From positions 17,519 to 81,518 of the IMG/VR virus record IMGVR_UViG_3300025466_000023: a DNA stretch of 64,000 nucleotides; one strand, written 5' to 3'. The position numbers were made by a program, and so were the translations under genes. This document shows, piece after piece, positions 1 to 64,000 of the stretch (the stretch's first letter is position 1; every line of letters starts with the position of its first letter). The notes below the pieces were generated by a model. That model was not told where the DNA came from. It saw only the letters and a list, made by a program, of their open reading frames with translations, and did not search any database. Source of the DNA: a virus.

Positions 1-630
1 TGAACTTGTAATCGTAGTTGCTGTTAATTTTGTTGTAATAATATCAGGTGCAGTTAAAATTCCTTGAACACCTAAATTGGTTCCATCAAATGTAATGTTT
101 GTACCAGTTACCGTAGTTGTGTTGTAATATACAGCAAGAGTTCCTTTGGTTCCATTGCCTACGTTACCAGATCCACCGCCACCTGATCCTCCACCGCCGC
201 CTGCACCACTACCATTAAAGGTAATAGTGTTAGCAACAGGATCAGCTGTAATAGTTAAACCGCCTTGTCCAATAAAAGATAATGCACTAGTTGTTTGAGT
301 CAACGCAACTGATCCAACGTTAATCTGTTGGAATCCGGGAACAGCACTTAAAGTTCCATCAATCGCAATAGATAGGTTAGCACCAACTTTGATACCGCCA
401 AGTAGGTTAGATTGAGCCGGTTGTAGAACAAACATTTCCGGAATGTTTAATAGATCGCTGTATTGTCCACTGACTGCAACTGCTGATAAATTATTTTCGA
501 TTACAGTACGTAACGAACCTACAGTTATGTTGTGTGTTCCCTGGTCCGTTTGGTTAACAATCGGCAATAGGTCATTTGATGTGACTTTTGCACTCGCTAA
601 CGACGGTAATTGTGAAATCTTTACGCCCAT
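1..630 (-). CDS. Tail fibre-like protein (runs off the window start)
   Basis: Open frame from ATG at 630 to the window edge: MGVKISQLP..., LLGGIKVGANLSI repeat shared with the next gene, Gly-rich linker. Confidence 0.7.
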   Translation of the reverse strand, partial: MGVKISQLPSLASAKVTSNDLLPIVNQTDQGTHNITVGSLRTVIENNLSAVAVSGQYSDLLNIPEMFVLQPAQSNLLGGIKVGANLSIAIDGTLSAVPGFQQINVGSVALTQTTSALSFIGQGGLTITADPVANTITFNGSGAGGGGGSGGGGSGNVGNGTKGTLAVYYNTTTVTGTNITFDGTNLGVQGILTAPDIITTKLTATTITSS

Positions 631-656
631 CTTATTTTCCTAATAATTTAATTTTT

Positions 657-2381
657 TTACCAAGCACCAGGTACATCGGCTGGAGTGATTGGTATTCTAA
701 TCCATGTATTAATGTCAACGCACATATAGAAGTAACTGCCGTCCCATGTTACTTGTCCAGGTTGTCCAGGATTAGTACTAGACGAAACTGTTGAAGGTCC
801 TAAATTGCTAATAGTACCTCCTGTTGTTCCTTGTGCTAGGCTTAATATGCCGCCTGCTGTTATTGCCAATCCATTACCAACAATAACGGATCCTAATTTT
901 GTAGTTGTGGCTGTTGTTTGTGCAACTGCTGTAGATTGAACAGATCCGTCTGGGAACGTAATACTAGTACCTGCACCTGCAAGACGTAAATTGCCCTGCA
1001 TGGTCAATGCGCCAGTTTTGTTAACTAAGAACTTACTAGACCATCCTGTTAATGCTGTAGGACTATTATAAACACCTGCATCAAATAATGTAGTACCGTT
1101 GTTGCTGTCGCCTACGATACGTAAACTGAAGTTAATGGAGTCTGTGGCTAGGCCTGCATTCAAGAATTGATTAGTGCGTAGCACACTTGAATTATTACCG
1201 CCTTCAGTTACTATGGTATAAAGAACTTTGACTAGTCCGCTTCCTGGTGCAAGGACTAAATCATTTGTTCCTGTTGTTGAAATTTCATTTGCTGTGAATA
1301 CGGCGTTACCTGTTCCGCTTACATTGGCAGTCAGTAAGCCATCTGAAGTAACACTTAATCCAGAACCAACTTTAATAACGCCCAGGGTTGATGTTGTTGC
1401 TGGAGTTACCGCTGTTGTATTAACGCTAATCGTTCCATCTGCCGCGGCAAATATACCGTTGCCTAATTTTATTGTACCTAATGCTAGGTTAGTTGCTGTT
1501 GATGTTAGGCTAAATGCTGTACGTGGAATGTTTCCACCGATATCACTGTAGCTCAATACCACATCGCCAGTTCGTCCTGCAACACTTGTAACTTCCGCTG
1601 TAATACCATCAAACTTGTCCCAACTAGCTCCGTTGAATACAATTAAATCACCCACGTTCCAAATTGCAATGCCATCTATGTTTGTAGTTCCTGCTACAGA
1701 TACTTTATAGTATGTACCTTTTGTACCAACACCGCTGGCCAGTGCAGGAATATTTGAATTTGCGTTCCATGTACCGGAATAATTTAAACTACCTACTATG
1801 TTTGCACCTATTAAGCTAGCAGGAATATGTCCTGAACTATCTAAAGTTGCCACACCGTTTGGTTGTCCTAACAATGAACTATCTATAGGAGTATATGATA
1901 ATGCTCCGGTAACATCATTGCTGGTCAACGTAATGTTGCCTGTACGGCCATCGAAGCTTAATACACCCGAGTTACTTAATTTGTAGCTGATTGGATCAAT
2001 TGCCAATCCTGTTCCAACTTTAATACCGCCTAGAGTAGATGTAGTTGCAACAGGTAATGTATATGTTGGTGGAACGCTGATAACACCATTGCCATCTACT
2101 AAGATACCAGCACCAATCTTAACACCGCCTAATGTAACATTAGTTGCACTCAACAATGACGAATGCATTTCGTGTGTTGATGAATTATAATAGTAGGTAA
2201 CTCCGTAATGATCAGATGGGTTTAACCAAGCCGCGGCGGCTTGATCTGTAACAGTTTCGTTACCTAATTTTAATGCGGTATAAACTTCGGAGAACATAGA
2301 GTTTACTTTTGTAAACGCTGTTCTTAAGTTATCGCCGTTGCCTTGATTAGCAGAAGTTCCTGTGTTAATGTAAAGTAGCAT
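657..2381 (-). CDS. Tail fibre protein, 574 aa
   Basis: N-terminal INTGTSANQGNGDNLRTAFTKVN motif typical of T4-like fibre/baseplate proteins; repeated AT..TLG.IK.G.G units; VTSVAGRTGDV. Confidence 0.8.
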   Translation of the reverse strand: MLLYINTGTSANQGNGDNLRTAFTKVNSMFSEVYTALKLGNETVTDQAAAAWLNPSDHYGVTYYYNSSTHEMHSSLLSATNVTLGGVKIGAGILVDGNGVISVPPTYTLPVATTSTLGGIKVGTGLAIDPISYKLSNSGVLSFDGRTGNITLTSNDVTGALSYTPIDSSLLGQPNGVATLDSSGHIPASLIGANIVGSLNYSGTWNANSNIPALASGVGTKGTYYKVSVAGTTNIDGIAIWNVGDLIVFNGASWDKFDGITAEVTSVAGRTGDVVLSYSDIGGNIPRTAFSLTSTATNLALGTIKLGNGIFAAADGTISVNTTAVTPATTSTLGVIKVGSGLSVTSDGLLTANVSGTGNAVFTANEISTTGTNDLVLAPGSGLVKVLYTIVTEGGNNSSVLRTNQFLNAGLATDSINFSLRIVGDSNNGTTLFDAGVYNSPTALTGWSSKFLVNKTGALTMQGNLRLAGAGTSITFPDGSVQSTAVAQTTATTTKLGSVIVGNGLAITAGGILSLAQGTTGGTISNLGPSTVSSSTNPGQPGQVTWDGSYFYMCVDINTWIRIPITPADVPGAW

Positions 2382-2382
2382 A

Positions 2383-2892
2383 TTATTTTATTCCTGCCAA
2401 TGTTTTTAATGACGACAAACTATCGTCATCTTTATCTTTGGGCTCAGGAATCTGTCCTTCCTTATTTGGCCCTGCGATCTTTTCGTAATCTGTCATTGTT
2501 AGAACGCCATGACTTTTCATAGCCAAAATACGTTCAACAACCTTGTGTAATTCTACGTCTGTTTTTACGCCTTCTTTCATCAATTCGAATAGTCTAATTA
2601 GTAGAGGAATATCTAAACTAACATGATCCTGTGCATCTGGGCCTTCTTCTAATTTACGAGACTGAGCTTCTAGCTGTGCTTCTAGCATATCCTCTAGGCT
2701 TCTAGTTTCAACGATCTTTTTAGTTTCTGTGTCTATTTTTCCGCCAGTTTGCATGGGAATATCTAATGCTAGACTGCGCAGAAAGTGCATACCACGATCC
2801 ACTTGCTCCTGCGGAATGGGCACAGCACGAGCCTGCTTAATGGCTTTTGGGTCTGTTGAGACTTCGTTTAGTTTGGTCTTTGGGCGATTCAT
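2383..2892 (-). CDS. Hypothetical, probable head-associated protein
   Basis: 169-aa ORF, TAAATA 6 nt upstream of the ATG, ends LKTLAGIK. Confidence 0.5.
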   Translation of the reverse strand: MNRPKTKLNEVSTDPKAIKQARAVPIPQEQVDRGMHFLRSLALDIPMQTGGKIDTETKKIVETRSLEDMLEAQLEAQSRKLEEGPDAQDHVSLDIPLLIRLFELMKEGVKTDVELHKVVERILAMKSHGVLTMTDYEKIAGPNKEGQIPEPKDKDDDSLSSLKTLAGIK

Positions 2893-2981
2893 ACAAGGTA
2901 TTTATTGCTTTGAGCTCTTGATTTTATCAAGCTGTGATGTTATACTAATGGTTGTTTTAAACCCTAATAAATATTGATATC

Positions 2982-3497
2982 ATGTCCGATACTCTAGTCT
3001 TAAACGCAGACGGAGGACCAATCAGTTTGCTTCCATTAAGCGTAATCAACTGGCAAGAAGCCATCCGTTACATGGTCTTAGAAAAGGCCGATGTACTGGA
3101 ATGGCACGACGATTGGATCGTGCGCTCAGCTCGCTGGGAAACTCGTGTTCCATCGGTGATTATTATCCGCGAGTATATGAAAAAGAAGACAAACATTCGC
3201 TATTCTAAGCAAAATGTGTTTCTTCGTGACGGATATAGATGTCAATACTGCGGTGCTGACGTTAATAGACGCTCTGCTACCCTAGATCACGTACAACCCG
3301 TGAGCAAGGGCGGAAAATCAGTGTGGGAAAACTCTGTGACTGCTTGCGGACCATGCAACAGTCGTAAGGGACACGATAGCAAGATGAAGCCTAAAGTTAA
3401 GGCTTACAGGCCAACGTATTGGGAATTAGTTGAAAAACGCAAGAAATTGCCGTTTGATTTGAGACACCCAAATTGGGCAAATTATATCAGCTATTAA
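2982..3497 (+). CDS. HNH endonuclease
   Basis: [10 protein letters not shown]...[12 protein letters not shown]...[16 protein letters not shown]. Confidence 0.9.
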
Positions 3498-3709
3498 CCT
3501 CTATAAACTATACGGCCTTTAGTTAGGTCGTATGGGCTAACTTCTATTTTGACTCGATCGCCAAGTAGGATCTGTATCCTATTTTGGCGCATCTTTCCAG
3601 ATATATGGCCAAGTAGTTTGTAACCGTCTGTGGTTATAATACGAAACATAGCATTTGGTAATACTTCTTCTACGATTCCTTCCAATCGTATGACATCTTC
3701 TTTTGACAC
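3494..3709 (-). CDS. infA: Translation initiation factor IF-1
   Basis: [20 protein letters not shown]...[33 protein letters not shown]; GTG start with GGAG SD. Confidence 0.95.
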
Positions 3710-3726
3710 TTTAGTTCTTTTCTCCG

Positions 3727-4284
3727 TTATGTTGCACTAAAATTAGTAGAAAGTACGATTCTTTGTTTCCCAGCCGGTTTAGGTTCCGAACTGTGAATTA
3801 AAAATCCTGGCATTACTACCATCATGCCGGTGACTGGTGTAATAGGGATACTTGCTCTGCAATTTCCAAATCTACGCTTGTCATCAATGTTTTTCCAACT
3901 GTATGCAATCAAAGGATCTTGAATCAACAAATCGCCACCATCCTCGTCTATATATAGATACAGTATACCAATCATAAATGAAGACCCGTGATGATGCGGA
4001 GCAATGTATTCACCATCTTTATATCTATTAATCCACGCTCTTTCTAAATTAAGGGTAGATCTAGTATTTGAGTTTTGAGACATAAGCTCGTTGCCCATAC
4101 TTAAAAACTTTTCCTTTAATGTCTGAAAGGTTGGATCACCTAAAGTTTCGTCCCAAAGATTAAACTCATCAACGTTATCTCTTTTTTTAACTGATCTTAG
4201 TTTTACAATTAATTCTGCGATAGAATCTAAAGGAAAATGATCTATTAAAGCATCGACTTTGGTAATATTAACTAACTGTCCCAC
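3727..4284 (-). CDS. Putative 2OG-Fe(II) oxygenase (TIGR02466-like)
   Basis: AWIN...PHHH...GDLLIQDP...PGFLIH...RIVLSTN. Confidence 0.75.
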
Positions 4285-4285
4285 G

Positions 4286-4528
4286 TTAAATCTTTTCCCC
4301 TTTTAAGCCTTTAACTACTAGATCTTTAGCTCTTTGGTCAAGCTCTGCTTCTTCAGCTTCTAGCATTTTAATAGCCATTAATGACATGTATTCGGCCAGG
4401 GCTTCTTTACCTTCTTCAGTCCAGCGGCTATAATGAGAACTGACTGAACTGTAGTAATAGAACTTACGATTCCGCATAAGTTCTTGTACGCCGCCAAACA
4501 TCAGTTCTTTTATAGCATCTTTATCCAT
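4286..4528 (-). CDS. Hypothetical protein, ~80 aa (start re-assigned to ATG 4528)
   Basis: ATG one base after the ligase stop; the longer track ORF overlaps the ligase. Confidence 0.6.
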   Translation of the reverse strand: MDKDAIKELMFGGVQELMRNRKFYYYSSVSSHYSRWTEEGKEALAEYMSLMAIKMLEAEEAELDQRAKDLVVKGLKGEKI

Positions 4529-4529
4529 T

Positions 4530-5819
4530 TTAGATTTTTTCACCTTTTGCGAAACCACGGAATCGAAGGAACCTAGGAAACCGTAGCGAGTATATGTCTT
4601 CACTGTCTTGATTCCTAGTTGCCGCATCTGCTCGGACTTCGACCACCTGTCCAACAACAGTATCTTTGTTAATCCATATATCATCTCGGAGATCGTCAGT
4701 GAAGCCCGATCCAACATTGACTTTAATTGCTTTACCATCATCAATACCTTCGCAAATTAATGCTCCCAGTTTGCCTTCGTTTTTACCTGTACCTTCTTCT
4801 ACTGCCGTAACAGTTAAGCTAACTTCGATAAACGGCTTTTGTTTGAGCCAGCTGACGCTACGTTTGCACTCATATACAGCATTAGGATCCTTGATCATAA
4901 TACCTTCATAACCTGCTTCGATTGCGTCTTTATTGAACTGTTTGAACTGTAATTCACCTACAAATTCGTCAAGATTGACTTCTGTTTGAGGGATAATATC
5001 TATATTGCCGCATTTGTCAAAGAAAGGCTTAAATGTCTTTAATAGCGCACTACGACGCTTTTGTCCCATAATGCTTTTGCCTTTTTGGAATTCACTTAAA
5101 GGAAGCACATCGAATACCATTAGACGTGCATCAGTTGCCTGCACATCATCTTTACGATGCACCTGCTTCATTAAAGTTTGGAATGAACTAGATACTACTT
5201 CACCGTCGAAAACAAAACTTCGACCAAAGTCATCGATATTGGCTAAAAGTGCATCTGCGATATGACTAAAGTTCTCTAACACTTTGCCATTACGAGTGTA
5301 TTGAACAACTGTTTTAGTTTCATAATTTAGAATCGTAATACAGCGAACACCGTCGAGTTTTGGTTCGAGCAGTTTGGTTCCTATAATTTTCTTTTCGTGA
5401 TTGGCACCATCGTGTGCTAACATACATTCAAAAACAGGAATAGCGTTCTTAACAATCTTATTGATAGTCTTTTCGCTTACACCGCAACGCAAATCTTTAA
5501 TAAGAATGCGGCGATACCAATCATTCCATTGTGCATTTGTACTTGCACTTAGAGCTAACTCAATTGCATTACGAGCATCGTCACCTGTTAATTGTCGAGT
5601 AGCTAACAAATTACATAGTTCTTTGAAAGCGCCCCAAGGAAGACCTTGTCCATCAGGACCGCTAAACTTAGGAACTTTCTTAACTCCGTAAGTGATATAG
5701 GGGCTAAGGGCCATATGAAACCCTTCTAATAATTCTACGTTATCTTTCTCACGTTCAATGATCGCTTCTTTGGCGAGACGTGAATTATCTGCTTCTAGCT
5801 CTTGAATTATTTGATACAT
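4530..5819 (-). CDS. ATP-dependent DNA ligase
   Basis: EPKLDGVR motif I, FDGE, EGIMIK, WLKQK, VGSGF, SLRFPRF. Confidence 0.95.
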   Translation of the reverse strand: MYQIIQELEADNSRLAKEAIIEREKDNVELLEGFHMALSPYITYGVKKVPKFSGPDGQGLPWGAFKELCNLLATRQLTGDDARNAIELALSASTNAQWNDWYRRILIKDLRCGVSEKTINKIVKNAIPVFECMLAHDGANHEKKIIGTKLLEPKLDGVRCITILNYETKTVVQYTRNGKVLENFSHIADALLANIDDFGRSFVFDGEVVSSSFQTLMKQVHRKDDVQATDARLMVFDVLPLSEFQKGKSIMGQKRRSALLKTFKPFFDKCGNIDIIPQTEVNLDEFVGELQFKQFNKDAIEAGYEGIMIKDPNAVYECKRSVSWLKQKPFIEVSLTVTAVEEGTGKNEGKLGALICEGIDDGKAIKVNVGSGFTDDLRDDIWINKDTVVGQVVEVRADAATRNQDSEDIYSLRFPRFLRFRGFAKGEKI

Positions 5820-5848
5820 GGAATACCTTTCTAATTGAACATAACAAT

Positions 5849-5877
5849 ATTATAGCAGATTTTTACCAATCTGTCAA
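5849..5877 (-). promoter_or_regulatory. Sigma70-type promoter for the ligase operon
   Basis: TTGACA-N17-TATAAT on the minus strand. Confidence 0.8.
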
Positions 5878-6111
5878 GACCTGTATGTTTACTTGGGTAT
5901 CTTTTGCATTAGTTAGGCGCACTTTTCCGCTAACTTTGGTAGCGTAAGTCATTGTAAATGTTGATCTTATTGCGCCTTTATCCGTTAACCAATGTAGAAA
6001 TACTTTGGAATCTGGATTTGGGACTAGGATTGCGGCTTCTCCAAAATCGTAATCTACTACACTACGGCCGCCTAGCTGTATTGGTTTGGTGTTTAGCTGT
6101 TTGTATAGCAT
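5863..6111 (-). CDS. Hypothetical protein (likely start ATG 6111)
   Basis: Follows the erpA stop by one base; no motif recognised. Confidence 0.5.
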   Translation of the reverse strand: MLYKQLNTKPIQLGGRSVVDYDFGEAAILVPNPDSKVFLHWLTDKGAIRSTFTMTYATKVSGKVRLTNAKDTQVNIQVLTDW

Positions 6112-6112
6112 C

Positions 6113-6442
6113 TTACACGGAGAATGAACTACCACATCCACAAGTTGTTTGGGCATTGGGATTTTGGATTACAAACTGACTGCCGCGAATATCTTCTTTA
6201 TAGTCTAATGTTGCTCCAACAAGATATTGATGGCTCATAGAATCTATTAGAACAGTAATAGAACCTTTTGTGATTTCAAAATCATCTTCGTTTACTTCGC
6301 TGTCAAAAGTAAAGCCATATTGAAATCCTGAGCAACCGCCGCCCTGCACAAAACATCGAAGTTTTAAATTAGGATCATTTTCTTCTGCCAACAGATCGGC
6401 TATTTTATCTATACACGATTGAGTTACTGTTATTTGTTCCAT
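6113..6442 (-). CDS. erpA: A-type Fe-S carrier ErpA
   Basis: [20 protein letters not shown]...[21 protein letters not shown]. Confidence 0.9.
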
Positions 6443-7035
6443 TATATTTTTATTACTAAAGATTCATCCCAACCAACTTTTGCAACTTTTTCATATTCTA
6501 AATTCCAACTTATTGCAAGTCTAAGCCGTTGTTGATCTTTATTCGTATTTATGGGCAAAACCATATGCATCAAATAACCTGGGAATAGAACTGCATGCAT
6601 TTTTTGAGGAGTGTAATAAAAATCCGTGCAATTTCCATGCACTTCTCCTCTGTAATCCGTTACTGTACCTCTATAAAAATCTTGGGAACCCCTTGGATCT
6701 ATAAAACATATATCGCCCCCACCTTCAGTTACGTAGAATGTTCCGACCATCCATGCTCCTGGATGACAATGATTAGGTATAAAATGAGTAGGCTCGGATA
6801 TAACTCTTGCCCACGCTCTATTAAACACTATATAACCATCTGTGTATCCAACTGATATAGCATATTCTCTAGCAGAAGATAATATTCTTCTTAAAAATAT
6901 TTGACTTTCATTAGAAGTCAAAGCCATCGGATCTAAATTAACTTTCATCAATTGGTAAGACATTTCTACTATAACAGTTTCTATGTCAGCCCAATCGTCG
7001 ATCCAAATATCTGTAGGGAAAAGGGTTTTTTTCAA
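6442..7035 (-). CDS. Putative 2OG-Fe(II) oxygenase (TIGR02466-like)
   Basis: RAWA...PNHCHPG...[10 protein letters not shown]...FPGYLMHMV...RLAISWN. Confidence 0.75.
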
Positions 7036-7412
7036 TTATTTTTGTTTTTATAATCTGCTACTGCGGCTTTGATTGCGTCCTCTGCGAGGATTGAGCAGTG
7101 GATTTTAACAGGTGGAAGAGCCAGCTCTTCGGCGATGTCACTGTTTTTAAGAAGTCCCGCTTGGTCGATGTGCATTCCTTTGATCCATTCAGTAACCAAT
7201 GAGCTGGAGGCAATTGCTGATCCGCATCCATAAGTCTTGAATCGTGCATCTTCTATAATTCCTTCTTTGTTTACTTTGATCTGTAATTTCATTACATCGC
7301 CACAAGCAGGTGCTCCTACCATTCCTGTGCCAACTCCCTCTTCGTCTTTAGGGAATGAACCCACGTTGCGTGGGTTTTCGTAATGATCAATTACCTTGTC
7401 TGAATAAGCCAT
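7032..7412 (-). CDS. iscU: Fe-S scaffold IscU
   Basis: MAYSDKVIDHYENPRNVG...GAPACGDVMKLQIKV...FKTYGCGSAIASSS...LPPVKIHCSILAEDAIKAA. Confidence 0.97.
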   Translation of the reverse strand: MAYSDKVIDHYENPRNVGSFPKDEEGVGTGMVGAPACGDVMKLQIKVNKEGIIEDARFKTYGCGSAIASSSLVTEWIKGMHIDQAGLLKNSDIAEELALPPVKIHCSILAEDAIKAAVADYKNKNN

Positions 7413-7413
7413 A

Positions 7414-7731
7414 TTAGTTTGGTACTAGTACAGTTTTGTAACAATTACAACTAGCATCAAGGATAGCTTCCCAATGATAGCCCGCAGGCTGTGGCATCAC
7501 CGGAGCGGCTGGGGGAGGATAAACAGGCTGTGGTTGTACGTAAACAACGTTTGGCTGGACCGGACGAGCTATCTCGTATCCAATTACACCTCCGATTACA
7601 GTAGGCACTACCCACCCATAATTTGGACGATAAACATAGTGTCCGCCACCGTGGTGCCAACCTTCAGCATATGATGTCATGCACATGCTTAACCCTGCAG
7701 ATAAAATAATTGGTAACAATAGTTTTTTCAT
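7414..7731 (-). CDS. Secreted Pro-rich small protein
   Basis: Signal-peptide-like N-terminus, GWHHGGGH, Pro/Val/Tyr-rich, C-terminal CNC. Confidence 0.65.
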   Translation of the reverse strand: MKKLLLPIILSAGLSMCMTSYAEGWHHGGGHYVYRPNYGWVVPTVIGGVIGYEIARPVQPNVVYVQPQPVYPPPAAPVMPQPAGYHWEAILDASCNCYKTVLVPN

Positions 7732-7792
7732 AATAAGTACTCCTTCGTACTAATATAACGTTTGAACAACTCAAATAGTTGACTTGCATCAG

Positions 7793-7807
7793 TATTTATA
7801 TTAAATA
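7793..7807. promoter_or_regulatory. Back-to-back T4-type late promoters
   Basis: TATAAATA on minus (7793-7800) abutting TTAAATA on plus (7801-7807). Confidence 0.65.
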
Positions 7808-7812
7808 ATAGC

Positions 7813-8139
7813 ATGATTACACTAACAGAGCAAGCCCAAAAGAAAGTTTTATCGCTATTATCACAACGTGGTAAGGGGGCAGGTATCCGTTTAGGAGTTA
7901 AAACAACCGGTTGCTCTGGACTAGCTTATGTGTTAGAATATGTAGACGAGTACACTCCGGAAACAGGTGTTACCAACTTTGCCCATAACGAGTTTTGTGT
8001 GTTAGTTGACCACAAGAGCCTAGCTTATATGGACGGAATGGTTGTAGATTGGGTTCGCAACGGACTCAACGAGGGTTTTGAATTCCAAAACCCCAATGAA
8101 CGTGACAAGTGTGGTTGCGGAGAAAGTTTTAGAGTCTAA
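7813..8139 (+). CDS. iscA: A-type Fe-S carrier IscA
   Basis: RGKGAGIRLGVKTTGCSGLAYVLEYVD...GLNEGFEFQNPNERDKCGCGESFRV. Confidence 0.95.
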   Translation: MITLTEQAQKKVLSLLSQRGKGAGIRLGVKTTGCSGLAYVLEYVDEYTPETGVTNFAHNEFCVLVDHKSLAYMDGMVVDWVRNGLNEGFEFQNPNERDKCGCGESFRV

Positions 8140-8942
8140 CTATCGAACGTGTACCACTCGTACAAATTCATTTCGTTTTTACCAATCTTAGTAAATCTAT
8201 TTTTGAATCCATCAATTAGCTCTTTATTGATTTTATAGATTTCTTCTTTGGCCTCAGTGTCCGGGATAAAGTTTTCTATAGAGATTTTAATATTACCATC
8301 TAGTGAATGTAATGCTATTGCTACTCTGTGCGTATCGACATCTTGTGTTCGATGTATTATATCGCCCCTGCATAACAATAGATCTCCTGCTTTGATTTTA
8401 GGAGAGATTTTAATATCTTCAATATTGACATTTAGATACCATTCTTGATTGATATCATCTTCTATTACTTTTGTACGATTTCCCTCTGGAAAGAAACGTG
8501 TAGCTCCTTTACCTTTAAGTCTTTCGGCGCCAGCAGAATCATATTCAGCCAAGGTCTTATAACTTAAAACACTCAGTCCAGATTTTTCAACGTCGGGTTT
8601 GACAATAGGGATATAAAATTTTAATACACTATTATGATTCTTAAAGAATAGATAAGTTCCGTGATCCTGATGCCAATCTAAGTTCATCATAGTAGTATCT
8701 GAAAACAACCCGCCCGGAACAATCGTATCTGTATAAACAGGAGATTGCTTGATAATATCTCTTAACTTTGGCTCAAGTTGTTTGACTACAAATTCTGGAA
8801 CATCGTGAAATACTACCGTATCTGGACTTAAAGTAAGGGTAGACTTGCTTTTCATGTATTCTTTGATCAAAAAGATCAAATCATGTGTATTAAAAAAATC
8901 TGGGATAACAACAAATCCATGTTCTGTCAGTTCATTATACAT
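8136..8942 (-). CDS. PhyH-like Fe(II)/2OG dioxygenase
   Basis: HGFVVIPDFF, WHQDH, GDLLL..GDIIHRT...RVA. Confidence 0.7.
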   Translation of the reverse strand: MYNELTEHGFVVIPDFFNTHDLIFLIKEYMKSKSTLTLSPDTVVFHDVPEFVVKQLEPKLRDIIKQSPVYTDTIVPGGLFSDTTMMNLDWHQDHGTYLFFKNHNSVLKFYIPIVKPDVEKSGLSVLSYKTLAEYDSAGAERLKGKGATRFFPEGNRTKVIEDDINQEWYLNVNIEDIKISPKIKAGDLLLCRGDIIHRTQDVDTHRVAIALHSLDGNIKISIENFIPDTEAKEEIYKINKELIDGFKNRFTKIGKNEMNLYEWYTFDS

Positions 8943-8943
8943 A

Positions 8944-9711
8944 TCAGTCTCTTGTTAATATTTTTTCTTCAACCTTATCCCAAAAAGCTATTCTAGATTT
9001 TATAGCTGTAATTGCGGTATGTTCTGCTTCAATTATTTTTAAAGGATGATTCTCGCATAGTTCTTCTACTAAGTTGATAGAAGCTGGCCCGTGACTATCT
9101 CCATCTACTTCAATGTGTCTTTCTAGATAAAATGCAAATCGACTAGCTTCTATAGAATTAAGATCTAACTGAGCAATTAATCTTTGAAACATAGCAGGTA
9201 TTACTGTTTCTCTACCGTAAGTAAAGGCCGCCGCTATTTCGTGTACCTTTCCTCTTTGTATGATATCAAAAGTAGTCCTCATAAATTCTTGACTAGGGTC
9301 CGGAATAAAAGAATCTATCAAAGCAAAATCTATTCCTTCTTTTTCAACAGATTCTAAAAATTTCATTATGGGTCTAGTATCAGCGCCAATTTCTGCCATT
9401 GTTTGGCAGTATAGGTCAAAGTGACTAATGTGAGAATTACGAAAAGGATCTATATCGCTTTCTTCTGATAATATTATTTCGTTAATCAACCTGCCTAGTT
9501 TACGTTGTCTTGCTGAAGGTAACCACAGATCTCCGCTAGGACATATACGATGCTGTAGTGCCTTAGCCAAGCTCATAAAATCCCAAACGGCAAACACATG
9601 ATGCTCCATAAAGATTTTAAGGTCGTCGATAGACTGTATGGTATTAGTAACCAATAGAGAATGGTTTTCTAATAGGTGTTTATGCTGGTTGACTTTGGAT
9701 ATCTTTAGCAT
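8944..9711 (-). CDS. DUF3050 family protein (heme-oxygenase-like fold, putative diiron enzyme)
   Basis: FMEHHVFAVWDFMSL.K.LQ, RLINEI.L.EESD, SHFDLY, FTYGRE.VIP, YLERHIEVDGDSHGP. Confidence 0.85.
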   Translation of the reverse strand: MLKISKVNQHKHLLENHSLLVTNTIQSIDDLKIFMEHHVFAVWDFMSLAKALQHRICPSGDLWLPSARQRKLGRLINEIILSEESDIDPFRNSHISHFDLYCQTMAEIGADTRPIMKFLESVEKEGIDFALIDSFIPDPSQEFMRTTFDIIQRGKVHEIAAAFTYGRETVIPAMFQRLIAQLDLNSIEASRFAFYLERHIEVDGDSHGPASINLVEELCENHPLKIIEAEHTAITAIKSRIAFWDKVEEKILTRD

Positions 9712-11011
9712 CTTGTATCCCTGTTTCTACTAATTCAACGTCTTCGCCAAACAACAGTTTCAGTGCGGCATTTTGAACAGCACCGTAATAGACTTTTTCA
9801 TTTCTACAGTTTTTTAAAAAAACCTCGTCTGGAAATTCAATAGGACAACTAGATTTGCACAATCTTCTTACGTTACAATCTGCACAATGAGTTTTTTTTC
9901 TATTTAGATCCAACTGTACGATACGTATGCCTTTGAGATTATTAATAGTTCCTGCAATATACTTTTCATTTGTATGAGGACAAAGTCTCACGTTTCCTTG
10001 TACATCTATACTGAGCACGTCGCCCGCATCGGCTCCGCAGTTGGTAGTCATAGTAACCGGTATTTGATTCCTCATACTTAATCCGTATTGTACGGCTCCA
10101 GTCCTACTATCAAAAAGATTAGACTCCATTAGAGGAAAGTTTTTGCCTTTGCCTAGTTTGTGTAATTGCTCTATGCGAGCATCTAAGTATCTATTGATGA
10201 TCTTCTTAAATTCTAAAGTATCGTCACCGGTCATTACGTGATTGGTGCTGTTTTGACTATCTGTTTCATCATACGTCCGTCCTAATGTAAAACTTAAACT
10301 AGGAAATTTTAATTCTAAGCGATCACTAACAACTTTAAACCAATTGTTTATTGCAAACAGATCATAATTTTGTTTACTGATCACACAATTAAAACTATAC
10401 TGTACTTTAGGATATAGTGCATCGATGGCTTTAATTGCACCAGCAACAGATTCTTTATCAAATATATCATCACCTCGAATAAACTGTCCAGGTCCGTCAT
10501 GACTAATACCTATGTTTACTACAGCAGATAGGCTTTGGAAAAAGTCTACATGTTTTTGTCTTAGTGGGCTTCCATTAGTGCTGATAAAGAAATGTCTTTT
10601 AGGACCATCTAAATGTTTCATTACTGGTTGTATGTCGTTCCAGTACAAAAATGGTTCGCCACCCCATAGTTCTATTCTTTCTAAGTTTTCTAAATCCAAA
10701 TATGTATCTATAGACTCTATGAACTTATCTAACGCAGTATTCTTACTGCGTTCGTCGGGGTTTCCAATATCTTTCTGCATGCAATAATCGCAAGAATAGT
10801 TACAGGCATGTCCAAATAAAATACGCAACGCAACAGGTTTATTATGTTTCTTTCTAGTCCCGTGTGTCTTTTTGGCTTCTTCATAAAACTCTAACGGTTT
10901 TTCGGCAGGAAGGCTTACAGTTTCTCCTGCATCGTTTATGAGAGTGTTATTGTCTACATCATAGTAAACAACTCTGCCGCTTTGTTTTAGTTTAAATTTG
11001 CTTAGACTCAT
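9680..11011 (-). CDS. Radical SAM/SPASM protein 4 (start ATG 11011, ATGA overlap)
   Basis: CNYSCDYC, WGGEPF, STNG, ISHDG, C-terminal CADCNVRRLCKSSCP...C. Confidence 0.9.
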   Translation of the reverse strand: MSLSKFKLKQSGRVVYYDVDNNTLINDAGETVSLPAEKPLEFYEEAKKTHGTRKKHNKPVALRILFGHACNYSCDYCMQKDIGNPDERSKNTALDKFIESIDTYLDLENLERIELWGGEPFLYWNDIQPVMKHLDGPKRHFFISTNGSPLRQKHVDFFQSLSAVVNIGISHDGPGQFIRGDDIFDKESVAGAIKAIDALYPKVQYSFNCVISKQNYDLFAINNWFKVVSDRLELKFPSLSFTLGRTYDETDSQNSTNHVMTGDDTLEFKKIINRYLDARIEQLHKLGKGKNFPLMESNLFDSRTGAVQYGLSMRNQIPVTMTTNCGADAGDVLSIDVQGNVRLCPHTNEKYIAGTINNLKGIRIVQLDLNRKKTHCADCNVRRLCKSSCPIEFPDEVFLKNCRNEKVYYGAVQNAALKLLFGEDVELVETGIQDAKDIQSQPA

Positions 11012-12078
11012 TTTTTCTCTATTATTGGAATTGCGTTGACTTGATCCGGTTTGATCAGACCAAATTTGCATTTAATCCAACCGCTTTCTATAAGACTGTT
11101 ACAGTATCTAGTGTATGGTTTTAACATTATTCCCGGAATAAAGTTATAGTCATAGTTTACTTTATATGTATCAGTTAATTTGAAATATTCTCGAAACTTT
11201 GGATTATTTGTTTTTTCAATCCAATTTAAATAACGGCGCTGTTTGCCTTCTATCAACTTTATTAGCAACAGATCTTTATTAAATGGCTGTGATAAATCGT
11301 CTACGATCCACCAAGGCTCTTCACTTATATCGCTAGCATCATCGCTAGAAAAATAGAATCTATCATAAAACAAATGCGGGGCTTCCCGCTGTATTTGAAT
11401 TAATCCGTCATCTGTGCTATCAACCCATGTGTTTTGTTCTTCTGCCCATTGATGTTCTAGTATTCGTCTTTCGGCACTAAAATCATGATGTACCATATTG
11501 CGCATGCCATTTTTATTAGCATACTCAATAACGGGTTTTAGAGATTCTATATCTCCACAATCAACAAATTTGATTTTTCTAATAGGACTTGCATCGTTTA
11601 GTTTAGATAGTGCATCAAACAATTTATTTTGATTAACACTTTCTGCAAACTTAGAACTAATACTAATACTGGCTATGTTTTTAAACTTTATATCTTTAAT
11701 CATTCTAGCTGATCTAAAGATAGCATTGTCTGTAAAACTATATTCCATATTGTGAGCATGTGCTTGATACCAAGCAAATTGTTTTGGATAGTTTAGTTTA
11801 AGGAACATCATGTCGTCGGCTGTGCTAACAACTAGAAAATTGCTAAAAGCATCTTGCCAAAAATGTTCAGCTTTGCTGGTTATTTCTGGAAAATAACTAG
11901 GTAGGTTGTTTTTAAGATGTTTAAAATTTTTATCTATGTAACAGATTTTACAACCTGCATCACAATAATATCTAGTTCCCAAACTAAAATAGATATCATA
12001 ATTAATTGAACATAGAGAATCCTGAGATAGCCAATACTCATTGAGATCTATTGCTGTTTCAAAATTCCCATCTATCAT
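11008..12078 (-). CDS. Divergent radical SAM-like protein 3
   Basis: CDAGCKIC (CxxxCxxC) near the N-terminus; no GGEP and no SPASM cysteine set. Confidence 0.6.
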   Translation of the reverse strand: MIDGNFETAIDLNEYWLSQDSLCSINYDIYFSLGTRYYCDAGCKICYIDKNFKHLKNNLPSYFPEITSKAEHFWQDAFSNFLVVSTADDMMFLKLNYPKQFAWYQAHAHNMEYSFTDNAIFRSARMIKDIKFKNIASISISSKFAESVNQNKLFDALSKLNDASPIRKIKFVDCGDIESLKPVIEYANKNGMRNMVHHDFSAERRILEHQWAEEQNTWVDSTDDGLIQIQREAPHLFYDRFYFSSDDASDISEEPWWIVDDLSQPFNKDLLLIKLIEGKQRRYLNWIEKTNNPKFREYFKLTDTYKVNYDYNFIPGIMLKPYTRYCNSLIESGWIKCKFGLIKPDQVNAIPIIEKK

Positions 12079-13184
12079 TGTTTAATTTCAAATCCTTCTG
12101 TAATACCTACCCAGTCGACTAAATTCTTTTGTTGTTTAAGTTTATCCGTATGCATGATTGCAAAGTTCATTATCTGATAAAAATACTTGCAATTGCCTTT
12201 AGGTTCCTCGTTAAACATTTTATACATATACTTCAATCCACAACTAGCACGACTAGGACAAGTTACGCATGAAGGCAATATCTTATCATCGTCGCCTATG
12301 TCTTTCCAAACCACAGGAGTATCTGTGTCCCACTGTCCTGTTCTAGCTTCGTCTCTGCGATATTCTAACCATTCAAATTCTGGATAGATATAACCGTCTG
12401 GCCCTAATATTAATTTACTATGTTCTGCAAAATAGGCCTTGTCTATAAACTGATAATTTCCATCTATGAACACATTAATTTTTTTAATATAGAGTATTTG
12501 TAAGAACTCTAAAAATGCTTCAAAGAACTGTTTTAAATCAATGTTGTCAACTATCACATCGAATTTCTGTTTTCCTCGTTTATGTCTTAGCGGAATTATG
12601 TTTACACTAGTACATCTAGTAGTATAACAGGTATTGACAAAATTAGCAATATTATTAAAACTAAAACTTCTACGATCATCTATTGGTAAAACCCATTGCC
12701 ATTTCCATTGTTCGCAATTTTCATTTAGCACCTTGGCCATAGCTTCAACATCAAATGATTCTCTGTTTTGCTCTTGGAACATGAAATCATAACTAACTGT
12801 TGCGGCCAGTATACCTTTATATTTTTCAAAGAACTCTTTGTTTTCCACTACCAAAGATCCATTTGTAGTCATGCTAACTAGCCAGTTATTCCTACGTGCA
12901 ATAGGTTCTAGCCATTCCATTATCTCATACATCCGCTTAATAAACAGCAGAGGTTCACCTCCATGAAAGGAGATTCTAGTTATACTATTTGTTTGTTTTT
13001 CTGCCCAAAGAAAGAAATTCTTTAGTTTGTCAACTTGCCGAGGCCCTACTGATTGTCCACCAAGGTCCTCGATATAATCTCTATCGCAATAAACACAATC
13101 AAAGTTACATTTATTACCTAGGTATATTGTAACTATGCGTATTTTATCTAAGGGATTAGGATTTACTAGATTTATTCTTGACAT
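12075..13184 (-). CDS. Radical SAM protein 2 with partial SPASM/Twitch
   Basis: CNFDCVYC, FHGGEPLL, TTNG, DGYIYP, CVTCPSRASC...C. Confidence 0.9.
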   Translation of the reverse strand: MSRINLVNPNPLDKIRIVTIYLGNKCNFDCVYCDRDYIEDLGGQSVGPRQVDKLKNFFLWAEKQTNSITRISFHGGEPLLFIKRMYEIMEWLEPIARRNNWLVSMTTNGSLVVENKEFFEKYKGILAATVSYDFMFQEQNRESFDVEAMAKVLNENCEQWKWQWVLPIDDRRSFSFNNIANFVNTCYTTRCTSVNIIPLRHKRGKQKFDVIVDNIDLKQFFEAFLEFLQILYIKKINVFIDGNYQFIDKAYFAEHSKLILGPDGYIYPEFEWLEYRRDEARTGQWDTDTPVVWKDIGDDDKILPSCVTCPSRASCGLKYMYKMFNEEPKGNCKYFYQIMNFAIMHTDKLKQQKNLVDWVGITEGFEIKQ

Positions 13185-14916
13185 TTTTAATCAACCTGTG
13201 ATTAAATGTTTCTGTAAGAGCTTTAGTTTCAGACTGTAATATTATTAAATGCAACAATCCTAAGAAAAATGCTCGTTGAGCAGGATCTAGTGTTTGACTA
13301 TCCATTTTGTTATCTGTTGGTGCTATGCTTCCTTTATCTAAAATAAAGTAATAGAAATCACTAATTTCCATAATACTGTCATCAACTAAACTTACAATTT
13401 CTTTAACAAAATTATTAGCACCTTGGGTAAGATTTATTTCTAGATTCATTATTTTACGCCACAGTGATAATAGTTTTCTATAATCATCAATTTCATCTAT
13501 TCCGTTATGGACTTTATCTAAAGAAGGATGGTAATTATAAAAATAATAAAATAACAAATAACTTAATCCTCTAACAAATGCAGGATGTTCGCCCATTGTT
13601 TGTTGTGCAGAAACAATCTTTTCAAACTTCAATTTAAACTGTTTTTTAGCAACGTCTTCTTGCAGATCAACAAACAACTTAACAATTTTTTGACACATGT
13701 CGTCCGGACGAAACATTTTTGTTCCTGTGTCCAAATTGCCAGCAGGACATTGATAGCAGGCATTTTTGTAATCACAAGTTTGACATTGTTCTTCTTCCTC
13801 AAACATCTTAGCATATTCTTTTTGGAAGTTTCTATATCTATCAATATAGATTTTGTCTTGCCAAAGGTTACCTAATATTGTTTCGCCTGTAGGGCCTGCC
13901 TTTTGATTAGTAAAGAAATAGCATCCGCTAAAGTCACCTGATCCATCAATAGCAATCATGTCTGCACCAATCATGCAGTTTTCTTCGCCCTTCTGTCCTA
14001 CCCCTTCTGAAAAGTGTATGGTCATATCTTCGTGTTCTTCTAGTACTGCTACTATATCATCGTGCAGTTTTTGCCATTCTTCTTCTCGCCATTGAACGAA
14101 TCCTCTAGCACTATCTAATACTAATGGATGAACGACTATTCTGCGTATACCTCTAGAATATAAATTGTCAACAAAGTCTCTAAAATAAGGAGCATTTTCT
14201 CTAGCAAGAGTAATCCTCATTGTAACACGTTTTGCGGCTTTAACATCTGCGGGCATACGACTTATGCAGTCCATTACTTTATCGATATCCTTCTGCCCGA
14301 TTTCTCTATGGTCAACTTCAGAGCGATTTGTATCAAGACTGATTAATACTCCTGTAAAGTCGTATGAAAAATATTCATTTATAAATTCATCTGTTAACAA
14401 AATACCGTTTGTTACCAGACCAATTACTGTATTTGTTTCTCCTGTACAGGTTAGAGATATTTCTTGTTCATTGGTCTTTAAGAATTGAAGTATTAGCTCT
14501 TTGTGTATCAAAGGCTCACCGCCAAAGAACTGAAACACTTTACGTTGTCTTTGGTTGCTGTCTCTAAGGAATCTAAATGCCGTTAGTAGACTTTCATTTG
14601 TAAATCTACCAAAGTCTTTGTTATGCTGTTCGTAACAGTACGTACAACTTAGATTACAAGCATTGGTTAATATTAAATTCATCTGCTTCAAATCTTGAAA
14701 CAAAAATTTACTATCTTTAAAACTTAATATTTGTTCAGTCGGCTTAGGTAGTACGCTTACAAGTCTGTTGGTTTTTTCTAACCCTTTAGGGGTTATAATA
14801 TTTGAGCTATGATATGCAAAGGATCCGTCTTCTGAAACACTAACACTAGATTTATGATCTAGGAATCTTTTCTTTTGTGCTTCAGTTTTGATCCAGGCAA
14901 TTGGATGTTCTGCCAT
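13156..14916 (-). CDS. Radical SAM/SPASM protein 1 (start ATG 14916, TAATG-coupled to the Cys-rich gene)
   Basis: CNLSCTYC, FFGGEPL, VTNG, ISLD, CMIG...GC, CQTCDYKNACYQCP...C, helical C-terminal extension. Confidence 0.92.
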   Translation of the reverse strand: MAEHPIAWIKTEAQKKRFLDHKSSVSVSEDGSFAYHSSNIITPKGLEKTNRLVSVLPKPTEQILSFKDSKFLFQDLKQMNLILTNACNLSCTYCYEQHNKDFGRFTNESLLTAFRFLRDSNQRQRKVFQFFGGEPLIHKELILQFLKTNEQEISLTCTGETNTVIGLVTNGILLTDEFINEYFSYDFTGVLISLDTNRSEVDHREIGQKDIDKVMDCISRMPADVKAAKRVTMRITLARENAPYFRDFVDNLYSRGIRRIVVHPLVLDSARGFVQWREEEWQKLHDDIVAVLEEHEDMTIHFSEGVGQKGEENCMIGADMIAIDGSGDFSGCYFFTNQKAGPTGETILGNLWQDKIYIDRYRNFQKEYAKMFEEEEQCQTCDYKNACYQCPAGNLDTGTKMFRPDDMCQKIVKLFVDLQEDVAKKQFKLKFEKIVSAQQTMGEHPAFVRGLSYLLFYYFYNYHPSLDKVHNGIDEIDDYRKLLSLWRKIMNLEINLTQGANNFVKEIVSLVDDSIMEISDFYYFILDKGSIAPTDNKMDSQTLDPAQRAFFLGLLHLIILQSETKALTETFNHRLIKNVKNKSSKS

Positions 14917-15185
14917 TACAATGTACCACGAGTGCAATCACATTGACATTGACAATCGCAAACAGTAGTAAAATCATCATAATAAGTGTGAGTATGATTT
15001 ACAAGATTATTAAGAACGTTTGCCATTGCGGCAAATGTTGAAGCCGAAATACGTTGTCCAGACCCCACAGTTCCAGGTACGCTTACGCCTTGATTAGGTG
15101 CGGAAGTATAGTTAGCGTCCACGTTTCCGTCGGTTACGATCTGTGCATCTACTGTTGCGGTATTTGTTGAAGTTGTATCAGCCAT
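14916..15185 (-). CDS. 89-aa protein with C-terminal CDCQCQCDC tract; candidate radical SAM substrate
   Basis: ...LNNLVNHTHTYYDDFTTVCDCQCQCDCTRGTL; stop overlaps the rSAM1 start. Confidence 0.75.
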   Translation of the reverse strand: MADTTSTNTATVDAQIVTDGNVDANYTSAPNQGVSVPGTVGSGQRISASTFAAMANVLNNLVNHTHTYYDDFTTVCDCQCQCDCTRGTL

Positions 15186-15187
15186 AA

Positions 15188-16225
15188 TTAATCTCCAGTG
15201 TATTTATAACTGCTATTTCGATAAACATCTAAAGTGACTACGCATTTGTTTTCTAGTCCACCTAGACTTCTAGCTGTCTGTGAAAGACCCATAACAGTAT
15301 TTTCATTCCATCTAATGTGTATATACCCTTGTTCTTGTCCATCTTTAAACTCAAAATATACCTTATTACTGTCCGGATCTCTAGTCCAATTTAGGTTAGA
15401 TATTACTTTAATGTTTACTTTTGGAACTTCTTCTTGATAGCGCCACTGAAAAATGCTGTTTCCGAATGGTTTTAACCAAAACTTATCACCCGCAACAATT
15501 TTAGAATTACCTAAATAGGCAATATTCTTGCTCATTGAGGGTCTAAAGATTATGTCTCCTATAGACCCAAAATGTGCCTCCGTAGTCCAAAACCTAACTT
15601 CTTCATCTTCCTCTGTATCAAAATACGGAGAAATAGCTGTTAAGTCTGGATTAGGCACTAGATAATAGATAGGCAGTTCTCCTGTTCTATATAAGAAAAA
15701 CCATACAATACTTAAAACTTTGCTAGAGCCCGATTTGACCAAAGAACGATCGGGTAAGTAGACAAATTCTGATTTCAAATGACCTTCTATTGTCTCTTCA
15801 TTTTGTGCTAACCTATTTTCACTATCGAGCAATCGAGTAATCCATCTACTGTTGTTAGTAATATATTGATTATCAACATTAGTATTTTCATCAAATACTG
15901 TAGCAAAGGCAACACTTCTGCTAGCAGGATCTTCATCTAAGTAATCAAATGCAGTCTGCATATCTATGTCAATCGAAAGTCTTTCTCTATTAGGCAGATG
16001 TTGTTTAAAGAAGTGATACAACGTTAGCGTAGATTCTTTAGTTTTATTTCTACCTATAGTGATATTAAAATTATTCTTTGAAAAACAAGATAATCTTTGA
16101 TAATAATCCCTTGCTTCCCATATACCTAATCCCTTGTAAAATCCCCCTACATTCCACGCATTTTGTATATCTCCCCAAGGAGTTGGATAATGAGGCAACT
16201 GTTGCACTATTACTGTTTTTTTCAT
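15188..16225 (-). CDS. Hypothetical protein, 345 aa
   Basis: Long ORF coupled to both neighbours; no motif recognised. Confidence 0.7.
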   Translation of the reverse strand: MKKTVIVQQLPHYPTPWGDIQNAWNVGGFYKGLGIWEARDYYQRLSCFSKNNFNITIGRNKTKESTLTLYHFFKQHLPNRERLSIDIDMQTAFDYLDEDPASRSVAFATVFDENTNVDNQYITNNSRWITRLLDSENRLAQNEETIEGHLKSEFVYLPDRSLVKSGSSKVLSIVWFFLYRTGELPIYYLVPNPDLTAISPYFDTEEDEEVRFWTTEAHFGSIGDIIFRPSMSKNIAYLGNSKIVAGDKFWLKPFGNSIFQWRYQEEVPKVNIKVISNLNWTRDPDSNKVYFEFKDGQEQGYIHIRWNENTVMGLSQTARSLGGLENKCVVTLDVYRNSSYKYTGD

Positions 16226-16590
16226 TTTATTGATACCTTTAATATCTTCATACTACCTGTAAATCTAATATCTTCATGTACTTTAACATCGATATTAATA
16301 TATTGTATTATACCTTTGTTGGTATTACGTTCTTTCATTAATGTATGCCTTACTGTTATTGGTTCGTCTAAGTATATAGATTTTTTAAAACGAAACTGTT
16401 GTTCAATTAACCAAACAGTAAAATAATTAATATCTGTTTCACCCAATGCCTTGGCCGCGGTTAATAAACCAGGCACTACTACTCTATCAGAATCTGCTCG
16501 ATGCTGTGGGTTTCTATCGTTTCCCATCGCACAAAATGCAGTTATTTCTTCTTGAGTTACTTTAATAGGAAATTCAACATAGCCTATCAA
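16222..16590 (-). CDS. MaoC-like hotdog-fold dehydratase
   Basis: FCAMGNDRNPQH...VVPGLL...QFRFKKSIYLDEPI. Confidence 0.7.
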   Translation of the reverse strand: MIGYVEFPIKVTQEEITAFCAMGNDRNPQHRADSDRVVVPGLLTAAKALGETDINYFTVWLIEQQFRFKKSIYLDEPITVRHTLMKERNTNKGIIQYINIDVKVHEDIRFTGSMKILKVSIK

Positions 16591-17401
16591 TTACATCTCC
16601 ATAGGTCATTGTTATTCCTAATGCAGACAAAGATAATTTGATCATATCAAGTTCTCCATCTGTTACTTGATTACAATAATCCGCATCGATAAATTCTAAA
16701 GTGTATGTTCTAGTAGTTGACTCTTCTGTGTCAACATCAGATGCTGAGCCGCTGAACATGAAACCGCTGTGTTCTACTTTAGAAACCCACTTGACCATAA
16801 ATGCTTGTTCGATGCTATCACCTGGACTAATCTTGGGCGGATACTTAATTGTTTTTGGAATCTCAATACTAATATCTCGACTCCACAATTTGTTTGGATT
16901 GCTGTCTATACAATGATATTCAGCGATAGCCAAGTGCGTTCTATCAAAACAACTAGAATTAAAAGCAGAATGAAAACGACCCGCTGTGTTATATCTATAA
17001 CCATACCCGTCAGCCCGTGTTGGAAAAACTTCTGTTTCTTCAAAATCAAAAAAGAAACAACCGGGATTATCATTAATGTGTAAATGATATTTGTTATCAG
17101 GATCCCTATGCCAACGAAGGCACTGATTAGGAATTAGATTTAGAAATGTTCCTCGACTGACTTTAATTGGTAAAGACCTAATAAACTTTTCAAATACAGT
17201 TCCTTGTATCTCAGGCACAACATTTGGGTTTTCGATATAAAAATACTTAAGGCGATCGACTCCCTCTTTTGGTAAACAAGCATTCAGCATGCCCATTCTA
17301 CTCATGTTATGTTTGATAGCGTTCCATTCTTCTAACACCTGCTGGGGATCGACACGTACGGCAGTACGTTCGATAATATTACGCATAAACTGTCTACTCA
17401 T
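16574..17401 (-). CDS. Asp/Asn beta-hydroxylase-like Fe(II) oxygenase
   Basis: LRWHRD...YHLHI...FHSAFNSS..DRTHL. Confidence 0.65.
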   Translation of the reverse strand: MSRQFMRNIIERTAVRVDPQQVLEEWNAIKHNMSRMGMLNACLPKEGVDRLKYFYIENPNVVPEIQGTVFEKFIRSLPIKVSRGTFLNLIPNQCLRWHRDPDNKYHLHINDNPGCFFFDFEETEVFPTRADGYGYRYNTAGRFHSAFNSSCFDRTHLAIAEYHCIDSNPNKLWSRDISIEIPKTIKYPPKISPGDSIEQAFMVKWVSKVEHSGFMFSGSASDVDTEESTTRTYTLEFIDADYCNQVTDGELDMIKLSLSALGITMTYGDVIDRLC

Positions 17402-17727
17402 TATGCTCGTGTCCTAATGCTAGTGTTGTGTATTGAAATGTAGGTTTCTAAATCAAAGTGTCCAAATGGATTATTATCAATTTGTTCAGCTATTTCGTAT
17501 TCTAAATCACCGTACCAATTATTTTCCTTGGCAAACTGTTCCGGGTCACAATGCAGTTTTTCAGCTTGTTTATAGGCACTATAAGTTCCTACAACATGTT
17601 GATGTTCATCATATTTTAAACATACAGCAACTAACACGGCTAGATCACGTGAAGATTTTGTCCATGTATATTCTATTTTTTCTAAGTTGCCCGTTCTATG
17701 TCTAGAAGGTCTTTCACGTGAAAACAT
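17401..17727 (-). CDS. Hypothetical protein, 108 aa
   Basis: AAGGGG SD and TATAAATA upstream; first gene of the coupled run. Confidence 0.65.
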   Translation of the reverse strand: MFSRERPSRHRTGNLEKIEYTWTKSSRDLAVLVAVCLKYDEHQHVVGTYSAYKQAEKLHCDPEQFAKENNWYGDLEYEIAEQIDNNPFGHFDLETYISIHNTSIRTRA

Positions 17728-17751
17728 TGTTTAACCCCTTATTATTAGCGG

Positions 17752-17759
17752 TATTTATA
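17752..17759 (-). promoter_or_regulatory. T4-type late promoter heading the radical SAM operon
   Basis: Perfect TATAAATA in the intergenic gap. Confidence 0.65.
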
Positions 17760-17777
17760 AGTGCTACTTTAATGATT

Positions 17778-19004
17778 TTAAAATGCTGGTATACCGACAA
17801 CAACAGACGAACATTTACCACCAAAACCGTAGGAGTTTTTAACAAAATGAGATTTAGTTATTGTTTTAGTAGACTTTACGATTGTAATGTCTTTTTCGAA
17901 TTCACAACTGGTAAAATTAGCCACGGGTGGCACTTGTTTAGTTTCTAAACTTTTAATTCCATATATAAGTTCTATAAGACCACTAGCACTCATTGTATGA
18001 CCTATATGGCCTTTATTGCTAGTAATATATGCATTGGGAAATAATTTGTTCATAGCATCGTATTCTATTACATCTCCGGCAGGTGTAGATGTTGCATGAG
18101 CCGACACAAATGCAATGTCATCTTCAATAACTCCACTTCTAGTTAATGCCTGAACTGTGGCACTGGTTGCTCCCATACCATCTTCAGTTGGACTTGTAGG
18201 ATGTGCGGTTTCTGTATAAAATCCTATGCCACATATTTCAGCAAGAATAGTAGCACCTCTAGCCTGTGCATGTTCTAAAGTTTCTACCACAACAACTCCT
18301 GCACCTTCTCCTAAAATAAATCCATCACGTGTATCGCTAAAGGGTTGGCTAATATAATCTTCATCGCGCTTGCTCAATGCACGTAAAACTTGGAAGAAGT
18401 ACATATCGTATTTTTCAACCATAGCATCAGTACCACCAACAACTGCTATGTCACAATCCCCTGCGGCTAAGCATTTAATGCCATAATCTAAAGTGTAGAT
18501 TCCCGTAGCACATGCACTAACCATTACTGTGCTAGGACCATGCCACCCGTATTTGGCCGCAACTGCACCCGTAGTAAAGTCATAGCTAATGCCTAATGTT
18601 TGAAATGGGTTGGCTTTAGTTTTGCCAGAATTGTAAGCTATTTCGACTATGTTTCTAGCATCGTTGCCGCCACTGATACTAGATATTAATGTAGCTACAT
18701 TGGTAGTAGTAAATCCACTTTGTCTAACTGCTTCGTCTACGGCCAACATTGCGGCCTTGGTCAATAAGGGCCAATTGCGTGACTCGTGTTCTGTATAAAC
18801 TGTTTGTTCTAATTGGTCTAGATCGGGAAGCTCAAAGGCTCTATGGACTAGCATGGCGGGATCTGTACGAGTATCCCAACTATCGACCTTAGGGGTGGGC
18901 TGTTTACTGTTGAACAATTTGGTAAAGGTATTATCAACACCAGAACCTAGTGAATTTACTAGGCCCATGCCTGTGATAACAAATCGTGTGCTGGGAAGTT
19001 TCAT
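17778..19004 (-). CDS. Beta-ketoacyl-ACP synthase (FabF/FabB family)
   Basis: VITGMGLVNSLG, SACATG (Cys), RDGFILGEGAG, HATSTPAGD, KGHIGHT, NSYGFGG. Confidence 0.93.
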   Translation of the reverse strand: MKLPSTRFVITGMGLVNSLGSGVDNTFTKLFNSKQPTPKVDSWDTRTDPAMLVHRAFELPDLDQLEQTVYTEHESRNWPLLTKAAMLAVDEAVRQSGFTTTNVATLISSISGGNDARNIVEIAYNSGKTKANPFQTLGISYDFTTGAVAAKYGWHGPSTVMVSACATGIYTLDYGIKCLAAGDCDIAVVGGTDAMVEKYDMYFFQVLRALSKRDEDYISQPFSDTRDGFILGEGAGVVVVETLEHAQARGATILAEICGIGFYTETAHPTSPTEDGMGATSATVQALTRSGVIEDDIAFVSAHATSTPAGDVIEYDAMNKLFPNAYITSNKGHIGHTMSASGLIELIYGIKSLETKQVPPVANFTSCEFEKDITIVKSTKTITKSHFVKNSYGFGGKCSSVVVGIPAF

Positions 19005-19050
19005 ATCAGCTGTATTTAAAGCTGATATTTTTTTAAATCACTAATAGTGA

Positions 19051-19428
19051 TTATCTAGTTGTATTATCGTTTTCGTAGTGTGTATGACCAGCAATAGTGT
19101 TTAATACACTGATTGCGGCATTTACTCCGGCCGCAGAAATTTGTTGCCCTGAGCTAGCAGTTCCTATACTTATTGACTGTGCGGGGCCATTAGTGTTGTT
19201 TGCAACACTATAAGTGTTCCTATCACCATTACTACCAAATGTAGCTTCTTGCTCGATATCAGTCCAGCTATGATAATGGCTCGCAAACTGATTAATAGCA
19301 TTGCAAATACTGTTAATGTCCGAGGCATTAATTCTGTTTCCCGAATAAAAAGCGCCTGTGTTAGGGCTCGGAGTACCTGCTTGCCAATTTGGACCGCCTG
19401 TAGTTCCCGTTCCTGAACCTGTTCCCAT
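19051..19428 (-). CDS. 125-aa Gly/Asn/Ser/Thr-rich protein with two SG..I.A...HxH repeats
   Basis: Two internal repeats similar to the 89-aa Cys-rich protein. Confidence 0.7.
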   Translation of the reverse strand: MGTGSGTGTTGGPNWQAGTPSPNTGAFYSGNRINASDINSICNAINQFASHYHSWTDIEQEATFGSNGDRNTYSVANNTNGPAQSISIGTASSGQQISAAGVNAAISVLNTIAGHTHYENDNTTR

Positions 19429-19429
19429 A

Positions 19430-19990
19430 TTATGCTCCTAGTGTGATTACCTTAGTATATATCGTTTGATCTCCGCCTTGTGGAACTAGATAATATATGT
19501 TCCTTGCTTGAATATTATATTCTGTTAATAGCGGTCGAATAAAGATATTTTCAAATAGTGTAGTTAATTGCGCAGTATTACTGTTACAACTGTTTACTTG
19601 GTTCTCTAACCATTCTACAGATTTGGCACTATTGTTAATCCAATCTTGTGCAACAAAGTCACTATAGATATTTTCGTACCCTGGATCTAGAAAAATATCT
19701 TGGCTAGCATCGTACCCTTGGGCAACAAGGCTAGTAGTTAACCAATCAGCTAATTTCATTTGTCTAGTAGAGCCCATTTTCAGCACATCAAAAAAGTCTT
19801 GATTAGATGTGTTATTAATTACTCCAATAATCTGTTGTCCTGAAACGGGAGATCCGTTTAGTGTCAATGCTTGCATGCAGGGATGACTTAATGCAAATTG
19901 AATAAAGATGCTAGAAGTGGAATAAGTGTTAGTAGCTGTATTGATTGCTACGGCAGTCCATGAAAACGTAGATGAAGTTGTGTCTGACAT
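19430..19990 (-). CDS. Hypothetical protein, 186 aa
   Basis: Coupled ORF; Ser/Thr-rich N-terminus. Confidence 0.65.
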   Translation of the reverse strand: MSDTTSSTFSWTAVAINTATNTYSTSSIFIQFALSHPCMQALTLNGSPVSGQQIIGVINNTSNQDFFDVLKMGSTRQMKLADWLTTSLVAQGYDASQDIFLDPGYENIYSDFVAQDWINNSAKSVEWLENQVNSCNSNTAQLTTLFENIFIRPLLTEYNIQARNIYYLVPQGGDQTIYTKVITLGA

Positions 19991-20244
19991 TAGCTGTGAT
20001 CTCCACCATAGTTTTTAACAGGACCATTTGGCGCTGTTTTAACTTTCTTGCCACGTAAGGGCTTTCCAGAACCTTTCTTACCCTGTGTACCCGATCCGTC
20101 TGTGTGATCGGAGTCATGGGCAACATAGCCCCTGCTAACGCATTGTGCATAACGCACATTGGATAAGCGTGAATGCCCCACCGAGCATTGGCTACGAGTG
20201 GGGGCTTTGAGTTTCTTTTCAGTTAATAGTTCGGTGATGCGCAT
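19990..20244 (-). CDS. Small basic protein, probable head-internal protein
   Basis: MRITELLTE N-terminus, Lys-rich; TAAATA-N5-ATG. Confidence 0.6.
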   Translation of the reverse strand: MRITELLTEKKLKAPTRSQCSVGHSRLSNVRYAQCVSRGYVAHDSDHTDGSGTQGKKGSGKPLRGKKVKTAPNGPVKNYGGDHS

Positions 20245-20252
20245 ACAGTTAT

Positions 20253-20963
20253 TTAGTTTGCCTGGGCTGTACGTGCTCCGTCCCTTTCACCGTAAAAGAA
20301 ATGTCCACCTATACGGCCTAGCCTGTGCTTCTGACCAGCCCATGAAGGGTGAATTCGTGTTGCATGAAAGTAAAGTGCATCCGAATACTTGTCACGCATA
20401 TCGGAATACGAGTCTTCGTTAGCTAATAGATTCATAGCCACTTCTTGACTTTCGATCCAACGTTCATCCGAGCTCTTGGGTTTGCTGACTGTCATGCAGT
20501 TCCATGAGAATTGACATACTGCCAGTTTGTTCCAAACAGTCATGCGTTCGGTTTTCTGTTCAGTTTTTCCAAACCAACCTACCTTTACATCTCGGGTCAC
20601 GGTTTGTGTCTTGGGAACATCGACGACTAACTTCTGATTTACTACACCACATATAGTAGGTGAGAATCTTCCATCTTGAGCTCGATTTAGAGTAACTAGG
20701 CCTACGGCTATCTTGCCCTCTTTGGGCTCGCTACCTGCTTCATAGAATATATTCCTTGCTAGACAGGCTAGTTCTTTTGGATTAACAATGGGACTCACTA
20801 GAGTGTCCACTGTTGAGTGTAGCTTATCCTTTGCTTCATCAACAAAGTTGTATGCTACTGTGAATTGACCCTCTTGTGTCGGGGCCTCGGCATGACCGGG
20901 TGCCATTACGGTCAGGGCCGATACTGCTACTAACGCCATTACGACTGAGCGTGTTATAGACAT
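20253..20963 (-). CDS. Cell wall hydrolase (SleB/Hydrolase_2)
   Basis: CLARNIFYEAGSEP..GKIAVGLVTLNR, TICGVV, QFSW, ALYFHA, RIGGHFFY; hydrophobic N-terminus. Confidence 0.9.
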   Translation of the reverse strand: MSITRSVVMALVAVSALTVMAPGHAEAPTQEGQFTVAYNFVDEAKDKLHSTVDTLVSPIVNPKELACLARNIFYEAGSEPKEGKIAVGLVTLNRAQDGRFSPTICGVVNQKLVVDVPKTQTVTRDVKVGWFGKTEQKTERMTVWNKLAVCQFSWNCMTVSKPKSSDERWIESQEVAMNLLANEDSYSDMRDKYSDALYFHATRIHPSWAGQKHRLGRIGGHFFYGERDGARTAQAN

Positions 20964-21098
20964 ATATCTGTCCTCCTTTGGTTGTTTACTGCTGTCTGTG
21001 TGTCAAATCCTTTTAAGGGTAAGTTTAGTTAATGCAATATTCTAATACTAAGGTAAGAATAGGCCAAAAATGACCTATTTTTACTATTATAGCGGGTT

Positions 21099-21299
21099 TT
21101 AACTGTTTTCGCTATCGTTTTGAACATCTGGAGTATTACCGCGAGGCTTACGCTCTTTCTTTGGTACTATGAGTGAGTGTAGATCTGCTTGTATGGTCAT
21201 TCGCTTGACATGTCCACGCATTTCTTTATCTGTAATAGATGCTAGGAAACATTTGTTCTGTCTGCTCATTTTGTAGTTTGGTCCTGGTTTTAAGTACAT
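21099..21299 (-). CDS. Hypothetical basic protein (start ATG 21299)
   Basis: AAGGAG upstream of MYLKPGPNYKMS. Confidence 0.55.
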   Translation of the reverse strand: MYLKPGPNYKMSRQNKCFLASITDKEMRGHVKRMTIQADLHSLIVPKKERKPRGNTPDVQNDSENS

Positions 21300-21380
21300 G
21301 TTGTCTATTGACTCCTTTTGTATAGTTATGTTATACTCAAGACTAGTATAACACAAATTGACGGAGCCGTAAATACCTAT

Positions 21381-22196
21381 ATGGAACAATACAAACACGA
21401 AAACAACCCCTTCTTCAACGACACCTATTCGGATGTCAACACATTTAAAATATCGGGCACCCCTTTAGAAGTAATCCAAAGTCTGGCTTATGTTAGAGCC
21501 ATGGGCGGGGGCCACGTTAGGATTGGTATGGGCTTGCTCAATGCCAAAAGCATCTACTATGCAGGAGTAGCGGCCAAACCAGAATGGCGAGGACGTCTAA
21601 ACCAAGAAGACCTAGAGATCATCCAGAAGCTGACCCAGAATCAAAAATGGATCAAAAGCGTCGAGCCCTGGGCGGGCGAGATCGTTACCTACGACCTGGA
21701 CAAGGTTGACTATACTGTGGACAAGGACAATGTGTTTAACATGCACCCTATGGACCGCTTTGGTAAAGTTCTAAAGATACATTGGACCCAATGGCAACAG
21801 GCTCGCTTTAAAAGCTGGCTAGACATTCCTGCTAACGTGGGGCGCCCACAGGGCAAGGCCATAGTATTGTGTGGCGGCAACTGGAATTCCAATCCTCAGT
21901 ATGCGCTATGGGCACAGCAAAACATAGGGCAAGTATCAACATTCGTGGGTACCCAATCAGAATTCGACAGCTTTACCAAAACCACAGGCATCAAGTGCTC
22001 CAAGGTCATTACCAAAGACGTATGGACCCTGGCCACATGGGTTTCGGGCGCACAACAGGTCATTGGTACTCCAGGTTGGGGTATCGCAGTAGCACAGGCC
22101 TGCAACAAACCCTATGCTGTACAAAAGATCGACAACGTAGACACATGGAATGATCCATGGCTACTAGCTGAGCGCGGCAACAACTCAGCATTTTAA
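21381..22196 (+). CDS. Glycosyltransferase-like protein, degenerate paralog of 40730-41554
   Basis: Aligns by eye along its length with the 274-aa protein; TAAATA-N5-ATG at 21381. Confidence 0.6.
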   Translation: MEQYKHENNPFFNDTYSDVNTFKISGTPLEVIQSLAYVRAMGGGHVRIGMGLLNAKSIYYAGVAAKPEWRGRLNQEDLEIIQKLTQNQKWIKSVEPWAGEIVTYDLDKVDYTVDKDNVFNMHPMDRFGKVLKIHWTQWQQARFKSWLDIPANVGRPQGKAIVLCGGNWNSNPQYALWAQQNIGQVSTFVGTQSEFDSFTKTTGIKCSKVITKDVWTLATWVSGAQQVIGTPGWGIAVAQACNKPYAVQKIDNVDTWNDPWLLAERGNNSAF

Positions 22197-22207
22197 AGGA
22201 GCCTACT

Positions 22208-22435
22208 ATGGCATCAGGACTACAAAAACTCAAGCATCACGTGTTGTTGTTAAAAAACAAGCATGAAAAGCTGGGCAAAGAATTGGCTCGTGAATCAAGC
22301 GAGCTAGCACCCGACGACCACAAGATCGATTTGATCAAACAGGCCCAGGGTCGCATTGAACAGCAGATCGTCATGCTGGAAAGTCGTATCAACAACGCAG
22401 TCAATGTCAAGAAACCAGATATCATGCAACCATGA
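22208..22435 (+). CDS. Small coiled-coil protein (DUF465-like)
   Basis: AAGGAG SD; L..KH..L...L......DD..I..IK. Confidence 0.5.
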   Translation: MASGLQKLKHHVLLLKNKHEKLGKELARESSELAPDDHKIDLIKQAQGRIEQQIVMLESRINNAVNVKKPDIMQP

Positions 22436-23022
22436 TCATCAATATTCGACGAGAGCCCATACGCTATATCGAAATCAATGACTTCCTAGACCAGCCCACT
22501 CTGGATCGTTGGTTAGCAACGCTAGATCGCATGACTTGCCAAGCAGGTGACGTCACTGACCCACAGGGCCAAAGCAGAGTTAATTCTATCAAGAAAAACA
22601 AAAATGCTTGGCTAACTCCGCCAAATGATCTAGGGCTAGAGTTTAGAGATCGCTGTTGGTCACAGGCCATCAAGCAGGCCCTAATAGATATGGATGACTA
22701 CCTGTTTCTAGCACACAGGCTAGTGGATGAAGGTAGCATGATGTATTCAGTTTACGATCAGGGCGACTACTATCAATGGCACAGAGATCGTACTCCCTAT
22801 TTGACCTACAATTTGGTTCTAGAAGCCGCTAAACAGGGTGGTGAATTTGAGCTTAGTACCAGTATTCAAGAACCCCATTCAGCTACAGAAACTCTAGCCA
22901 ATACGTCAAACACACTGATAATATTTCCCAGCTTCCTAGTGCATCAAGTCAAGCCCGTAGTTGAGGGACAGCGCAAGACACTACAGTACTTTCAAAACTC
23001 CACTAGAACTTTTAGTCAATGA
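22432..23022 (+). CDS. 2OG-Fe(II) oxygenase (prolyl-hydroxylase-like)
   Basis: YDQGDYYQWHRD, GGEF, IIFPSFLVHQVKPV..GQR. Confidence 0.85.
   Translation: MIINIRREPIRYIEINDFLDQPTLDRWLATLDRMTCQAGDVTDPQGQSRVNSIKKNKNAWLTPPNDLGLEFRDRCWSQAIKQALIDMDDYLFLAHRLVDEGSMMYSVYDQGDYYQWHRDRTPYLTYNLVLEAAKQGGEFELSTSIQEPHSATETLANTSNTLIIFPSFLVHQVKPVVEGQRKTLQYFQNSTRTFSQ
23002..23019 (+). repeat. 18-bp direct repeat, copy 1
   Basis: ACTAGAACTTTTAGTCAA, identical to 23541-23558. Confidence 0.9.
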
Positions 23023-23023
23023 A

Positions 23024-23545
23024 ATGTTGCCCTATTTTAAAAAGCTATCACCGGGCTGGTTAAATCTCAGAGGATTTGAGTGGGAACAGCGCAAGGGCGA
23101 AATGGCAATAGAACTGGGCAAGGATCCGGTTTATCTACGCTACTATCGAATCAAAGACTATCCAGAATTTTGGACTAGATTCCGTTTTCAAGGGCCCAAA
23201 CCAGCTAGCATATATCTATGCGAAACCACGGGCACGGGCTATCAGGGCATACATCAAGACATAAACACAGGCACTACCCTAAACTATTATATTGACTGTG
23301 CGGGGGATCCCACACGTTTTTATCGATACACGGGCCAACTGCCCGAAGAGCCCACTGAACACAATATTGACCCCGAATTGATACAGCAGGTAGCTGAATT
23401 CATAGCACAGCCTAAAGACAGCTATTTGTTAAATGTGCAAGAGTGGCATGATGTAGTCAAGGCCAGCATCTTACCCAGAAAATTCATACAGTGGAATTGG
23501 ACCGAACAGTTTGATCTAGTTAGACTTACTCTACTGAATAACTAG
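23024..23545 (+). CDS. Cupin/2OG-oxygenase-like protein (start ATG 23024)
   Basis: IHQD...LNYYI...YLLNVQEWHDV...RKF. Confidence 0.6.
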   Translation: MLPYFKKLSPGWLNLRGFEWEQRKGEMAIELGKDPVYLRYYRIKDYPEFWTRFRFQGPKPASIYLCETTGTGYQGIHQDINTGTTLNYYIDCAGDPTRFYRYTGQLPEEPTEHNIDPELIQQVAEFIAQPKDSYLLNVQEWHDVVKASILPRKFIQWNWTEQFDLVRLTLLNN

Positions 23546-23558
23546 AACTTTTAGTCAA
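23541..23558 (+). repeat. 18-bp direct repeat, copy 2
   Basis: ACTAGAACTTTTAGTCAA. Confidence 0.9.
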
Positions 23559-23772
23559 CCCAAGCTTCTCGCTTGACCCGCCCTACCCAATCCATCCAAC
23601 GCAGTGCAAACATGGTGTTGTAAGGCCAACGGCTGTCTAAGACCACTGTAACATCACCAAAAGCATTGAACTTGATATAGCCTCCTTCGGCCTGTACTTC
23701 GGCCCAGATATCTTCTGAAGGCGCATCAGGCCATAGTGTATACTCTATGATATAGTGAGTTGGTTTTACCAT
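23551..23772 (-). CDS. Hypothetical protein (start ATG 23772)
   Basis: TAAATA-N5-ATG; TMFALRW motif. Confidence 0.6.
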   Translation of the reverse strand: MVKPTHYIIEYTLWPDAPSEDIWAEVQAEGGYIKFNAFGDVTVVLDSRWPYNTMFALRWMDWVGRVKREAWVD

Positions 23773-23843
23773 ACAGGTATTTACTGTTGTTTTTATTTCG
23801 ATTTGTGTTATAATAGCAGTTAAGTATAAAAAGGAATTGAGCA

Positions 23844-24575
23844 ATGACAGCAGTAAAAGGAAGAAAACAATTAACCTATTTGGAAAGAACCAAACTGTTT
23901 AGATCTCAGCCACGCGAAATTAGGTTCTATGACTGTGAGCTGATCAACAAATACATCAATTTAATAGAAAGTTTCAGCAAAGACGACTATCAGCTTTACG
24001 AACGTCTACTGCACAGTTACAAACGTGTACAACCCATGTTGAAATACTGTGGTCATAGAGGTATACAGGGTCCAGCACTAGAACTAGCCAATATCAGAAG
24101 CCAAGATCTAAAACTACATCAAAAACTACTACAAGTCTTGAGAAACAGATGGACTGATACCTATAGAGTGCAACAACAAAAGGTCAACGCAACTCCGCAT
24201 ATTTTTTGGAACAAAATGGCATCGAATATACAACGTCGATGTCAAGTGGAAAATATAGCATTATACCCAGGATGGCAAGGACCTACAGGCAAAGAAGTCT
24301 TGATAGACTTTTTGATTGAGCAGTTTGAACGTCAAAAAGGTCTTTGTGCTATATCTTGCGATAATATGACTTTAACCATTGGACAAAAGCAAAAAAATCA
24401 AAACAAGTGCAGTCCTGATAGAAAGAACAGCAACCTAGGCTATACACCTGATAATCTTTGGCTGGTCACTTGGTGGGTAAACTGCATGAAGATGGACATG
24501 AGTATGTTGACGTTTTGGCGTAGAGTTGATACCCTAGCTGAAAGCAGGCGTCAAAGACTGGGTTTTAAAGAATAG
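23844..24575 (+). CDS. Putative His-Me finger/HNH-like endonuclease
   Basis: C-terminal QKGLCAIS...SPDRKNSNLGYTPDNLWLV..WVN.MK. Confidence 0.65.
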   Translation: MTAVKGRKQLTYLERTKLFRSQPREIRFYDCELINKYINLIESFSKDDYQLYERLLHSYKRVQPMLKYCGHRGIQGPALELANIRSQDLKLHQKLLQVLRNRWTDTYRVQQQKVNATPHIFWNKMASNIQRRCQVENIALYPGWQGPTGKEVLIDFLIEQFERQKGLCAISCDNMTLTIGQKQKNQNKCSPDRKNSNLGYTPDNLWLVTWWVNCMKMDMSMLTFWRRVDTLAESRRQRLGFKE

Positions 24576-24701
24576 GTTTTACCATGTGTATATTCCAACG
24601 ATCTTACGCGAAGCGTCGGTTAGCAAATTTTTTGCTCGATAGAGAAGCAGGAACCAAAAAAAGACCTGCTATACACTAGGATATAGTCAGGCCCTTCTGT
24701 C

Positions 24702-24729
24702 TCTTCAGCGAGCAGAGTCGCTGAAAAGA
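24702..24729. terminator. Hairpin between convergent genes
   Basis: TTCAGCGA-gcagag-TCGCTGAA. Confidence 0.5.
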
Positions 24730-24750
24730 CCGACTGCTATTAAAAACCCT

Positions 24751-26196
24751 TTAAAAATGCACGGGTCCTTGGAACCAACCCACTAGACTCTTGCGCACAC
24801 CACGAGTCACGGGAGTAACTGCATGCAACATCCAACTAGGAAACACAGTAATAGATCCCCGAGTTTTGGGTGCTGAGATGGGCTCAGGTTCTCCACTATA
24901 TAGCACTAGATCTCCACCTTCATATTCACTAGGATCACTAAGTTGTATAGTAAAGCTGAGCTTGCGCATGCCCGCATCTCCTGCTCCCCAATCATAGTGC
25001 GGAGTATAGTGCCCACCCCGATCTTCAGTATAGATGCTGTACTGCAGGGGTTCAAGATGCTGTATATCATAATGGAACATGTTGTTGTTAGCTATAGCTA
25101 CTGCTTCCCACAAGCGTCGATACAACCAAGCACTAGCTTCTGTGCCCTGTATCCAGCCCACATCTGTTACTCGTATTTGGGGATTGACAAATCCTTCTAC
25201 TGCTGTGGATATTTTGGCGGGCGTTATGCCTCTAGAGTCTATGAGCCCAGGTAAGCTAGCTATTTCTTCAGGTGTAAGGAAATCATCTAAGGCCGCCCAT
25301 ACACGATCCATTACCAACAGAGCGTGATCACAGGGCTCACGATGCCCACAACTAGTGCAAGCGGGCATGTGTAGTACAGGTGTTGCAGGAGAGGCCAAGT
25401 CAACAGGCGCTGATCCAGCACCTACTGTATATCTATTGCGAGCTTCGGGCGGTGCATGGGTAGTGGCTTCAACTGCTCTATCAATGGTCAGCAAGCTGGG
25501 TTTACTATTATTAGTAGGTGTATTGGGTATTTCGGGTATACCGCGTGAATGATGAGCACGAGTGGGTGCTATGGGCTTGTCATAATCAATACTATCGGGC
25601 GTACGATTACCAAAGGATGACGCATAAAATCCCACAGGTAGTCGTGATTCGGCCATGGTGTAGATAGCTGACGCTTTAGGTGATGTTGTCAGCTGGCTAG
25701 GATCAAATTCAGAGTCTATACGTGCCGCGGCTGATTGAAACCAACTGTCAGTAAAGCTGATGCCATAGTCTAGTGGGCCAATACCGGGCGAATACTTAGA
25801 GTTAGCTGATGCAAGACTCCAGTCAACTGAGTATGGCTTAACAACATGTCCACGTGCTTGAGTAGCTTCTCTATGAGTTCTAGTGGTATACAAGGGATTG
25901 GGCGGTGTAAACTGAGTAAAGTTAAATTTGGGTTTCCAATCTGCGGTAAACTCATAGTTGTCAAATCCCTGCTCAACTAGTTCAGGATTAGAGTATTTGA
26001 AACTCTTGATAGGATGGAATTCATCTTGTACTGGACGCTCTAGCCCTGTAGAATGATCTATAGCAGGAGGAACATGCGAGTCAGGTATAGTGCTAGAAAC
26101 AAAGGAGTCATACTTATCGGAGTGCTTGAAATAGGGCACTGACTCAGTTAATGCTGGCTGTGTTGCGTAGGGTTTATTATTAGTCTGTTTAGTCAT
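24751..26196 (-). CDS. 2OG-Fe(II) oxygenase (PiuC/PKHD-like) with long N-terminal extension
   Basis: C-terminal GHYTPHYD, RKLSFTIQLSDPSEYEGGDL, FPSWMLHAVTPVTRGVRKSLVGW. Confidence 0.85.
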   Translation of the reverse strand: MTKQTNNKPYATQPALTESVPYFKHSDKYDSFVSSTIPDSHVPPAIDHSTGLERPVQDEFHPIKSFKYSNPELVEQGFDNYEFTADWKPKFNFTQFTPPNPLYTTRTHREATQARGHVVKPYSVDWSLASANSKYSPGIGPLDYGISFTDSWFQSAAARIDSEFDPSQLTTSPKASAIYTMAESRLPVGFYASSFGNRTPDSIDYDKPIAPTRAHHSRGIPEIPNTPTNNSKPSLLTIDRAVEATTHAPPEARNRYTVGAGSAPVDLASPATPVLHMPACTSCGHREPCDHALLVMDRVWAALDDFLTPEEIASLPGLIDSRGITPAKISTAVEGFVNPQIRVTDVGWIQGTEASAWLYRRLWEAVAIANNNMFHYDIQHLEPLQYSIYTEDRGGHYTPHYDWGAGDAGMRKLSFTIQLSDPSEYEGGDLVLYSGEPEPISAPKTRGSITVFPSWMLHAVTPVTRGVRKSLVGWFQGPVHF

Positions 26197-26376
26197 AGTA
26201 ATATTTACGCCAGCAGAAGCCGGATGAGAATTATTGTGACTATATTGCGACTACATGAGTACTGTATAAGCGACTGTGATCCCTAGGGCGACTGCTCAGT
26301 AAACCTGCGTCCAACAACTAACAAGTATAGTATATAATACCCCGCTGTAGAGGTCAACCTAATAGAGCAGAAAGCA

Positions 26377-26481
26377 AAATTTACTTTGTTATTGGCTAGA
26401 AATTTACTTTGTTATTGTGGGAGATCGTGTGGGGGGCATTGTGGGAAGAACTGTGGGAGCACTATGGGAGCACTATGGGAA
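26377..26481 (+). repeat. Two 18-bp direct repeats followed by six phased T(G/A)TGGG repeats
   Basis: AAATTTACTTTGTTATTG at 26377 and 26400; TRTGGG at 26416, 26428, 26440, 26452, 26463, 26474. Confidence 0.85.
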
Positions 26482-26664
26482 GAGTAGAAAAAGTATTTCT
26501 TGCATAGCCTGTCACCCCAACCACCCCTAGAAAATTTTTAGCCTATATTTTCAAATTTTTACCAATTTTCCCCACCCATTTGGCCAGAATTGGCACCGTT
26601 TTGGCCACCAAATCCACCGTTTCTGTGGTTGACAAAACCACTCTACGGCAGTATAATAAATGCT

Positions 26665-26832
26665 ATGAAACAGATAACTCTATACCCCGCTGTAATGGTT
26701 CTGATAGTATGCTCGGTGTCACTTTTATCAGGATGCGCTCAAGTGACTCCGGGTGCGGAGCCTGTTCAATATATAAACACGCCCTGGGGATGGGGAGGTA
26801 AGTACTGTCATGACAATCCCCAACGGTGCTAA
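26665..26832 (+). CDS. Small lipoprotein (start ATG 26665)
   Basis: MKQ + hydrophobic stretch + LSGC lipobox. Confidence 0.6.
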   Translation: MKQITLYPAVMVLIVCSVSLLSGCAQVTPGAEPVQYINTPWGWGGKYCHDNPQRC

Positions 26833-26869
26833 AATCAATCAAACTTATATAGTAGGAGTCACGGATATT

Positions 26870-27007
26870 ATGCAAACATATGATCTTTGGGTAGTGATAG
26901 ATGGCAGAGATACTCACATCACTATACAGGCCAAGGACAGCCTACAGGCTCGCAGTATAGGGGAACAGTTGTATGGTCGCGTATATGGATGTACGCTACT
27001 GAGTTAA
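26870..27007 (+). CDS. Small hypothetical protein
   Basis: AGGAG upstream of MQTYDLWVV. Confidence 0.5.
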   Translation: MQTYDLWVVIDGRDTHITIQAKDSLQARSIGEQLYGRVYGCTLLS

Positions 27008-27019
27008 TAAAGGACTATT

Positions 27020-28090
27020 ATGAGTGAACAAGAGCAAATAAACCCCGCTGTAGAGCCCCAATCAAAAGGTAAGATTGGCATTATACAGAGCCGTGGCATT
27101 GGTGATATCGTGATCGCCCTGCCCATAGCACGTGAATACTATCGGGAAGGCTATGCCGTATACTGGCCCATCTGTGAGGAATTCGTAAGCCATTTTGAGG
27201 ACACAGTGCCTTGGATCACGTGGATGGCCGTGGAAACTGACCCGCAGGGCTTGTTCTTCCTAGACACTCCCTTACAAGCACTTGAATCAGTTGGCATTAC
27301 CAGCGAGGACGATATACTGTATCTCTATCAGTACTTGAGTAGTGTACCCGAGCGCACTGATCCCGACTTGTTTGCCATGATGAAGTTTGATCAGTACAAG
27401 TATGCCAAAGCTGGGGTAGCCTTCGCTAAGAAGTGGGAGTTATCAGAGTGTATAACTCGTGATCCTGCTCGTGAACAAGCTCTATACGATCGGTTGGTTA
27501 AGAGTGATCGCTACATGGTCTATCAGCAAAAGGCCTCGGATGTAGAGTATCAGATCGATTTAAGCAATATCGAGCCGGGAGTACAATGCATCGAGATCAC
27601 CGAAATCACTGACTCGATCTTTGATTGGCTCAAGATCCTAGAAGGGGCCGAAACGGTTGTCCTAATCGATTCAGTGTTTGCTAACCTGATCGATCAGCTG
27701 AAGATCTGTGGGAATGCTAGCTTGAACTATATGCGCAAATGGAATCGCCGAGTAGATGGCAATCCGGTACTGTTAGGCGATTGGTCATATATACCAGTGG
27801 AAACTCCGCCCGGGGTACAGGTACAGAGCCTAGCTGATGTGGCCAACACAGTACAGCAACAGCAGTCCAGAAACCCCGCTGTAGGGGCCCCAGCACAGCC
27901 CGCACAGCCACCTGCAGGTCCAGGTTATGGATCAGCCGCGACCTATAGCCCATTTGGAGCTACCAAGGGCGGTGTTCCTACCAGTTTCCTAGGTGCTACT
28001 CGCCAGGGACAACAGCAACTGCAGACCAAGGCCGCTCCCAAGCTGAATTCAGCACAGAGTCTGCTGGCAGGACTAGGATTGCGCCAATAA
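27020..28090 (+). CDS. Glycosyltransferase (GT9/heptosyltransferase-like) with Gln/Pro/Gly-rich tail
   Basis: QSRGIGDIVIALPIA...IFDWLKILEGA..VVLIDSVFANL. Confidence 0.7.
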   Translation: MSEQEQINPAVEPQSKGKIGIIQSRGIGDIVIALPIAREYYREGYAVYWPICEEFVSHFEDTVPWITWMAVETDPQGLFFLDTPLQALESVGITSEDDILYLYQYLSSVPERTDPDLFAMMKFDQYKYAKAGVAFAKKWELSECITRDPAREQALYDRLVKSDRYMVYQQKASDVEYQIDLSNIEPGVQCIEITEITDSIFDWLKILEGAETVVLIDSVFANLIDQLKICGNASLNYMRKWNRRVDGNPVLLGDWSYIPVETPPGVQVQSLADVANTVQQQQSRNPAVGAPAQPAQPPAGPGYGSAATYSPFGATKGGVPTSFLGATRQGQQQLQTKAAPKLNSAQSLLAGLGLRQ

Positions 28091-28111
28091 AGGCAGTATA
28101 ATAGTTACTAA

Positions 28112-28188
28112 GGGCCGTTAGCTCATTTGGTTAGAGCAGAGGACTCATAATCCTTTGGTGGTGTGTTCGAATCACACACGGCCCACCA
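28112..28188 (+). tRNA. tRNA with CAT anticodon (Ile2-like; Met not excluded)
   Basis: GGGCCGT/ACGGCCC acceptor, GCTC/GAGC D-stem, GAGGA-CTCATAA-TCCTT, GTGTG-TTCGAAT-CACAC, encoded CCA. Confidence 0.93.
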
Positions 28189-28192
28189 GTAA

Positions 28193-28392
28193 ACCGTAAC
28201 GTGAGTTGAAATGGAGTTCCGGGATCACCGGCTGACACGGGGGATCTTTGGCAACGCCAATAAGTTGGTAAATGAGCCTAGCTCGAGAACATGTTGTGAA
28301 ACATCTAACCTAACACACGTGAAGGGTCCGCCGACGTCAGCGGATGCAGACTCTGCATAGCACATGGGGCTATGTGAGGAGTGACCCACGGT
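28193..28392 (+). ncRNA. Candidate multi-domain structured RNA, ~200 nt
   Basis: Nested stems ACCGT/ACGGT, ACGTGAGTTG/TAACACACGT, GGGTC/GACCC enclosing about seven hairpins; no convincing ORF. Confidence 0.6.
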
Positions 28393-28428
28393 GCCCAGCC
28401 AAACATGCTAGAGCTGGGCGACTTTTCC
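28393..28428 (+). terminator. Probable intrinsic terminator
   Basis: GCCCAGC...GCTGGGC followed by GACTTTTC. Confidence 0.5.
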
Positions 28429-28605
28429 CTATGCGTCTACAGTTATTACGTCCACGTCCACATCCACATCCTCTCCCTCATAGTCCGTTTGTATTTGCAC
28501 AATATGTGCATCGGCTAGCTCGCGTGTGCTAAAAGCGGCTACATTGTACATAGCGTCCTCGTCATCACCCCATCCGCGTACTTGTACTATATAAACTTTT
28601 TGCAT
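28429..28605 (-). CDS. Small acidic early protein (start ATG 28605)
   Basis: AAGGAG SD and own minus-strand promoter. Confidence 0.7.
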   Translation of the reverse strand: MQKVYIVQVRGWGDDEDAMYNVAAFSTRELADAHIVQIQTDYEGEDVDVDVDVITVDA

Positions 28606-28632
28606 GTCTGCTCCTTTAGTGTTTAAGCGTGT

Positions 28633-28661
28633 AGTATAACACAAAACAAAAGCCCTGTCAA
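28633..28661 (-). promoter_or_regulatory. Divergent sigma70 promoter
   Basis: TTGACA-N17-TATACT on the minus strand. Confidence 0.85.
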
Positions 28662-28761
28662 GTGTAGGGTCTTTGTGGCGTCTTTACACAACTTTACAAT
28701 TAAACTGTTGACAAACGGTAAAACCGGCAGTATAATAGAGACATAGTAAGAAGGAAAACAA

Positions 28762-28944
28762 ATGAAAATGACACTAAAAGAATTCGAAGCAAAGATGGAC
28801 AACTATGAGCTGGAAGATGCTTATGCAGAGTATATAATGGACAACTGTGGGGGACGTTATGTTGTATGTAACGGAGACACACTAATCAACGCAATGGAAA
28901 GTGGAATCTTTTACGAGGAGTTTATGGAAACAATGGTTGAGTAA
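28762..28944 (+). CDS. Hypothetical early protein
   Basis: Promoter plus AAGGA SD. Confidence 0.75.
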   Translation: MKMTLKEFEAKMDNYELEDAYAEYIMDNCGGRYVVCNGDTLINAMESGIFYEEFMETMVE

Positions 28945-29024
28945 ACTGTAGGGTTATTATAGCAAGCGGTTGACAAATGGTTTAACCGATCGTATAATAA
29001 AGACTTAGCAACAAAGGAGCACAT

Positions 29025-29096
29025 ATGGAATGTACACATTGTCGCAAGTGGCGCTGGAATGGATTTAAGAGCTGTCCTACAGCACCAAAGTCCTAG
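29025..29096 (+). CDS. 23-aa peptide MECTHCRKWRWNGFKSCPTAPKS
   Basis: Own promoter (28970) and AAGGAG SD; below the ORF-track cutoff. Confidence 0.6.
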   Translation: MECTHCRKWRWNGFKSCPTAPKS

Positions 29097-29165
29097 TAAA
29101 AAGAAAGGGTATTATAGCCCGGGGTTGACAAATGGTTAAACCGGTGCTATAATAAAGACATAGAC

Positions 29166-29358
29166 AGTTAGAAAAGCATTAAAGGTTACCTACACCACTA
29201 GGCGCCTAGAGAGATGGAAGCGTACCGACGGGTACCTGGTATCTAGGGCATGAAGGCTTCGAGCAACGGTGGATAAGGCAGGCAGTAATGACGAAGGCAC
29301 TAGCACTATAGACGGTATAGAGCAAGTAGTCCGGAGTTCCTTTAGTTCTTTTCTAACT
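29166..29358 (+). ncRNA. Candidate structured RNA, ~193 nt
   Basis: Directly after promoter 29125; no SD or ORF; ~20-bp terminal stem AGTTAGAAAAGcATTAAAGG/CCTTTAGTtCTTTTCTAACT. Confidence 0.65.
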
Positions 29359-29433
29359 AGCTAGTTACAGGGTGTTGGCCTGAGGGCTGAACATTAAACG
29401 AGGTGCTCGCTCAGCCCGCCCAATCTAATTCAA

Positions 29434-29508
29434 GCCGTGGTAGTCCTCGGGGAGGGCAACTGATTGTCTATCAGTATCAGGTGGGTTCGAGTCCCATCCA
29501 CGGCGCCA
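29434..29508 (+). tRNA. tRNA-Asp(GTC)
   Basis: GCCGTGG/CCACGGC acceptor, ACTGA-TTGTCTA-TCAGT, GTGGG-TTCGAGT-CCCAT, G discriminator, CCA. Confidence 0.88.
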
Positions 29509-29578
29509 TGTTTTTTTTGGTTGACAAGTGGTAAAACCTGTGTTATACTAATAGCACATTAACACTAAAGGAGCGAAG

Positions 29579-29785
29579 ATGTCAGGTATATACGATGCAG
29601 TTCAAAACCCGATCCCACGCAGTGGATTCTATGCAACTCCAGACAGTCTAGAGGACTTGATGGCTTACATTGGTTCAATGTCAGGTCCAGAGAGGGCAGT
29701 GGCAATGACCGTAGCAATGATGGCTCTCAACCTAAGCTACGAGTTGGTCGAGTCTAAGATCCTAAGCAAGGAGGTATTTGTATGA
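29579..29785 (+). CDS. Hypothetical early protein
   Basis: Promoter plus AAGGAG SD. Confidence 0.75.
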   Translation: MSGIYDAVQNPIPRSGFYATPDSLEDLMAYIGSMSGPERAVAMTVAMMALNLSYELVESKILSKEVFV

Positions 29786-30006
29786 AAACAATAACAACGC
29801 TACGCAATGGCAACTTATACGAGATGTCTATCACAGAAGCTATAGAGATCGTAGAAACCTACAAACGAGTTAACGGTCATCCTGGGGTCTTAGAAGCGGT
29901 CATAGAGATGGGCGACTTGGTTGCCTTAGACGAGCTCCCCACCATCCAGAAGGTGGCCTATCGTAGATTTATGAAGGATATGCAGGCTTTGTTTGCTCCG
30001 GCCTAA
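29782..30006 (+). CDS. Hypothetical early protein
   Basis: GGAGG SD, ATGA overlap. Confidence 0.7.
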   Translation: MKTITTLRNGNLYEMSITEAIEIVETYKRVNGHPGVLEAVIEMGDLVALDELPTIQKVAYRRFMKDMQALFAPA

Positions 30007-30064
30007 GGGCCTTTAATCCAGGCAGGGAATCAACCGTAAGACCTGGATCTTTTTACACACACAT

Positions 30065-30262
30065 ATGATTAGAATCGATCCCACACTGAATCCACTCGAG
30101 GTCATCATCGTGACCGAACACATGCGAGAGCGGGGCAAAGAGCACTATCAACTCCTACCCGGCAACCGTTGTATTTGGGCCACATCAGGCTCAAGTTCTT
30201 GCCCTATCAACGAATATTTTATCTTTAGAGATGGAAAACTGGTTGACATACAGATAGACTGA
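30065..30262 (+). CDS. Hypothetical early protein
   Basis: 65-aa ORF in the co-oriented run. Confidence 0.6.
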   Translation: MIRIDPTLNPLEVIIVTEHMRERGKEHYQLLPGNRCIWATSGSSSCPINEYFIFRDGKLVDIQID

Positions 30263-30301
30263 TGTTATACTACACATACACTGAAACTAAAGGAGCATGA
30301 T

Positions 30302-30526
30302 ATGGAACTAGCAACACGCGAACTATACGATCAACGCCACGGCGGACCTTTTGATAGGGGTTCAGCTGATTCATGGTATGGTCGTGCATTTGATCCGCAC
30401 TACTACGTCGAAGGCACAGCCACTAGCACTAGAGTCGGACTTGCTGGGATGACAGCTGAAGAAATCACAGCCTATTCCGCTGGTTACAGCTGGAACGAGA
30501 AGTTTGGCGGTAAAAAAGAATACTAA
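30302..30526 (+). CDS. Hypothetical early protein
   Basis: Promoter plus AAGGAG; RHGGPFDRGSADSWYGR. Confidence 0.8.
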   Translation: MELATRELYDQRHGGPFDRGSADSWYGRAFDPHYYVEGTATSTRVGLAGMTAEEITAYSAGYSWNEKFGGKKEY

Positions 30527-30585
30527 ATGGTTGACAAATGGTTTAACCGGCAGTATAATATACACATACACTAAGAAGGAGCGAT

Positions 30586-30849
30586 ATGAACATTAGCACA
30601 CTAGAATCCTATGTAGAACAGCAAAATCGCTGGGGTTCGATCTTTGGTCAGGCGCAACTGAGTCTGCTGTCCGCAGAAGATCGCCAGCGTATCGCAGATC
30701 GCATCGAAGCAGATCTTTCACCCGAGAACCTCACATGCGATGGTGAGTTAAGCAGGTCTGCTGTAACAGCTCGTTACAACTTGTTGACGAGGGCCGCTCA
30801 AGAGCTGGCTAGCATTGACCCTAATGTAGTTTTCTGTGACTTTATCTAA
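30586..30849 (+). CDS. Hypothetical early protein
   Basis: Promoter plus AAGGAG; LSPENLTCDGEL. Confidence 0.8.
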   Translation: MNISTLESYVEQQNRWGSIFGQAQLSLLSAEDRQRIADRIEADLSPENLTCDGELSRSAVTARYNLLTRAAQELASIDPNVVFCDFI

Positions 30850-30858
30850 GGAGATATT

Positions 30859-31443
30859 ATGCCAAATTGGTGCAACAACGTCATCGAAGTAAGCCATATC
30901 GATCGATCAAAGATGGAGGCTCTTGTGGCCGCAGTTAATGATCACAACTTCTTCAAGCATGTGATTCCTATTCCTGAGGGTCTGGATATCGTAGCAGGTC
31001 GAGTAGGGGCCGATGACAATGCAGAGCAGATCGCCCTAGAGGCCCAAGAGAAACTCAACGAAGAACGTCACGGTTACAAGAACTGGTATGACTTTTGCGT
31101 TAATGAGTGGGGAACCAAGTGGGATACAGACGCTTATGATACTGTGATACTCCCAGAGGACAGTAACAAGGTTACCTTTGGCTTTGACACAGCGTGGGGA
31201 CCGGCTACAGGTGTCTATGATGCCTTGATGGATCAAGGGTTCGCAGTTCGTGCCTATTACTATGAGCCTGGCATGGCTTTCTGCGGAATACACGATGAGA
31301 ACGGTGATGAGACCTATGACATCGGTGGCTATACATCGGAGACCATCAAGGATGCGATCCCTGAAGAATTAGACGAGATGTTCGCTATCTCAGAGGTTAT
31401 GGCTGAATACGAAGCCGAAGAGGAAGTTAATGAAGACGAATGA
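30859..31443 (+). CDS. DUF1281/YubB-like protein
   Basis: MPNWCNN...WYDFCVNEWGTKWD...FDTAWGP...YYEPGMAFCG. Confidence 0.8.
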   Translation: MPNWCNNVIEVSHIDRSKMEALVAAVNDHNFFKHVIPIPEGLDIVAGRVGADDNAEQIALEAQEKLNEERHGYKNWYDFCVNEWGTKWDTDAYDTVILPEDSNKVTFGFDTAWGPATGVYDALMDQGFAVRAYYYEPGMAFCGIHDENGDETYDIGGYTSETIKDAIPEELDEMFAISEVMAEYEAEEEVNEDE

Positions 31444-31657
31444 AGTCATTCAATGGTTGGGTGCCCTTGGGATCATAGGAGGGCACCTCCTTAACTCGAT
31501 GGGCCCAGAGTACTATCCGTGGAACATAGTCAGCTTCTTTACGGGCACGTGCTTGTTCATGGTTTGGTGTATACGTGTGGGAAATAAGCCACAGTTAGCT
31601 GTCAACGTTGTGGCTTTTTTGCTAGGCGTAATAGGATTAATCCGCGCATTTGGTTGA
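31430..31657 (+). CDS. Small membrane protein
   Basis: Three hydrophobic segments; YPWN. Confidence 0.7.
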   Translation: MKTNEVIQWLGALGIIGGHLLNSMGPEYYPWNIVSFFTGTCLFMVWCIRVGNKPQLAVNVVAFLLGVIGLIRAFG

Positions 31658-31712
31658 CAACTGGTAAAACCTGTAGTATACTATAGACATATTAACACAG
31701 TAAGGAGCTGAA

Positions 31713-32198
31713 ATGGGAACACGCAGTCGTATCGCAGTAATGCATGGTGATGTTTGCAAAAGCGTTTATTGTCATTGGGATGGCTATCTCGAACACAACG
31801 GAGAGATCCTCGCACAGCACTATGATTCAACAAAGGCCAACAACTTGGTCGCGCTGGGGGATCTCAGTAGCCTACGAGCTGAGATTGGTGAGAAGCACGC
31901 CTTTAGTCGACTTGAAACACCAATGGATGACGAGGCCTACGAAAAGCTCTACGGCAACATGACCACGTTCTACGGACGTGATCGTGGCGAAGAAAACACT
32001 AGCTGGAAAGTAGCACATTCATTTGAAGAGTTCCTCGAGCAGGTTCACAACTGTGGTGCTGAGTTCTACTACGTGATGAAGGATGAAGTATGGTACGCTG
32101 GCGCTGTATATGAAACAGCCGGCGTAATTAAGGAAGGTCTTGTACCTCTCACAGAGGCTCTCAAGACAGTTAACGTGGAGGAGACTGTAAATGGGTAA
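31713..32198 (+). CDS. Phage hypothetical protein
   Basis: MGTRSRIAV...SVYCHWDGY; promoter plus SD. Confidence 0.8.
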   Translation: MGTRSRIAVMHGDVCKSVYCHWDGYLEHNGEILAQHYDSTKANNLVALGDLSSLRAEIGEKHAFSRLETPMDDEAYEKLYGNMTTFYGRDRGEENTSWKVAHSFEEFLEQVHNCGAEFYYVMKDEVWYAGAVYETAGVIKEGLVPLTEALKTVNVEETVNG

Positions 32199-32325
32199 CT
32201 TTATTCTAGGAGTATTGATCACGCTGGCCATTCTTTACCCTGCGGTAACCAAAGAGTGGTTTGGCAAGGCTGTAGACACAACTAATTCAGTAGCAACTAG
32301 CGTAATTAAGGAGAACACAAAATGA
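32191..32325 (+). CDS. 44-aa membrane-anchored peptide
   Basis: GGAGG SD; MGNFILGVLITLAILYPAV...; stop overlaps the next ATG. Confidence 0.6.
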   Translation: MGNFILGVLITLAILYPAVTKEWFGKAVDTTNSVATSVIKENTK

Positions 32326-32504
32326 GTAGATTTGCACAGACGTACGAAGATCCCGAGTACGAATACGAGAGTTCAGACGATGAATCCACGTGGCAGGATG
32401 TTGATACAGCGCCATTGGGTGAGATCGTCGACAACTGGGTACGCTTGACTGTGGCAGAAAAGCAACAGGAAGCATACAGTCCGTTCCAAACAAGCAACTC
32501 ATAG
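32322..32504 (+). CDS. Small acidic protein
   Basis: AAGGAG SD. Confidence 0.65.
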   Translation: MSRFAQTYEDPEYEYESSDDESTWQDVDTAPLGEIVDNWVRLTVAEKQQEAYSPFQTSNS

Positions 32505-32591
32505 GGGTTGACATTTGGGCATTTTGGTAGTATACTATTAATAGTTAGAAATAGTTCTAACGTTTTTTAATCACACACACAGGAGTTTTAT

Positions 32592-32933
32592 ATGAGTAAT
32601 TTGTATTCACATGCAGGCGTTTCGTCTTACAATGGCGAGACCAAGGTTCGTTTCGCGAATGATGCGTTACGTGTCAAAGTACTTGCCAAGAACGGTCACA
32701 AGGACATCGATATCGTTGAGTTACGTGAGCCTATGACCAAGGAAGCCGCTGTAGCGTTCCTCTTGTCGATCAACTTCGACAATGGTAACAAGGTTGTACG
32801 TGCGGCCTTAGAAGCCGCGGCTGATAAGCGTGGCGTTGCTATTCCTGCAACTAAGCCAGCTAAAGCTGTCAAGGCCAAGGCAACTGCTGTTGCTGAAGCT
32901 GTTGTTGCTGAAGCAGAACCTGCATTGATGTAA
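32592..32933 (+). CDS. Hypothetical protein with Ala/Lys-rich tail
   Basis: Promoter, AGGAG SD. Confidence 0.8.
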   Translation: MSNLYSHAGVSSYNGETKVRFANDALRVKVLAKNGHKDIDIVELREPMTKEAAVAFLLSINFDNGNKVVRAALEAAADKRGVAIPATKPAKAVKAKATAVAEAVVAEAEPALM

Positions 32934-33136
32934 TGGAAGCGGTACGTGAAACTACCGATTGGGGCTCTAACAAGTGCGCTAATCACACGTACCTCCTGGA
33001 CGGTACAGCACTAGTCGGCTATATTAAAGCCAATGAAACTGTACCGTTCTTCTTCAAACAACCACTCAAGGGTTTCGATAAACGGTACAGAACCTTTGAA
33101 AAGCTAAAGACTAACCCGTTTAAGGAATATCTATGA
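32933..33136 (+). CDS. Hypothetical protein
   Basis: TAATG overlap. Confidence 0.65.
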   Translation: MEAVRETTDWGSNKCANHTYLLDGTALVGYIKANETVPFFFKQPLKGFDKRYRTFEKLKTNPFKEYL

Positions 33137-33330
33137 AAACCATTTTATCAATCATCGGGATCATTGCATTCGTCATCCTGATTATCATCATCGGGCCGCT
33201 GTTGACGATCTGGGCGTTTGATACCCTGTTCCCAGCACTAGCTATCCCATACACTATCTCTAATTGGTTCGCTGTCATCATCTTAGGAGCATTCTTCCGT
33301 GCAAATGTTTCGATCAAAAAGAAAGACTGA
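33133..33330 (+). CDS. Small membrane protein
   Basis: Hydrophobic, GPLLTIWA.DTLFP.LAIPY. Confidence 0.7.
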   Translation: MKTILSIIGIIAFVILIIIIGPLLTIWAFDTLFPALAIPYTISNWFAVIILGAFFRANVSIKKKD

Positions 33331-33757
33331 ATACGTAACCCCAGAGATCTTCAAGGACTGGTCTAATTCGGGCCACGAGCTGGAGAATATAGGTTGCCGA
33401 CTTGATGCTGTCAGAGAAACGCTCGATAGGCTCTCAAAGAAAGATCTACCTGATGATCACTGGGCGATCAATCGCTGGAAGACCGTCGAATCCATCCTGA
33501 CACGCAAGTGGCAACACACAGTCAAGATGAAAGACGTCGGTCTCAGGCAGATCAAGCTCGCAGGCCGTGATTCGGGTCCCAAGATCCGATACGATTGGTG
33601 GGAACCTTCAGAAGAAGTAGCGGTCACGCTACCACTATTTGATGCATTCTACAGACTGATCACTGAAAGTTTTGGAATTCAGCAGGGTAGCCTAGAACGA
33701 GCTTGGCAAATGGCAAAACAAGAGCAATTGGAGAAAGCACGCCGCGGTTTGGCATAA
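33299..33757 (+). CDS. Hypothetical protein (start uncertain)
   Basis: Fills the gap in the co-oriented run. Confidence 0.6.
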   Translation: MQMFRSKRKTEYVTPEIFKDWSNSGHELENIGCRLDAVRETLDRLSKKDLPDDHWAINRWKTVESILTRKWQHTVKMKDVGLRQIKLAGRDSGPKIRYDWWEPSEEVAVTLPLFDAFYRLITESFGIQQGSLERAWQMAKQEQLEKARRGLA

Positions 33758-33842
33758 TTAACCGTTGACATTTAGAATGTGTTCATTTACAATAGTACTA
33801 CGTTGGTAGTAACCAACAATACACATTAAGAGGATTATAATA

Positions 33843-34112
33843 ATGAAACGTATTAACTTAGAAACTAAAACAGGTAAGGTTTTTTCAATGTTGCAAGCTG
33901 GTCAAAAGTTGACAGCTAGCCAAGCTAAGAAGCATGGTATTGGTAATTTGGCCGCAGAAGCATCACGTCTTCGCCAAGCTGGTTACGCAGTCTACGCTAA
34001 CTCACGCAAGGCTAACAACGGCGTTGAAGTTACAGAATATGAGTTGGGTAAGCCATCACGTGAGATCGTAGCCTTGGGTTACAAAGCTCGCGCAATGGGC
34101 ATCACGCTCTAA
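33843..34112 (+). CDS. Putative winged-helix DNA-binding protein
   Basis: LQAGQKLTASQAKKHGIGNLAAEASRLRQAGYAVY; own promoter and terminator. Confidence 0.65.
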   Translation: MKRINLETKTGKVFSMLQAGQKLTASQAKKHGIGNLAAEASRLRQAGYAVYANSRKANNGVEVTEYELGKPSREIVALGYKARAMGITL

Positions 34113-34166
34113 ACGAGTCGCGACAGCGACATTCGCTCCAAGTCCGGGGGTAGTGTCCCGGCATCC

Positions 34167-34207
34167 GAACCCTAGCCTATCGTGAGATAGGCCGGGGTTC
34201 ACCTTTT
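34167..34207 (+). terminator. Intrinsic terminator
   Basis: GAACCCtaGCCTATC-GTGA-GATAGGCcgGGGTTC then ACCTTTT. Confidence 0.7.
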
Positions 34208-34293
34208 GTGGCTAAAATACAACACCAAAAGAGGTTGACATTTGGTTAAACCGAAGGTATAATGTACACATACACTAACAAAACGGAGCAGAA

Positions 34294-34635
34294 ATGAAAT
34301 TACACATCGTAACGCAGTACATGGAGAACTATGGTGCCCACGATTGGGATGGCGAGGGTGAGTGCCCACAACGTTGGAAGTTCAAGGGCGGTGAGGACTA
34401 TTTCTATCAGTTGGGCGCAGTAGAACCATCCGCTGAACACGTCGAAGAACTAGTCTTCGCTCTACGTGGTCAGATCGAGTGGGATGACCTGGGATCTCGT
34501 CAGTACATCACCGGCTACGGCCTTGTGGAAGATTCATTCATGACCGAGTTCGAGAAGAGCCAGCTGGAGTATGAAGGGGAGATCACCTACCCTGCCAAGC
34601 GATTAACCCTAGAGGTTGACAGGGCTTTGATTTGA
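34294..34635 (+). CDS. Phage hypothetical protein
   Basis: TQYMENYGAHDWDGEGECPQRWKFKGG; promoter plus SD. Confidence 0.8.
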   Translation: MKLHIVTQYMENYGAHDWDGEGECPQRWKFKGGEDYFYQLGAVEPSAEHVEELVFALRGQIEWDDLGSRQYITGYGLVEDSFMTEFEKSQLEYEGEITYPAKRLTLEVDRALI

Positions 34636-34674
34636 AGCTATACTACACAGACACTAACAACTTAGGAGCAACAG

Positions 34675-34758
34675 ATGTCAACAACAGCGATCATAATAGC
34701 AACATTCGTAGTTACAGCGATCTTCGCATTCAAATGCTGGTTAATCACTAAACTCTAA
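34675..34758 (+). CDS. 27-aa hydrophobic peptide MSTTAIIIATFVVTAIFAFKCWLITKL
   Basis: Own promoter (34616), AGGAG SD. Confidence 0.65.
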   Translation: MSTTAIIIATFVVTAIFAFKCWLITKL

Positions 34759-34767
34759 GGAGCACAT

Positions 34768-34980
34768 ATGAAAGTTATCGTTACTACCACCCTAAACCAA
34801 GAGTTGGAAGTACCTGACAACTGGGATCGATTGGATGTGTTTGATTTCCTAGCTGAATGCCAGAGTTTTCGCACAGCGTTCCAGGGAGTTTCTAACGAAG
34901 ATCAAACAGCTCGTATCGTCGACCTCCACGTGGTAACCGAAGAAGTCCTAGAGCTGGGAGAAGAAGCATTTGACGATTAG
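34768..34980 (+). CDS. Hypothetical acidic protein
   Basis: AAGGAG SD. Confidence 0.75.
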   Translation: MKVIVTTTLNQELEVPDNWDRLDVFDFLAECQSFRTAFQGVSNEDQTARIVDLHVVTEEVLELGEEAFDD

Positions 34981-35041
34981 GGGTTGACAACTGGTAAAAC
35001 CTGTAGTATACTACACAAACACTGAAACTAAAGGAGCAGAA

Positions 35042-35359
35042 ATGAAAGAACTAGAAACTAAATCAGCAGGCTATTTCGCAGTAGCCGCGGCAATTGATGC
35101 ACAGCGCCGCAATTCAAACAACAAGAGCTCATACACGCAAGAACAGATTCGCCAGGCTGTTACAGCTCGCGACTTGTTAGACACAGCGTTTTCTTACTCA
35201 AAGCTCTACATTAACTATCGCAAGAAGTTTATCGCTATCAAAGCAGAAGGTGCCCGTGCTAAAGATGCACTAGCTCGTGAGGTTGTTAAACTGTTTGAGA
35301 GCAACGGCTACGGTGTTGTATCTACGCCACAGGGCATGATCGTCCGTATTGACAAGTAA
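35042..35359 (+). CDS. Hypothetical early protein
   Basis: Promoter plus AAGGAG SD. Confidence 0.78.
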   Translation: MKELETKSAGYFAVAAAIDAQRRNSNNKSSYTQEQIRQAVTARDLLDTAFSYSKLYINYRKKFIAIKAEGARAKDALAREVVKLFESNGYGVVSTPQGMIVRIDK

Positions 35360-35406
35360 GGTAAAACCTGTTATACTACACAAACACTGAAACTAAAGGA
35401 GCAACT

Positions 35407-35502
35407 ATGCAAGACGTTTTATACTTTCTTTATATGACACAAGAGCTTTGGATCTTCCTAGCTATTCTTTTAACAGCAATCATCATCGTCGAAGGAGTTT
35501 GA
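35407..35502 (+). CDS. 31-aa hydrophobic peptide MQDVLYFLYMTQELWIFLAILLTAIIIVEGV
   Basis: Own promoter (35349), AAGGAG SD. Confidence 0.65.
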   Translation: MQDVLYFLYMTQELWIFLAILLTAIIIVEGV

Positions 35503-35503
35503 T

Positions 35504-35848
35504 ATGAAGGGTTTCTCTAAAGAGCAGATCATTTCTGCAGTTCAAGGTGCTATCCAAGAGGCTCAGATCGCGGCACGCCAGGTCTATGCCCAGGTGGGTG
35601 AACGTGATGCCTGTGGCTTTGGTTGGGTTGAGATCTATGTGGGTCGCACCAACTCTAAAGAAGCTAAGGCACTGATCGAAGCTGGCTTCCGCAAGGACTA
35701 CAAGCCTAAGTGCCTTACATTCTGGGATCCAGCGGGTCTTGGCACACAGAGCGTGAGCGTCAAAGAAGCGGGAGCAGAAGCCTTTGCTCGTTACTTTAAG
35801 GCCATGTTCCCCGAGGCCAAGATCTACGGTTGTAGCAGATTGGATTGA
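35504..35848 (+). CDS. Hypothetical early protein
   Basis: AAGGAG SD; DACGFGWV. Confidence 0.78.
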   Translation: MKGFSKEQIISAVQGAIQEAQIAARQVYAQVGERDACGFGWVEIYVGRTNSKEAKALIEAGFRKDYKPKCLTFWDPAGLGTQSVSVKEAGAEAFARYFKAMFPEAKIYGCSRLD

Positions 35849-35931
35849 TGTTGTAAAAATACAACGGGGAGTTGGTTGACAAGGCCAACTTTCCCCAGTA
35901 TAATACACACATACACTACAAAGGAGCGACA

Positions 35932-36636
35932 ATGTTCAAGTTACTGTCTACAGCAAATCCCAAGATCCAAAAGGGTACAGCAAAAGGTTATCTGTCATTT
36001 ATTCTGCACCTTGCGCCAGCAGACTTGAGCGGTCGTGAAGTATGCCCTAAGCGTACAGCTGGTTGCACGGCGGCCTGTCTCAATACAGCGGGCAGAGGTG
36101 GTATGTTCAAGCGCGGTGAAACAACTAACGTGATACAGCAGGCTCGTATACGCAAGACCCAATTGTTCTTCGCAGACAGAACCACATTCTTTAACTATCT
36201 CACGCAAGATATCCAAAAGGCTCTATCAATGGCCAAGAAGCTGGGACTCAAGCCCGTGTTCCGCTTGAATGGAACTAGTGACTTGAGCTGGGAGAAATAT
36301 ACCATAGCAGACACTGGCTTGAACATCTTTGAAATGTTCCCAGAAGTACAGTTCTATGACTATACCAAAGTACTTGGGCGCAAGGTCAAGGACATTAATA
36401 ACTATCACCTTACATTCAGCAGAGCAGACGGCAATGCCGCAGATGTTCCCAAAGCGGTTGCTCAGGGCATGAACGTAGCAGTGGTCTACGACGAGATCCC
36501 CGAGAATGTATTCTCAGCGGACGAAGATGACTTGCGCTTCTTGGATCCCAAGGTAGGCGTCATCGGACTCAAAGCCAAAGGTCGTGCCAAGAAGGACACT
36601 ACAGGTTTCGTAATCCGCATCAAGGTCTTAGCATGA
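35932..36636 (+). CDS. GP88-like phage protein (start ATG 35932)
   Basis: LHLAPA...CPKRTAGCTAACLNTAGRG, RLNGTSDL.WE, QFYDYTK, NYHLTFS, DLRFLDP. Confidence 0.75.
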   Translation: MFKLLSTANPKIQKGTAKGYLSFILHLAPADLSGREVCPKRTAGCTAACLNTAGRGGMFKRGETTNVIQQARIRKTQLFFADRTTFFNYLTQDIQKALSMAKKLGLKPVFRLNGTSDLSWEKYTIADTGLNIFEMFPEVQFYDYTKVLGRKVKDINNYHLTFSRADGNAADVPKAVAQGMNVAVVYDEIPENVFSADEDDLRFLDPKVGVIGLKAKGRAKKDTTGFVIRIKVLA

Positions 36637-36854
36637 TAGAGATCAACGGACTAACCCAACGGCAACGCAAGATCGCAGACGTGCTTTGGATGATGAATGG
36701 CCGGGAGGCCGTTCTCAGCTTTATCAACAGTCTAGAAGCTGATACCAAGCGAGATGCTGAAGTAGTGCTCAACATGATGGTCGCGGCCGTCATGGATGAG
36801 ATCGAAACTGTGGAGCCAGAAACACAAGAACTCATTGACAAATTCCGAAACTGA
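36633..36854 (+). CDS. Hypothetical protein
   Basis: ATGA overlap. Confidence 0.7.
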   Translation: MIEINGLTQRQRKIADVLWMMNGREAVLSFINSLEADTKRDAEVVLNMMVAAVMDEIETVEPETQELIDKFRN

Positions 36855-36893
36855 CAGTATAATACACATTTACACACTAAGAAAGGTAATTTA

Positions 36894-37760
36894 ATGGCCA
36901 AGGCAAAACCCTCGCTAGTTTCTAGTTTACTAGAGTTCGATCAAGAAGCTATCCGTGCCAACGAAATGGCTGTAGCACAGGAGTCAGACGAAGAGATCGT
37001 AGAGCGTCTCAGAGAACGTTTCCAGATCCTAACAGACATGACCCGCGCTGTTCGCAAAGGTGATGTACGTGCTATGATCGTATCAGGCCCCCCAGGAGTT
37101 GGTAAAAGCTTCGGAGTCGAAGAAGTACTGCAGAAGGACGGTATCTTCGATGTACTAGGTGAACGCAAGCCCAAGTATGAGATCGTCAAAGGCGCTATGA
37201 GTGCCATTGGACTTTACGCCAAACTCTACGAGTTCTCAGATGCTAACCACGTGCTAGTGTTCGATGACTGTGACTCAATCCTGATGGAAGATCTTAGCCT
37301 GAACATTCTCAAGGGCGCATTAGACAGCAGTAAGAAGCGTTTCATCTCATGGAACACTGACTCACGTTTACTACGTAGTGAAGGCATTCCAGATCGTTTC
37401 GAGTTCAAGGGTGCGGCTATCTTTATTACCAATATCAAGTTCGAGCACGTCAAGAGCAAGCGACTGAGAGATCACTTGGATGCATTGGAAAGCCGTTGCC
37501 ACTATATCGATCTGCAGATGGATACCACACGTGAGAAGATACTCAGGATCAAGCAGATCGTCAACGACGGCATGTTGGATGCACACGAGTTCGAAGAGCC
37601 AGAGATCGCCAAGGATGACATCGTCAAGTTCATCACAGACAACAAGGACAAGTTACGTGAGCTGAGCCTGCGCATGGTGCTCAAGCTAGCAGACTTGAAG
37701 AAGAGCTTTCCAGCCAACTGGACAGCTATGGCACGTACAACCTGCATGCGGAGAACATAA
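36894..37760 (+). CDS. AAA+ family ATPase
   Basis: Walker A GPPGVGKS, Walker B VLVFDDCD, IFITN, ALESR. Confidence 0.88.
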   Translation: MAKAKPSLVSSLLEFDQEAIRANEMAVAQESDEEIVERLRERFQILTDMTRAVRKGDVRAMIVSGPPGVGKSFGVEEVLQKDGIFDVLGERKPKYEIVKGAMSAIGLYAKLYEFSDANHVLVFDDCDSILMEDLSLNILKGALDSSKKRFISWNTDSRLLRSEGIPDRFEFKGAAIFITNIKFEHVKSKRLRDHLDALESRCHYIDLQMDTTREKILRIKQIVNDGMLDAHEFEEPEIAKDDIVKFITDNKDKLRELSLRMVLKLADLKKSFPANWTAMARTTCMRRT

Positions 37761-38053
37761 TGGCACGCTCGGATGCAGACTACATCACGCTCAAGGCCCT
37801 AGGCTGTCATTGGCTAGGCCCTGAGTACGATAGCCGTAGGCACATGGGCCCTACACCCTACTGTGGATGCAAGACTCTAGTGCCAGGCACGCTCTACTGC
37901 ACAGAGCATTACCCGCAGATGTATCAAAAGGGTAGCGCACTACGCAAGCGCCACAAGGACATACGCAGGGCAGAAGCTGTATGGGACATCGAAAGCCTAT
38001 TCCATGAAGCTGTAGCCGAGCTGGAAGCAGAAGGTGAAAACATCCTAGATTGA
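37760..38053 (+). CDS. Small Cys/His-containing protein
   Basis: C.W.G...YCG...YC.EH; TAATG overlap. Confidence 0.65.
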   Translation: MARSDADYITLKALGCHWLGPEYDSRRHMGPTPYCGCKTLVPGTLYCTEHYPQMYQKGSALRKRHKDIRRAEAVWDIESLFHEAVAELEAEGENILD

Positions 38054-38312
38054 CAGCTCAAAAGCATGCTTAGGAGGCCGGTGGTACTACCAGGGGGTGG
38101 CCGGTCATGTAAGCATGCTTTGTTGTTTTTGCGCAACAGCGCATGCCAAAAATACCCCACCAGTTAGATGGGATCACCAGGGGTTTGGTTCTCCAGGACC
38201 TGGATTTTTTGCACCCAATTTTTTTTACCACTAGCCTTGAAATCTTCAAATTAAAAAATTTGCGCAGAAAATTTTTATTGACTGCGCATGCGGTCTCTGT
38301 TATAATATAGCT

Positions 38313-38390
38313 ATGATCAATCCCTTACCCGAACGGCCCATTACACCCGAAGAGCTAGAAGCTTTTCTACAGTGGCTTATGAGTCATTAG
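38313..38390 (+). CDS. 25-aa peptide MINPLPERPITPEELEAFLQWLMSH, possibly leaderless
   Basis: ATG follows TATAAT after a 6-nt spacer; stop one base before the next start. Confidence 0.4.
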   Translation: MINPLPERPITPEELEAFLQWLMSH

Positions 38391-38391
38391 C

Positions 38392-38601
38392 GTGGATCAT
38401 CACACTATACTAGCTAGGATCATCGGTTGTTTACTCAGCTTACTAGATGCGGCCAATCTACGCAATCGTGCTTATCTAGCTGAACAGCGAGTAGCCACTC
38501 TAGAACTAGCCATAGAAGACATAGCTCGTATCAATAGTCGCAGTCCCACGCCCAATCCCTTGATCACTCAAATAGCTTCCCGCATACAATCTAGTAAATA
38601 A
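38392..38601 (+). CDS. Hypothetical protein
   Basis: GTG-start ORF in the co-oriented run. Confidence 0.55.
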   Translation: MDHHTILARIIGCLLSLLDAANLRNRAYLAEQRVATLELAIEDIARINSRSPTPNPLITQIASRIQSSK

Positions 38602-38605
38602 CTGC

Positions 38606-38791
38606 ATGTCTGCAGAATCACTAGTATCAAGACTCATGCAATACAGCCATCAGCTACATCCACAGTACTCGCGTGAACAGCACTGGGCTTGGATATCTAG
38701 TGTTCTTGCCAGTCTAGTACTAGAAAAGAATCATATGGACAACATAGTCTTAGCTAGGCTTAATGCTAGACTTGACAGCTTGTTGAGTTAA
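38606..38791 (+). CDS. Hypothetical protein
   Basis: TAAATA-N5-ATG. Confidence 0.6.
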   Translation: MSAESLVSRLMQYSHQLHPQYSREQHWAWISSVLASLVLEKNHMDNIVLARLNARLDSLLS

Positions 38792-38803
38792 ATTAGTTAA
38801 ATT

Positions 38804-39022
38804 ATGCTACAGTACTATATACTAACACTATCACCTAGAGCCAGAGAAGTCTTTGCTTGGATACATGATAACAGTATCACGTGTGAAGTGCATCTCAATC
38901 GCACACGTTTTTGGCTCGATCCTGATACCAAGCTATACACAGAGTTTGCCATTCGTTTTGCTGACTCTTGTCCTGAAGTTTTAGAATCTCCAGATGACTA
39001 CGGTTTAGGCCATTATCCCTAG
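38804..39022 (+). CDS. Hypothetical protein
   Basis: EVHLNRTRFW...TEFAIRF. Confidence 0.65.
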   Translation: MLQYYILTLSPRAREVFAWIHDNSITCEVHLNRTRFWLDPDTKLYTEFAIRFADSCPEVLESPDDYGLGHYP

Positions 39023-39027
39023 CGTTT

Positions 39028-39315
39028 TTGTTATTGATTTTAAATATCTATACTGTGCGCACTAGATATCTACCTGATCTACACCCATTTGAACACATAG
39101 CTTCAGCACCATGGCCCTTGTCGCGGGATCAGGCACAGCAGTTGGATTGGGTCAACAGCGTTACTATACTAGAAGCTTGGCTGACTCAGTATGTGGGCGC
39201 ACACTACTCACATTGGGCCTATCACAATGCTGGTTGGGGACTACAACCAGGATACTGTAGCATAGCATTCCGTCGAGCACCAGATCGTACCTTGTTCCTA
39301 CTGCGCTGGACATAA
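39028..39315 (+). CDS. Hypothetical protein (true start perhaps GTG 39055)
   Basis: Ends TLFLLRWT. Confidence 0.6.
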   Translation: MLLILNIYTVRTRYLPDLHPFEHIASAPWPLSRDQAQQLDWVNSVTILEAWLTQYVGAHYSHWAYHNAGWGLQPGYCSIAFRRAPDRTLFLLRWT

Positions 39316-39323
39316 GTACCTGC

Positions 39324-39500
39324 ATGGAAACACATGCTCGCACACTTGCTCGTACTATCTTATACAGAATCGTTGCACTATTGATCACTGCCATTTGGAC
39401 TGGATTGAGTGACGCTGTGATAATTCACCTTATACTGACTGCTGTACACTATCTTATGGAGAGACTATGGATCAAGATCACTTGGGGCAGGACTGGGTAG
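39324..39500 (+). CDS. DUF2061-like small membrane protein, 58 aa
   Basis: METHARTLARTILYRI...HYLMERLWIKITWG; TAAGTA-N5-ATG; not in the ORF track. Confidence 0.7.
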   Translation: METHARTLARTILYRIVALLITAIWTGLSDAVIIHLILTAVHYLMERLWIKITWGRTG

Positions 39501-39722
39501 AACCCGCACCAGAGCCCCTGACAGGCCGCGAGTGGCTGTTCTACTGTGTGGCATTCTTTGTCTTGTTCTTGGAGTTCCGTTATATGTGGACGTGGTGTCA
39601 ATGGTTTACCAATTGTCCCAAAACCTAGTGATCTGTTCTGATAAATCTTCGCTACAAAAAATTTTTTTACGACCGCTTCGCGGGGGTGCTTGTAAGGATG
39701 CCCGCTTGGTTTTACCAAATCT

Positions 39723-40298
39723 ATGACTCAAGTACACCTTATACCCGAACTAGTTGGTCCTGCTACTAGGATCTTATTATCCACTACACTGGACCTAGCT
39801 AGACTGTCACAGTATGCACAGGACGGCACGGACCCCTCTGATCACGAACGGTACAATCCCGGACGCATGGTCAACAGGTGTTGGGACTGCTATGGTCATC
39901 ATGTTACAGAAGCACTATTGAGTCTGTGGACGCCTTACTTTAGCAACATATGGAGTGTAGAGCTCGCGCCCACGTATTCCTATGCTCGTTATCATTGGCC
40001 AGGCGCAGAACTCAAAAGGCATGTGGATAGACCCAGCTGTGAGTATTCGGCAACAGTACTGCTAGCTTGTGAACCTGATCCTTGGCCCATTTATATGGCG
40101 GGTCAAGAGTATGTGTTGAATCCCGGGGATTGTATAACTTATAAGGGCGCAGAAGTTGAACATTGGCGTGAACCTTTTAGGGGCGAACGTTGCTTGATTG
40201 CCACTTTCCATTGGGTCGACAGCCGGGGCCCGTATGCACACGAACGTTGGGATGGCCGCACAGGCCTGGGTATGAAGCCAGTTAAATACAACAGATGA
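39723..40298 (+). CDS. 2OG-Fe(II) oxygenase
   Basis: TYSYARY..GAELKRHVDRPSCEYSAT...GDCITYKG.EVEHWREPF. Confidence 0.8.
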   Translation: MTQVHLIPELVGPATRILLSTTLDLARLSQYAQDGTDPSDHERYNPGRMVNRCWDCYGHHVTEALLSLWTPYFSNIWSVELAPTYSYARYHWPGAELKRHVDRPSCEYSATVLLACEPDPWPIYMAGQEYVLNPGDCITYKGAEVEHWREPFRGERCLIATFHWVDSRGPYAHERWDGRTGLGMKPVKYNR

Positions 40299-40516
40299 AA
40301 CGTTACCTAAACTTATTTTTTAGTCTTGCACCCGCACCCTTGTTCCTGCTGGGTGCTGTATGGAGTTGGTCAAATGGCGCCAGCATCTGCGGTGCAGTAT
40401 ATGAAATGCCCGTTATGTGGTTGGTCATGGCCTTTGCACACACTACACCCTGGCTAGCTTGGTGGAGTCAGCGAGATCTTCAAAAGTTCCAAACCCTGCC
40501 AGACAAACAGCAGTGA
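40295..40516 (+). CDS. Small membrane protein
   Basis: Two hydrophobic segments. Confidence 0.6.
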   Translation: MKRYLNLFFSLAPAPLFLLGAVWSWSNGASICGAVYEMPVMWLVMAFAHTTPWLAWWSQRDLQKFQTLPDKQQ

Positions 40517-40770
40517 TAATGCCCGTCTAGGGTATTAAGTATCAACCTATATACATCCCACAAGCGCCACGATTCTCGTTGATAAAATCCATCGGGCACA
40601 TAGCCAATATCATATGCTTTGACTGTGCCCTTGGGTCCTCTAATATAGACCCAACACTTGGGATTATCTGCCGGGCCCTCTACAGGCACCTGGCAGTAGT
40701 CTAGACCGTCAATAGTTTGCCATTCTAGATTAGAAGTAGAATCCATTGGGTCTGCGGAAGTAGGTTTCAC
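40480..40770 (-). CDS. Hypothetical protein (start perhaps 40746)
   Basis: Overlaps the end of the upstream GT-like gene. Confidence 0.5.
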   Translation of the reverse strand: MKPTSADPMDSTSNLEWQTIDGLDYCQVPVEGPADNPKCWVYIRGPKGTVKAYDIGYVPDGFYQRESWRLWDVYRLILNTLDGHYHCCLSGRVWNF

Positions 40771-41554
40771 AACCTTCTAGTGTGCAGTTGTCCTTGCGAT
40801 GATCACACCAAAAGTTAACACCCAAGCCCTGTGCTATGGCCATGCCCACTGATTGGTTGGCTATGTACAGCTCTGAACCCTGGATTACTTCTGCTAGTTC
40901 CAGTAGGTCAGCTGTTTTGTAGTGCTCTATCTTGAGTTGGAAATCTTTTTCAAAGTTGGCATGCTCTTCAGCTGTGCCCACGAACCAAGCACGATCGGCC
41001 CAGTTTTCCTGTTTGAATCTTTGCCATACAGGTGCTACTTGTCCGTTGCCATAGCGATCGGTTTTGCTGACTACGATTTTCTTACTGCCCAAATCACGCG
41101 GCTTTACATTGGTCAACCAAGGAGCTGTAATTTCGGGTTCCCATTGATCTGGATCCAAGCCCACAGCATGAGCATAGATACGACCATAGTGGCCCTTGTC
41201 ATAAACGTTGCCATAGAACCAGCAACAGATATTGTCTAGAGGATGTGTAATAGCTTCACCGTTATAGGGTGCCCATTTAGTAATATAGGGCTGTGCTTCG
41301 ATTAGGGGTGCTAGGAGATCAAAGTCCTTTTTGGTCATGCGTCCCGAGTGTGTGCCACCGTTGGGCCAACCAATGACGTCTCTGCACAAGGTGTCTAGGT
41401 TTTCTAGTCTTAGATAAAAATCACCACCACCTAGCAAGCGAATTGGGATCATTGAATATATGATGTCGCCAAAAGTCCATGTTTGGCTGAATGAAGGTTT
41501 CTCACCTGGTTTCCAAGGTGCGGGCGTATAAGGCCCTAAAGGCTGTAATTCCAT
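40730..41554 (-). CDS. Glycosyltransferase-like protein (GT9-related)
   Basis: FGDIIYS...GGG, FVGTAEEH, DLLELAEVIQGSELYIANQS..MAIAQGLG. Confidence 0.65.
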   Translation of the reverse strand: MELQPLGPYTPAPWKPGEKPSFSQTWTFGDIIYSMIPIRLLGGGDFYLRLENLDTLCRDVIGWPNGGTHSGRMTKKDFDLLAPLIEAQPYITKWAPYNGEAITHPLDNICCWFYGNVYDKGHYGRIYAHAVGLDPDQWEPEITAPWLTNVKPRDLGSKKIVVSKTDRYGNGQVAPVWQRFKQENWADRAWFVGTAEEHANFEKDFQLKIEHYKTADLLELAEVIQGSELYIANQSVGMAIAQGLGVNFWCDHRKDNCTLEGCETYFRRPNGFYF

Positions 41555-41584
41555 AATGTCCTCTAGTTAATTAAGTGCGTATAT

Positions 41585-42016
41585 TTACTCTGTGTACCAA
41601 CGCTGGCAACGTTGATATGAGCATAACACGTTATGAGAACCTGCGTCAACCAAACTGCAATCCCACCATACGTTAAAACAACCCAGGGCGGGTTCGTAAC
41701 GGCTGGCATCAAATCGAACATAGACCATTTGATCCACCATGGCATGACCTGCCCAATGATAACGGCGAAGCTGTAGTTCGTGTATGTCTTTGAAGTGAGC
41801 AAAGCTGATTAATTGTGGCCAAGTGGCCTGTAGTACTGCCATTTCAGTTACACCCTGTATGATCAACTTACCAGTGCGGCTATCACTTGGTAAATTTTTG
41901 CTGTTGATGGTTATACCTAATGATCCCAACACTTCCTCTGATAAGGGAAACGGATCGGATTGTATCAGCAGGTTAGCATTGTTATTAAAAGCTGAAATGA
42001 TAGTTGTAGTGAACAT
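41585..42016 (-). CDS. Hypothetical protein
   Basis: TAAATA-N5-ATG. Confidence 0.6.
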   Translation of the reverse strand: MFTTTIISAFNNNANLLIQSDPFPLSEEVLGSLGITINSKNLPSDSRTGKLIIQGVTEMAVLQATWPQLISFAHFKDIHELQLRRYHWAGHAMVDQMVYVRFDASRYEPALGCFNVWWDCSLVDAGSHNVLCSYQRCQRWYTE

Positions 42017-42052
42017 GTGTGTATTTAACTAAATATTGGGCGAGGACATATT

Positions 42053-42403
42053 ATGGAAAAACAATACACATTTGAATGGGTTATCGAACGTTTTGAACGT
42101 GCCGAAAAACTCAACGGTTTAGACAATGTAGTAACTAAGGCATTTTTTACTATCATTGGAAAAGACAATCTAGGTAACTCTGCACCCTTTTACGGTTATG
42201 TAGATATTCCCGAACCAAACCCTGCAGACTTTACTCCTTTTGAATCTATTACTCCTCAACAGGCATTGGCTTGGGTAGAAAACTGTTTGGATGAAGAAGC
42301 AATTACTACTATTACAGATCGATTGATAGTACAGCTAAATCAAGACGATATGATCAATCCCGGCAATAAGACCGTAGCAACACCCTGGTCTCATTCAGCT
42401 TAA
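42053..42403 (+). CDS. Phage protein, tail-fibre accessory-like
   Basis: DFTPFESIT.QQAL.WV...TPW pattern; GAGGA SD. Confidence 0.55.
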   Translation: MEKQYTFEWVIERFERAEKLNGLDNVVTKAFFTIIGKDNLGNSAPFYGYVDIPEPNPADFTPFESITPQQALAWVENCLDEEAITTITDRLIVQLNQDDMINPGNKTVATPWSHSA

Positions 42404-42510
42404 AACTGAACCGTTTAGGATCAAAAACAAGCAAAAATTGAACCTAAATGACGTCAAAAACTTCAAAAACGCCCCTGTAGAAATCTAGCTAGGTCTACGT
42501 ATACAAAGCA

Positions 42511-42536
42511 AAAAGCACTGACGAATCAGTGCTTTT
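42511..42536. terminator. Bidirectional intrinsic terminator
   Basis: AAAAGCACTGA-CGAA-TCAGTGCTTTT between convergent genes. Confidence 0.85.
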
Positions 42537-42581
42537 CTTTTGAGTGAAATCCGGGCTATGCCCTTCTGAGCCGCCTCGGAA

Positions 42582-42764
42582 TTACTGAGGTTTTGGTGCT
42601 TTTGGCATTGGGCTTGTATCCTTTGCAGGAACGGCTTTCTTAGGAGCCTTTTTGTGTACGTACTGTGGATGTGCTTTTTCTGGTGCTGGCTTAACTTTCT
42701 TGGCCGCAAACGCAGGACTTGCTACTAGTACAGCTGATAATAAAATTGCTGATAATTTTTTCAT
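42582..42764 (-). CDS. Secreted Lys/Pro/Ala-rich peptide
   Basis: MKK + hydrophobic + AFA signal peptide. Confidence 0.65.
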   Translation of the reverse strand: MKKLSAILLSAVLVASPAFAAKKVKPAPEKAHPQYVHKKAPKKAVPAKDTSPMPKAPKPQ

Positions 42765-42774
42765 ATTTTTTCCT

Positions 42775-43461
42775 TTATATGCTCAATCGTTTGTCATCAT
42801 AGTGACGGATTGCGCTCATTAGTTTATCAATATACCCAGAATTTCTTAGGGCTTTGAATGCAAGATTGCCCTCGTCATATTCCCCTCCTTTGGCAAGGCT
42901 TTTGACTCTAAACTTTTTAAGATCCATTCGAGTTTTACGGCACTTGCTCAAGCTACCTGTTTCGATAGCTTGATCAATTTTGGACTGCCAATGATCGGCC
43001 ATGGACTTGATTAGATCTTCGTCAAAATCTTGTTCGGGTTCTGGAGGTTCTTCTTTCCACCGATTGTGTAGCAGGCTATAAGAAGCACTAACGGTTTTAT
43101 CGCTAACGTCTTCTACATAACATTCTACATCAATTCCGTGTATGGTAATTTCGTGATCTTGATGCCAGATTGCTCGTTTGGTATTGAACAATTCTCTAGC
43201 ACCACCATCACAATCTACGTCTTTAAAATCTATTACTAGATGTAGATCTAAGTCCGAATCTGGACTGTAATTGTAATTTACTTGACTGCCCGTAATTAAA
43301 ATATCTACAAGTTTAGCAGGAACATTTAGGCTTTTATAAAACTCGCCCGCGATGCGCATTAGGGCTTTGTACACATCTTTATGTAAGCGATTGCCCTTCC
43401 ATAATTTAGGGTTAAGTCTAGAGTGTACTGCAACAGGTTGCTGAAATTCAAAGATGTTCAT
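42775..43461 (-). CDS. Pol-beta superfamily nucleotidyltransferase
   Basis: DILITGS.VNYNYS..SDLDLH...IDVECYVE. Confidence 0.75.
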   Translation of the reverse strand: MNIFEFQQPVAVHSRLNPKLWKGNRLHKDVYKALMRIAGEFYKSLNVPAKLVDILITGSQVNYNYSPDSDLDLHLVIDFKDVDCDGGARELFNTKRAIWHQDHEITIHGIDVECYVEDVSDKTVSASYSLLHNRWKEEPPEPEQDFDEDLIKSMADHWQSKIDQAIETGSLSKCRKTRMDLKKFRVKSLAKGGEYDEGNLAFKALRNSGYIDKLMSAIRHYDDKRLSI

Positions 43462-43490
43462 AGTATTGTATTTATGGGTTAAATATTAGT

Positions 43491-44075
43491 ATGAGCACAT
43501 TTAAAAGTTTAGCTGGGCAATTACTTATAGCCCAGCCCCGCAACAATATTGGACACTTCCAGAAATCCGCAATCATCCTAGCACAACATGGCCCTGCAGG
43601 AGCATGGGGTGTTGTTGTCAACAAAGAAGCACCCAACGTTAATATTAAAAATGTCATGAGCGCGGCCGGTATTGATTACCCCGAAAGGCTAATGACTATA
43701 CCAGGAAAGAATGGCCCTATATACATGGGCGGTCCTGTAGAACAAACAAGAGTTCACGTAGTACACACTATGGATTGGTTTGCTAGTTCTACTATACAAA
43801 TTACCGACCGTTTAGGCATCACAGGCGAGATGAGTGTGTTGGCCGCAATTAGCCAAGAAGAAGGTCCTGAAATGTGGCGAATTGGAGTAGGACTTGCGGC
43901 ATGGTCAGCAGGACAACTAGATGGAGAACAAAGTGGAATATTACCCTGGACTCCAGACCATCAATGGCTTACTACTCCAGCAACTGAAGATCTAGTATTA
44001 ACAGGCTCCGGCGATGAACAATGGCAACGCTGTATCGAAGCCTGTGTCAGCAACAAAGTCGCTGAACTGTTTTAA
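43491..44075 (+). CDS. YqgE/AlgH (DUF179) family protein
   Basis: LAGQLLIA.P, GAWGVVVNK, IYMGGPVE, G.AAWSAGQLDGE, WLTTPA. Confidence 0.85.
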   Translation: MSTFKSLAGQLLIAQPRNNIGHFQKSAIILAQHGPAGAWGVVVNKEAPNVNIKNVMSAAGIDYPERLMTIPGKNGPIYMGGPVEQTRVHVVHTMDWFASSTIQITDRLGITGEMSVLAAISQEEGPEMWRIGVGLAAWSAGQLDGEQSGILPWTPDHQWLTTPATEDLVLTGSGDEQWQRCIEACVSNKVAELF

Positions 44076-45499
44076 TCTTTCTCAGAATTCAATCCAGCCA
44101 AGATAGCATGGATTCCTGCTTGACCATTTTTGGTCTTGATCTTACTAACACTAACACCTTCGTTAGGATCTTTAATCTCCCCAGTTCCTTGATCAATAAC
44201 TGTTGAAGTTTTCTTTAGACTTTGATATATTGTCGCACCCTGTGGCTTGAAGGATCCTTCATCCTCATCGCCCAAGTCTTTAATCCTTAGAGTATCTACG
44301 TCAAATTCTAAGTCAACCTTTTGACCTACACCAGAACTGTTACGTGTCTTCATAAACTGGATTTGATAACGTCCACGTTCCTTCATAGCACGACTTGTAA
44401 AAATACCAATCACGTTATCAGCTGTTTGAATCTTAGATAAGCCGCCTGAAATATGACTGTGGTCAAACTCAATTTCTTCAACTGCTGAACGATTCAACTG
44501 TGATGCAGTACACACGATGGCTTGTGTTTCCATCGCCAAGTTACGCAGTTCTTCTGACACATATTTGTCTTTGACAAACAAGTCGCTTGGACTAACCTTG
44601 ACACTCATTGGCATCATAAGATCTAAATAGTCGATTAAAATTACGTCAGGAGCGTATCCTTTTTTGACCTGATATTCTTTCAAGTAGGCTCTAATGTCGT
44701 TTGCGTTCTTACCACTCGGCATATATTTGATTTGTACACTACCAGACTTCTTACCTAACATCTTGACCTTGAGTTCAACATCATCGAGACTCTTAAAAAT
44801 CTCACGTGTTGGAATGTCAGTAAGCATACTATCCATACGCATAGCCACTAAATTCTCTGCCAACTCAAATGTTAGATATAAAACATTTAAACCATTGACT
44901 GCCCAGTTACAACCTAAGTTTGCAAGGAATAATGATTTACCACCACCTGATGCCGCACACCAAATGTTCAATTCACCTCTGTTAAAACCACCATACAATT
45001 TCTTGTCAATCGATGGCCAACCTGTCGAAATTTGACCGTTTGAGTTCTTCAATGATTCTAGTCGCTGTCTTGGATCTTCAAAGTAGTTTGTACCCATATC
45101 CTTGTTCAAACTAATTTGTATCGCATCCTTAATCAGTTTTTCAACTGGAAAGTACTCTCCCTTTTCAAGTAAGTCAGCTGACTGCAAAATCGCTCTTTCT
45201 AGCCCCTTATGACGTGAAAAATTCTCAAATTCATTCATCAGCCATTCATAGTTTTCTTTGGGTAACACAGCCGGATTCAAGTCTGTTCCACAGCTGGCAT
45301 TGACGATCTGCGGCTCTGGCATTACCTTGTATTCATCTACATATTTTTTGATAAAACTTGCGGACTCCTGCAGTTTTCTGTCGAAATTTTCGGGGTCAAA
45401 TATGTTTGCACAACGCATAAATGTGTCTGCATCGCTCATAAACATTTCTATGTAAAGTTTTTGAACGTCGTGTGTATAGTTTGTAATTTGGTCAGCCAT
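44072..45499 (-). CDS. Replicative helicase (DnaB/T4 gp41-like)
   Basis: ISTGW..ID..LYGG, AASGGGKS, IDYLDL, TASQLNR, MKTR. Confidence 0.93.
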   Translation of the reverse strand: MADQITNYTHDVQKLYIEMFMSDADTFMRCANIFDPENFDRKLQESASFIKKYVDEYKVMPEPQIVNASCGTDLNPAVLPKENYEWLMNEFENFSRHKGLERAILQSADLLEKGEYFPVEKLIKDAIQISLNKDMGTNYFEDPRQRLESLKNSNGQISTGWPSIDKKLYGGFNRGELNIWCAASGGGKSLFLANLGCNWAVNGLNVLYLTFELAENLVAMRMDSMLTDIPTREIFKSLDDVELKVKMLGKKSGSVQIKYMPSGKNANDIRAYLKEYQVKKGYAPDVILIDYLDLMMPMSVKVSPSDLFVKDKYVSEELRNLAMETQAIVCTASQLNRSAVEEIEFDHSHISGGLSKIQTADNVIGIFTSRAMKERGRYQIQFMKTRNSSGVGQKVDLEFDVDTLRIKDLGDEDEGSFKPQGATIYQSLKKTSTVIDQGTGEIKDPNEGVSVSKIKTKNGQAGIHAILAGLNSEKD

Positions 45500-46484
45500 C
45501 TGTTTTCTCTAGTTTCTTTTTAAGTAGTTTAATTTTTATCTCGTTTGTCTCACGGTACTGCAAAATCGTGAAAAGTGTGTAAATTCTACCATATTTTTTC
45601 ACTGCATCGGCAACGTCTTTTATGTCCTCTCCCCACTCGGGTAGACTCACAGTCCAACCTTCTTTGAGTGCGGTCTGTATCATCTTTGCCCCGGGCTTGT
45701 CTTGATCAGGTACGACTATGACTGTCTTGCCTAGTTGGTTAATTCTGGCAATTTGAGCATCATTTGGCTCATTATGACCTATCGCCACCCCATCTATGGC
45801 AATAGCATCAAACTGTCCTTCGACTACTATTACATACTGTCTATCGTCATGTTGATTGTCTACGTTGAAGACATATCCTGGACTCACATGGGTTAGATAT
45901 TTTGGTGATCCTTCACGTATTTTTCTGCCTGTATAGCCAACAACCTTACCTTCTAGGTAAAAAGGCACAATAACTCTGTCTTTGAATCCAGGCTCATCTG
46001 TCCAATAGAAATCAAACCAGTCAAGGTCGATCTTCCTACTCAAGATATATTCAACAGCGTCTAAAAAATCTGTGTCAGTGCAACCAGCTTCTAATAATTC
46101 CATCATAGGAACTGCTCCCGTAGGCAATTCTCTTGGTTCTATCACAAAGTTTTTTGGAACTGGTGCTTGTTGTATCTCGTCACGACTTTTGAGTGCTTCC
46201 ATAGCACATCTAGTGACATCCTCGTCACTAACACCTAACCATCTGAATAAGTCTCTTGTGTTTTTGCTCAGTAGTTTTCCAGGAGTCCATCCTGCTTTGA
46301 ATCCACAGTTGAAACAGTGATATTGGAAACCGTCATCGTTGGTAAGTATACCACCTCGTTTTCTTTTATCTATCTTTTCTCCGCGGTGATGGCAACAAGG
46401 CGCATTGAAACTAGTCCAGCCGCTTGGTGTAGACTTTCGCTTCGGAGGTAAGGACGCTGTTAAAGTTGCCTGTATGAGGTTCAT
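45492..46484 (-). CDS. DNA primase (T4 gp61-like)
   Basis: Zn domain CC...HCFNC; TOPRIM VVEGQFDA, VPDQD, KDVADA. Confidence 0.88.
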   Translation of the reverse strand: MNLIQATLTASLPPKRKSTPSGWTSFNAPCCHHRGEKIDKRKRGGILTNDDGFQYHCFNCGFKAGWTPGKLLSKNTRDLFRWLGVSDEDVTRCAMEALKSRDEIQQAPVPKNFVIEPRELPTGAVPMMELLEAGCTDTDFLDAVEYILSRKIDLDWFDFYWTDEPGFKDRVIVPFYLEGKVVGYTGRKIREGSPKYLTHVSPGYVFNVDNQHDDRQYVIVVEGQFDAIAIDGVAIGHNEPNDAQIARINQLGKTVIVVPDQDKPGAKMIQTALKEGWTVSLPEWGEDIKDVADAVKKYGRIYTLFTILQYRETNEIKIKLLKKKLEKTDG

Positions 46485-46493
46485 ACAGTTATT

Positions 46494-47435
46494 TTAGCTT
46501 CTATATAGGATCTTGTCAATTTTTCCGGTTGGATAGAATGGCTCATTGATCAATGGATTATTGATTCCACCGGGTGGGATAAAGTTGTTTAAATTACCAA
46601 ATTCAGTAGTCGGCATAGGAATCCATTTGAACTGGACATAGGTCCAATTTCCTGTCCAATTGACATAATCGATGCCAGTAAAGTTGTCATAGCTTAGTGA
46701 GTTGACAGTAACAAAATCATTGTTAACTGCACCAGAGTCTAAATTTTGAACGCTGATAAAATTGTTGTTGGCATTTCCTGGATTTGCAGGACTATTGGCT
46801 AAACTTACTTGGATTTCTAACGTTCCAGAAAATCCATCCATATAAACTGCGGCTGTATGTAACCCTTCGTTACTTTTGAAACCTGCGTTAGCTGGAATGT
46901 CTCCGCTGTAGAATTCATATCTCAATGCATCTGGGTTAGGATTTCTATAGACCTGGAAATCTGTAATTTCTACTGAGGGTTTCAATACAGGATTTACATC
47001 ATTTCTAACTTCTGCTGTACCAGCTATTCCGTAATATGTATTTGAGTAAGTGGGAGTGTATGCACCATCTGAATCTAATGCCGTTACGCTAAAACTGTAT
47101 GAAGATACTGCTAAATCTAATGTATCGCTTTCTGTTATGGACAACAAAGCTAGTCCAACAGTACTAGTCGTCACACCGTCGTCTAATATCTGTAGATTCT
47201 TGCTTAATAATTGAGTGTTGTTGATCGAGTCAAACATATTGAACGTAAACATCATTCCGTTGATTGGAACAGGCTTCTGATCGCTGTTCTTAACTTGGAT
47301 TTGAATGTTGTTTTTCAAGCCCTTCTGGATTATTAAATTTCTTTGATACATAACGGTGTGAACTCCTTGATTTGCATCCAAATCTAGTAATATGGGGTAA
47401 CGGTTGGTATATAAATAGACTGGTAGTTTTAACAT
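46494..47435 (-). CDS. Probable virion structural protein (start ATG 47435)
   Basis: Asn/Thr/beta-rich; TAAATA-N5-ATG. Confidence 0.55.
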   Translation of the reverse strand: MLKLPVYLYTNRYPILLDLDANQGVHTVMYQRNLIIQKGLKNNIQIQVKNSDQKPVPINGMMFTFNMFDSINNTQLLSKNLQILDDGVTTSTVGLALLSITESDTLDLAVSSYSFSVTALDSDGAYTPTYSNTYYGIAGTAEVRNDVNPVLKPSVEITDFQVYRNPNPDALRYEFYSGDIPANAGFKSNEGLHTAAVYMDGFSGTLEIQVSLANSPANPGNANNNFISVQNLDSGAVNNDFVTVNSLSYDNFTGIDYVNWTGNWTYVQFKWIPMPTTEFGNLNNFIPPGGINNPLINEPFYPTGKIDKILYRS

Positions 47436-47445
47436 ATACGTATTT

Positions 47446-47841
47446 ATGGCGATCAATAAGAGCGACAAAGACCAAGAATTTCAGAAGAATTTTCCATTCA
47501 TTAGTTGTATAAAATGCAACGATGATGAATATATCGGAATCATCCTAAACCTAGACAATAACGTCACAAGCATCTACGACTATAGCATTATACGCTCGGA
47601 AATAGAAAAACAAGCATTCCTAGAACTAGGCGATGTTTGGTGGTGGGAAAGCAATCGCAAGATTCCTATCAATATATTCTTAAAGCTAGAAATGACTATG
47701 TTTAGGCCTTATATAAAAACATTTAATAGCAAGGATGTAACCTTAATGTTTGGGCCAAGTGTTAATTTGAGCGAAATCGCAGAAAAACGTATCAAACGCA
47801 AATCAATACAGCTAGTTCGTAATCCTAAGAAAAAGATCTAA
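47446..47841 (+). CDS. Hypothetical protein
   Basis: TATAAATA at 47410; LELGDVWWWESNRKIPINIFL. Confidence 0.7.
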   Translation: MAINKSDKDQEFQKNFPFISCIKCNDDEYIGIILNLDNNVTSIYDYSIIRSEIEKQAFLELGDVWWWESNRKIPINIFLKLEMTMFRPYIKTFNSKDVTLMFGPSVNLSEIAEKRIKRKSIQLVRNPKKKI

Positions 47842-48410
47842 GAATACTCGTAGCTGATTCCTTCAACTATTAAATTCATCTGTACAACTATAGCCATCGC
47901 ATACGCAACTGCGTGAGCTTTCTTAAAGTAGTAGTCGTCAGTCGTTGGCTTCGTCCATACTTCTTTTAATATATCTTCCCAACTCTTTCCTAGCAAGTGT
48001 CGCTTTGCTGGACGAATGACCGCCAAGCATGCCGCGAGCTCTTCTACTTTTCTCGGTTTCATCTGCCTCAGCACGTTCCCGTGTCCGTTCACGTGAAACA
48101 ACAGATTTGTAAAATCGTCCTGTTCCAGTAGGTCCCATAGTGGTTCTGTCTCCATTAATTTTATTAGGTGTTCTTCATTTCGAACACCCGAGTATATGTT
48201 TACATTAAGAAAGTCTATTTTAAAATAGCCTCTTTCTTCTGCTTCCTCATAATTTATACTAGCAAGTCCGGTTAATGGATTAAATGGAATTCTAGTACAA
48301 TATACACCAGTATTGTGCTTTTTAAAAGTTCCATCTAGTGTTGCAGTAACGTGTTCAATTTTATCAAGTATTAAAGTTCTATCAGCAAAGTCAATATCAA
48401 TATCTGGCAT
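47838..48410 (-). CDS. Miniature DnaE-like (Pol III alpha catalytic core) protein, 190 aa
   Basis: PDIDIDF, HNTGVY, GYFKIDFL, LAVIRP, YYFKKAHAVAYA. Confidence 0.8.
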   Translation of the reverse strand: MPDIDIDFADRTLILDKIEHVTATLDGTFKKHNTGVYCTRIPFNPLTGLASINYEEAEERGYFKIDFLNVNIYSGVRNEEHLIKLMETEPLWDLLEQDDFTNLLFHVNGHGNVLRQMKPRKVEELAACLAVIRPAKRHLLGKSWEDILKEVWTKPTTDDYYFKKAHAVAYAMAIVVQMNLIVEGISYEYS

Positions 48411-48759
48411 CGTAATCTCCTCCGCACATCTTTAATAACATTCGATAATGTTCGTATGCTAATTTAACCGCGGGCACTTGCATACGTATTTCCATTTCTC
48501 GGTATTGGTGTTCTGGTATAGATGCCAGAAACTCTTCTAGTTTATAAACTGGAATGTGTAGTGCCACAGCCTCAACTTCTTCGTATTTTGCAGATCCGTA
48601 GGGAACGTTGATGTCTTGTTCCCAATTGATTGGATTAGAGACCATTCGGCGAAATCTTCTTTGGCTAATCTCAACATGACCTTCGAATGTCTTTATAAAA
48701 TTTTGTAAAGGTTTAGAATGAGGTAACGGGGCGCTCATGGAATTCCTGCCTCTCTGCAA
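48397..48759 (-). CDS. Hypothetical protein (start perhaps 48738)
   Basis: Coupled ORF. Confidence 0.6.
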   Translation of the reverse strand: MQRGRNSMSAPLPHSKPLQNFIKTFEGHVEISQRRFRRMVSNPINWEQDINVPYGSAKYEEVEAVALHIPVYKLEEFLASIPEHQYREMEIRMQVPAVKLAYEHYRMLLKMCGGDYDARY

Positions 48760-49430
48760 ACTTCTTTGACAACATTTGAATCTGTTTTGCTCTTGTTAAT
48801 CTTACTAACCCACCATTGAAAATCAATAGCAGGTGTTATCATTTCTAATTGGTCATTATTAAGACTTTTGAGAAACTCTTTGCCTGATTCACAATTGAAT
48901 AACAACCATGGACTAACTTTTCCATCTTTAAGATGTTGAATAATTCTACTTTGGCTGGCATACAAGAAATAATGTGTCCATACTGTTTCGTTAGCATCAC
49001 CCCATTCCATCATAGAACTGAGCGATCTTTGTATGGCGCTTTCAACTGGCTCTATTTTAATCATCTCATATAGGTATGTCTCGTACAGCTCATCTCTGCA
49101 CCAATGATCTAATTTTACACCGGACTTGATAACGTAATCAACAAACTTATCTGGATAGAGAGGATTAACATTATTGACAAAACTTCCAAACTTAACAAAG
49201 GCATTGTAGTAGGCACTCTTACAAAATTCTTCATATGTTTTATCCTTTTTAGCACCTTGTACTAGTCTATAATATCTATTAAAAGCAAAGAAACCTGCTT
49301 GTACACGTTTCTCATCTCGTTGCATGAACCTGCGTTTTGGCTCGCACATGTGCGCATACAGAGTCTTTTCCTGCATGAATTTCTTACCACAATGTGTACA
49401 GTTAAACGGTTGTTCTGCTAATTGCATCAT
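48735..49430 (-). CDS. Hypothetical protein with N-terminal zinc-finger-like motif
   Basis: FNCTHCGKKF..EKTLYAHMC. Confidence 0.7.
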   Translation of the reverse strand: MMQLAEQPFNCTHCGKKFMQEKTLYAHMCEPKRRFMQRDEKRVQAGFFAFNRYYRLVQGAKKDKTYEEFCKSAYYNAFVKFGSFVNNVNPLYPDKFVDYVIKSGVKLDHWCRDELYETYLYEMIKIEPVESAIQRSLSSMMEWGDANETVWTHYFLYASQSRIIQHLKDGKVSPWLLFNCESGKEFLKSLNNDQLEMITPAIDFQWWVSKINKSKTDSNVVKEVCREAGIP

Positions 49431-49831
49431 TCAACTTCTTCTAAATATCTCTTTAATTCTTTATCTGTGGGCTCTACATGATAATTCTGTTTGAAGAATA
49501 TCTCATAACTATCACTGCCGTACTTACCTATACCATACAAGTCGGTGGCATCATTGCCGTCCCACATTAGGTAATCTTGACTCATACCAACAAGTCTTTT
49601 ATATCGAACATTGACCATGCCCAATGGTTGGATGATACTCTTAACAAATTCTTCGTCTGCGTTTAACAAAGCGTGTGGAGTAGGAAACCAATATAGGAAT
49701 TCCGGCAATGTTGTTTTAACAGGTTTACGGCCAGTTTGATTTAACATGATTACACCAACCATATGTTCCCACGAATTATTGATCTGTTGCTGTACCATTA
49801 GGTCATCACGCAAAGGTTCAAAAAATTTCAT
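49427..49831 (-). CDS. HhH-GPD DNA glycosylase, MBD4-like
   Basis: IMLNQT, FPTP, QPLG, LYGIGKYGSDSYEIF, PTDKEL..YL. Confidence 0.8.
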   Translation of the reverse strand: MKFFEPLRDDLMVQQQINNSWEHMVGVIMLNQTGRKPVKTTLPEFLYWFPTPHALLNADEEFVKSIIQPLGMVNVRYKRLVGMSQDYLMWDGNDATDLYGIGKYGSDSYEIFFKQNYHVEPTDKELKRYLEEVE

Positions 49832-50283
49832 TCGTATTCCTTTCGTTGCTTTTTATCAAATCCCATCTTGTCAAACAGTTCATCTTTGTCTGCTTTGGTC
49901 ATCATTTTAGCCATTAGTTTGATATCTTCCATCTTGTATGCTGGGTACAATTCAGCCAACAATTTTTCAATCTTAACTGCTTTTTCTTTTGAACCTGCTT
50001 TGAGATATGGATGATAACACGGAACCCCTGCACCGCATGCCGCAAATAATTTCCACAATAACCCTTTATGATTCTTGCTTAGGTCCCAATGATTCTTGTT
50101 TACTAGTTCATTGGTCATTTCTAAAAACCATGCCTGAATATCTGGATCACCTTGTACGTTGGCAACATAACGCATCAAGACATAAGGACTAAATTCCTTT
50201 TGTTCTTCTGGAGTTAGTTTGTCATAAAAGTCGTAGACTTTTTTATCTACTGCGTTTAGTTCACGTTTAATATCAAGAGCCAT
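49828..50283 (-). CDS. Putative clamp-loader small subunit (T4 gp62-like)
   Basis: FSPYVLMRY...NE.VN...H..L.W pattern; size and context. Confidence 0.45.
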   Translation of the reverse strand: MALDIKRELNAVDKKVYDFYDKLTPEEQKEFSPYVLMRYVANVQGDPDIQAWFLEMTNELVNKNHWDLSKNHKGLLWKLFAACGAGVPCYHPYLKAGSKEKAVKIEKLLAELYPAYKMEDIKLMAKMMTKADKDELFDKMGFDKKQRKEYE

Positions 50284-50536
50284 TATCTTTGCCTAAGTGA
50301 TACAACATTATAACTTGACTTACGGCAGTTGTCAATGCAGGATTTTCTCCGCTTTGCGCACTACGTCTTATATCTCCCCACAACTTATCTTCTTTAAGTT
50401 GTTCCATGAGAGATTTTTTGTCATAGTCTACTCCTATGATTTTTCTAGTAACCGGTTCCGCACCAAATTCTCTGGAATATGTTATGCCATCGGCCTTTTC
50501 ATAAATGTATGTTGCACCTTCTTTTAGTTTGCCCAC
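50273..50536 (-). CDS. Hypothetical protein
   Basis: AAGGAG SD, GTG start. Confidence 0.65.
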   Translation of the reverse strand: MGKLKEGATYIYEKADGITYSREFGAEPVTRKIIGVDYDKKSLMEQLKEDKLWGDIRRSAQSGENPALTTAVSQVIMLYHLGKDNGS

Positions 50537-50546
50537 ATCGTTCTCC

Positions 50547-51050
50547 TTACCAACATTTAGTATAATCTATGATCTCACTTTGTCTGCTGACTTCTTTGAC
50601 GAAATAAGAACAAATAGGTTTTTCTCCTGAATGCAAAGGCGTGGCTAATAACTGCCCCGGCTTCATCTTTGGGAAATACCATTTGACATCTTGATACACA
50701 TCGACGATGTCAATATCAAAAAACTCTGGTCTAAAACTGCTCAACGGATTGAATGTAAAGGTCTTAAATCCTCTGTCATTTAGACTAGTAAGCGGTAACA
50801 CTTCCATCTCTGGTCCTGTAGGATCTCCTACGATTGTGCACCAATCTAGTGGCATCGTAATCTCATTTTTCCCGATTCTCAGTACCGCGGCTGGTCCGGT
50901 GAAACTTTCTAAAAATACCAAAGGTAAGTAGAAAAAGTCAGGATTTTGTGGATCGCTATTATCCATGACAGCGAATCGCATGTCCTCGTCTATCTCTTCC
51001 GGCAAGTCATTCAAATAAAATGTCTTGTTGTCTAGCGTTAATATTTGCAT
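50547..51050 (-). CDS. Hypothetical protein
   Basis: TGATG overlap with the helicase stop. Confidence 0.7.
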   Translation of the reverse strand: MQILTLDNKTFYLNDLPEEIDEDMRFAVMDNSDPQNPDFFYLPLVFLESFTGPAAVLRIGKNEITMPLDWCTIVGDPTGPEMEVLPLTSLNDRGFKTFTFNPLSSFRPEFFDIDIVDVYQDVKWYFPKMKPGQLLATPLHSGEKPICSYFVKEVSRQSEIIDYTKCW

Positions 51051-52510
51051 CAGTATTTCACCTTTTCAATTGTAAATGGGTACTTGGCTTCTTTGTAGTA
51101 TTTTTTTCGTTCAGTCAAGTGTCTTTTCGCATATTTTGAGTTTGCAGTTATATCCCAGATTTGGACGAAGTCTTTGTCGTCTGCTTTTCGAATGCCGCGT
51201 CCAATAGATTGGATAACGCGGACAAAGCTCTTTCCGGGTTCCAAAAGCACCATATTGAAAATCCGAGGAATATTAATACCCACAGCGGCCACACCGTAAG
51301 TCGCCACAATAATCTTATTATCAGCAGTTTTAATTTCATCGTACTCTTCTTTTCGATCTTTAGTTTTTACGGCACCACTAATAAAAACTGCTTCGGGTAA
51401 TTCGTTTATTAAAAACTTTCCTGATTCAATTCTATCAACTAATACCAATGTATTTCCTGATTCGGAAATTTTGTTAATCAGCTTGGCTATCCAGCTCATT
51501 CTGTCCTCGTCAGTGACAAGATATTTTAATTCTGCCGGGTAGCTTTCAAATTCTTTCCACTCCTGTGTTTGTACAATGTTTACGTGACATGTACTCAACA
51601 CCCCTGCTTCTTGTAATTCATGTGCCTTGACTTGATGCACTACTTCACCTAGGCTTGCACGGATATTTTCGAAGTCAATATCCTCTTTTGGAATGGTTCC
51701 GGTTAGTCCCCAACGAATCGGTGTATGTGCTAGATTGTGTGTCAACAGATTTTTTAACACCTCTGCCTTGGCCATATGAACTTCGTCAACCATGACAGTT
51801 TTTACATTATCCAGCAATTCAGCGACAGTTAAAATTTCCTCATTTTCTGAGGAATTTTTGCCTTTTTTGTCCAAAATATTCAAACTTTGCCAAGTGCAAA
51901 TTGTATGCGTTTTGTCTAGGTCTTTTCTGTCGCCGTAGTAAACGCCAACGTCTAAACCACAGTTGATAAAGTCTTCTTCAGTTTGCTCAACTAAACTCTT
52001 GTTTGGAACAATGGTCACTGTTCGACCGTATTTTTCACAGATTTTTGCCAAAGTTGCGGTGGTAATTGTCTTACCAAAGCCAGTGGCAATTTCTTGGATG
52101 CATTGCGGATTCTCAAGGAACTTGTTTACAACCTCAACTTGGTCTTCACGCAATCGAATAGGATCTCCTGCAAATCTGTGCCCTTCTGGCCAAGTTGCAT
52201 CACCCCAAAAATCTGACTCAACTTTGTCAAAATTCAGCTCAACTGGTGACCTTAGGTCTTCCACCTCGATGTAGTATCCCCATTGATCTAACAGTGGCAA
52301 CACTCTATCTAACAGGCTTACATAAGTGGTACCACCCAGTCCAAAAAACGGAGTGCAACCATCCCAACGTCCCAACTTGTAAGCAGGCATGTACCTTGCT
52401 TTTTGGTCAAAATACTTGAATTTTTTAACCAAGTCTTTTCTTGTGTCGAGATCCAGTCCTTCAATCTTTACATTGACTTCGTCTTTAATGATAACTTTAG
52501 CGGTAGCCAT
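51050..52510 (-). CDS. uvsW: UvsW-like SF2 helicase
   Basis: ATGFGKT, DEVH, GLTGT, VGINIP, QSIGRGIR. Confidence 0.9.
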   Translation of the reverse strand: MATAKVIIKDEVNVKIEGLDLDTRKDLVKKFKYFDQKARYMPAYKLGRWDGCTPFFGLGGTTYVSLLDRVLPLLDQWGYYIEVEDLRSPVELNFDKVESDFWGDATWPEGHRFAGDPIRLREDQVEVVNKFLENPQCIQEIATGFGKTITTATLAKICEKYGRTVTIVPNKSLVEQTEEDFINCGLDVGVYYGDRKDLDKTHTICTWQSLNILDKKGKNSSENEEILTVAELLDNVKTVMVDEVHMAKAEVLKNLLTHNLAHTPIRWGLTGTIPKEDIDFENIRASLGEVVHQVKAHELQEAGVLSTCHVNIVQTQEWKEFESYPAELKYLVTDEDRMSWIAKLINKISESGNTLVLVDRIESGKFLINELPEAVFISGAVKTKDRKEEYDEIKTADNKIIVATYGVAAVGINIPRIFNMVLLEPGKSFVRVIQSIGRGIRKADDKDFVQIWDITANSKYAKRHLTERKKYYKEAKYPFTIEKVKY

Positions 52511-53705
52511 ATCTTTTTTGAGTTGGCTTCGTGTCCGTATAGAAAATCAATGTAGGACTTGAACGAAGCAGGGTATCCATAGTATAGTGGGTATTCAAAT
52601 GATACCCTAAGTTTATTATAGCATTAAATTTGATGTTTGTCTTCACTAATGGCTTCGGAATTTTCACACTAACAAAAACTACTTTGGTGCTGGCTGTAAT
52701 TTCATTGTTCAGCTGATTCTCTTTTACATAGATATTGAAATCTCCCTTGCCTTCGTTTGGTAAACGAAACATAACACTAATGTCTTTGCTGTTTATACCA
52801 CGGGACAACAGAAATTCGTGCCAATCTTTGAGATTTTTGTATTCGCTTCCGCCAGGCACAACTATCAATAGAGGTTGATCGTAATCGACTATGTCGTTGA
52901 AATCAGTTATCGATATGATCTTTGAATCAATCCATATTCCATCAATACCTAAGTCAGCTTTGATAATAGATTTTGTCACTGTATTGGTGATTTTATTCTC
53001 AATGTAATCAGAAATTTCGTCACTGTAGGTCGTAATGCCATATTGTCTTGCTAGGAACAATGAATGAGTGATATCATTGCCGTACGGTTGTGGTACGTTA
53101 TCAAACACGTTGATAAATTTTGGTTTTTCTTGATCAAGTGTAACCATAGGAATATGCTGTTCTAGATTTTTTTCAATATTTTCAATCTGTTTAACATATT
53201 CTATGAATTCTTCATCAACTTTGAATCCTTTTGGTACTAGGGTGTTTTGAATAAACTGGATGCAGTCTTCTCTTAGACTGAATATCCAAGCCTTTTGATC
53301 TGGAGACCACTCTGCCGTATTATGTCTTTTATGTAATTTGAAATCTTTGATATCTTTGATGACAGATTCGATAAATGGGAAGCGTACAACTATCCTACCT
53401 GGCACGGATGACCGATCGATTGTAACAGTCAGTTCAGATGACAATGACCTAAACGGTCTTTTGAAATTAGGATTATTTAGGTCCCAAGTTTTTGTCTTAA
53501 AATGGTTGATTAATTCTGGTTCAACCTTGGCTAATATCTTGATAGCAAGGCTAGCCTGCTTTTCTGTCAATGATTCACCGGTATCTACCTGATTGGCGAC
53601 ACTTTGTATGAAGTTTGACTCAAAGGCCGTTGAAAGGGTAATGGGTTGATCCCATATCCACTGACCATGCCCGGCAGTTCTTAGAATTAAATCTTCTATA
53701 TACAT
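52497..53705 (-). CDS. Hypothetical protein, 402 aa
   Basis: Long ORF within the recombination operon. Confidence 0.7.
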   Translation of the reverse strand: MYIEDLILRTAGHGQWIWDQPITLSTAFESNFIQSVANQVDTGESLTEKQASLAIKILAKVEPELINHFKTKTWDLNNPNFKRPFRSLSSELTVTIDRSSVPGRIVVRFPFIESVIKDIKDFKLHKRHNTAEWSPDQKAWIFSLREDCIQFIQNTLVPKGFKVDEEFIEYVKQIENIEKNLEQHIPMVTLDQEKPKFINVFDNVPQPYGNDITHSLFLARQYGITTYSDEISDYIENKITNTVTKSIIKADLGIDGIWIDSKIISITDFNDIVDYDQPLLIVVPGGSEYKNLKDWHEFLLSRGINSKDISVMFRLPNEGKGDFNIYVKENQLNNEITASTKVVFVSVKIPKPLVKTNIKFNAIINLGYHLNTHYTMDTLLRSSPTLIFYTDTKPTQKRYGYR

Positions 53706-53707
53706 GA

Positions 53708-54163
53708 TTAGATCTGCACATCTTCCATTCCGGCGGTTCTAAGTTTGATTATGTTAGAAAGTTGCCATTGTTTAATATCAAGACCCTTAATAATCCCTAG
53801 CCATTGATTGCGTAACAAGGCAAACTCGTTAACAATTTTTTCTAGATCGACTACGTCGGCCTCACCTTCGCAATACTTCTCACAGTCACGACTGCTCAAA
53901 GCACGTTGATAATTTTCTAGATACTTTTTAAATGCTTTACTGCGTGTACGACGCAATTCGATGTTCAAATACTCCAGGATTGCTTCTATTTCCTGGAGTT
54001 GATTGAAACGTTGTTCGACAATGCCAGGAAGCGAGGCACTGGCTTTTTCTAAATTGCCGTATACCTTGACTTCCTTCCTGGCCTCGTCTAATTGAGAATA
54101 ATAATACTCAATACAGTCGGGCAAGTGAGAAATATCTCTACTAACCTTACTGTACCACATCAA
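53708..54163 (-). CDS. uvsY: UvsY-like recombination mediator
   Basis: Helical ~150 aa between uvsX and uvsW; IIKGLDIKQWQLSNIIKLR. Confidence 0.65.
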   Translation of the reverse strand: MMWYSKVSRDISHLPDCIEYYYSQLDEARKEVKVYGNLEKASASLPGIVEQRFNQLQEIEAILEYLNIELRRTRSKAFKKYLENYQRALSSRDCEKYCEGEADVVDLEKIVNEFALLRNQWLGIIKGLDIKQWQLSNIIKLRTAGMEDVQI

Positions 54164-54411
54164 TAATCCTCGTCTTCGTAGTCGCTATCATCACCGTAAC
54201 CGTTGTCTTCATCTTCCAAATCTTCATCGACTACTGTTTTGATAGCATCATCTAAGTGTGAATCATAGCCCATATAAGTGGCCAAAGTTTTTGAATCTAT
54301 ATCGTTGCCTAGCAGAAAATCAACGTAATGATTTGCGGCCATTTCACGATTTTTTTCAGGGATATATTCTTTAAAAGTATCCCAAACTGTAATAATTAGA
54401 TTTTCATCCAT
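54160..54411 (-). CDS. Small acidic protein
   Basis: Coupled ORF with Asp/Glu tail. Confidence 0.7.
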   Translation of the reverse strand: MDENLIITVWDTFKEYIPEKNREMAANHYVDFLLGNDIDSKTLATYMGYDSHLDDAIKTVVDEDLEDEDNGYGDDSDYEDEDY

Positions 54412-55469
54412 TATGCTTCTTCTTCCTCTGTTTCAATAGTTGTAGTTGTTGCAACTGCTGATGCATCCCACTCGTCCATGATAACACGTAACTTATCTTC
54501 GGTCCAGTTCTTGCGGAATTCTGCAACAATCTCACCAGTTTTTTTACTAGTGTATGCTAATTTATTCCCTACCTTAGATAATACACCCATTTTCTCGAAC
54601 ATGTCAACCAATCCGGATGTAGGTGCCATACCTGTCGAATATGGAATTTTTACTTGAACAGATTCGAAAGGTTTCGCATAACGAGTTTTCATAATCTTAC
54701 AGGCAGAACGAATACCTAATACGTCACTGACTTTATTACCGTCTTCATCTTCTTTTAACTTCAACTTCTTCATGGCAACCACGATAGAAGATGCGTAAAC
54801 GAAGCCTTGTCCGCCGCTAATTTTATCATCAGGATCGAACATGTCTTGCGAAGCGTATGTGTGATTAGTACATACCATGCCGACGTTGTAATTACCAAAC
54901 ATATTAACACAATTACGAACCAGCGCCGTAAGTGCTTTAGGCTTACGACCCATATCACCTTTAAGATCTCCTGCTTCAAATTGATTAACGTCTGTTGGTG
55001 TCAACAACATACCTAAACTGTCAATCACAAACAACACTTTAGGACGCTCTTCCAACGCCATTGACTTATATTCATTCATAAATTCATGAATGGTTTTTGC
55101 CACATCGTCGATCATTGCCATGTTTAATTTCAAAAGTTTTTCTTCTGAAATATCAACACCTAATGCTTCTAGCCATGCCTTATCCAACGCATTTTCTGTG
55201 TCAACTAAGACAACAAAAATACCTTGCTCTTGAGCATGTTTAATAATGTTACCAGAACAGATATATGATTTACCTGCACCAGATTCGCCTGCAAAAACTG
55301 TAACTTTTCCTAAAGGGACTCCCTTAAAGAAGTCCCCCGAGATAAGATAGTTTAGGGCGTAGTTACCGGTTGAAATCCAATCGGTTGGGTCGTTAAACCC
55401 GATTCCGAGTCCATCAATACTTTTAGTGATAGACTTACGGAACTTCGAAATATCGAAGGCCTTTCCCAT
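54411..55469 (-). CDS. uvsX: RecA/UvsX recombinase
   Basis: ISTGNYALN, GESGAGKS, VDTENALD, VIDSLG, TNHTY, ISGG.G..Y. Confidence 0.93.
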   Translation of the reverse strand: MGKAFDISKFRKSITKSIDGLGIGFNDPTDWISTGNYALNYLISGDFFKGVPLGKVTVFAGESGAGKSYICSGNIIKHAQEQGIFVVLVDTENALDKAWLEALGVDISEEKLLKLNMAMIDDVAKTIHEFMNEYKSMALEERPKVLFVIDSLGMLLTPTDVNQFEAGDLKGDMGRKPKALTALVRNCVNMFGNYNVGMVCTNHTYASQDMFDPDDKISGGQGFVYASSIVVAMKKLKLKEDEDGNKVSDVLGIRSACKIMKTRYAKPFESVQVKIPYSTGMAPTSGLVDMFEKMGVLSKVGNKLAYTSKKTGEIVAEFRKNWTEDKLRVIMDEWDASAVATTTTIETEEEEA

Positions 55470-55480
55470 AGTCTATCTCC

Positions 55481-56500
55481 TTATTGTTTCTGACGGTTAC
55501 GGATCATCGCAAGGATGTCTTGAGCTCTTGAACTTGCTTCTGCACCACTTGAGCTAGTTGCTTGTGGAGCCTGCGTTGCCACAGGAGCCTGTTCAGCAAC
55601 TTGACTTGCGGGTGCTGACGCCGCACTCTCAAAAGGGACATCTTCATCATCCACAGTTGAAGTTGCTACTTTAGCAGGTGCTGAATAACCAGAACCTGTA
55701 GCTTGACCACTTCCGCCCATACCTGCTGGTTTGAAATATTGTCCCCAACGTTCCATGTCAAATGCTTCACCGTCAACTGACGCTTCAAACATTTCTTTCA
55801 TAACTTTGAGTTCTACTTCACCCGGCTTCTTAGGTAGGAAGCTCTTCAAATCAAACAACCCATACTGATCAATAGCGGCTTGTTCTTCTGCGCTTAATGC
55901 ACGTTCACGACGAGCCCAGTTTGATGTAGAGTAGTCTGCGTAACCACCCTTGGATGTTTTAACGATTTTGAAATCTAGACCACGAACGTAGTCTGTTGGT
56001 AATTCTTCAATCTCACTATCCATCAATGCGTTCTTGATGATGTTGTGGATCTGACTGCCAATGATGAATCTACGAATTGGATTCTCTGGAGTCTTGTCTT
56101 CTTTTAGATCAGAAGTTGTTACAAAACCTTGGAACAAGTAACTACGCTTTTTCCAATACTTACGACCCATTTCTTCCAAGCTCTTGTCTTTAAACCAAGG
56201 ACGTACCTCAGCTAAAATTGGACAAGCTTCACCATACATTTCCATGCAAGGTACTTGTACTGTTACTGGTTTGGAATTTGTTTCACCCTTAACTCCCGCG
56301 AATGGAAGTTTGATCATTGCACGTTCAACCCAGAAAAATGTGTTGTTTGCGTCACCATCTGGAAGGAAGCGAACTGTTGTAGTTGTGCCTTCTGCGGCGT
56401 TCCAATGTGGGTAAATTGCGTTGTCACCACCTGTTGAGCTACCGGTGTTTTGTTGTGAACTTGCTTGAAGTTTCGCTCTGATTTCTGCCAAAGTTGCCAT
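55481..56500 (-). CDS. Single-stranded DNA-binding protein (T4 gp32-like)
   Basis: VRFLP, C.E..GE.CP, G.DFKIVK..KGGYADYSTS; low-complexity C-tail. Confidence 0.8.
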   Translation of the reverse strand: MATLAEIRAKLQASSQQNTGSSTGGDNAIYPHWNAAEGTTTTVRFLPDGDANNTFFWVERAMIKLPFAGVKGETNSKPVTVQVPCMEMYGEACPILAEVRPWFKDKSLEEMGRKYWKKRSYLFQGFVTTSDLKEDKTPENPIRRFIIGSQIHNIIKNALMDSEIEELPTDYVRGLDFKIVKTSKGGYADYSTSNWARRERALSAEEQAAIDQYGLFDLKSFLPKKPGEVELKVMKEMFEASVDGEAFDMERWGQYFKPAGMGGSGQATGSGYSAPAKVATSTVDDEDVPFESAASAPASQVAEQAPVATQAPQATSSSGAEASSRAQDILAMIRNRQKQ

Positions 56501-56570
56501 AATGTTTCTCCTTAAATTTTATGCCTTTGTTTGCTTTTATGCCTCTTTCTTCTATGCAACTACATAAAAG

Positions 56571-56619
56571 AAAAAACTAGCATACGTTTAATTGTATGCT
56601 AGTTTATTTATATTGTCAA
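56571..56619 (-). promoter_or_regulatory. Overlapping sigma70 promoter, late promoter and terminator-like hairpin upstream of the SSB operon
   Basis: TTGACA(56619-14)-N17-TACAAT(56596-91); TATAAATA(56612-05); hairpin AAACTAGCATAC/GTATGCTAGTTT with U-tract. Confidence 0.7.
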
Positions 56620-56655
56620 GTTTTACTTGACTGAAAATATGGTAATTTTAACCAA

Positions 56656-58602
56656 TTATTTTTTGTTTGCGATCTTACGTGCTGTCTTAGCTAAGGTTTT
56701 TTCTTTCTTAACAGTTGTGCTGTCACTCTTCTTGATTGCCAACTTGCTTGCTGGAATTTTCTCGCCTTGCTTAACACCTAGCTCTTTGTGTAGCTTGCCT
56801 TTGTTCTTGCTGAACGCATCTTTCATCCAGTTTTTCTTTTCCATTACTGGCAATCCGCTTAGTCTACGGATAGCTTCCATTTGTTTATTATCACCATGTT
56901 TTTGGATCAAATAGGTGCATAGTTTTTCTGCAAGCTCGCCTGCTGAGTCACCATACTTGACAGCGATATGAGTTTTTACGCCAGTTTCGCCTCTTGGAAA
57001 AGCTCCTGCGATTGGGTCAAACATTGACTTAACTACTTCTGCGATTTCTTTAATTGGAGGTTTACCAGTTGTGGCCATTTCGCCATCTTCTTCGCCTAGT
57101 TCTGCACCAAAATCATCAGTTCCTATACTACCGCGCTTGGCCATGCCTTGATATTTGGCAACATCTGGATCTGTTTCATCATCACCGTCATCACCGTGCA
57201 TGTCCATTGGAGGAGCAGACTTTCTAAATTTAGGATCTAGTTCAGCAGTCTTACTTTGACCTGTAACACGTTCCCATGCCTTTGTGATAGCTTCATAAGG
57301 CATACCTAGATAGTTTAATGTATTTTCAAATTCTGTTTCTAATTCTGGTGTAGGTTGTACTTCACCAGATTTGATTGCTTTGTTAAGTCCAACAATATAT
57401 TTCATTGTTTCGTGTTTTTCTTCTGGAGTTTGATCTCCGCTTTCACGAACTAATTTAGCAGGAGCAAATGGATCTAACTCATCTGTCCATGCTTCGAAGG
57501 CTTCGAACGCACCTTCTTTCTCAATTTCTTTATGCTCGTCGCCATGTACTGGGCAGTCTTCTTCACCAGTATCATCGCATGTACATTTTTCAGAATCTTC
57601 ACTAACAACGTCTGCTAAATCAACTACACTTGTTTCGTGCATAATGCTGTTTAGTAGTGGGAAGTATTGTGCTAGGTCATCTTTAAATGAGCTAACTGTA
57701 AACTTGGATTTAAAATCTGCTAGAGTCGTTTCATCTAGTTCTTCAATTTGTGATAATGGAGTAGCTTCTAATGATTCCATCCATGCTTCATAATTCTTTT
57801 GCTTGCTAATAGCTTCCATCGTGTGGCGAAGCTGACCCAACTTGCTACTTGCACGATCTAAAATGCCAACAGCTTCTGTTGTTAAGTTTTGTGCATTACC
57901 TACATGGCGTTTGAATGAACCTAATTTGATAATGTGTTCGCTCATTGTTGTAATCGCTTGTCCAGCTGTATCGAATGGATTACCACCGTTAGCTACGTGA
58001 CGTTGCATGGCCTTGGCACCGGCTAAATGTATGAATGGATACTTGAAACGCTCACCTGCTTCGTTTTCGATAAAGATTGCTTTAACATGACGACTGCGTC
58101 CGCCTACTACATTTTCATCCACTGCCTTAGAATGGCGCAAAATTAGTTTTGTGTTTTCTAGTTTGCGGTAACTGCTCATTGAGCTACCATAGTAATTTGA
58201 TTCTTGCATAGCGTTTTCCTGTGGTGATCCGTTTTGTGCTAAAAACTGGAAGTCATTTTGATCTAAGAAGTCTTTGCTAATGTCACGTGCATCAAAGCGT
58301 AGTAATCTACGTTTAGCAAAGCCTCGCATTTCTTTTAAGAAGTCATACCATAATCCTGCTGATACATGGTCTATGCCTTCTACTATTCCTTGGCTGTAAA
58401 ATACTTTTAAACTGCCGATATTGTTAATGCTGATACTAACACGACCTAGGTTGTTACCTTCTAGGACAAAGTCAAAATCAAACATTCTGGCTTCTTTAGG
58501 GTCTAAGGTTACGGCGCCGGTTTCGTCGCCCATTTCTAGGTTAGTGAAACGACTGCGTACTTTGTCGAATAAATCTTGGGCTATAATTTCTAAAGCGTTC
58601 AT
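56656..58602 (-). CDS. Large acidic protein, probable head/virion component
   Basis: 648 aa, downstream of the terminase, IRRLSGL motif, basic tail. Confidence 0.55.
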   Translation of the reverse strand: MNALEIIAQDLFDKVRSRFTNLEMGDETGAVTLDPKEARMFDFDFVLEGNNLGRVSISINNIGSLKVFYSQGIVEGIDHVSAGLWYDFLKEMRGFAKRRLLRFDARDISKDFLDQNDFQFLAQNGSPQENAMQESNYYGSSMSSYRKLENTKLILRHSKAVDENVVGGRSRHVKAIFIENEAGERFKYPFIHLAGAKAMQRHVANGGNPFDTAGQAITTMSEHIIKLGSFKRHVGNAQNLTTEAVGILDRASSKLGQLRHTMEAISKQKNYEAWMESLEATPLSQIEELDETTLADFKSKFTVSSFKDDLAQYFPLLNSIMHETSVVDLADVVSEDSEKCTCDDTGEEDCPVHGDEHKEIEKEGAFEAFEAWTDELDPFAPAKLVRESGDQTPEEKHETMKYIVGLNKAIKSGEVQPTPELETEFENTLNYLGMPYEAITKAWERVTGQSKTAELDPKFRKSAPPMDMHGDDGDDETDPDVAKYQGMAKRGSIGTDDFGAELGEEDGEMATTGKPPIKEIAEVVKSMFDPIAGAFPRGETGVKTHIAVKYGDSAGELAEKLCTYLIQKHGDNKQMEAIRRLSGLPVMEKKNWMKDAFSKNKGKLHKELGVKQGEKIPASKLAIKKSDSTTVKKEKTLAKTARKIANKK

Positions 58603-58611
58603 AATTTATAT

Positions 58612-60198
58612 TTATGCTATTCCGCTAATGTAGATAGGCATGGGCATAACAATATCGTCATCTGGGTGTTCGTTAAATTTCTCATAAATCGCAGGATCCC
58701 AGTCTTGCAATAGCATAATCATACGTACATTTAGCAATAACGATGAAACTAAGTCGTCGTGTTGTCCTACTTTTGCTTCAAAACTAGACCCGCCCGCAAT
58801 AAATGCTTTTAATTCTGTAATTAAAGGTTTGCTATAAATTTTGAGAGTTTTATGTTCGATTAAATGTTTTAATTTAGCACAGGCCGCAATTTTAGCTTTT
58901 TCTGTTGTATTAAACCCTTTACGGAATCTGCGAACATGCCCTTTTTTAATTGGCTCACTTAAAAATAATCCGGGTATGCTTTCTTCGCCTATTTCGCTAA
59001 TTGCTACAAGTGCGGCTTCACCTAATGAGTTGTTTTCAACTGAATAGTATATGTTAGCAGTTGTTCCTACTGATTGGCATTCTGAATTAATAAACTTACA
59101 AATGTCACGTAAGATTCGTACTTGTGCTTGTACTGGTGTTAGGTTGTGTTGCCATTCGCCTACTTGTTCAAATGTAGGTATTTCTATAACTTGTATACCA
59201 GCATAGTCTCCACCCGTACCCATACTAGGATCAAGTGACACAATATATGTCATTCGAGGATTTATATCCTTGTACCAGCGGACTTGTCCCTGTCTAAACT
59301 TAGGTTCAACTCCAACCATCTCTGCCAAGTTTATACTGTTAATTAACGTTTCGTCATAGATCAAGAATTCGCAACCATACTCACGTCGGAACCTTTCTTC
59401 ACCGATACGTCCCATTTCAACTTTAGCCCATGCCTTATCTCTGTCTGGATGATCTGACCAGTGGCTAATATATGGATGGAATCCGTTTTCACCTACTGTT
59501 TGTTCATTACCAAATTCGTCAAACTTGCGATTGGCGCCAAACCAAATTTCAGCAAATTGATCTTCATCTGAGTTAGGTGTTGATGTAATAATTGCCTTAC
59601 CACCAGTTGCTAGTGTTGGTGATATTGAAGTCCAGAATTCTGTAGCAATGTTTGGCGGAACGAATGCAAACTCGTCACAGTATAGTAGTGATATAGACAT
59701 ACCACGACCTGTATTTTCTGTAGTTGTCTGCGCTACAATACGTGAACCATTGTCAAATTCAATCGACTGTTTGTTATAACTTGTAACGCCACAACGAATA
59801 TGATCTGGACACAATTCATATGCATACCGAATACGTTGCATAATTTCCTGTGCGCCTGTATATTTGTGAGCGGCAATTAGAATTGTTTGATCGGGATTAA
59901 ACATCGCATACCACAACAAATATCCAACCGCTGTAGTTGTCTTACCACTTTGACGTGGTAGCATGTTTACGTTGAATCGAAAGTTATGTAAACTATCTAC
60001 TAGGGCATCTTGATATTCGTATGCCTGATATTTTATCTTACCTCTCGTTGGGTGTTGTATTGAGAAAAAATTCTTTAAGAAATATTTGTGCCCATTGTTG
60101 GGATCAGTACATTCTTGTAAATCAAGCAGGTCTTGTTCACTAAACTTTACAGTTTTGTGAGCCGTCTTGATTAGTGTTGTATCTTTGTTTAATGACAT
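58612..60198 (-). CDS. Terminase large subunit (T4 gp17-like)
   Basis: PRQSGKTT, GRGMS, YCDEFAF, ITSTPN, FRREYGCEF, SLDPSMG, HDDLV. Confidence 0.95.
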   Translation of the reverse strand: MSLNKDTTLIKTAHKTVKFSEQDLLDLQECTDPNNGHKYFLKNFFSIQHPTRGKIKYQAYEYQDALVDSLHNFRFNVNMLPRQSGKTTTAVGYLLWYAMFNPDQTILIAAHKYTGAQEIMQRIRYAYELCPDHIRCGVTSYNKQSIEFDNGSRIVAQTTTENTGRGMSISLLYCDEFAFVPPNIATEFWTSISPTLATGGKAIITSTPNSDEDQFAEIWFGANRKFDEFGNEQTVGENGFHPYISHWSDHPDRDKAWAKVEMGRIGEERFRREYGCEFLIYDETLINSINLAEMVGVEPKFRQGQVRWYKDINPRMTYIVSLDPSMGTGGDYAGIQVIEIPTFEQVGEWQHNLTPVQAQVRILRDICKFINSECQSVGTTANIYYSVENNSLGEAALVAISEIGEESIPGLFLSEPIKKGHVRRFRKGFNTTEKAKIAACAKLKHLIEHKTLKIYSKPLITELKAFIAGGSSFEAKVGQHDDLVSSLLLNVRMIMLLQDWDPAIYEKFNEHPDDDIVMPMPIYISGIA

Positions 60199-60212
60199 GC
60201 TTTTATTTACTG

Positions 60213-60240
60213 AAAAAAATAGGCTCCGAAGAGCCTATTT
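60213..60240 (-). terminator. Intrinsic terminator with UUCG loop
   Basis: AAATAGGCTC-TTCG-GAGCCTATTT-TTTT. Confidence 0.88.
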
Positions 60241-60255
60241 GGTAGCTACTAATCA

Positions 60256-61365
60256 TTAATGATTAGGGTTCACGCCTTTTTTCATTTGAGCAGATTTTCT
60301 TCTTTCATTTCCTAGATGGCTAGCTACACTAGCTTTAGCATATTGTCTATCGGCTTCATCTTCGTCACCGCTCTGACTAGCATCATTACCTCTTGCTACT
60401 GCTCTTTTGTGTACTGCCGCATATTTTCCTGGGGACATTTCGGATATTTTGTCAACTTTTTGATTGCCTTCGTTAATAAATTGTTGATAGTCTGACATTA
60501 ATTTTTCTGCTAAAGAGCCTGTGTCGTCTGTTGATTCAACTGCCTCTGTTGCGTGTGCCTTCATTGGATTATCACCACTGCCATAAGGTTTATTATCAAA
60601 ATCACGTAGTCTATTGATCACATCTGCAAATGAGTTTGGATCATAAGCACGTGTATGTTCTTTAGGACTGTTATCAAAAATGCGTGAATCTTCTGCCTTA
60701 ACAAAATCTTCTGGATCTTTATCTTTCAACTGATTGGTCATGTCTTCAACGTCATTGACCATATCACCTACATCGCCTGTTGGAGATTTATCATCAACAT
60801 CGTGGCCTAGTTGACCTGAGAAGTCTGCTGGTTCATCACCGAACTCTGCCGAGCCTGCACCCATTTCAGCTTCTTCATCTTCAATACCGTCAATATGACC
60901 TAATGCTTTAGCAATATCGCTCATTGGTTCTTGGTGTCCCATTTGACCAGCAGGTTCAGCAGTTAATGCCTGACCGCCAAGTGCATCTGGAGTACCTAAA
61001 TGATGACCAGCATCTTTAACGCCTGCTAGGTTCATAATTTGTGTAAGCATGCTAGCTACTTCGTCGCCTGATGCGGCAGAAGCATTTAAACTAAAACTAG
61101 CTGATGGTTTTTGCATACCCATTGGGCTTGGACTGCTCATCATGCCCATCGGACCGCATTCTGCTAGACCTTCGTTTAAACCTGAAAGTTTTTGTAGTTC
61201 CGCGATACTGATTTGTTCAGTTACAACAGTTTCACCTGTGTAGTTGTTCAAAACAGTAACAGCATTAGTACCGTTGAACTCTTGTTTTTTTGATTCAGCC
61301 TTAACAACGTTAGAATTGTTTGAATCCAACTCTGCTAGGCGTTTCATTACGTCGATCATTTGCAT
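60256..61365 (-). CDS. Acidic protein, probable prohead core/internal protein
   Basis: LQKLSGL and IMNLAGV motifs; several I/L-x-E sites. Confidence 0.55.
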   Translation of the reverse strand: MQMIDVMKRLAELDSNNSNVVKAESKKQEFNGTNAVTVLNNYTGETVVTEQISIAELQKLSGLNEGLAECGPMGMMSSPSPMGMQKPSASFSLNASAASGDEVASMLTQIMNLAGVKDAGHHLGTPDALGGQALTAEPAGQMGHQEPMSDIAKALGHIDGIEDEEAEMGAGSAEFGDEPADFSGQLGHDVDDKSPTGDVGDMVNDVEDMTNQLKDKDPEDFVKAEDSRIFDNSPKEHTRAYDPNSFADVINRLRDFDNKPYGSGDNPMKAHATEAVESTDDTGSLAEKLMSDYQQFINEGNQKVDKISEMSPGKYAAVHKRAVARGNDASQSGDEDEADRQYAKASVASHLGNERRKSAQMKKGVNPNH

Positions 61366-61367
61366 AA

Positions 61368-61958
61368 TTATTTCCTTGGATCATAGTCAGATTGTTGTAT
61401 CGGACTGGTTGTGTTTTCCTTAGAGTTAGTATTGTATTCTACTGTTTTCTCTTTGGGAATCTGTTGGCCTTGTTCTACACGTTGGGCCTTAATTGTATCA
61501 TTCAATGCTTTTACAAAGCTCATGTTGTATTCGGTGCCATAATATTTTGTACTGTCTACATTAGCCGCTTCTGTGTAGTTTGGATCTTGTAGCAATGTAC
61601 CTTCGTGCGCCTCTCTTGGAGCTTGGTATTCTTCTGTTGGTTCAAATGGATTACGTACTACTATTTGATCTCTGCCTAATCTTAGATTAGTTGAAATGTA
61701 CTCGTGTAATTCCCATTGTGTTGTTGGATAATCTAAACTTACTTCGTAGATGTTAACTTCTGCGTGTTTGATTAATGGAAAATCTAATGGTAAAGCCTGG
61801 ATAGGAGTTTTGCCTGTTTTTTTGAAACTAGACACTTGCCACTTGTTTAAAAGAGCTTCAAGCATCTTCTCGTTGTCAGCAGAAACGTCTCCTGCAATTT
61901 TGACCTTGAAGTCAAATGTGCGTTTGCTTTCTGTTAAGTATTCTTTGAATGATCTCAT
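61368..61958 (-). CDS. Hypothetical, probable head-associated protein
   Basis: MRSFKEYLTE N-terminus resembles the T4 internal-protein capsid targeting sequence. Confidence 0.6.
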   Translation of the reverse strand: MRSFKEYLTESKRTFDFKVKIAGDVSADNEKMLEALLNKWQVSSFKKTGKTPIQALPLDFPLIKHAEVNIYEVSLDYPTTQWELHEYISTNLRLGRDQIVVRNPFEPTEEYQAPREAHEGTLLQDPNYTEAANVDSTKYYGTEYNMSFVKALNDTIKAQRVEQGQQIPKEKTVEYNTNSKENTTSPIQQSDYDPRK

Positions 61959-61975
61959 GTTTGTTTCCTGGTATA

Positions 61976-62464
61976 TTATTTATTCATATTTTTAAGTTTT
62001 TCCAGGAGGCTATTACGGTCAGAAATGACATAACCCTCTCCCTCAACCATGCCATCTTCGCTTGGTCCATTTTTCTTATCTATAGCTAGCTTTTTAAGCT
62101 GTAGATCTATCATCTTTAGCTTTTTGTCGATTTTATTGGATTTAGCAGTAATAGCGGCATTAAGCATGTTGCCCGCTACTTCAAACATACGGGCTCCGTA
62201 TCGTGCTTCTACGTTCATTCCGAGTGCCATGAGATCGTCATATGCTTGTTCTGCTTTGTTTGCTAGGTTATCTAGCTCTGAATCGCTCATATCTCCCAAG
62301 CCTTTAACTTGGGGCAAAGCGGCTGAAATTTTATCAAACTGTTCCAGGTTTTGTTGTAGATCAACATGCTGTACAGCCGTTAAATCTATGTTATCCGGCT
62401 TGGTGACAGGTTCTGGCTTTTTAGTTGATTCTATGTTTAGTAGTTCTTCGAGCTTTTTAGTCAT
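61976..62464 (-). CDS. Putative terminase small subunit (gp16-like)
   Basis: Helical, ARMFEVAGNML, DRNSLL..LK; upstream of the large subunit. Confidence 0.55.
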   Translation of the reverse strand: MTKKLEELLNIESTKKPEPVTKPDNIDLTAVQHVDLQQNLEQFDKISAALPQVKGLGDMSDSELDNLANKAEQAYDDLMALGMNVEARYGARMFEVAGNMLNAAITAKSNKIDKKLKMIDLQLKKLAIDKKNGPSEDGMVEGEGYVISDRNSLLEKLKNMNK

Positions 62465-62472
62465 AACTTTAC

Positions 62473-62913
62473 TTATCGCTTTTTACTGCCATTATGGAAA
62501 ATATCAGCCTCTGTTAACACTCTAAAAGTAAGCCCGCGACCTCTAGCCCATTGTCTGGCCATTTCCCACTTGACTTGATTGCGCACAAACTGTCCCTGAT
62601 TGTAGGGATTTTTACCAACATTTTCTATCATAGTTTGATTCATGGGTTTTACTTCCCATATTTCGCTATGCTTTTTATTTTTCTTATCTGTATACACTAC
62701 TAAAAAATCAGGTACGTAAACTGTTTGTTTTCCTGTCAGGGGATCTCTGTATGGGATTTTAACTGCTTCACTAGCCCATTGCTCGATGGCCGCATTTTCG
62801 TCACACATCTTCATAACGGCCGCTTCCCAACTGCTTCTATAATAAGGGGTACCCCCACCGACGTATTTTTCTGGGTTCTTTAGAATATAAGGACCACGTG
62901 CTGTGTTTCTCAT
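62473..62913 (-). CDS. Head completion nuclease (T4 gp4-like, PD-(D/E)xK)
   Basis: NPEKYVG, YRSSWE, WASE..KIPY, YVPDF, EVKP. Confidence 0.88.
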   Translation of the reverse strand: MRNTARGPYILKNPEKYVGGGTPYYRSSWEAAVMKMCDENAAIEQWASEAVKIPYRDPLTGKQTVYVPDFLVVYTDKKNKKHSEIWEVKPMNQTMIENVGKNPYNQGQFVRNQVKWEMARQWARGRGLTFRVLTEADIFHNGSKKR

Positions 62914-63290
62914 TAGGCTAATATATTACGTTGTACGCTGTCCACTGGAATAAAAGATTGTGCCATTCCAAGACTGCTGGATTTATATCTGTTGTAGTTG
63001 AGTAATTCTGTAACCAGCGCAGATATTTGAACATTGTCTAGACCCTGGAGGGTGTCGATGATTTGAAAAGGTTTATATCCGTCGATTCTAGCTTGCCTTA
63101 ATATTATATAGGTAATACTTTGTGCAGAGTGAGTATCAAATCCTCTACTAGTAAAGAAACCAACTGCGGCATCAACTGTGGCCGCATCTAGTGCTAATGT
63201 AGGTTTTCCATATTGGTCAAATACCTGTAGGGTAGAGGATGCACTATCAGTGATTTGTTCTTGTGGTATGTTATTATAGTATGTTGGCAT
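62913..63290 (-). CDS. Hypothetical protein
   Basis: TAATG overlap with the gp4-like gene. Confidence 0.7.
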   Translation of the reverse strand: MPTYYNNIPQEQITDSASSTLQVFDQYGKPTLALDAATVDAAVGFFTSRGFDTHSAQSITYIILRQARIDGYKPFQIIDTLQGLDNVQISALVTELLNYNRYKSSSLGMAQSFIPVDSVQRNILA

Positions 63291-63301
63291 AATCTTATAT
63301 A

Positions 63302-64000
63302 TTAAACGTCATAAACATCGGCGGAGTTTTCGGATCCTGTTGTATTATTGTTAGGCTGTGGATTCGCATTATCGTCAGGACCACCTGCTTCTTGATCATT
63401 CGGTGCGGCGTTTGCTTGAGGATCCGCAGGACCATCTGTATCTTCATCGGATTGTAAATTGTCTGGTTGCTGTTCAGTTTTTTGTGCTGTAGTCAACGCA
63501 TTTTCTACTAGTGTTTGATTTGCCTGTAGTACGGAAAGATTAGCTTGAAGTTTTGCAGGATCTTGATAACCTTTTGATGCAAATTGAGCATTAACATCAT
63601 CAACCGCAGATTGCCCACCAGCGGCCGCGGCATTTGCTACAGCTTGTGTATAAACTGCTTGTTGAGATTGCGCTGTGGATATCTGTGATTGCAGGGTTGA
63701 TACTTGCGATTGATAATCTGCTGATAGAGAATTCAATGAATCGACATCAGCTGGCAATAGAGTAGGATCTAATGGAGTTATATCAGGAGTAACTGCTCCT
63801 GTGGTGCCGAGTTGGGTAGAAGTGCCGCCCGTACTATCAGTTCCAGCTCCGCCACCTATTACACCTTTTGGTGACGCAGTAGTTTGACCATTTGTGCTAG
63901 AGTTTCCGCCCTTGAATAAACTTAGTGCGCCACCGACTACACCGCCACCAATGCCAACCGGTGCTCCAGATGGTATGTTTCCTCTGTTACCTATCGTGCC
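63302..64000 (-). CDS. C-terminal part of a Gly/Gln/Ala-rich probable structural protein
   Basis: Frame stays open from the window end to the stop at 63302. Confidence 0.65.
   Translation of the reverse strand, partial: GTIGNRGNIPSGAPVGIGGGVVGGALSLFKGGNSSTNGQTTASPKGVIGGGAGTDSTGGTSTQLGTTGAVTPDITPLDPTLLPADVDSLNSLSADYQSQVSTLQSQISTAQSQQAVYTQAVANAAAAGGQSAVDDVNAQFASKGYQDPAKLQANLSVLQANQTLVENALTTAQKTEQQPDNLQSDEDTDGPADPQANAAPNDQEAGGPDDNANPQPNNNTTGSENSADVYDV

Follow-up and report, generated by a model that had tools for sequence, protein, structure and literature searches.

Which substrate do the four CxxxCxxC proteins of this phage locus act on, and does their product leave the cell as a peptide or remain part of the phage? 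The genes form a minus-strand run at 8136-19990 of the analysed DNA (the window, 64,000 nt), and they adjoin a gene for an 89-aa protein with a ladder of alternating cysteines. The ORF listing agrees with an earlier sequence-only reading both on where this run lies and on its gene order, and the cassette genes overlap or lie at most 50 nt apart (Table 1).

Table 1. Coordinates in the window of the run, its neighbouring genes and two motif copies.
Feature	Position	Strand	Basis
HesB/IscA-type	6113-6442	-	inspection of translation only
2OG-Fe(II) oxygenase	6442-7035	-	Pfam 2OG-FeII_Oxy_5 2.6e-13
IscU	7032-7412	-	Pfam NifU_N 1.4e-52
IscA-type	7813-8139	+	Pfam Fe-S_biosyn 2.2e-18
268-aa protein, last gene of run, weak PhyH similarity	8136-8942	-	Pfam below cut-off
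DUF3050 (255 aa), haem-oxygenase-like putative diiron protein	8944-9711	-	Pfam 5.4e-81
rSAM4, radical SAM/SPASM, full seven-Cys motif	9680-11071	-	Pfam, cysteine map
rSAM3, CxxxCxxC protein	11008-12078	-	phrog_36229 (unknown function) 7.5e-36
rSAM2, radical SAM, partial C-terminal Cys cluster (CxxCx5C...C)	12075-13184	-	Pfam Radical_SAM 1.4e-09
rSAM1, radical SAM/SPASM, seven-Cys SPASM motif, C-terminal helical domain	13156-14916	-	Pfam, cysteine map
89-aa protein: variable N-terminus, one helix-HxH module, YYDD, CDCQCQCDC-TRGTL; proposed rSAM substrate	14916-15185	-	ORF listing, alignment A1
345-aa beta-rich core protein, always beside Cys-tailed gene	15188-16225	-	profile HMM
TATAAATA, 15 nt before 89-aa ATG, then GGAG	15201-15208	-	motif search
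122-aa protein, accessory	16222-16590	-	ORF listing
275-aa beta-hydroxylase-like protein, accessory	16574-17401	-	PDB 7v4f
108-aa protein, accessory	17401-17727	-	ORF listing
TATAAATA, 24 nt before 108-aa ATG	17752-17759	-	motif search
FabF/FabB-type beta-ketoacyl synthase (408 aa), optional	17778-19004	-	Pfam ketoacyl-synt 3.2e-32, Ketoacyl-synt_C 1e-24
125-aa protein, two helix-HxH modules (SHYHSW, GHTHYEND), proposed partner of Cys-tailed protein	19051-19428	-	module HMM, phrog_31780
186-aa protein, directly upstream of 125-aa HxH gene	19430-19990	-	ORF listing

Conservation of the gene set

We compared 20 loci that encode an rSAM1 homologue (38-66% identity): the window, 13 IMG/VR loci, RP12, L017-L020 and L039. 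Each of them carries a small ORF of the form H-x-H-(4 to 10 residues)-(Cx)n, mostly with RGxx at the end, so that no radical-SAM set without the Cys-rich gene was found among them; in the Ralstonia jumbo phage RP12 this ORF is unannotated. It adjoins rSAM1 except in L001, L016, L018 and L019, where a gene of the 345-aa family (ORF075 in RP12) lies between the two. The TAATG coupling noticed earlier is present in the window, the TAA of the 89-aa gene sharing its A with the ATG at 14916 that we took as the start of rSAM1 (its ORF spans 13156-14937), and an ATGA-type overlap occurs at this junction in 7 of the 14 loci for which it was printed. The 345-aa family was found in 19/20 loci with a profile HMM from alignment A3, and DUF3050 in 10 of the 12 other loci reaching past rSAM4 (absent from L016 and L019). 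The conserved core consists of the two-module HxH protein, the 345-aa family, the Cys-tailed protein, four rSAMs and usually DUF3050. This gene set of a large freshwater phage is conserved and previously undescribed.

Several genes that the sequence-only reading had included in the cassette fall outside this core. Homologues of the ketoacyl synthase and of the 108-aa, 275-aa and 122-aa proteins occur in one of the 19 other loci, L039 (66%, 63%, 63% and 59% identity, respectively), and a homologue of the PhyH-like gene in none of the 19. The genes between the HxH and 345-aa genes may be lineage-specific tailoring enzymes or unrelated insertions. The 275-aa protein, described earlier as an Fe oxygenase, has no Pfam match, but over residues 63-158 it aligns with PDB chains that carry the name Beta-hydroxylase (7v4f, E 5e-07). 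The label MaoC for the 122-aa protein lacks support, there being no match in Pfam, NCBIfam or PHROG and a best PDB sequence match of E 0.64; the PhyH likeness of the 268-aa protein likewise stays under the Pfam cut-off (E 0.0077, 17 bits vs 22). Neither the 108-aa nor the 186-aa protein matches a Pfam or PHROG family; in 9 of the 14 loci searched, the latter has a weak homologue at the corresponding place (21-24% identity, E 3e-08 to 2e-04). IscU and IscA genes lie beside the cassette elsewhere in L004 only.

The run had also been described as headed by a late promoter. A copy of the motif TATAAATA does precede the 108-aa gene, but its count in the window is no more than chance (5 vs 5.46 expected; 62/100 shuffles reach 5). 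Each of the five copies has an ORF start on its own strand no more than 110 nt downstream (binomial p 1.6e-6); the zone ahead of starts covers 7.0% of position-strand combinations, and the test uses a crude set of 81 ORFs and is biased by AT-rich spacers. The copy before the 89-aa gene is contained in the final codons of the 345-aa gene, and coding constraint is therefore possible there.

The Cys tail and its candidate enzymes

The C-terminal end of the 89-aa protein is CDCQCQCDCTRGTL; the Cys run that had been taken for its terminus is present, but five further residues follow it. Residues H64, H66, Y69, D70, D71, C76, C78, C80, C82, C84, R86 and G87 are invariant in alignment A1. The family comprises 77 representative clusters, and tail statistics were taken over the 60 representatives with a C-terminal Cys ladder. 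These tails hold three (14 representatives), four (15), five (19) or six (12) cysteines, and 50/60 have the RGxx terminus. The intervening X residues (n=209) are Asn (106), Gln (52), Ala (14), Asp (14), Glu (9) and others (14); since Ala is among them, the acceptor need not be a carboxamide or carboxylate.

Three of the four CxxxCxxC proteins match Pfam Radical_SAM. SPASM-type cysteines had been ascribed to three of them as well; according to the cysteine maps, this holds fully for rSAM1 and rSAM4, but only partially for rSAM2 and not for rSAM3, which also has no Pfam or rSAM model match and no GGEP motif. Both rSAM2 and rSAM3 are kept in relatives, the latter at 26-58% identity. rSAM4, for which the ATG at 11011 is the probable start, matches the NCBIfam SPASM domain TIGR04085 with 28.4 bits (cut-off 27). 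The best NCBIfam matches of rSAM1 are PapB (4.6e-34), QhpD, the CXXX-repeat maturase and the SCIFF maturase, with scores all far below the curated cut-offs (e.g. PapB, 118 vs 340 bits). Its best PDB sequence match is CteB (5wgg, 1.8e-14), which is also among the top Foldseek hits (2e-13), together with ChlB with leader peptide, anSME, SkfB, TigE and SuiB; the structures nearest to rSAM1 are thus the peptide maturases CteB, ChlB, anSME, SkfB and SuiB. An RRE was not found: residues 1-85 of rSAM1 and of rSAM4 have no Pfam match of any kind up to E 10, and residues 1-52 of rSAM1 have a pLDDT <50 in the AF2 model.

For characterised small-molecule or DNA-modification families, none of the enzymes scores up to a curated NCBIfam cut-off. 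Co-occurrence and enzyme resemblance make the Cys-tailed small protein the best candidate substrate for these peptide-type rSAM/SPASM enzymes, as the sequence-only reading had supposed. From the family resemblance of the rSAMs we infer that the likeliest chemistry would be radical thioether formation (ranthionine- or sactionine-type) that joins Cys sulfur to carbon atoms of the X residues. All four rSAMs are retained with a three-Cys tail (L017) or a six-Cys tail (L019), and four rSAM-type proteins for tails of three to six cysteines argue against one enzyme per cysteine. Radical SAM enzymes are O2-sensitive, and the O2 requirement that DUF3050 presumably has sits awkwardly with this. The haem-oxygenase-like fold of DUF3050 is assigned in an excerpt of PMC4520260.

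HxH modules and the predicted partner

The module HMM matches the 125-aa protein twice (E 6e-13 and 1e-10), and homologues of this protein are found in 13/13 IMG/VR loci, RP12, L017 and L039. The two small proteins are homologous: both match phrog_31780, and hhalign of A1 against A2 gives a probability of 90.8 (E 1.2e-6, 32 columns). Together they hold exactly three helix-HxH modules, split 2+1, 1+2 or fused 3-in-1 in relatives. The 2+1 arrangement is recovered by the module HMM in 16/20 loci; RP12, L018 and L019 (the last split 1+2) reach three modules when read by eye, and L020 is an incomplete 2.9-kb contig. A single HxH is present in 47 of the 60 tailed representatives and a pair in 12; in the remaining one (P0156, 230 aa), all three are fused.

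The complex model of the 125-aa and 89-aa proteins has an ipSAE of 0.69 (best of three controls, 0.00), which is a model confidence from shallow 12-row alignments; the ipSAE mark is reached by 58/80 solved complexes and 2/110 mismatched pairs, a rough calibration since our own alignments were used. Agreement between runs covers 60% or more of the contacts, with a partner pLDDT of 61 or higher. In the model three helices are joined, His53, His116 and His117 of the 125-aa protein lie near His66 of the 89-aa protein, and the Cys tail is outside the interface. The modelled contacts suggest that the two proteins probably form a folded heterodimer. Excerpts of PMC12407873 and PMC6116203 describe three HxH motifs that bind Fe in fibres and spike apexes, and the predicted three-module unit is reminiscent of the His6 iron site in trimeric fibres and spikes of phages.

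The original proposal of a RiPP-like pathway survives in part: rSAM maturation of the Cys-tailed protein is backed, but a free peptide as its substrate is not, the HxH module being shared with the 125-aa protein. Because the putative substrate would be a folded partner, not a free peptide, "protein maturation" fits better than "RiPP"; for an rSAM with a protein substrate, an excerpt of PMC13692751 offers CrpC/CrpA as precedent. As noted before, no exporter or peptidase is recognised with Pfam. The product is probably a thioether-linked fibre-module component rather than a secreted RiPP.

A proposed fibre-associated maturation model

In L007, L017, L019, L039 and RP12 the cassette is bordered by tail-fibre or structural genes, and the HxH gene of L017 lies between rSAM3 and rSAM4. 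In the window, about 6 kb that include Fe-S and ligase genes separate the cassette from the closest tail-type gene (657-2381), and ORF074 and ORF075 of RP12 are annotated as hypothetical, not as virion proteins. It is from gene neighbourhood that we infer a virion location. The AF2 model of the 345-aa protein (pLDDT 70.5, pTM 0.74) has a likeness to Ig-like sandwiches that is confined to the C-terminal residues 220-340 (Z <=5.8).

We propose, with a probability of roughly 0.58, a conserved phage protein-maturation cassette in which the rSAMs modify the Cys tail of a fibre-like HxH metal-binding unit. The 125-aa protein with two modules and the 89-aa protein with one would assemble a single pseudo-threefold unit, and its six histidines would create a site for a metal, probably iron, as on the axis of the trimeric structures. 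At its C-terminus one chain alone would run on as a short exposed tail, (Cys-X)n then x-Arg-Gly-x-x, to be modified by the coupled, CteB/PapB-like rSAM1 and the three further rSAM-type proteins. DUF3050 may contribute an oxidative step, and the phage IscU and IscA would supply Fe-S clusters. The product would stay a protein; its site of action would probably be within or on the tail-fibre apparatus, together with the 345-aa beta-rich protein.

Conservation of the cysteine-tailed gene with the radical SAM genes

Searches of viral contigs with rSAM1, the first of the four radical SAM proteins of the cassette, recovered 13 loci at 45-66% identity. Each of these 13 carries an ORF of 67-71 aa ending H-x-H-x-[FY]-Y-D-D-[YF]-x-T-[VA]-(C-x)5-R-G-x-x, which lies directly before rSAM1 in 12 loci and one gene further off in the remaining one (L016). 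The Ralstonia jumbo phage RP12 encodes the same enzymes in the same order, with an unannotated 65-aa ORF that ends CNCNCACTRGSL. Four more close loci were found on contigs of prokaryote genomes, three of them MAG contigs labelled as Alteromonadales, Bdellovibrio and Phycisphaerales and the fourth an Ewingella americana scaffold of 253 kb. Each of these has the tailed ORF, which is also present in L039, a locus reached through the ketosynthase. Radical SAM sets lacking the Cys-rich gene, which the sequence-only reading had named as evidence against its proposal, were therefore not encountered, the tailed ORF being present in 20 of the 20 loci found. Among 18 more distant genome-contig loci (identity of 33% or less), 6/18 examined (L021-L024, L026 and L030) gave no comparable tailed ORF. 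There are 407 homologues of rSAM1 at E ≤1e-20, with names that are generic at most, on contigs of up to 187 kb, and the tailed protein forms 77 clusters at 50% identity in a profile search of 1.84 billion representatives.

Neither megablast of the region nor tblastn of the 89-aa tailed protein matched anything in the phage collection, the latter despite the RP12 homologue found by reading ORFs. Likewise, a pattern scan of viral contigs with the 275-aa protein of the run gave no match, yet L039 encodes a copy that is 63% identical; pattern scans thus miss relatives, and the locus counts are lower bounds. Viral contigs were also scanned for seven alternating Cys codons, and 80 of at least 120 matching stretches were analysed: an in-frame ladder was present in 56 of them, nearly always as a simple-sequence repeat (CSCSCS, CWCWCW, CRCRCR), and none of the 80 loci had a match to the rSAM1 profile. 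The cassette is conserved and widespread. Literature searches found no paper describing it; the RP12 paper, in its passage on these genes, merely lists the radical SAM genes and calls the DUF3050 protein MgoB-like (PMC5468394).

In the Ewingella locus (L019) the rSAM1 protein is extended at its N-terminus by ~170 aa rich in Cys, Gly and His, three small genes on the reverse strand lie between rSAM1 and rSAM2, and a TnpB-like ORF of 419 aa (by inspection only) is found nearby. The size of the scaffold suggests a jumbo phage or a prophage. A Salmonella enterica assembly includes a 246-kb contig, jumbo-phage-sized, encoding a member of the tailed family (P0167, EHM1384083.1) with two modules and six Cys that is close to the Ewingella protein.

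In the window itself, the minus-strand run stands as first described, with genes that overlap or lie no more than 50 nt apart; CDCQCQCDCTRGTL is the end of the 89-aa protein, and the TAATG coupling of its gene to rSAM1 is present. Family scans of the run identified a beta-ketoacyl synthase, Radical_SAM in three of the four CxxxCxxC proteins and DUF3050 (PF11251, 5.4e-81, 272.1 bits against a gathering score of 22.2, with model positions 2-233 of 233 covered), and those of its flanks IscU, an IscA-type gene and a 2OG-Fe(II) oxygenase. Some of the labels given from the sequence alone lack support: the 122-aa "MaoC" protein matches no Pfam, NCBIfam or PHROG family and its best PDB sequence match has an E of 0.64, while the 268-aa "PhyH-like" protein scores under the Pfam cut-off. 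The "Fe oxygenase" label of the 275-aa protein is also a weak one, PDB chains named Beta-hydroxylase (E 5e-07) being its sole matches. The motif of the proposed T4-type late promoter, TATAAATA, does precede the 108-aa and 89-aa genes, but it occurs five times where 5.46 copies are expected; in a crude placement test all five copies are a short distance upstream of the start of an ORF on their own strand.

The IMG/VR virus record to which the window belongs is 81.5 kb long and has a CheckV completeness of 23%, from which the source phage is estimated to be roughly jumbo-sized, and a terminase, helicases, a DNA ligase and a tail-type protein encoded in the window confirm that it is a phage. Freshwater and lake metagenomes of 20 studies, 13 of them possible sources of the window, contain DNA near-identical to it; among the 22 runs listed with such DNA, none is an RNA run. 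A partial Fe-S assembly kit adjoins the cassette, a cell-wall hydrolase gene lies close to the run on its other side, and iron oxygenases are abundant in this phage.

HxH modules and the predicted two-protein complex

The 89-aa protein and the 125-aa protein of the run have in common a module of ~30 residues, in which an amphipathic helix is followed by HxH. The two small-protein families align with each other in hhalign (probability 90.8, E 1.2e-6) and both match phrog_31780. A module HMM finds two modules in one protein and one in the other in 16 of the 20 loci; RP12, L018 and L019 reach three by eye, and the L020 contig is truncated. The Ewingella locus has the opposite split, with one module in a protein of 85 aa and two in the 122-aa tailed protein. 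Among 60 ladder-ended representatives, that is, proteins with the alternating-Cys stretch at the C-terminus, 47 have one HxH, 12 have two and a single one, the fused 230-aa protein P0156, has three. No longer fused forms of the 125-aa family were found at E ≤0.001 among proteins of 266-2000 aa, which is weak evidence. This is the pattern expected of a three-part assembly: the module total stays fixed at three while modules shift from chain to chain.

The model of the complex of the two proteins has an ipSAE of 0.69, as against 0.00 for the best of three controls; that mark was reached by 58 of 80 solved complexes and by 2 of 110 mismatched pairs, counts that apply approximately since own alignments were used. 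At least 60% of the contacts were common to the model runs, and the partner had a pLDDT of at least 61. The modelled complex has its three helices packed against one another, its histidines in contact and the Cys tail outside the interface, so that three HxH motifs around one axis are indicated by the module counts, by the fused form and by the His-His contacts of the model.

Three HxH motifs around one buried iron are described for T4 gp37, for R-pyocin fibres and for spike apex domains such as that of P2 gpV, six His surrounding the single metal, in the passages of PMC6116203 and PMC12407873 that deal with them. The present arrangement differs from these fibres and spikes in that two chains or one fused chain, and not a homotrimer, supply the three motifs, and in that each motif follows an amphipathic helix; the likeness is one of motifs, and the metal site is here a predicted one.

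Two further members of the family depart from the common architecture. In P0151 (256 aa) the Cys ladder lies within the chain, ahead of a Pro-rich linker and a domain of 180 aa, while in P0195 (198 aa) the module is followed by a Gly-rich, beta-rich domain in place of the ladder. Both look like modular structural proteins.

The radical SAM enzymes and the proposed chemistry of the tail

The Pfam Radical_SAM cut-off (PF04055, 29.5 bits) is exceeded by rSAM1 (63.4), rSAM2 (38.8) and rSAM4 (44.6), whose CxxxCxxC motifs are at residues 87, 26 and 90, respectively; rSAM3 has the motif at residue 39, with the Pfam match absent. The SPASM feature of seven Cys, corresponding to two auxiliary 4Fe-4S clusters, is complete in rSAM1 and rSAM4, partial in rSAM2 (four such Cys) and absent from rSAM3. 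Of the SPASM models, TIGR04085 is matched by rSAM4 (28.4, cut-off 27), and the Pfam SPASM score of rSAM1 (18.7) is under the cut-off of 21.5.

The top NCBIfam matches of rSAM1 are PapB, QhpD (second-best, 1.8e-23), a CXXX-repeat maturase and the SCIFF maturase, all far under their cut-offs. PapB (NF047865, cut-off 340 bits) is matched at 118.1 bits by rSAM1, 51.1 by rSAM4 and 45.0 by rSAM2; for rSAM1 the scores are 82.9 against 453 bits for QhpD (TIGR03906), 79.7 against 425 for the SCIFF maturase CteB (TIGR03974) and 44.1 against 625 for StsB (NF045574). The 89-aa protein matches no NCBIfam or Pfam family, so that there is no match to a SCIFF-type precursor, and of the CxCxCx4GxGxG that marks an StsB precursor the tail has the CxCxC without a GxGxG after it, ending x-R-G-x-x. 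Both by sequence and by fold CteB is the closest solved relative of rSAM1: Foldseek with the AF2 model (pLDDT 71.7) ranks CteB first, followed by ChlB with its leader peptide, anSME, SkfB, TigE and SuiB, with viperin and MoaA further down and PqqE also among the matches. By sequence and by fold, with family matches that are all under their cut-offs, rSAM1 is thus a new subfamily of peptide/protein maturases, outside any characterised one. An additional helical domain, which matches no family, is made up of its residues ~406-563. A search for an RRE gave no Pfam match within the N-terminal 85 residues of either rSAM1 or rSAM4, even with E as high as 10, and residues 1-52 of rSAM1 have an AF2 pLDDT below 50. 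The scan of the 20 proteins at 6442-20963 detected no peptidase or transporter family.

As in CteB/CteA (PDB 5WGG/5WHY) and PapB/PapA, a small Cys-rich gene directly precedes the gene of a seven-Cys rSAM/SPASM enzyme. In contrast with these systems, four rSAM-type proteins are encoded instead of one; the substrate is, according to the model, a folded HxH-module protein with a partner and not a leader-plus-core peptide; Cys stands at every second residue with Asn or Gln between; an RRE is not detected; and the cassette is phage-encoded and placed in tail-fibre modules. QhpD thioether-links the Cys-rich QhpC, and the product remains a protein. The same fate is described for CrpA of Methanococcus voltae, a Cys-rich protein thioether-linked by the rSAM/SPASM enzyme CrpC encoded next to it, in the relevant passage of PMC13692751. 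Both pairs resemble the present cassette in that the rSAM/SPASM gene adjoins that of a Cys-rich protein, but they are cellular systems of archaea and bacteria with one rSAM enzyme and with no known HxH module, partner protein or phage or fibre context.

The ladders of the 60 representatives hold three (14), four (15), five (19) or six (12) Cys. Asn (106) and Gln (52) account for most of the 209 spacer residues, the remainder being Ala (14), Asp (14), Glu (9) and others (14), and 50 of the 60 proteins end R-G-x-x. By analogy, these spacers may be acceptors, since they are residues that radical thioether enzymes use or tolerate as such; Asp and Glu are thioether acceptors in PapA and QhpC. That an alternating CxCxC motif can serve as an rSAM substrate is known from StsA, in which the rSAM/SPASM enzyme StsB (NF045574) makes thioethers (passage on StsA in PMC10288494). 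The acceptors described there are those of a downstream GxGxG, and a hairpin results, whereas here 4 to 5 residues follow the ladder, GxGxG is lacking and the Cys number varies from 3 to 6. For NxxcB, the passage in PMC9389541 describes a radical thioether from Cys to the beta-carbon of Asn and names residues that are found between the Cys here; read from the sequence, N-C-N-C holds overlapping N-x-x-C spacings, comparable to NxxcA. NxxcA is, however, a short streptococcal quorum-linked peptide, the likeness is one of residues and spacing, and the chemistry of the present tail is a proposed one. Two other schemes were considered and rejected. One rSAM enzyme per Cys does not agree with the four rSAM-type proteins being kept whatever the Cys number, with tails of three Cys as with tails of six, and a StsA-like hairpin with upstream acceptors does not agree with the varying Cys number and with a YDD segment that is common to HxH modules without a tail.

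The tail could instead be a ligand of a metal or of an Fe-S cluster, as a carrier, a scaffold or a second metal site that continues the His6 site, and not an rSAM substrate at all, the rSAM enzymes building or inserting a cluster or cofactor or acting elsewhere. Runs of Cys-X-Cys-X put all thiols on one face of the strand, the tail comes after a probable metal site, IscU and two IscA-type genes adjoin the cassette in the window, and retention of all four enzymes regardless of the Cys number would agree with such a role. Nevertheless, we consider it unlikely, though the strongest of the alternatives, because a ladder of variable length, from three to six Cys with no preferred value, fits poorly with a defined cluster site, the spacers are Asn or Gln in 158 of 209 positions, and the closest relatives of the enzymes are peptide cross-linkers and not NifB, HydE or HydG. 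Moreover, IscU and IscA lie near the cassette in just two of the 20 loci, the window and L004.

A classical RiPP, in which the helix-HxH part would be a leader or recognition element and the modified core would be cleaved from it and set free at lysis, to serve in killing bacteria, in signalling or against host defence, is harder to reconcile with the data. The supposed leader is a conserved folded module common to a second protein, the module count of the pair is kept, fused forms exist, and the complex model passes its controls; for the core, no peptidase or transporter was found, the cassette is placed in tail-fibre modules, and the ladder of P0151 runs on into further protein. Although sacti- and ranthipeptide clusters typically show this layout, with the gene of a small precursor coupled to that of an rSAM/SPASM enzyme, and StsA-type precursors carry CxCxC (again in the StsA passage of PMC10288494), we rate such a peptide as distinctly improbable.

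Variable gene content, tail-fibre context and proposed role

Comparison of the loci by tblastn, blastp and profile HMMs defined a core made up of the two-module HxH protein, the 345-aa family, the tailed protein and, where the locus reaches far enough, rSAM1-4. The 345-aa family is present in 19 of the 20 loci, RP12 having ORF075 in its place. DUF3050 is found in 10 of the 12 other loci that extend past rSAM4, the exceptions being L016 and L019. Further genes that had been counted as part of the cassette do not belong to the core by this measure: those of the ketosynthase and of the 108-aa, 275-aa and 122-aa proteins recur in L039 only (59-66% identity), where they again stand between the genes of the HxH protein and the 345-aa protein, and the 268-aa gene recurs in no other locus. 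This place is a variable slot that is filled differently in other lineages, and it has the look of either a site for tailoring enzymes or a hot-spot of gene insertion; its enzymes, together with the ketosynthase of the window, hint at lipid or side-chain tailoring. BLASTP detected no similarity between the 275-aa oxygenase of the window and the Asp_Arg_Hydrox protein of L012.

Positions of features in the window and in the compared loci
Feature	Locus or protein	Position	Remark
65-aa Cys-tailed ORF	L001 (RP12, NC_041911)	10793-10990	between ORF074 and ORF075; absent from RefSeq annotation
Slot: class-III aminotransferase	L005	7581-8855	
Slot: class-III aminotransferase	L007	7588-8862	
Slot: class-III aminotransferase	L010	7583-8851	
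Slot: Asp/Asn beta-hydroxylase (Asp_Arg_Hydrox) and two FA_desaturase proteins	L012	6754-8875	
Slot: extra FA_desaturase	L039	9235-10023	
Slot: B12-binding radical SAM enzyme	L017	543-2561	
111-113-aa protein	L007	15929-16264	directly after DUF3050; phrog_3304 'L-shaped tail fiber protein assembly', 2.6e-26
111-113-aa protein	L017	10466-10807	directly after DUF3050; phrog_3304 'L-shaped tail fiber protein assembly', 2.6e-26
Whole cassette	L019 (Ewingella americana E4 scaffold8.1, 253 kb)	1-17653	adjoins phage tail-like genes
Fe-S kit: IscU, IscA-type carrier, 2OG-Fe(II) oxygenase	Window	6113-8139	one IscA-type carrier, Pfam-confirmed
Fe-S kit: second HesB/IscA-type gene, 105-aa signal-peptide-like protein	Window	6113-8139	second HesB/IscA-type gene by translation reading only
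SleB-type cell-wall hydrolase	Window	20253-20963	Pfam Hydrolase_2, 6.4e-17; just upstream of the run
481-aa protein with 2OG-Fe(II) oxygenase domain	Window	24751-26196	phrog_61, 6e-32
SPASM cysteines	rSAM1	C314, C332, C378, C381, C387, C390, C408	
SPASM cysteines	rSAM4	C345, C364, C396, C399, C405, C409, C422	

For the 345-aa protein, Foldseek against the PDB returned TM scores of at most 0.20 and the ESM Atlas gave no usable match, while the wide VIA-align search returned Ig-like sandwiches alone, over residues 220-340 and with Z of at most 5.8. Its predicted model is rich in beta structure, resembles Ig domains in the C-terminal part and shows no recognisable enzyme fold.

The surroundings of the cassette are those of a tail-fibre module in several loci. 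In L007, L017 and L039 it lies between genes called by PHROG as tail fibre, virion structural or tail-fibre assembly genes; in RP12 it follows two annotated virion structural proteins, and on the Ewingella scaffold a minor-tail-like protein. In the window the nearest tail-type gene is ~6 kb away. Where the phrog_3304 protein is present (L007 and L017), it is followed by a conserved protein of 71-75 aa and then by a large structural protein.

The contents of the slot could also be taken to mean that the rSAM, DUF3050 and accessory enzymes (ketosynthase, desaturases, hydroxylases, aminotransferase) make up a small-molecule or lipid pathway, an auxiliary metabolic island in a tail-fibre hot-spot with the HxH proteins as neighbouring fibre genes. 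Lipid-type enzymes do occupy the slot between the HxH and 345-aa genes in several lineages: the window and L039 have a ketosynthase, L039 also has one FA_desaturase, L012 has two of these and Asp_Arg_Hydrox, and L005, L007 and L010 have the aminotransferase. DUF3050, moreover, was first named from the mgo small-molecule operon, according to the passage in PMC5468394. These accessory genes, however, vary by lineage and are absent from L004, L016, RP12, L018 and L019, whereas the rSAM set and the Cys-tailed gene never part. The stop/start overlap of the Cys gene with rSAM1, the HxH gene inside the rSAM operon of L017 and the similarity of the rSAM enzymes to peptide maturases also count against such a pathway, which we consider clearly improbable.

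SPASM enzymes make PQQ and mycofactocin. An analogous pathway, in which the C-terminus would be modified by the SPASM enzymes and excised as a redox cofactor or metal chelator used in infection, is very improbable: the strict distance from the ladder to the C-terminus and the RGxx ending (50/60) recall C-terminal core peptides, PqqE is among the Foldseek matches of rSAM1 and an oxidase (DUF3050) is present, but neither a peptidase nor a partner dehydrogenase using the cofactor was found, and the variable Cys number and the tail-fibre context speak against one defined cofactor.

Most likely, and at somewhat better than even odds in our estimate, the cassette serves to cross-link the exposed Cys/Asn/Gln tail of a two-chain pseudo-trimer that is held by HxH motifs and belongs to a tail-fibre module. 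That the tailed protein is the substrate of the rSAM enzymes is well supported by the conservation and the coupling of the genes; the formation of thioethers, the binding of a metal and the location in the virion are what we infer. A more specific form of this proposal is possible but doubtful: the two-chain or single-chain pseudo-trimer with its His6-iron site may be a symmetry-breaking cap for a trimeric fibre or spike, the single tip of which would be stapled into a rigid thioether ladder by the four rSAM enzymes and, in some lineages, further hydroxylated, aminated or lipidated by the slot enzymes. In that case the point of the virion that contacts the host would be a RiPP-like, enzymatically hardened structure, and this would be a new class of post-translational modification of virions and a new use of rSAM/SPASM chemistry.

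Cross-linking by rSAM/SPASM enzymes is already known from secreted bacterial peptides and a few cellular proteins, and we found no paper that places it on a protein of a phage structural module. If the main proposal is correct, DUF3050 and two uncharacterised protein families would gain a first functional context. The cassette reaches cultured systems (the Ralstonia phages RP12/RP31, with contigs in Ewingella and Salmonella assemblies), and the His6 pseudo-trimer with its thioether ladder would be a natural scaffold on which to study several rSAM enzymes sharing one substrate. The phages would then spend at least eight genes, besides Fe-S assembly genes, on chemically finishing one small protein.
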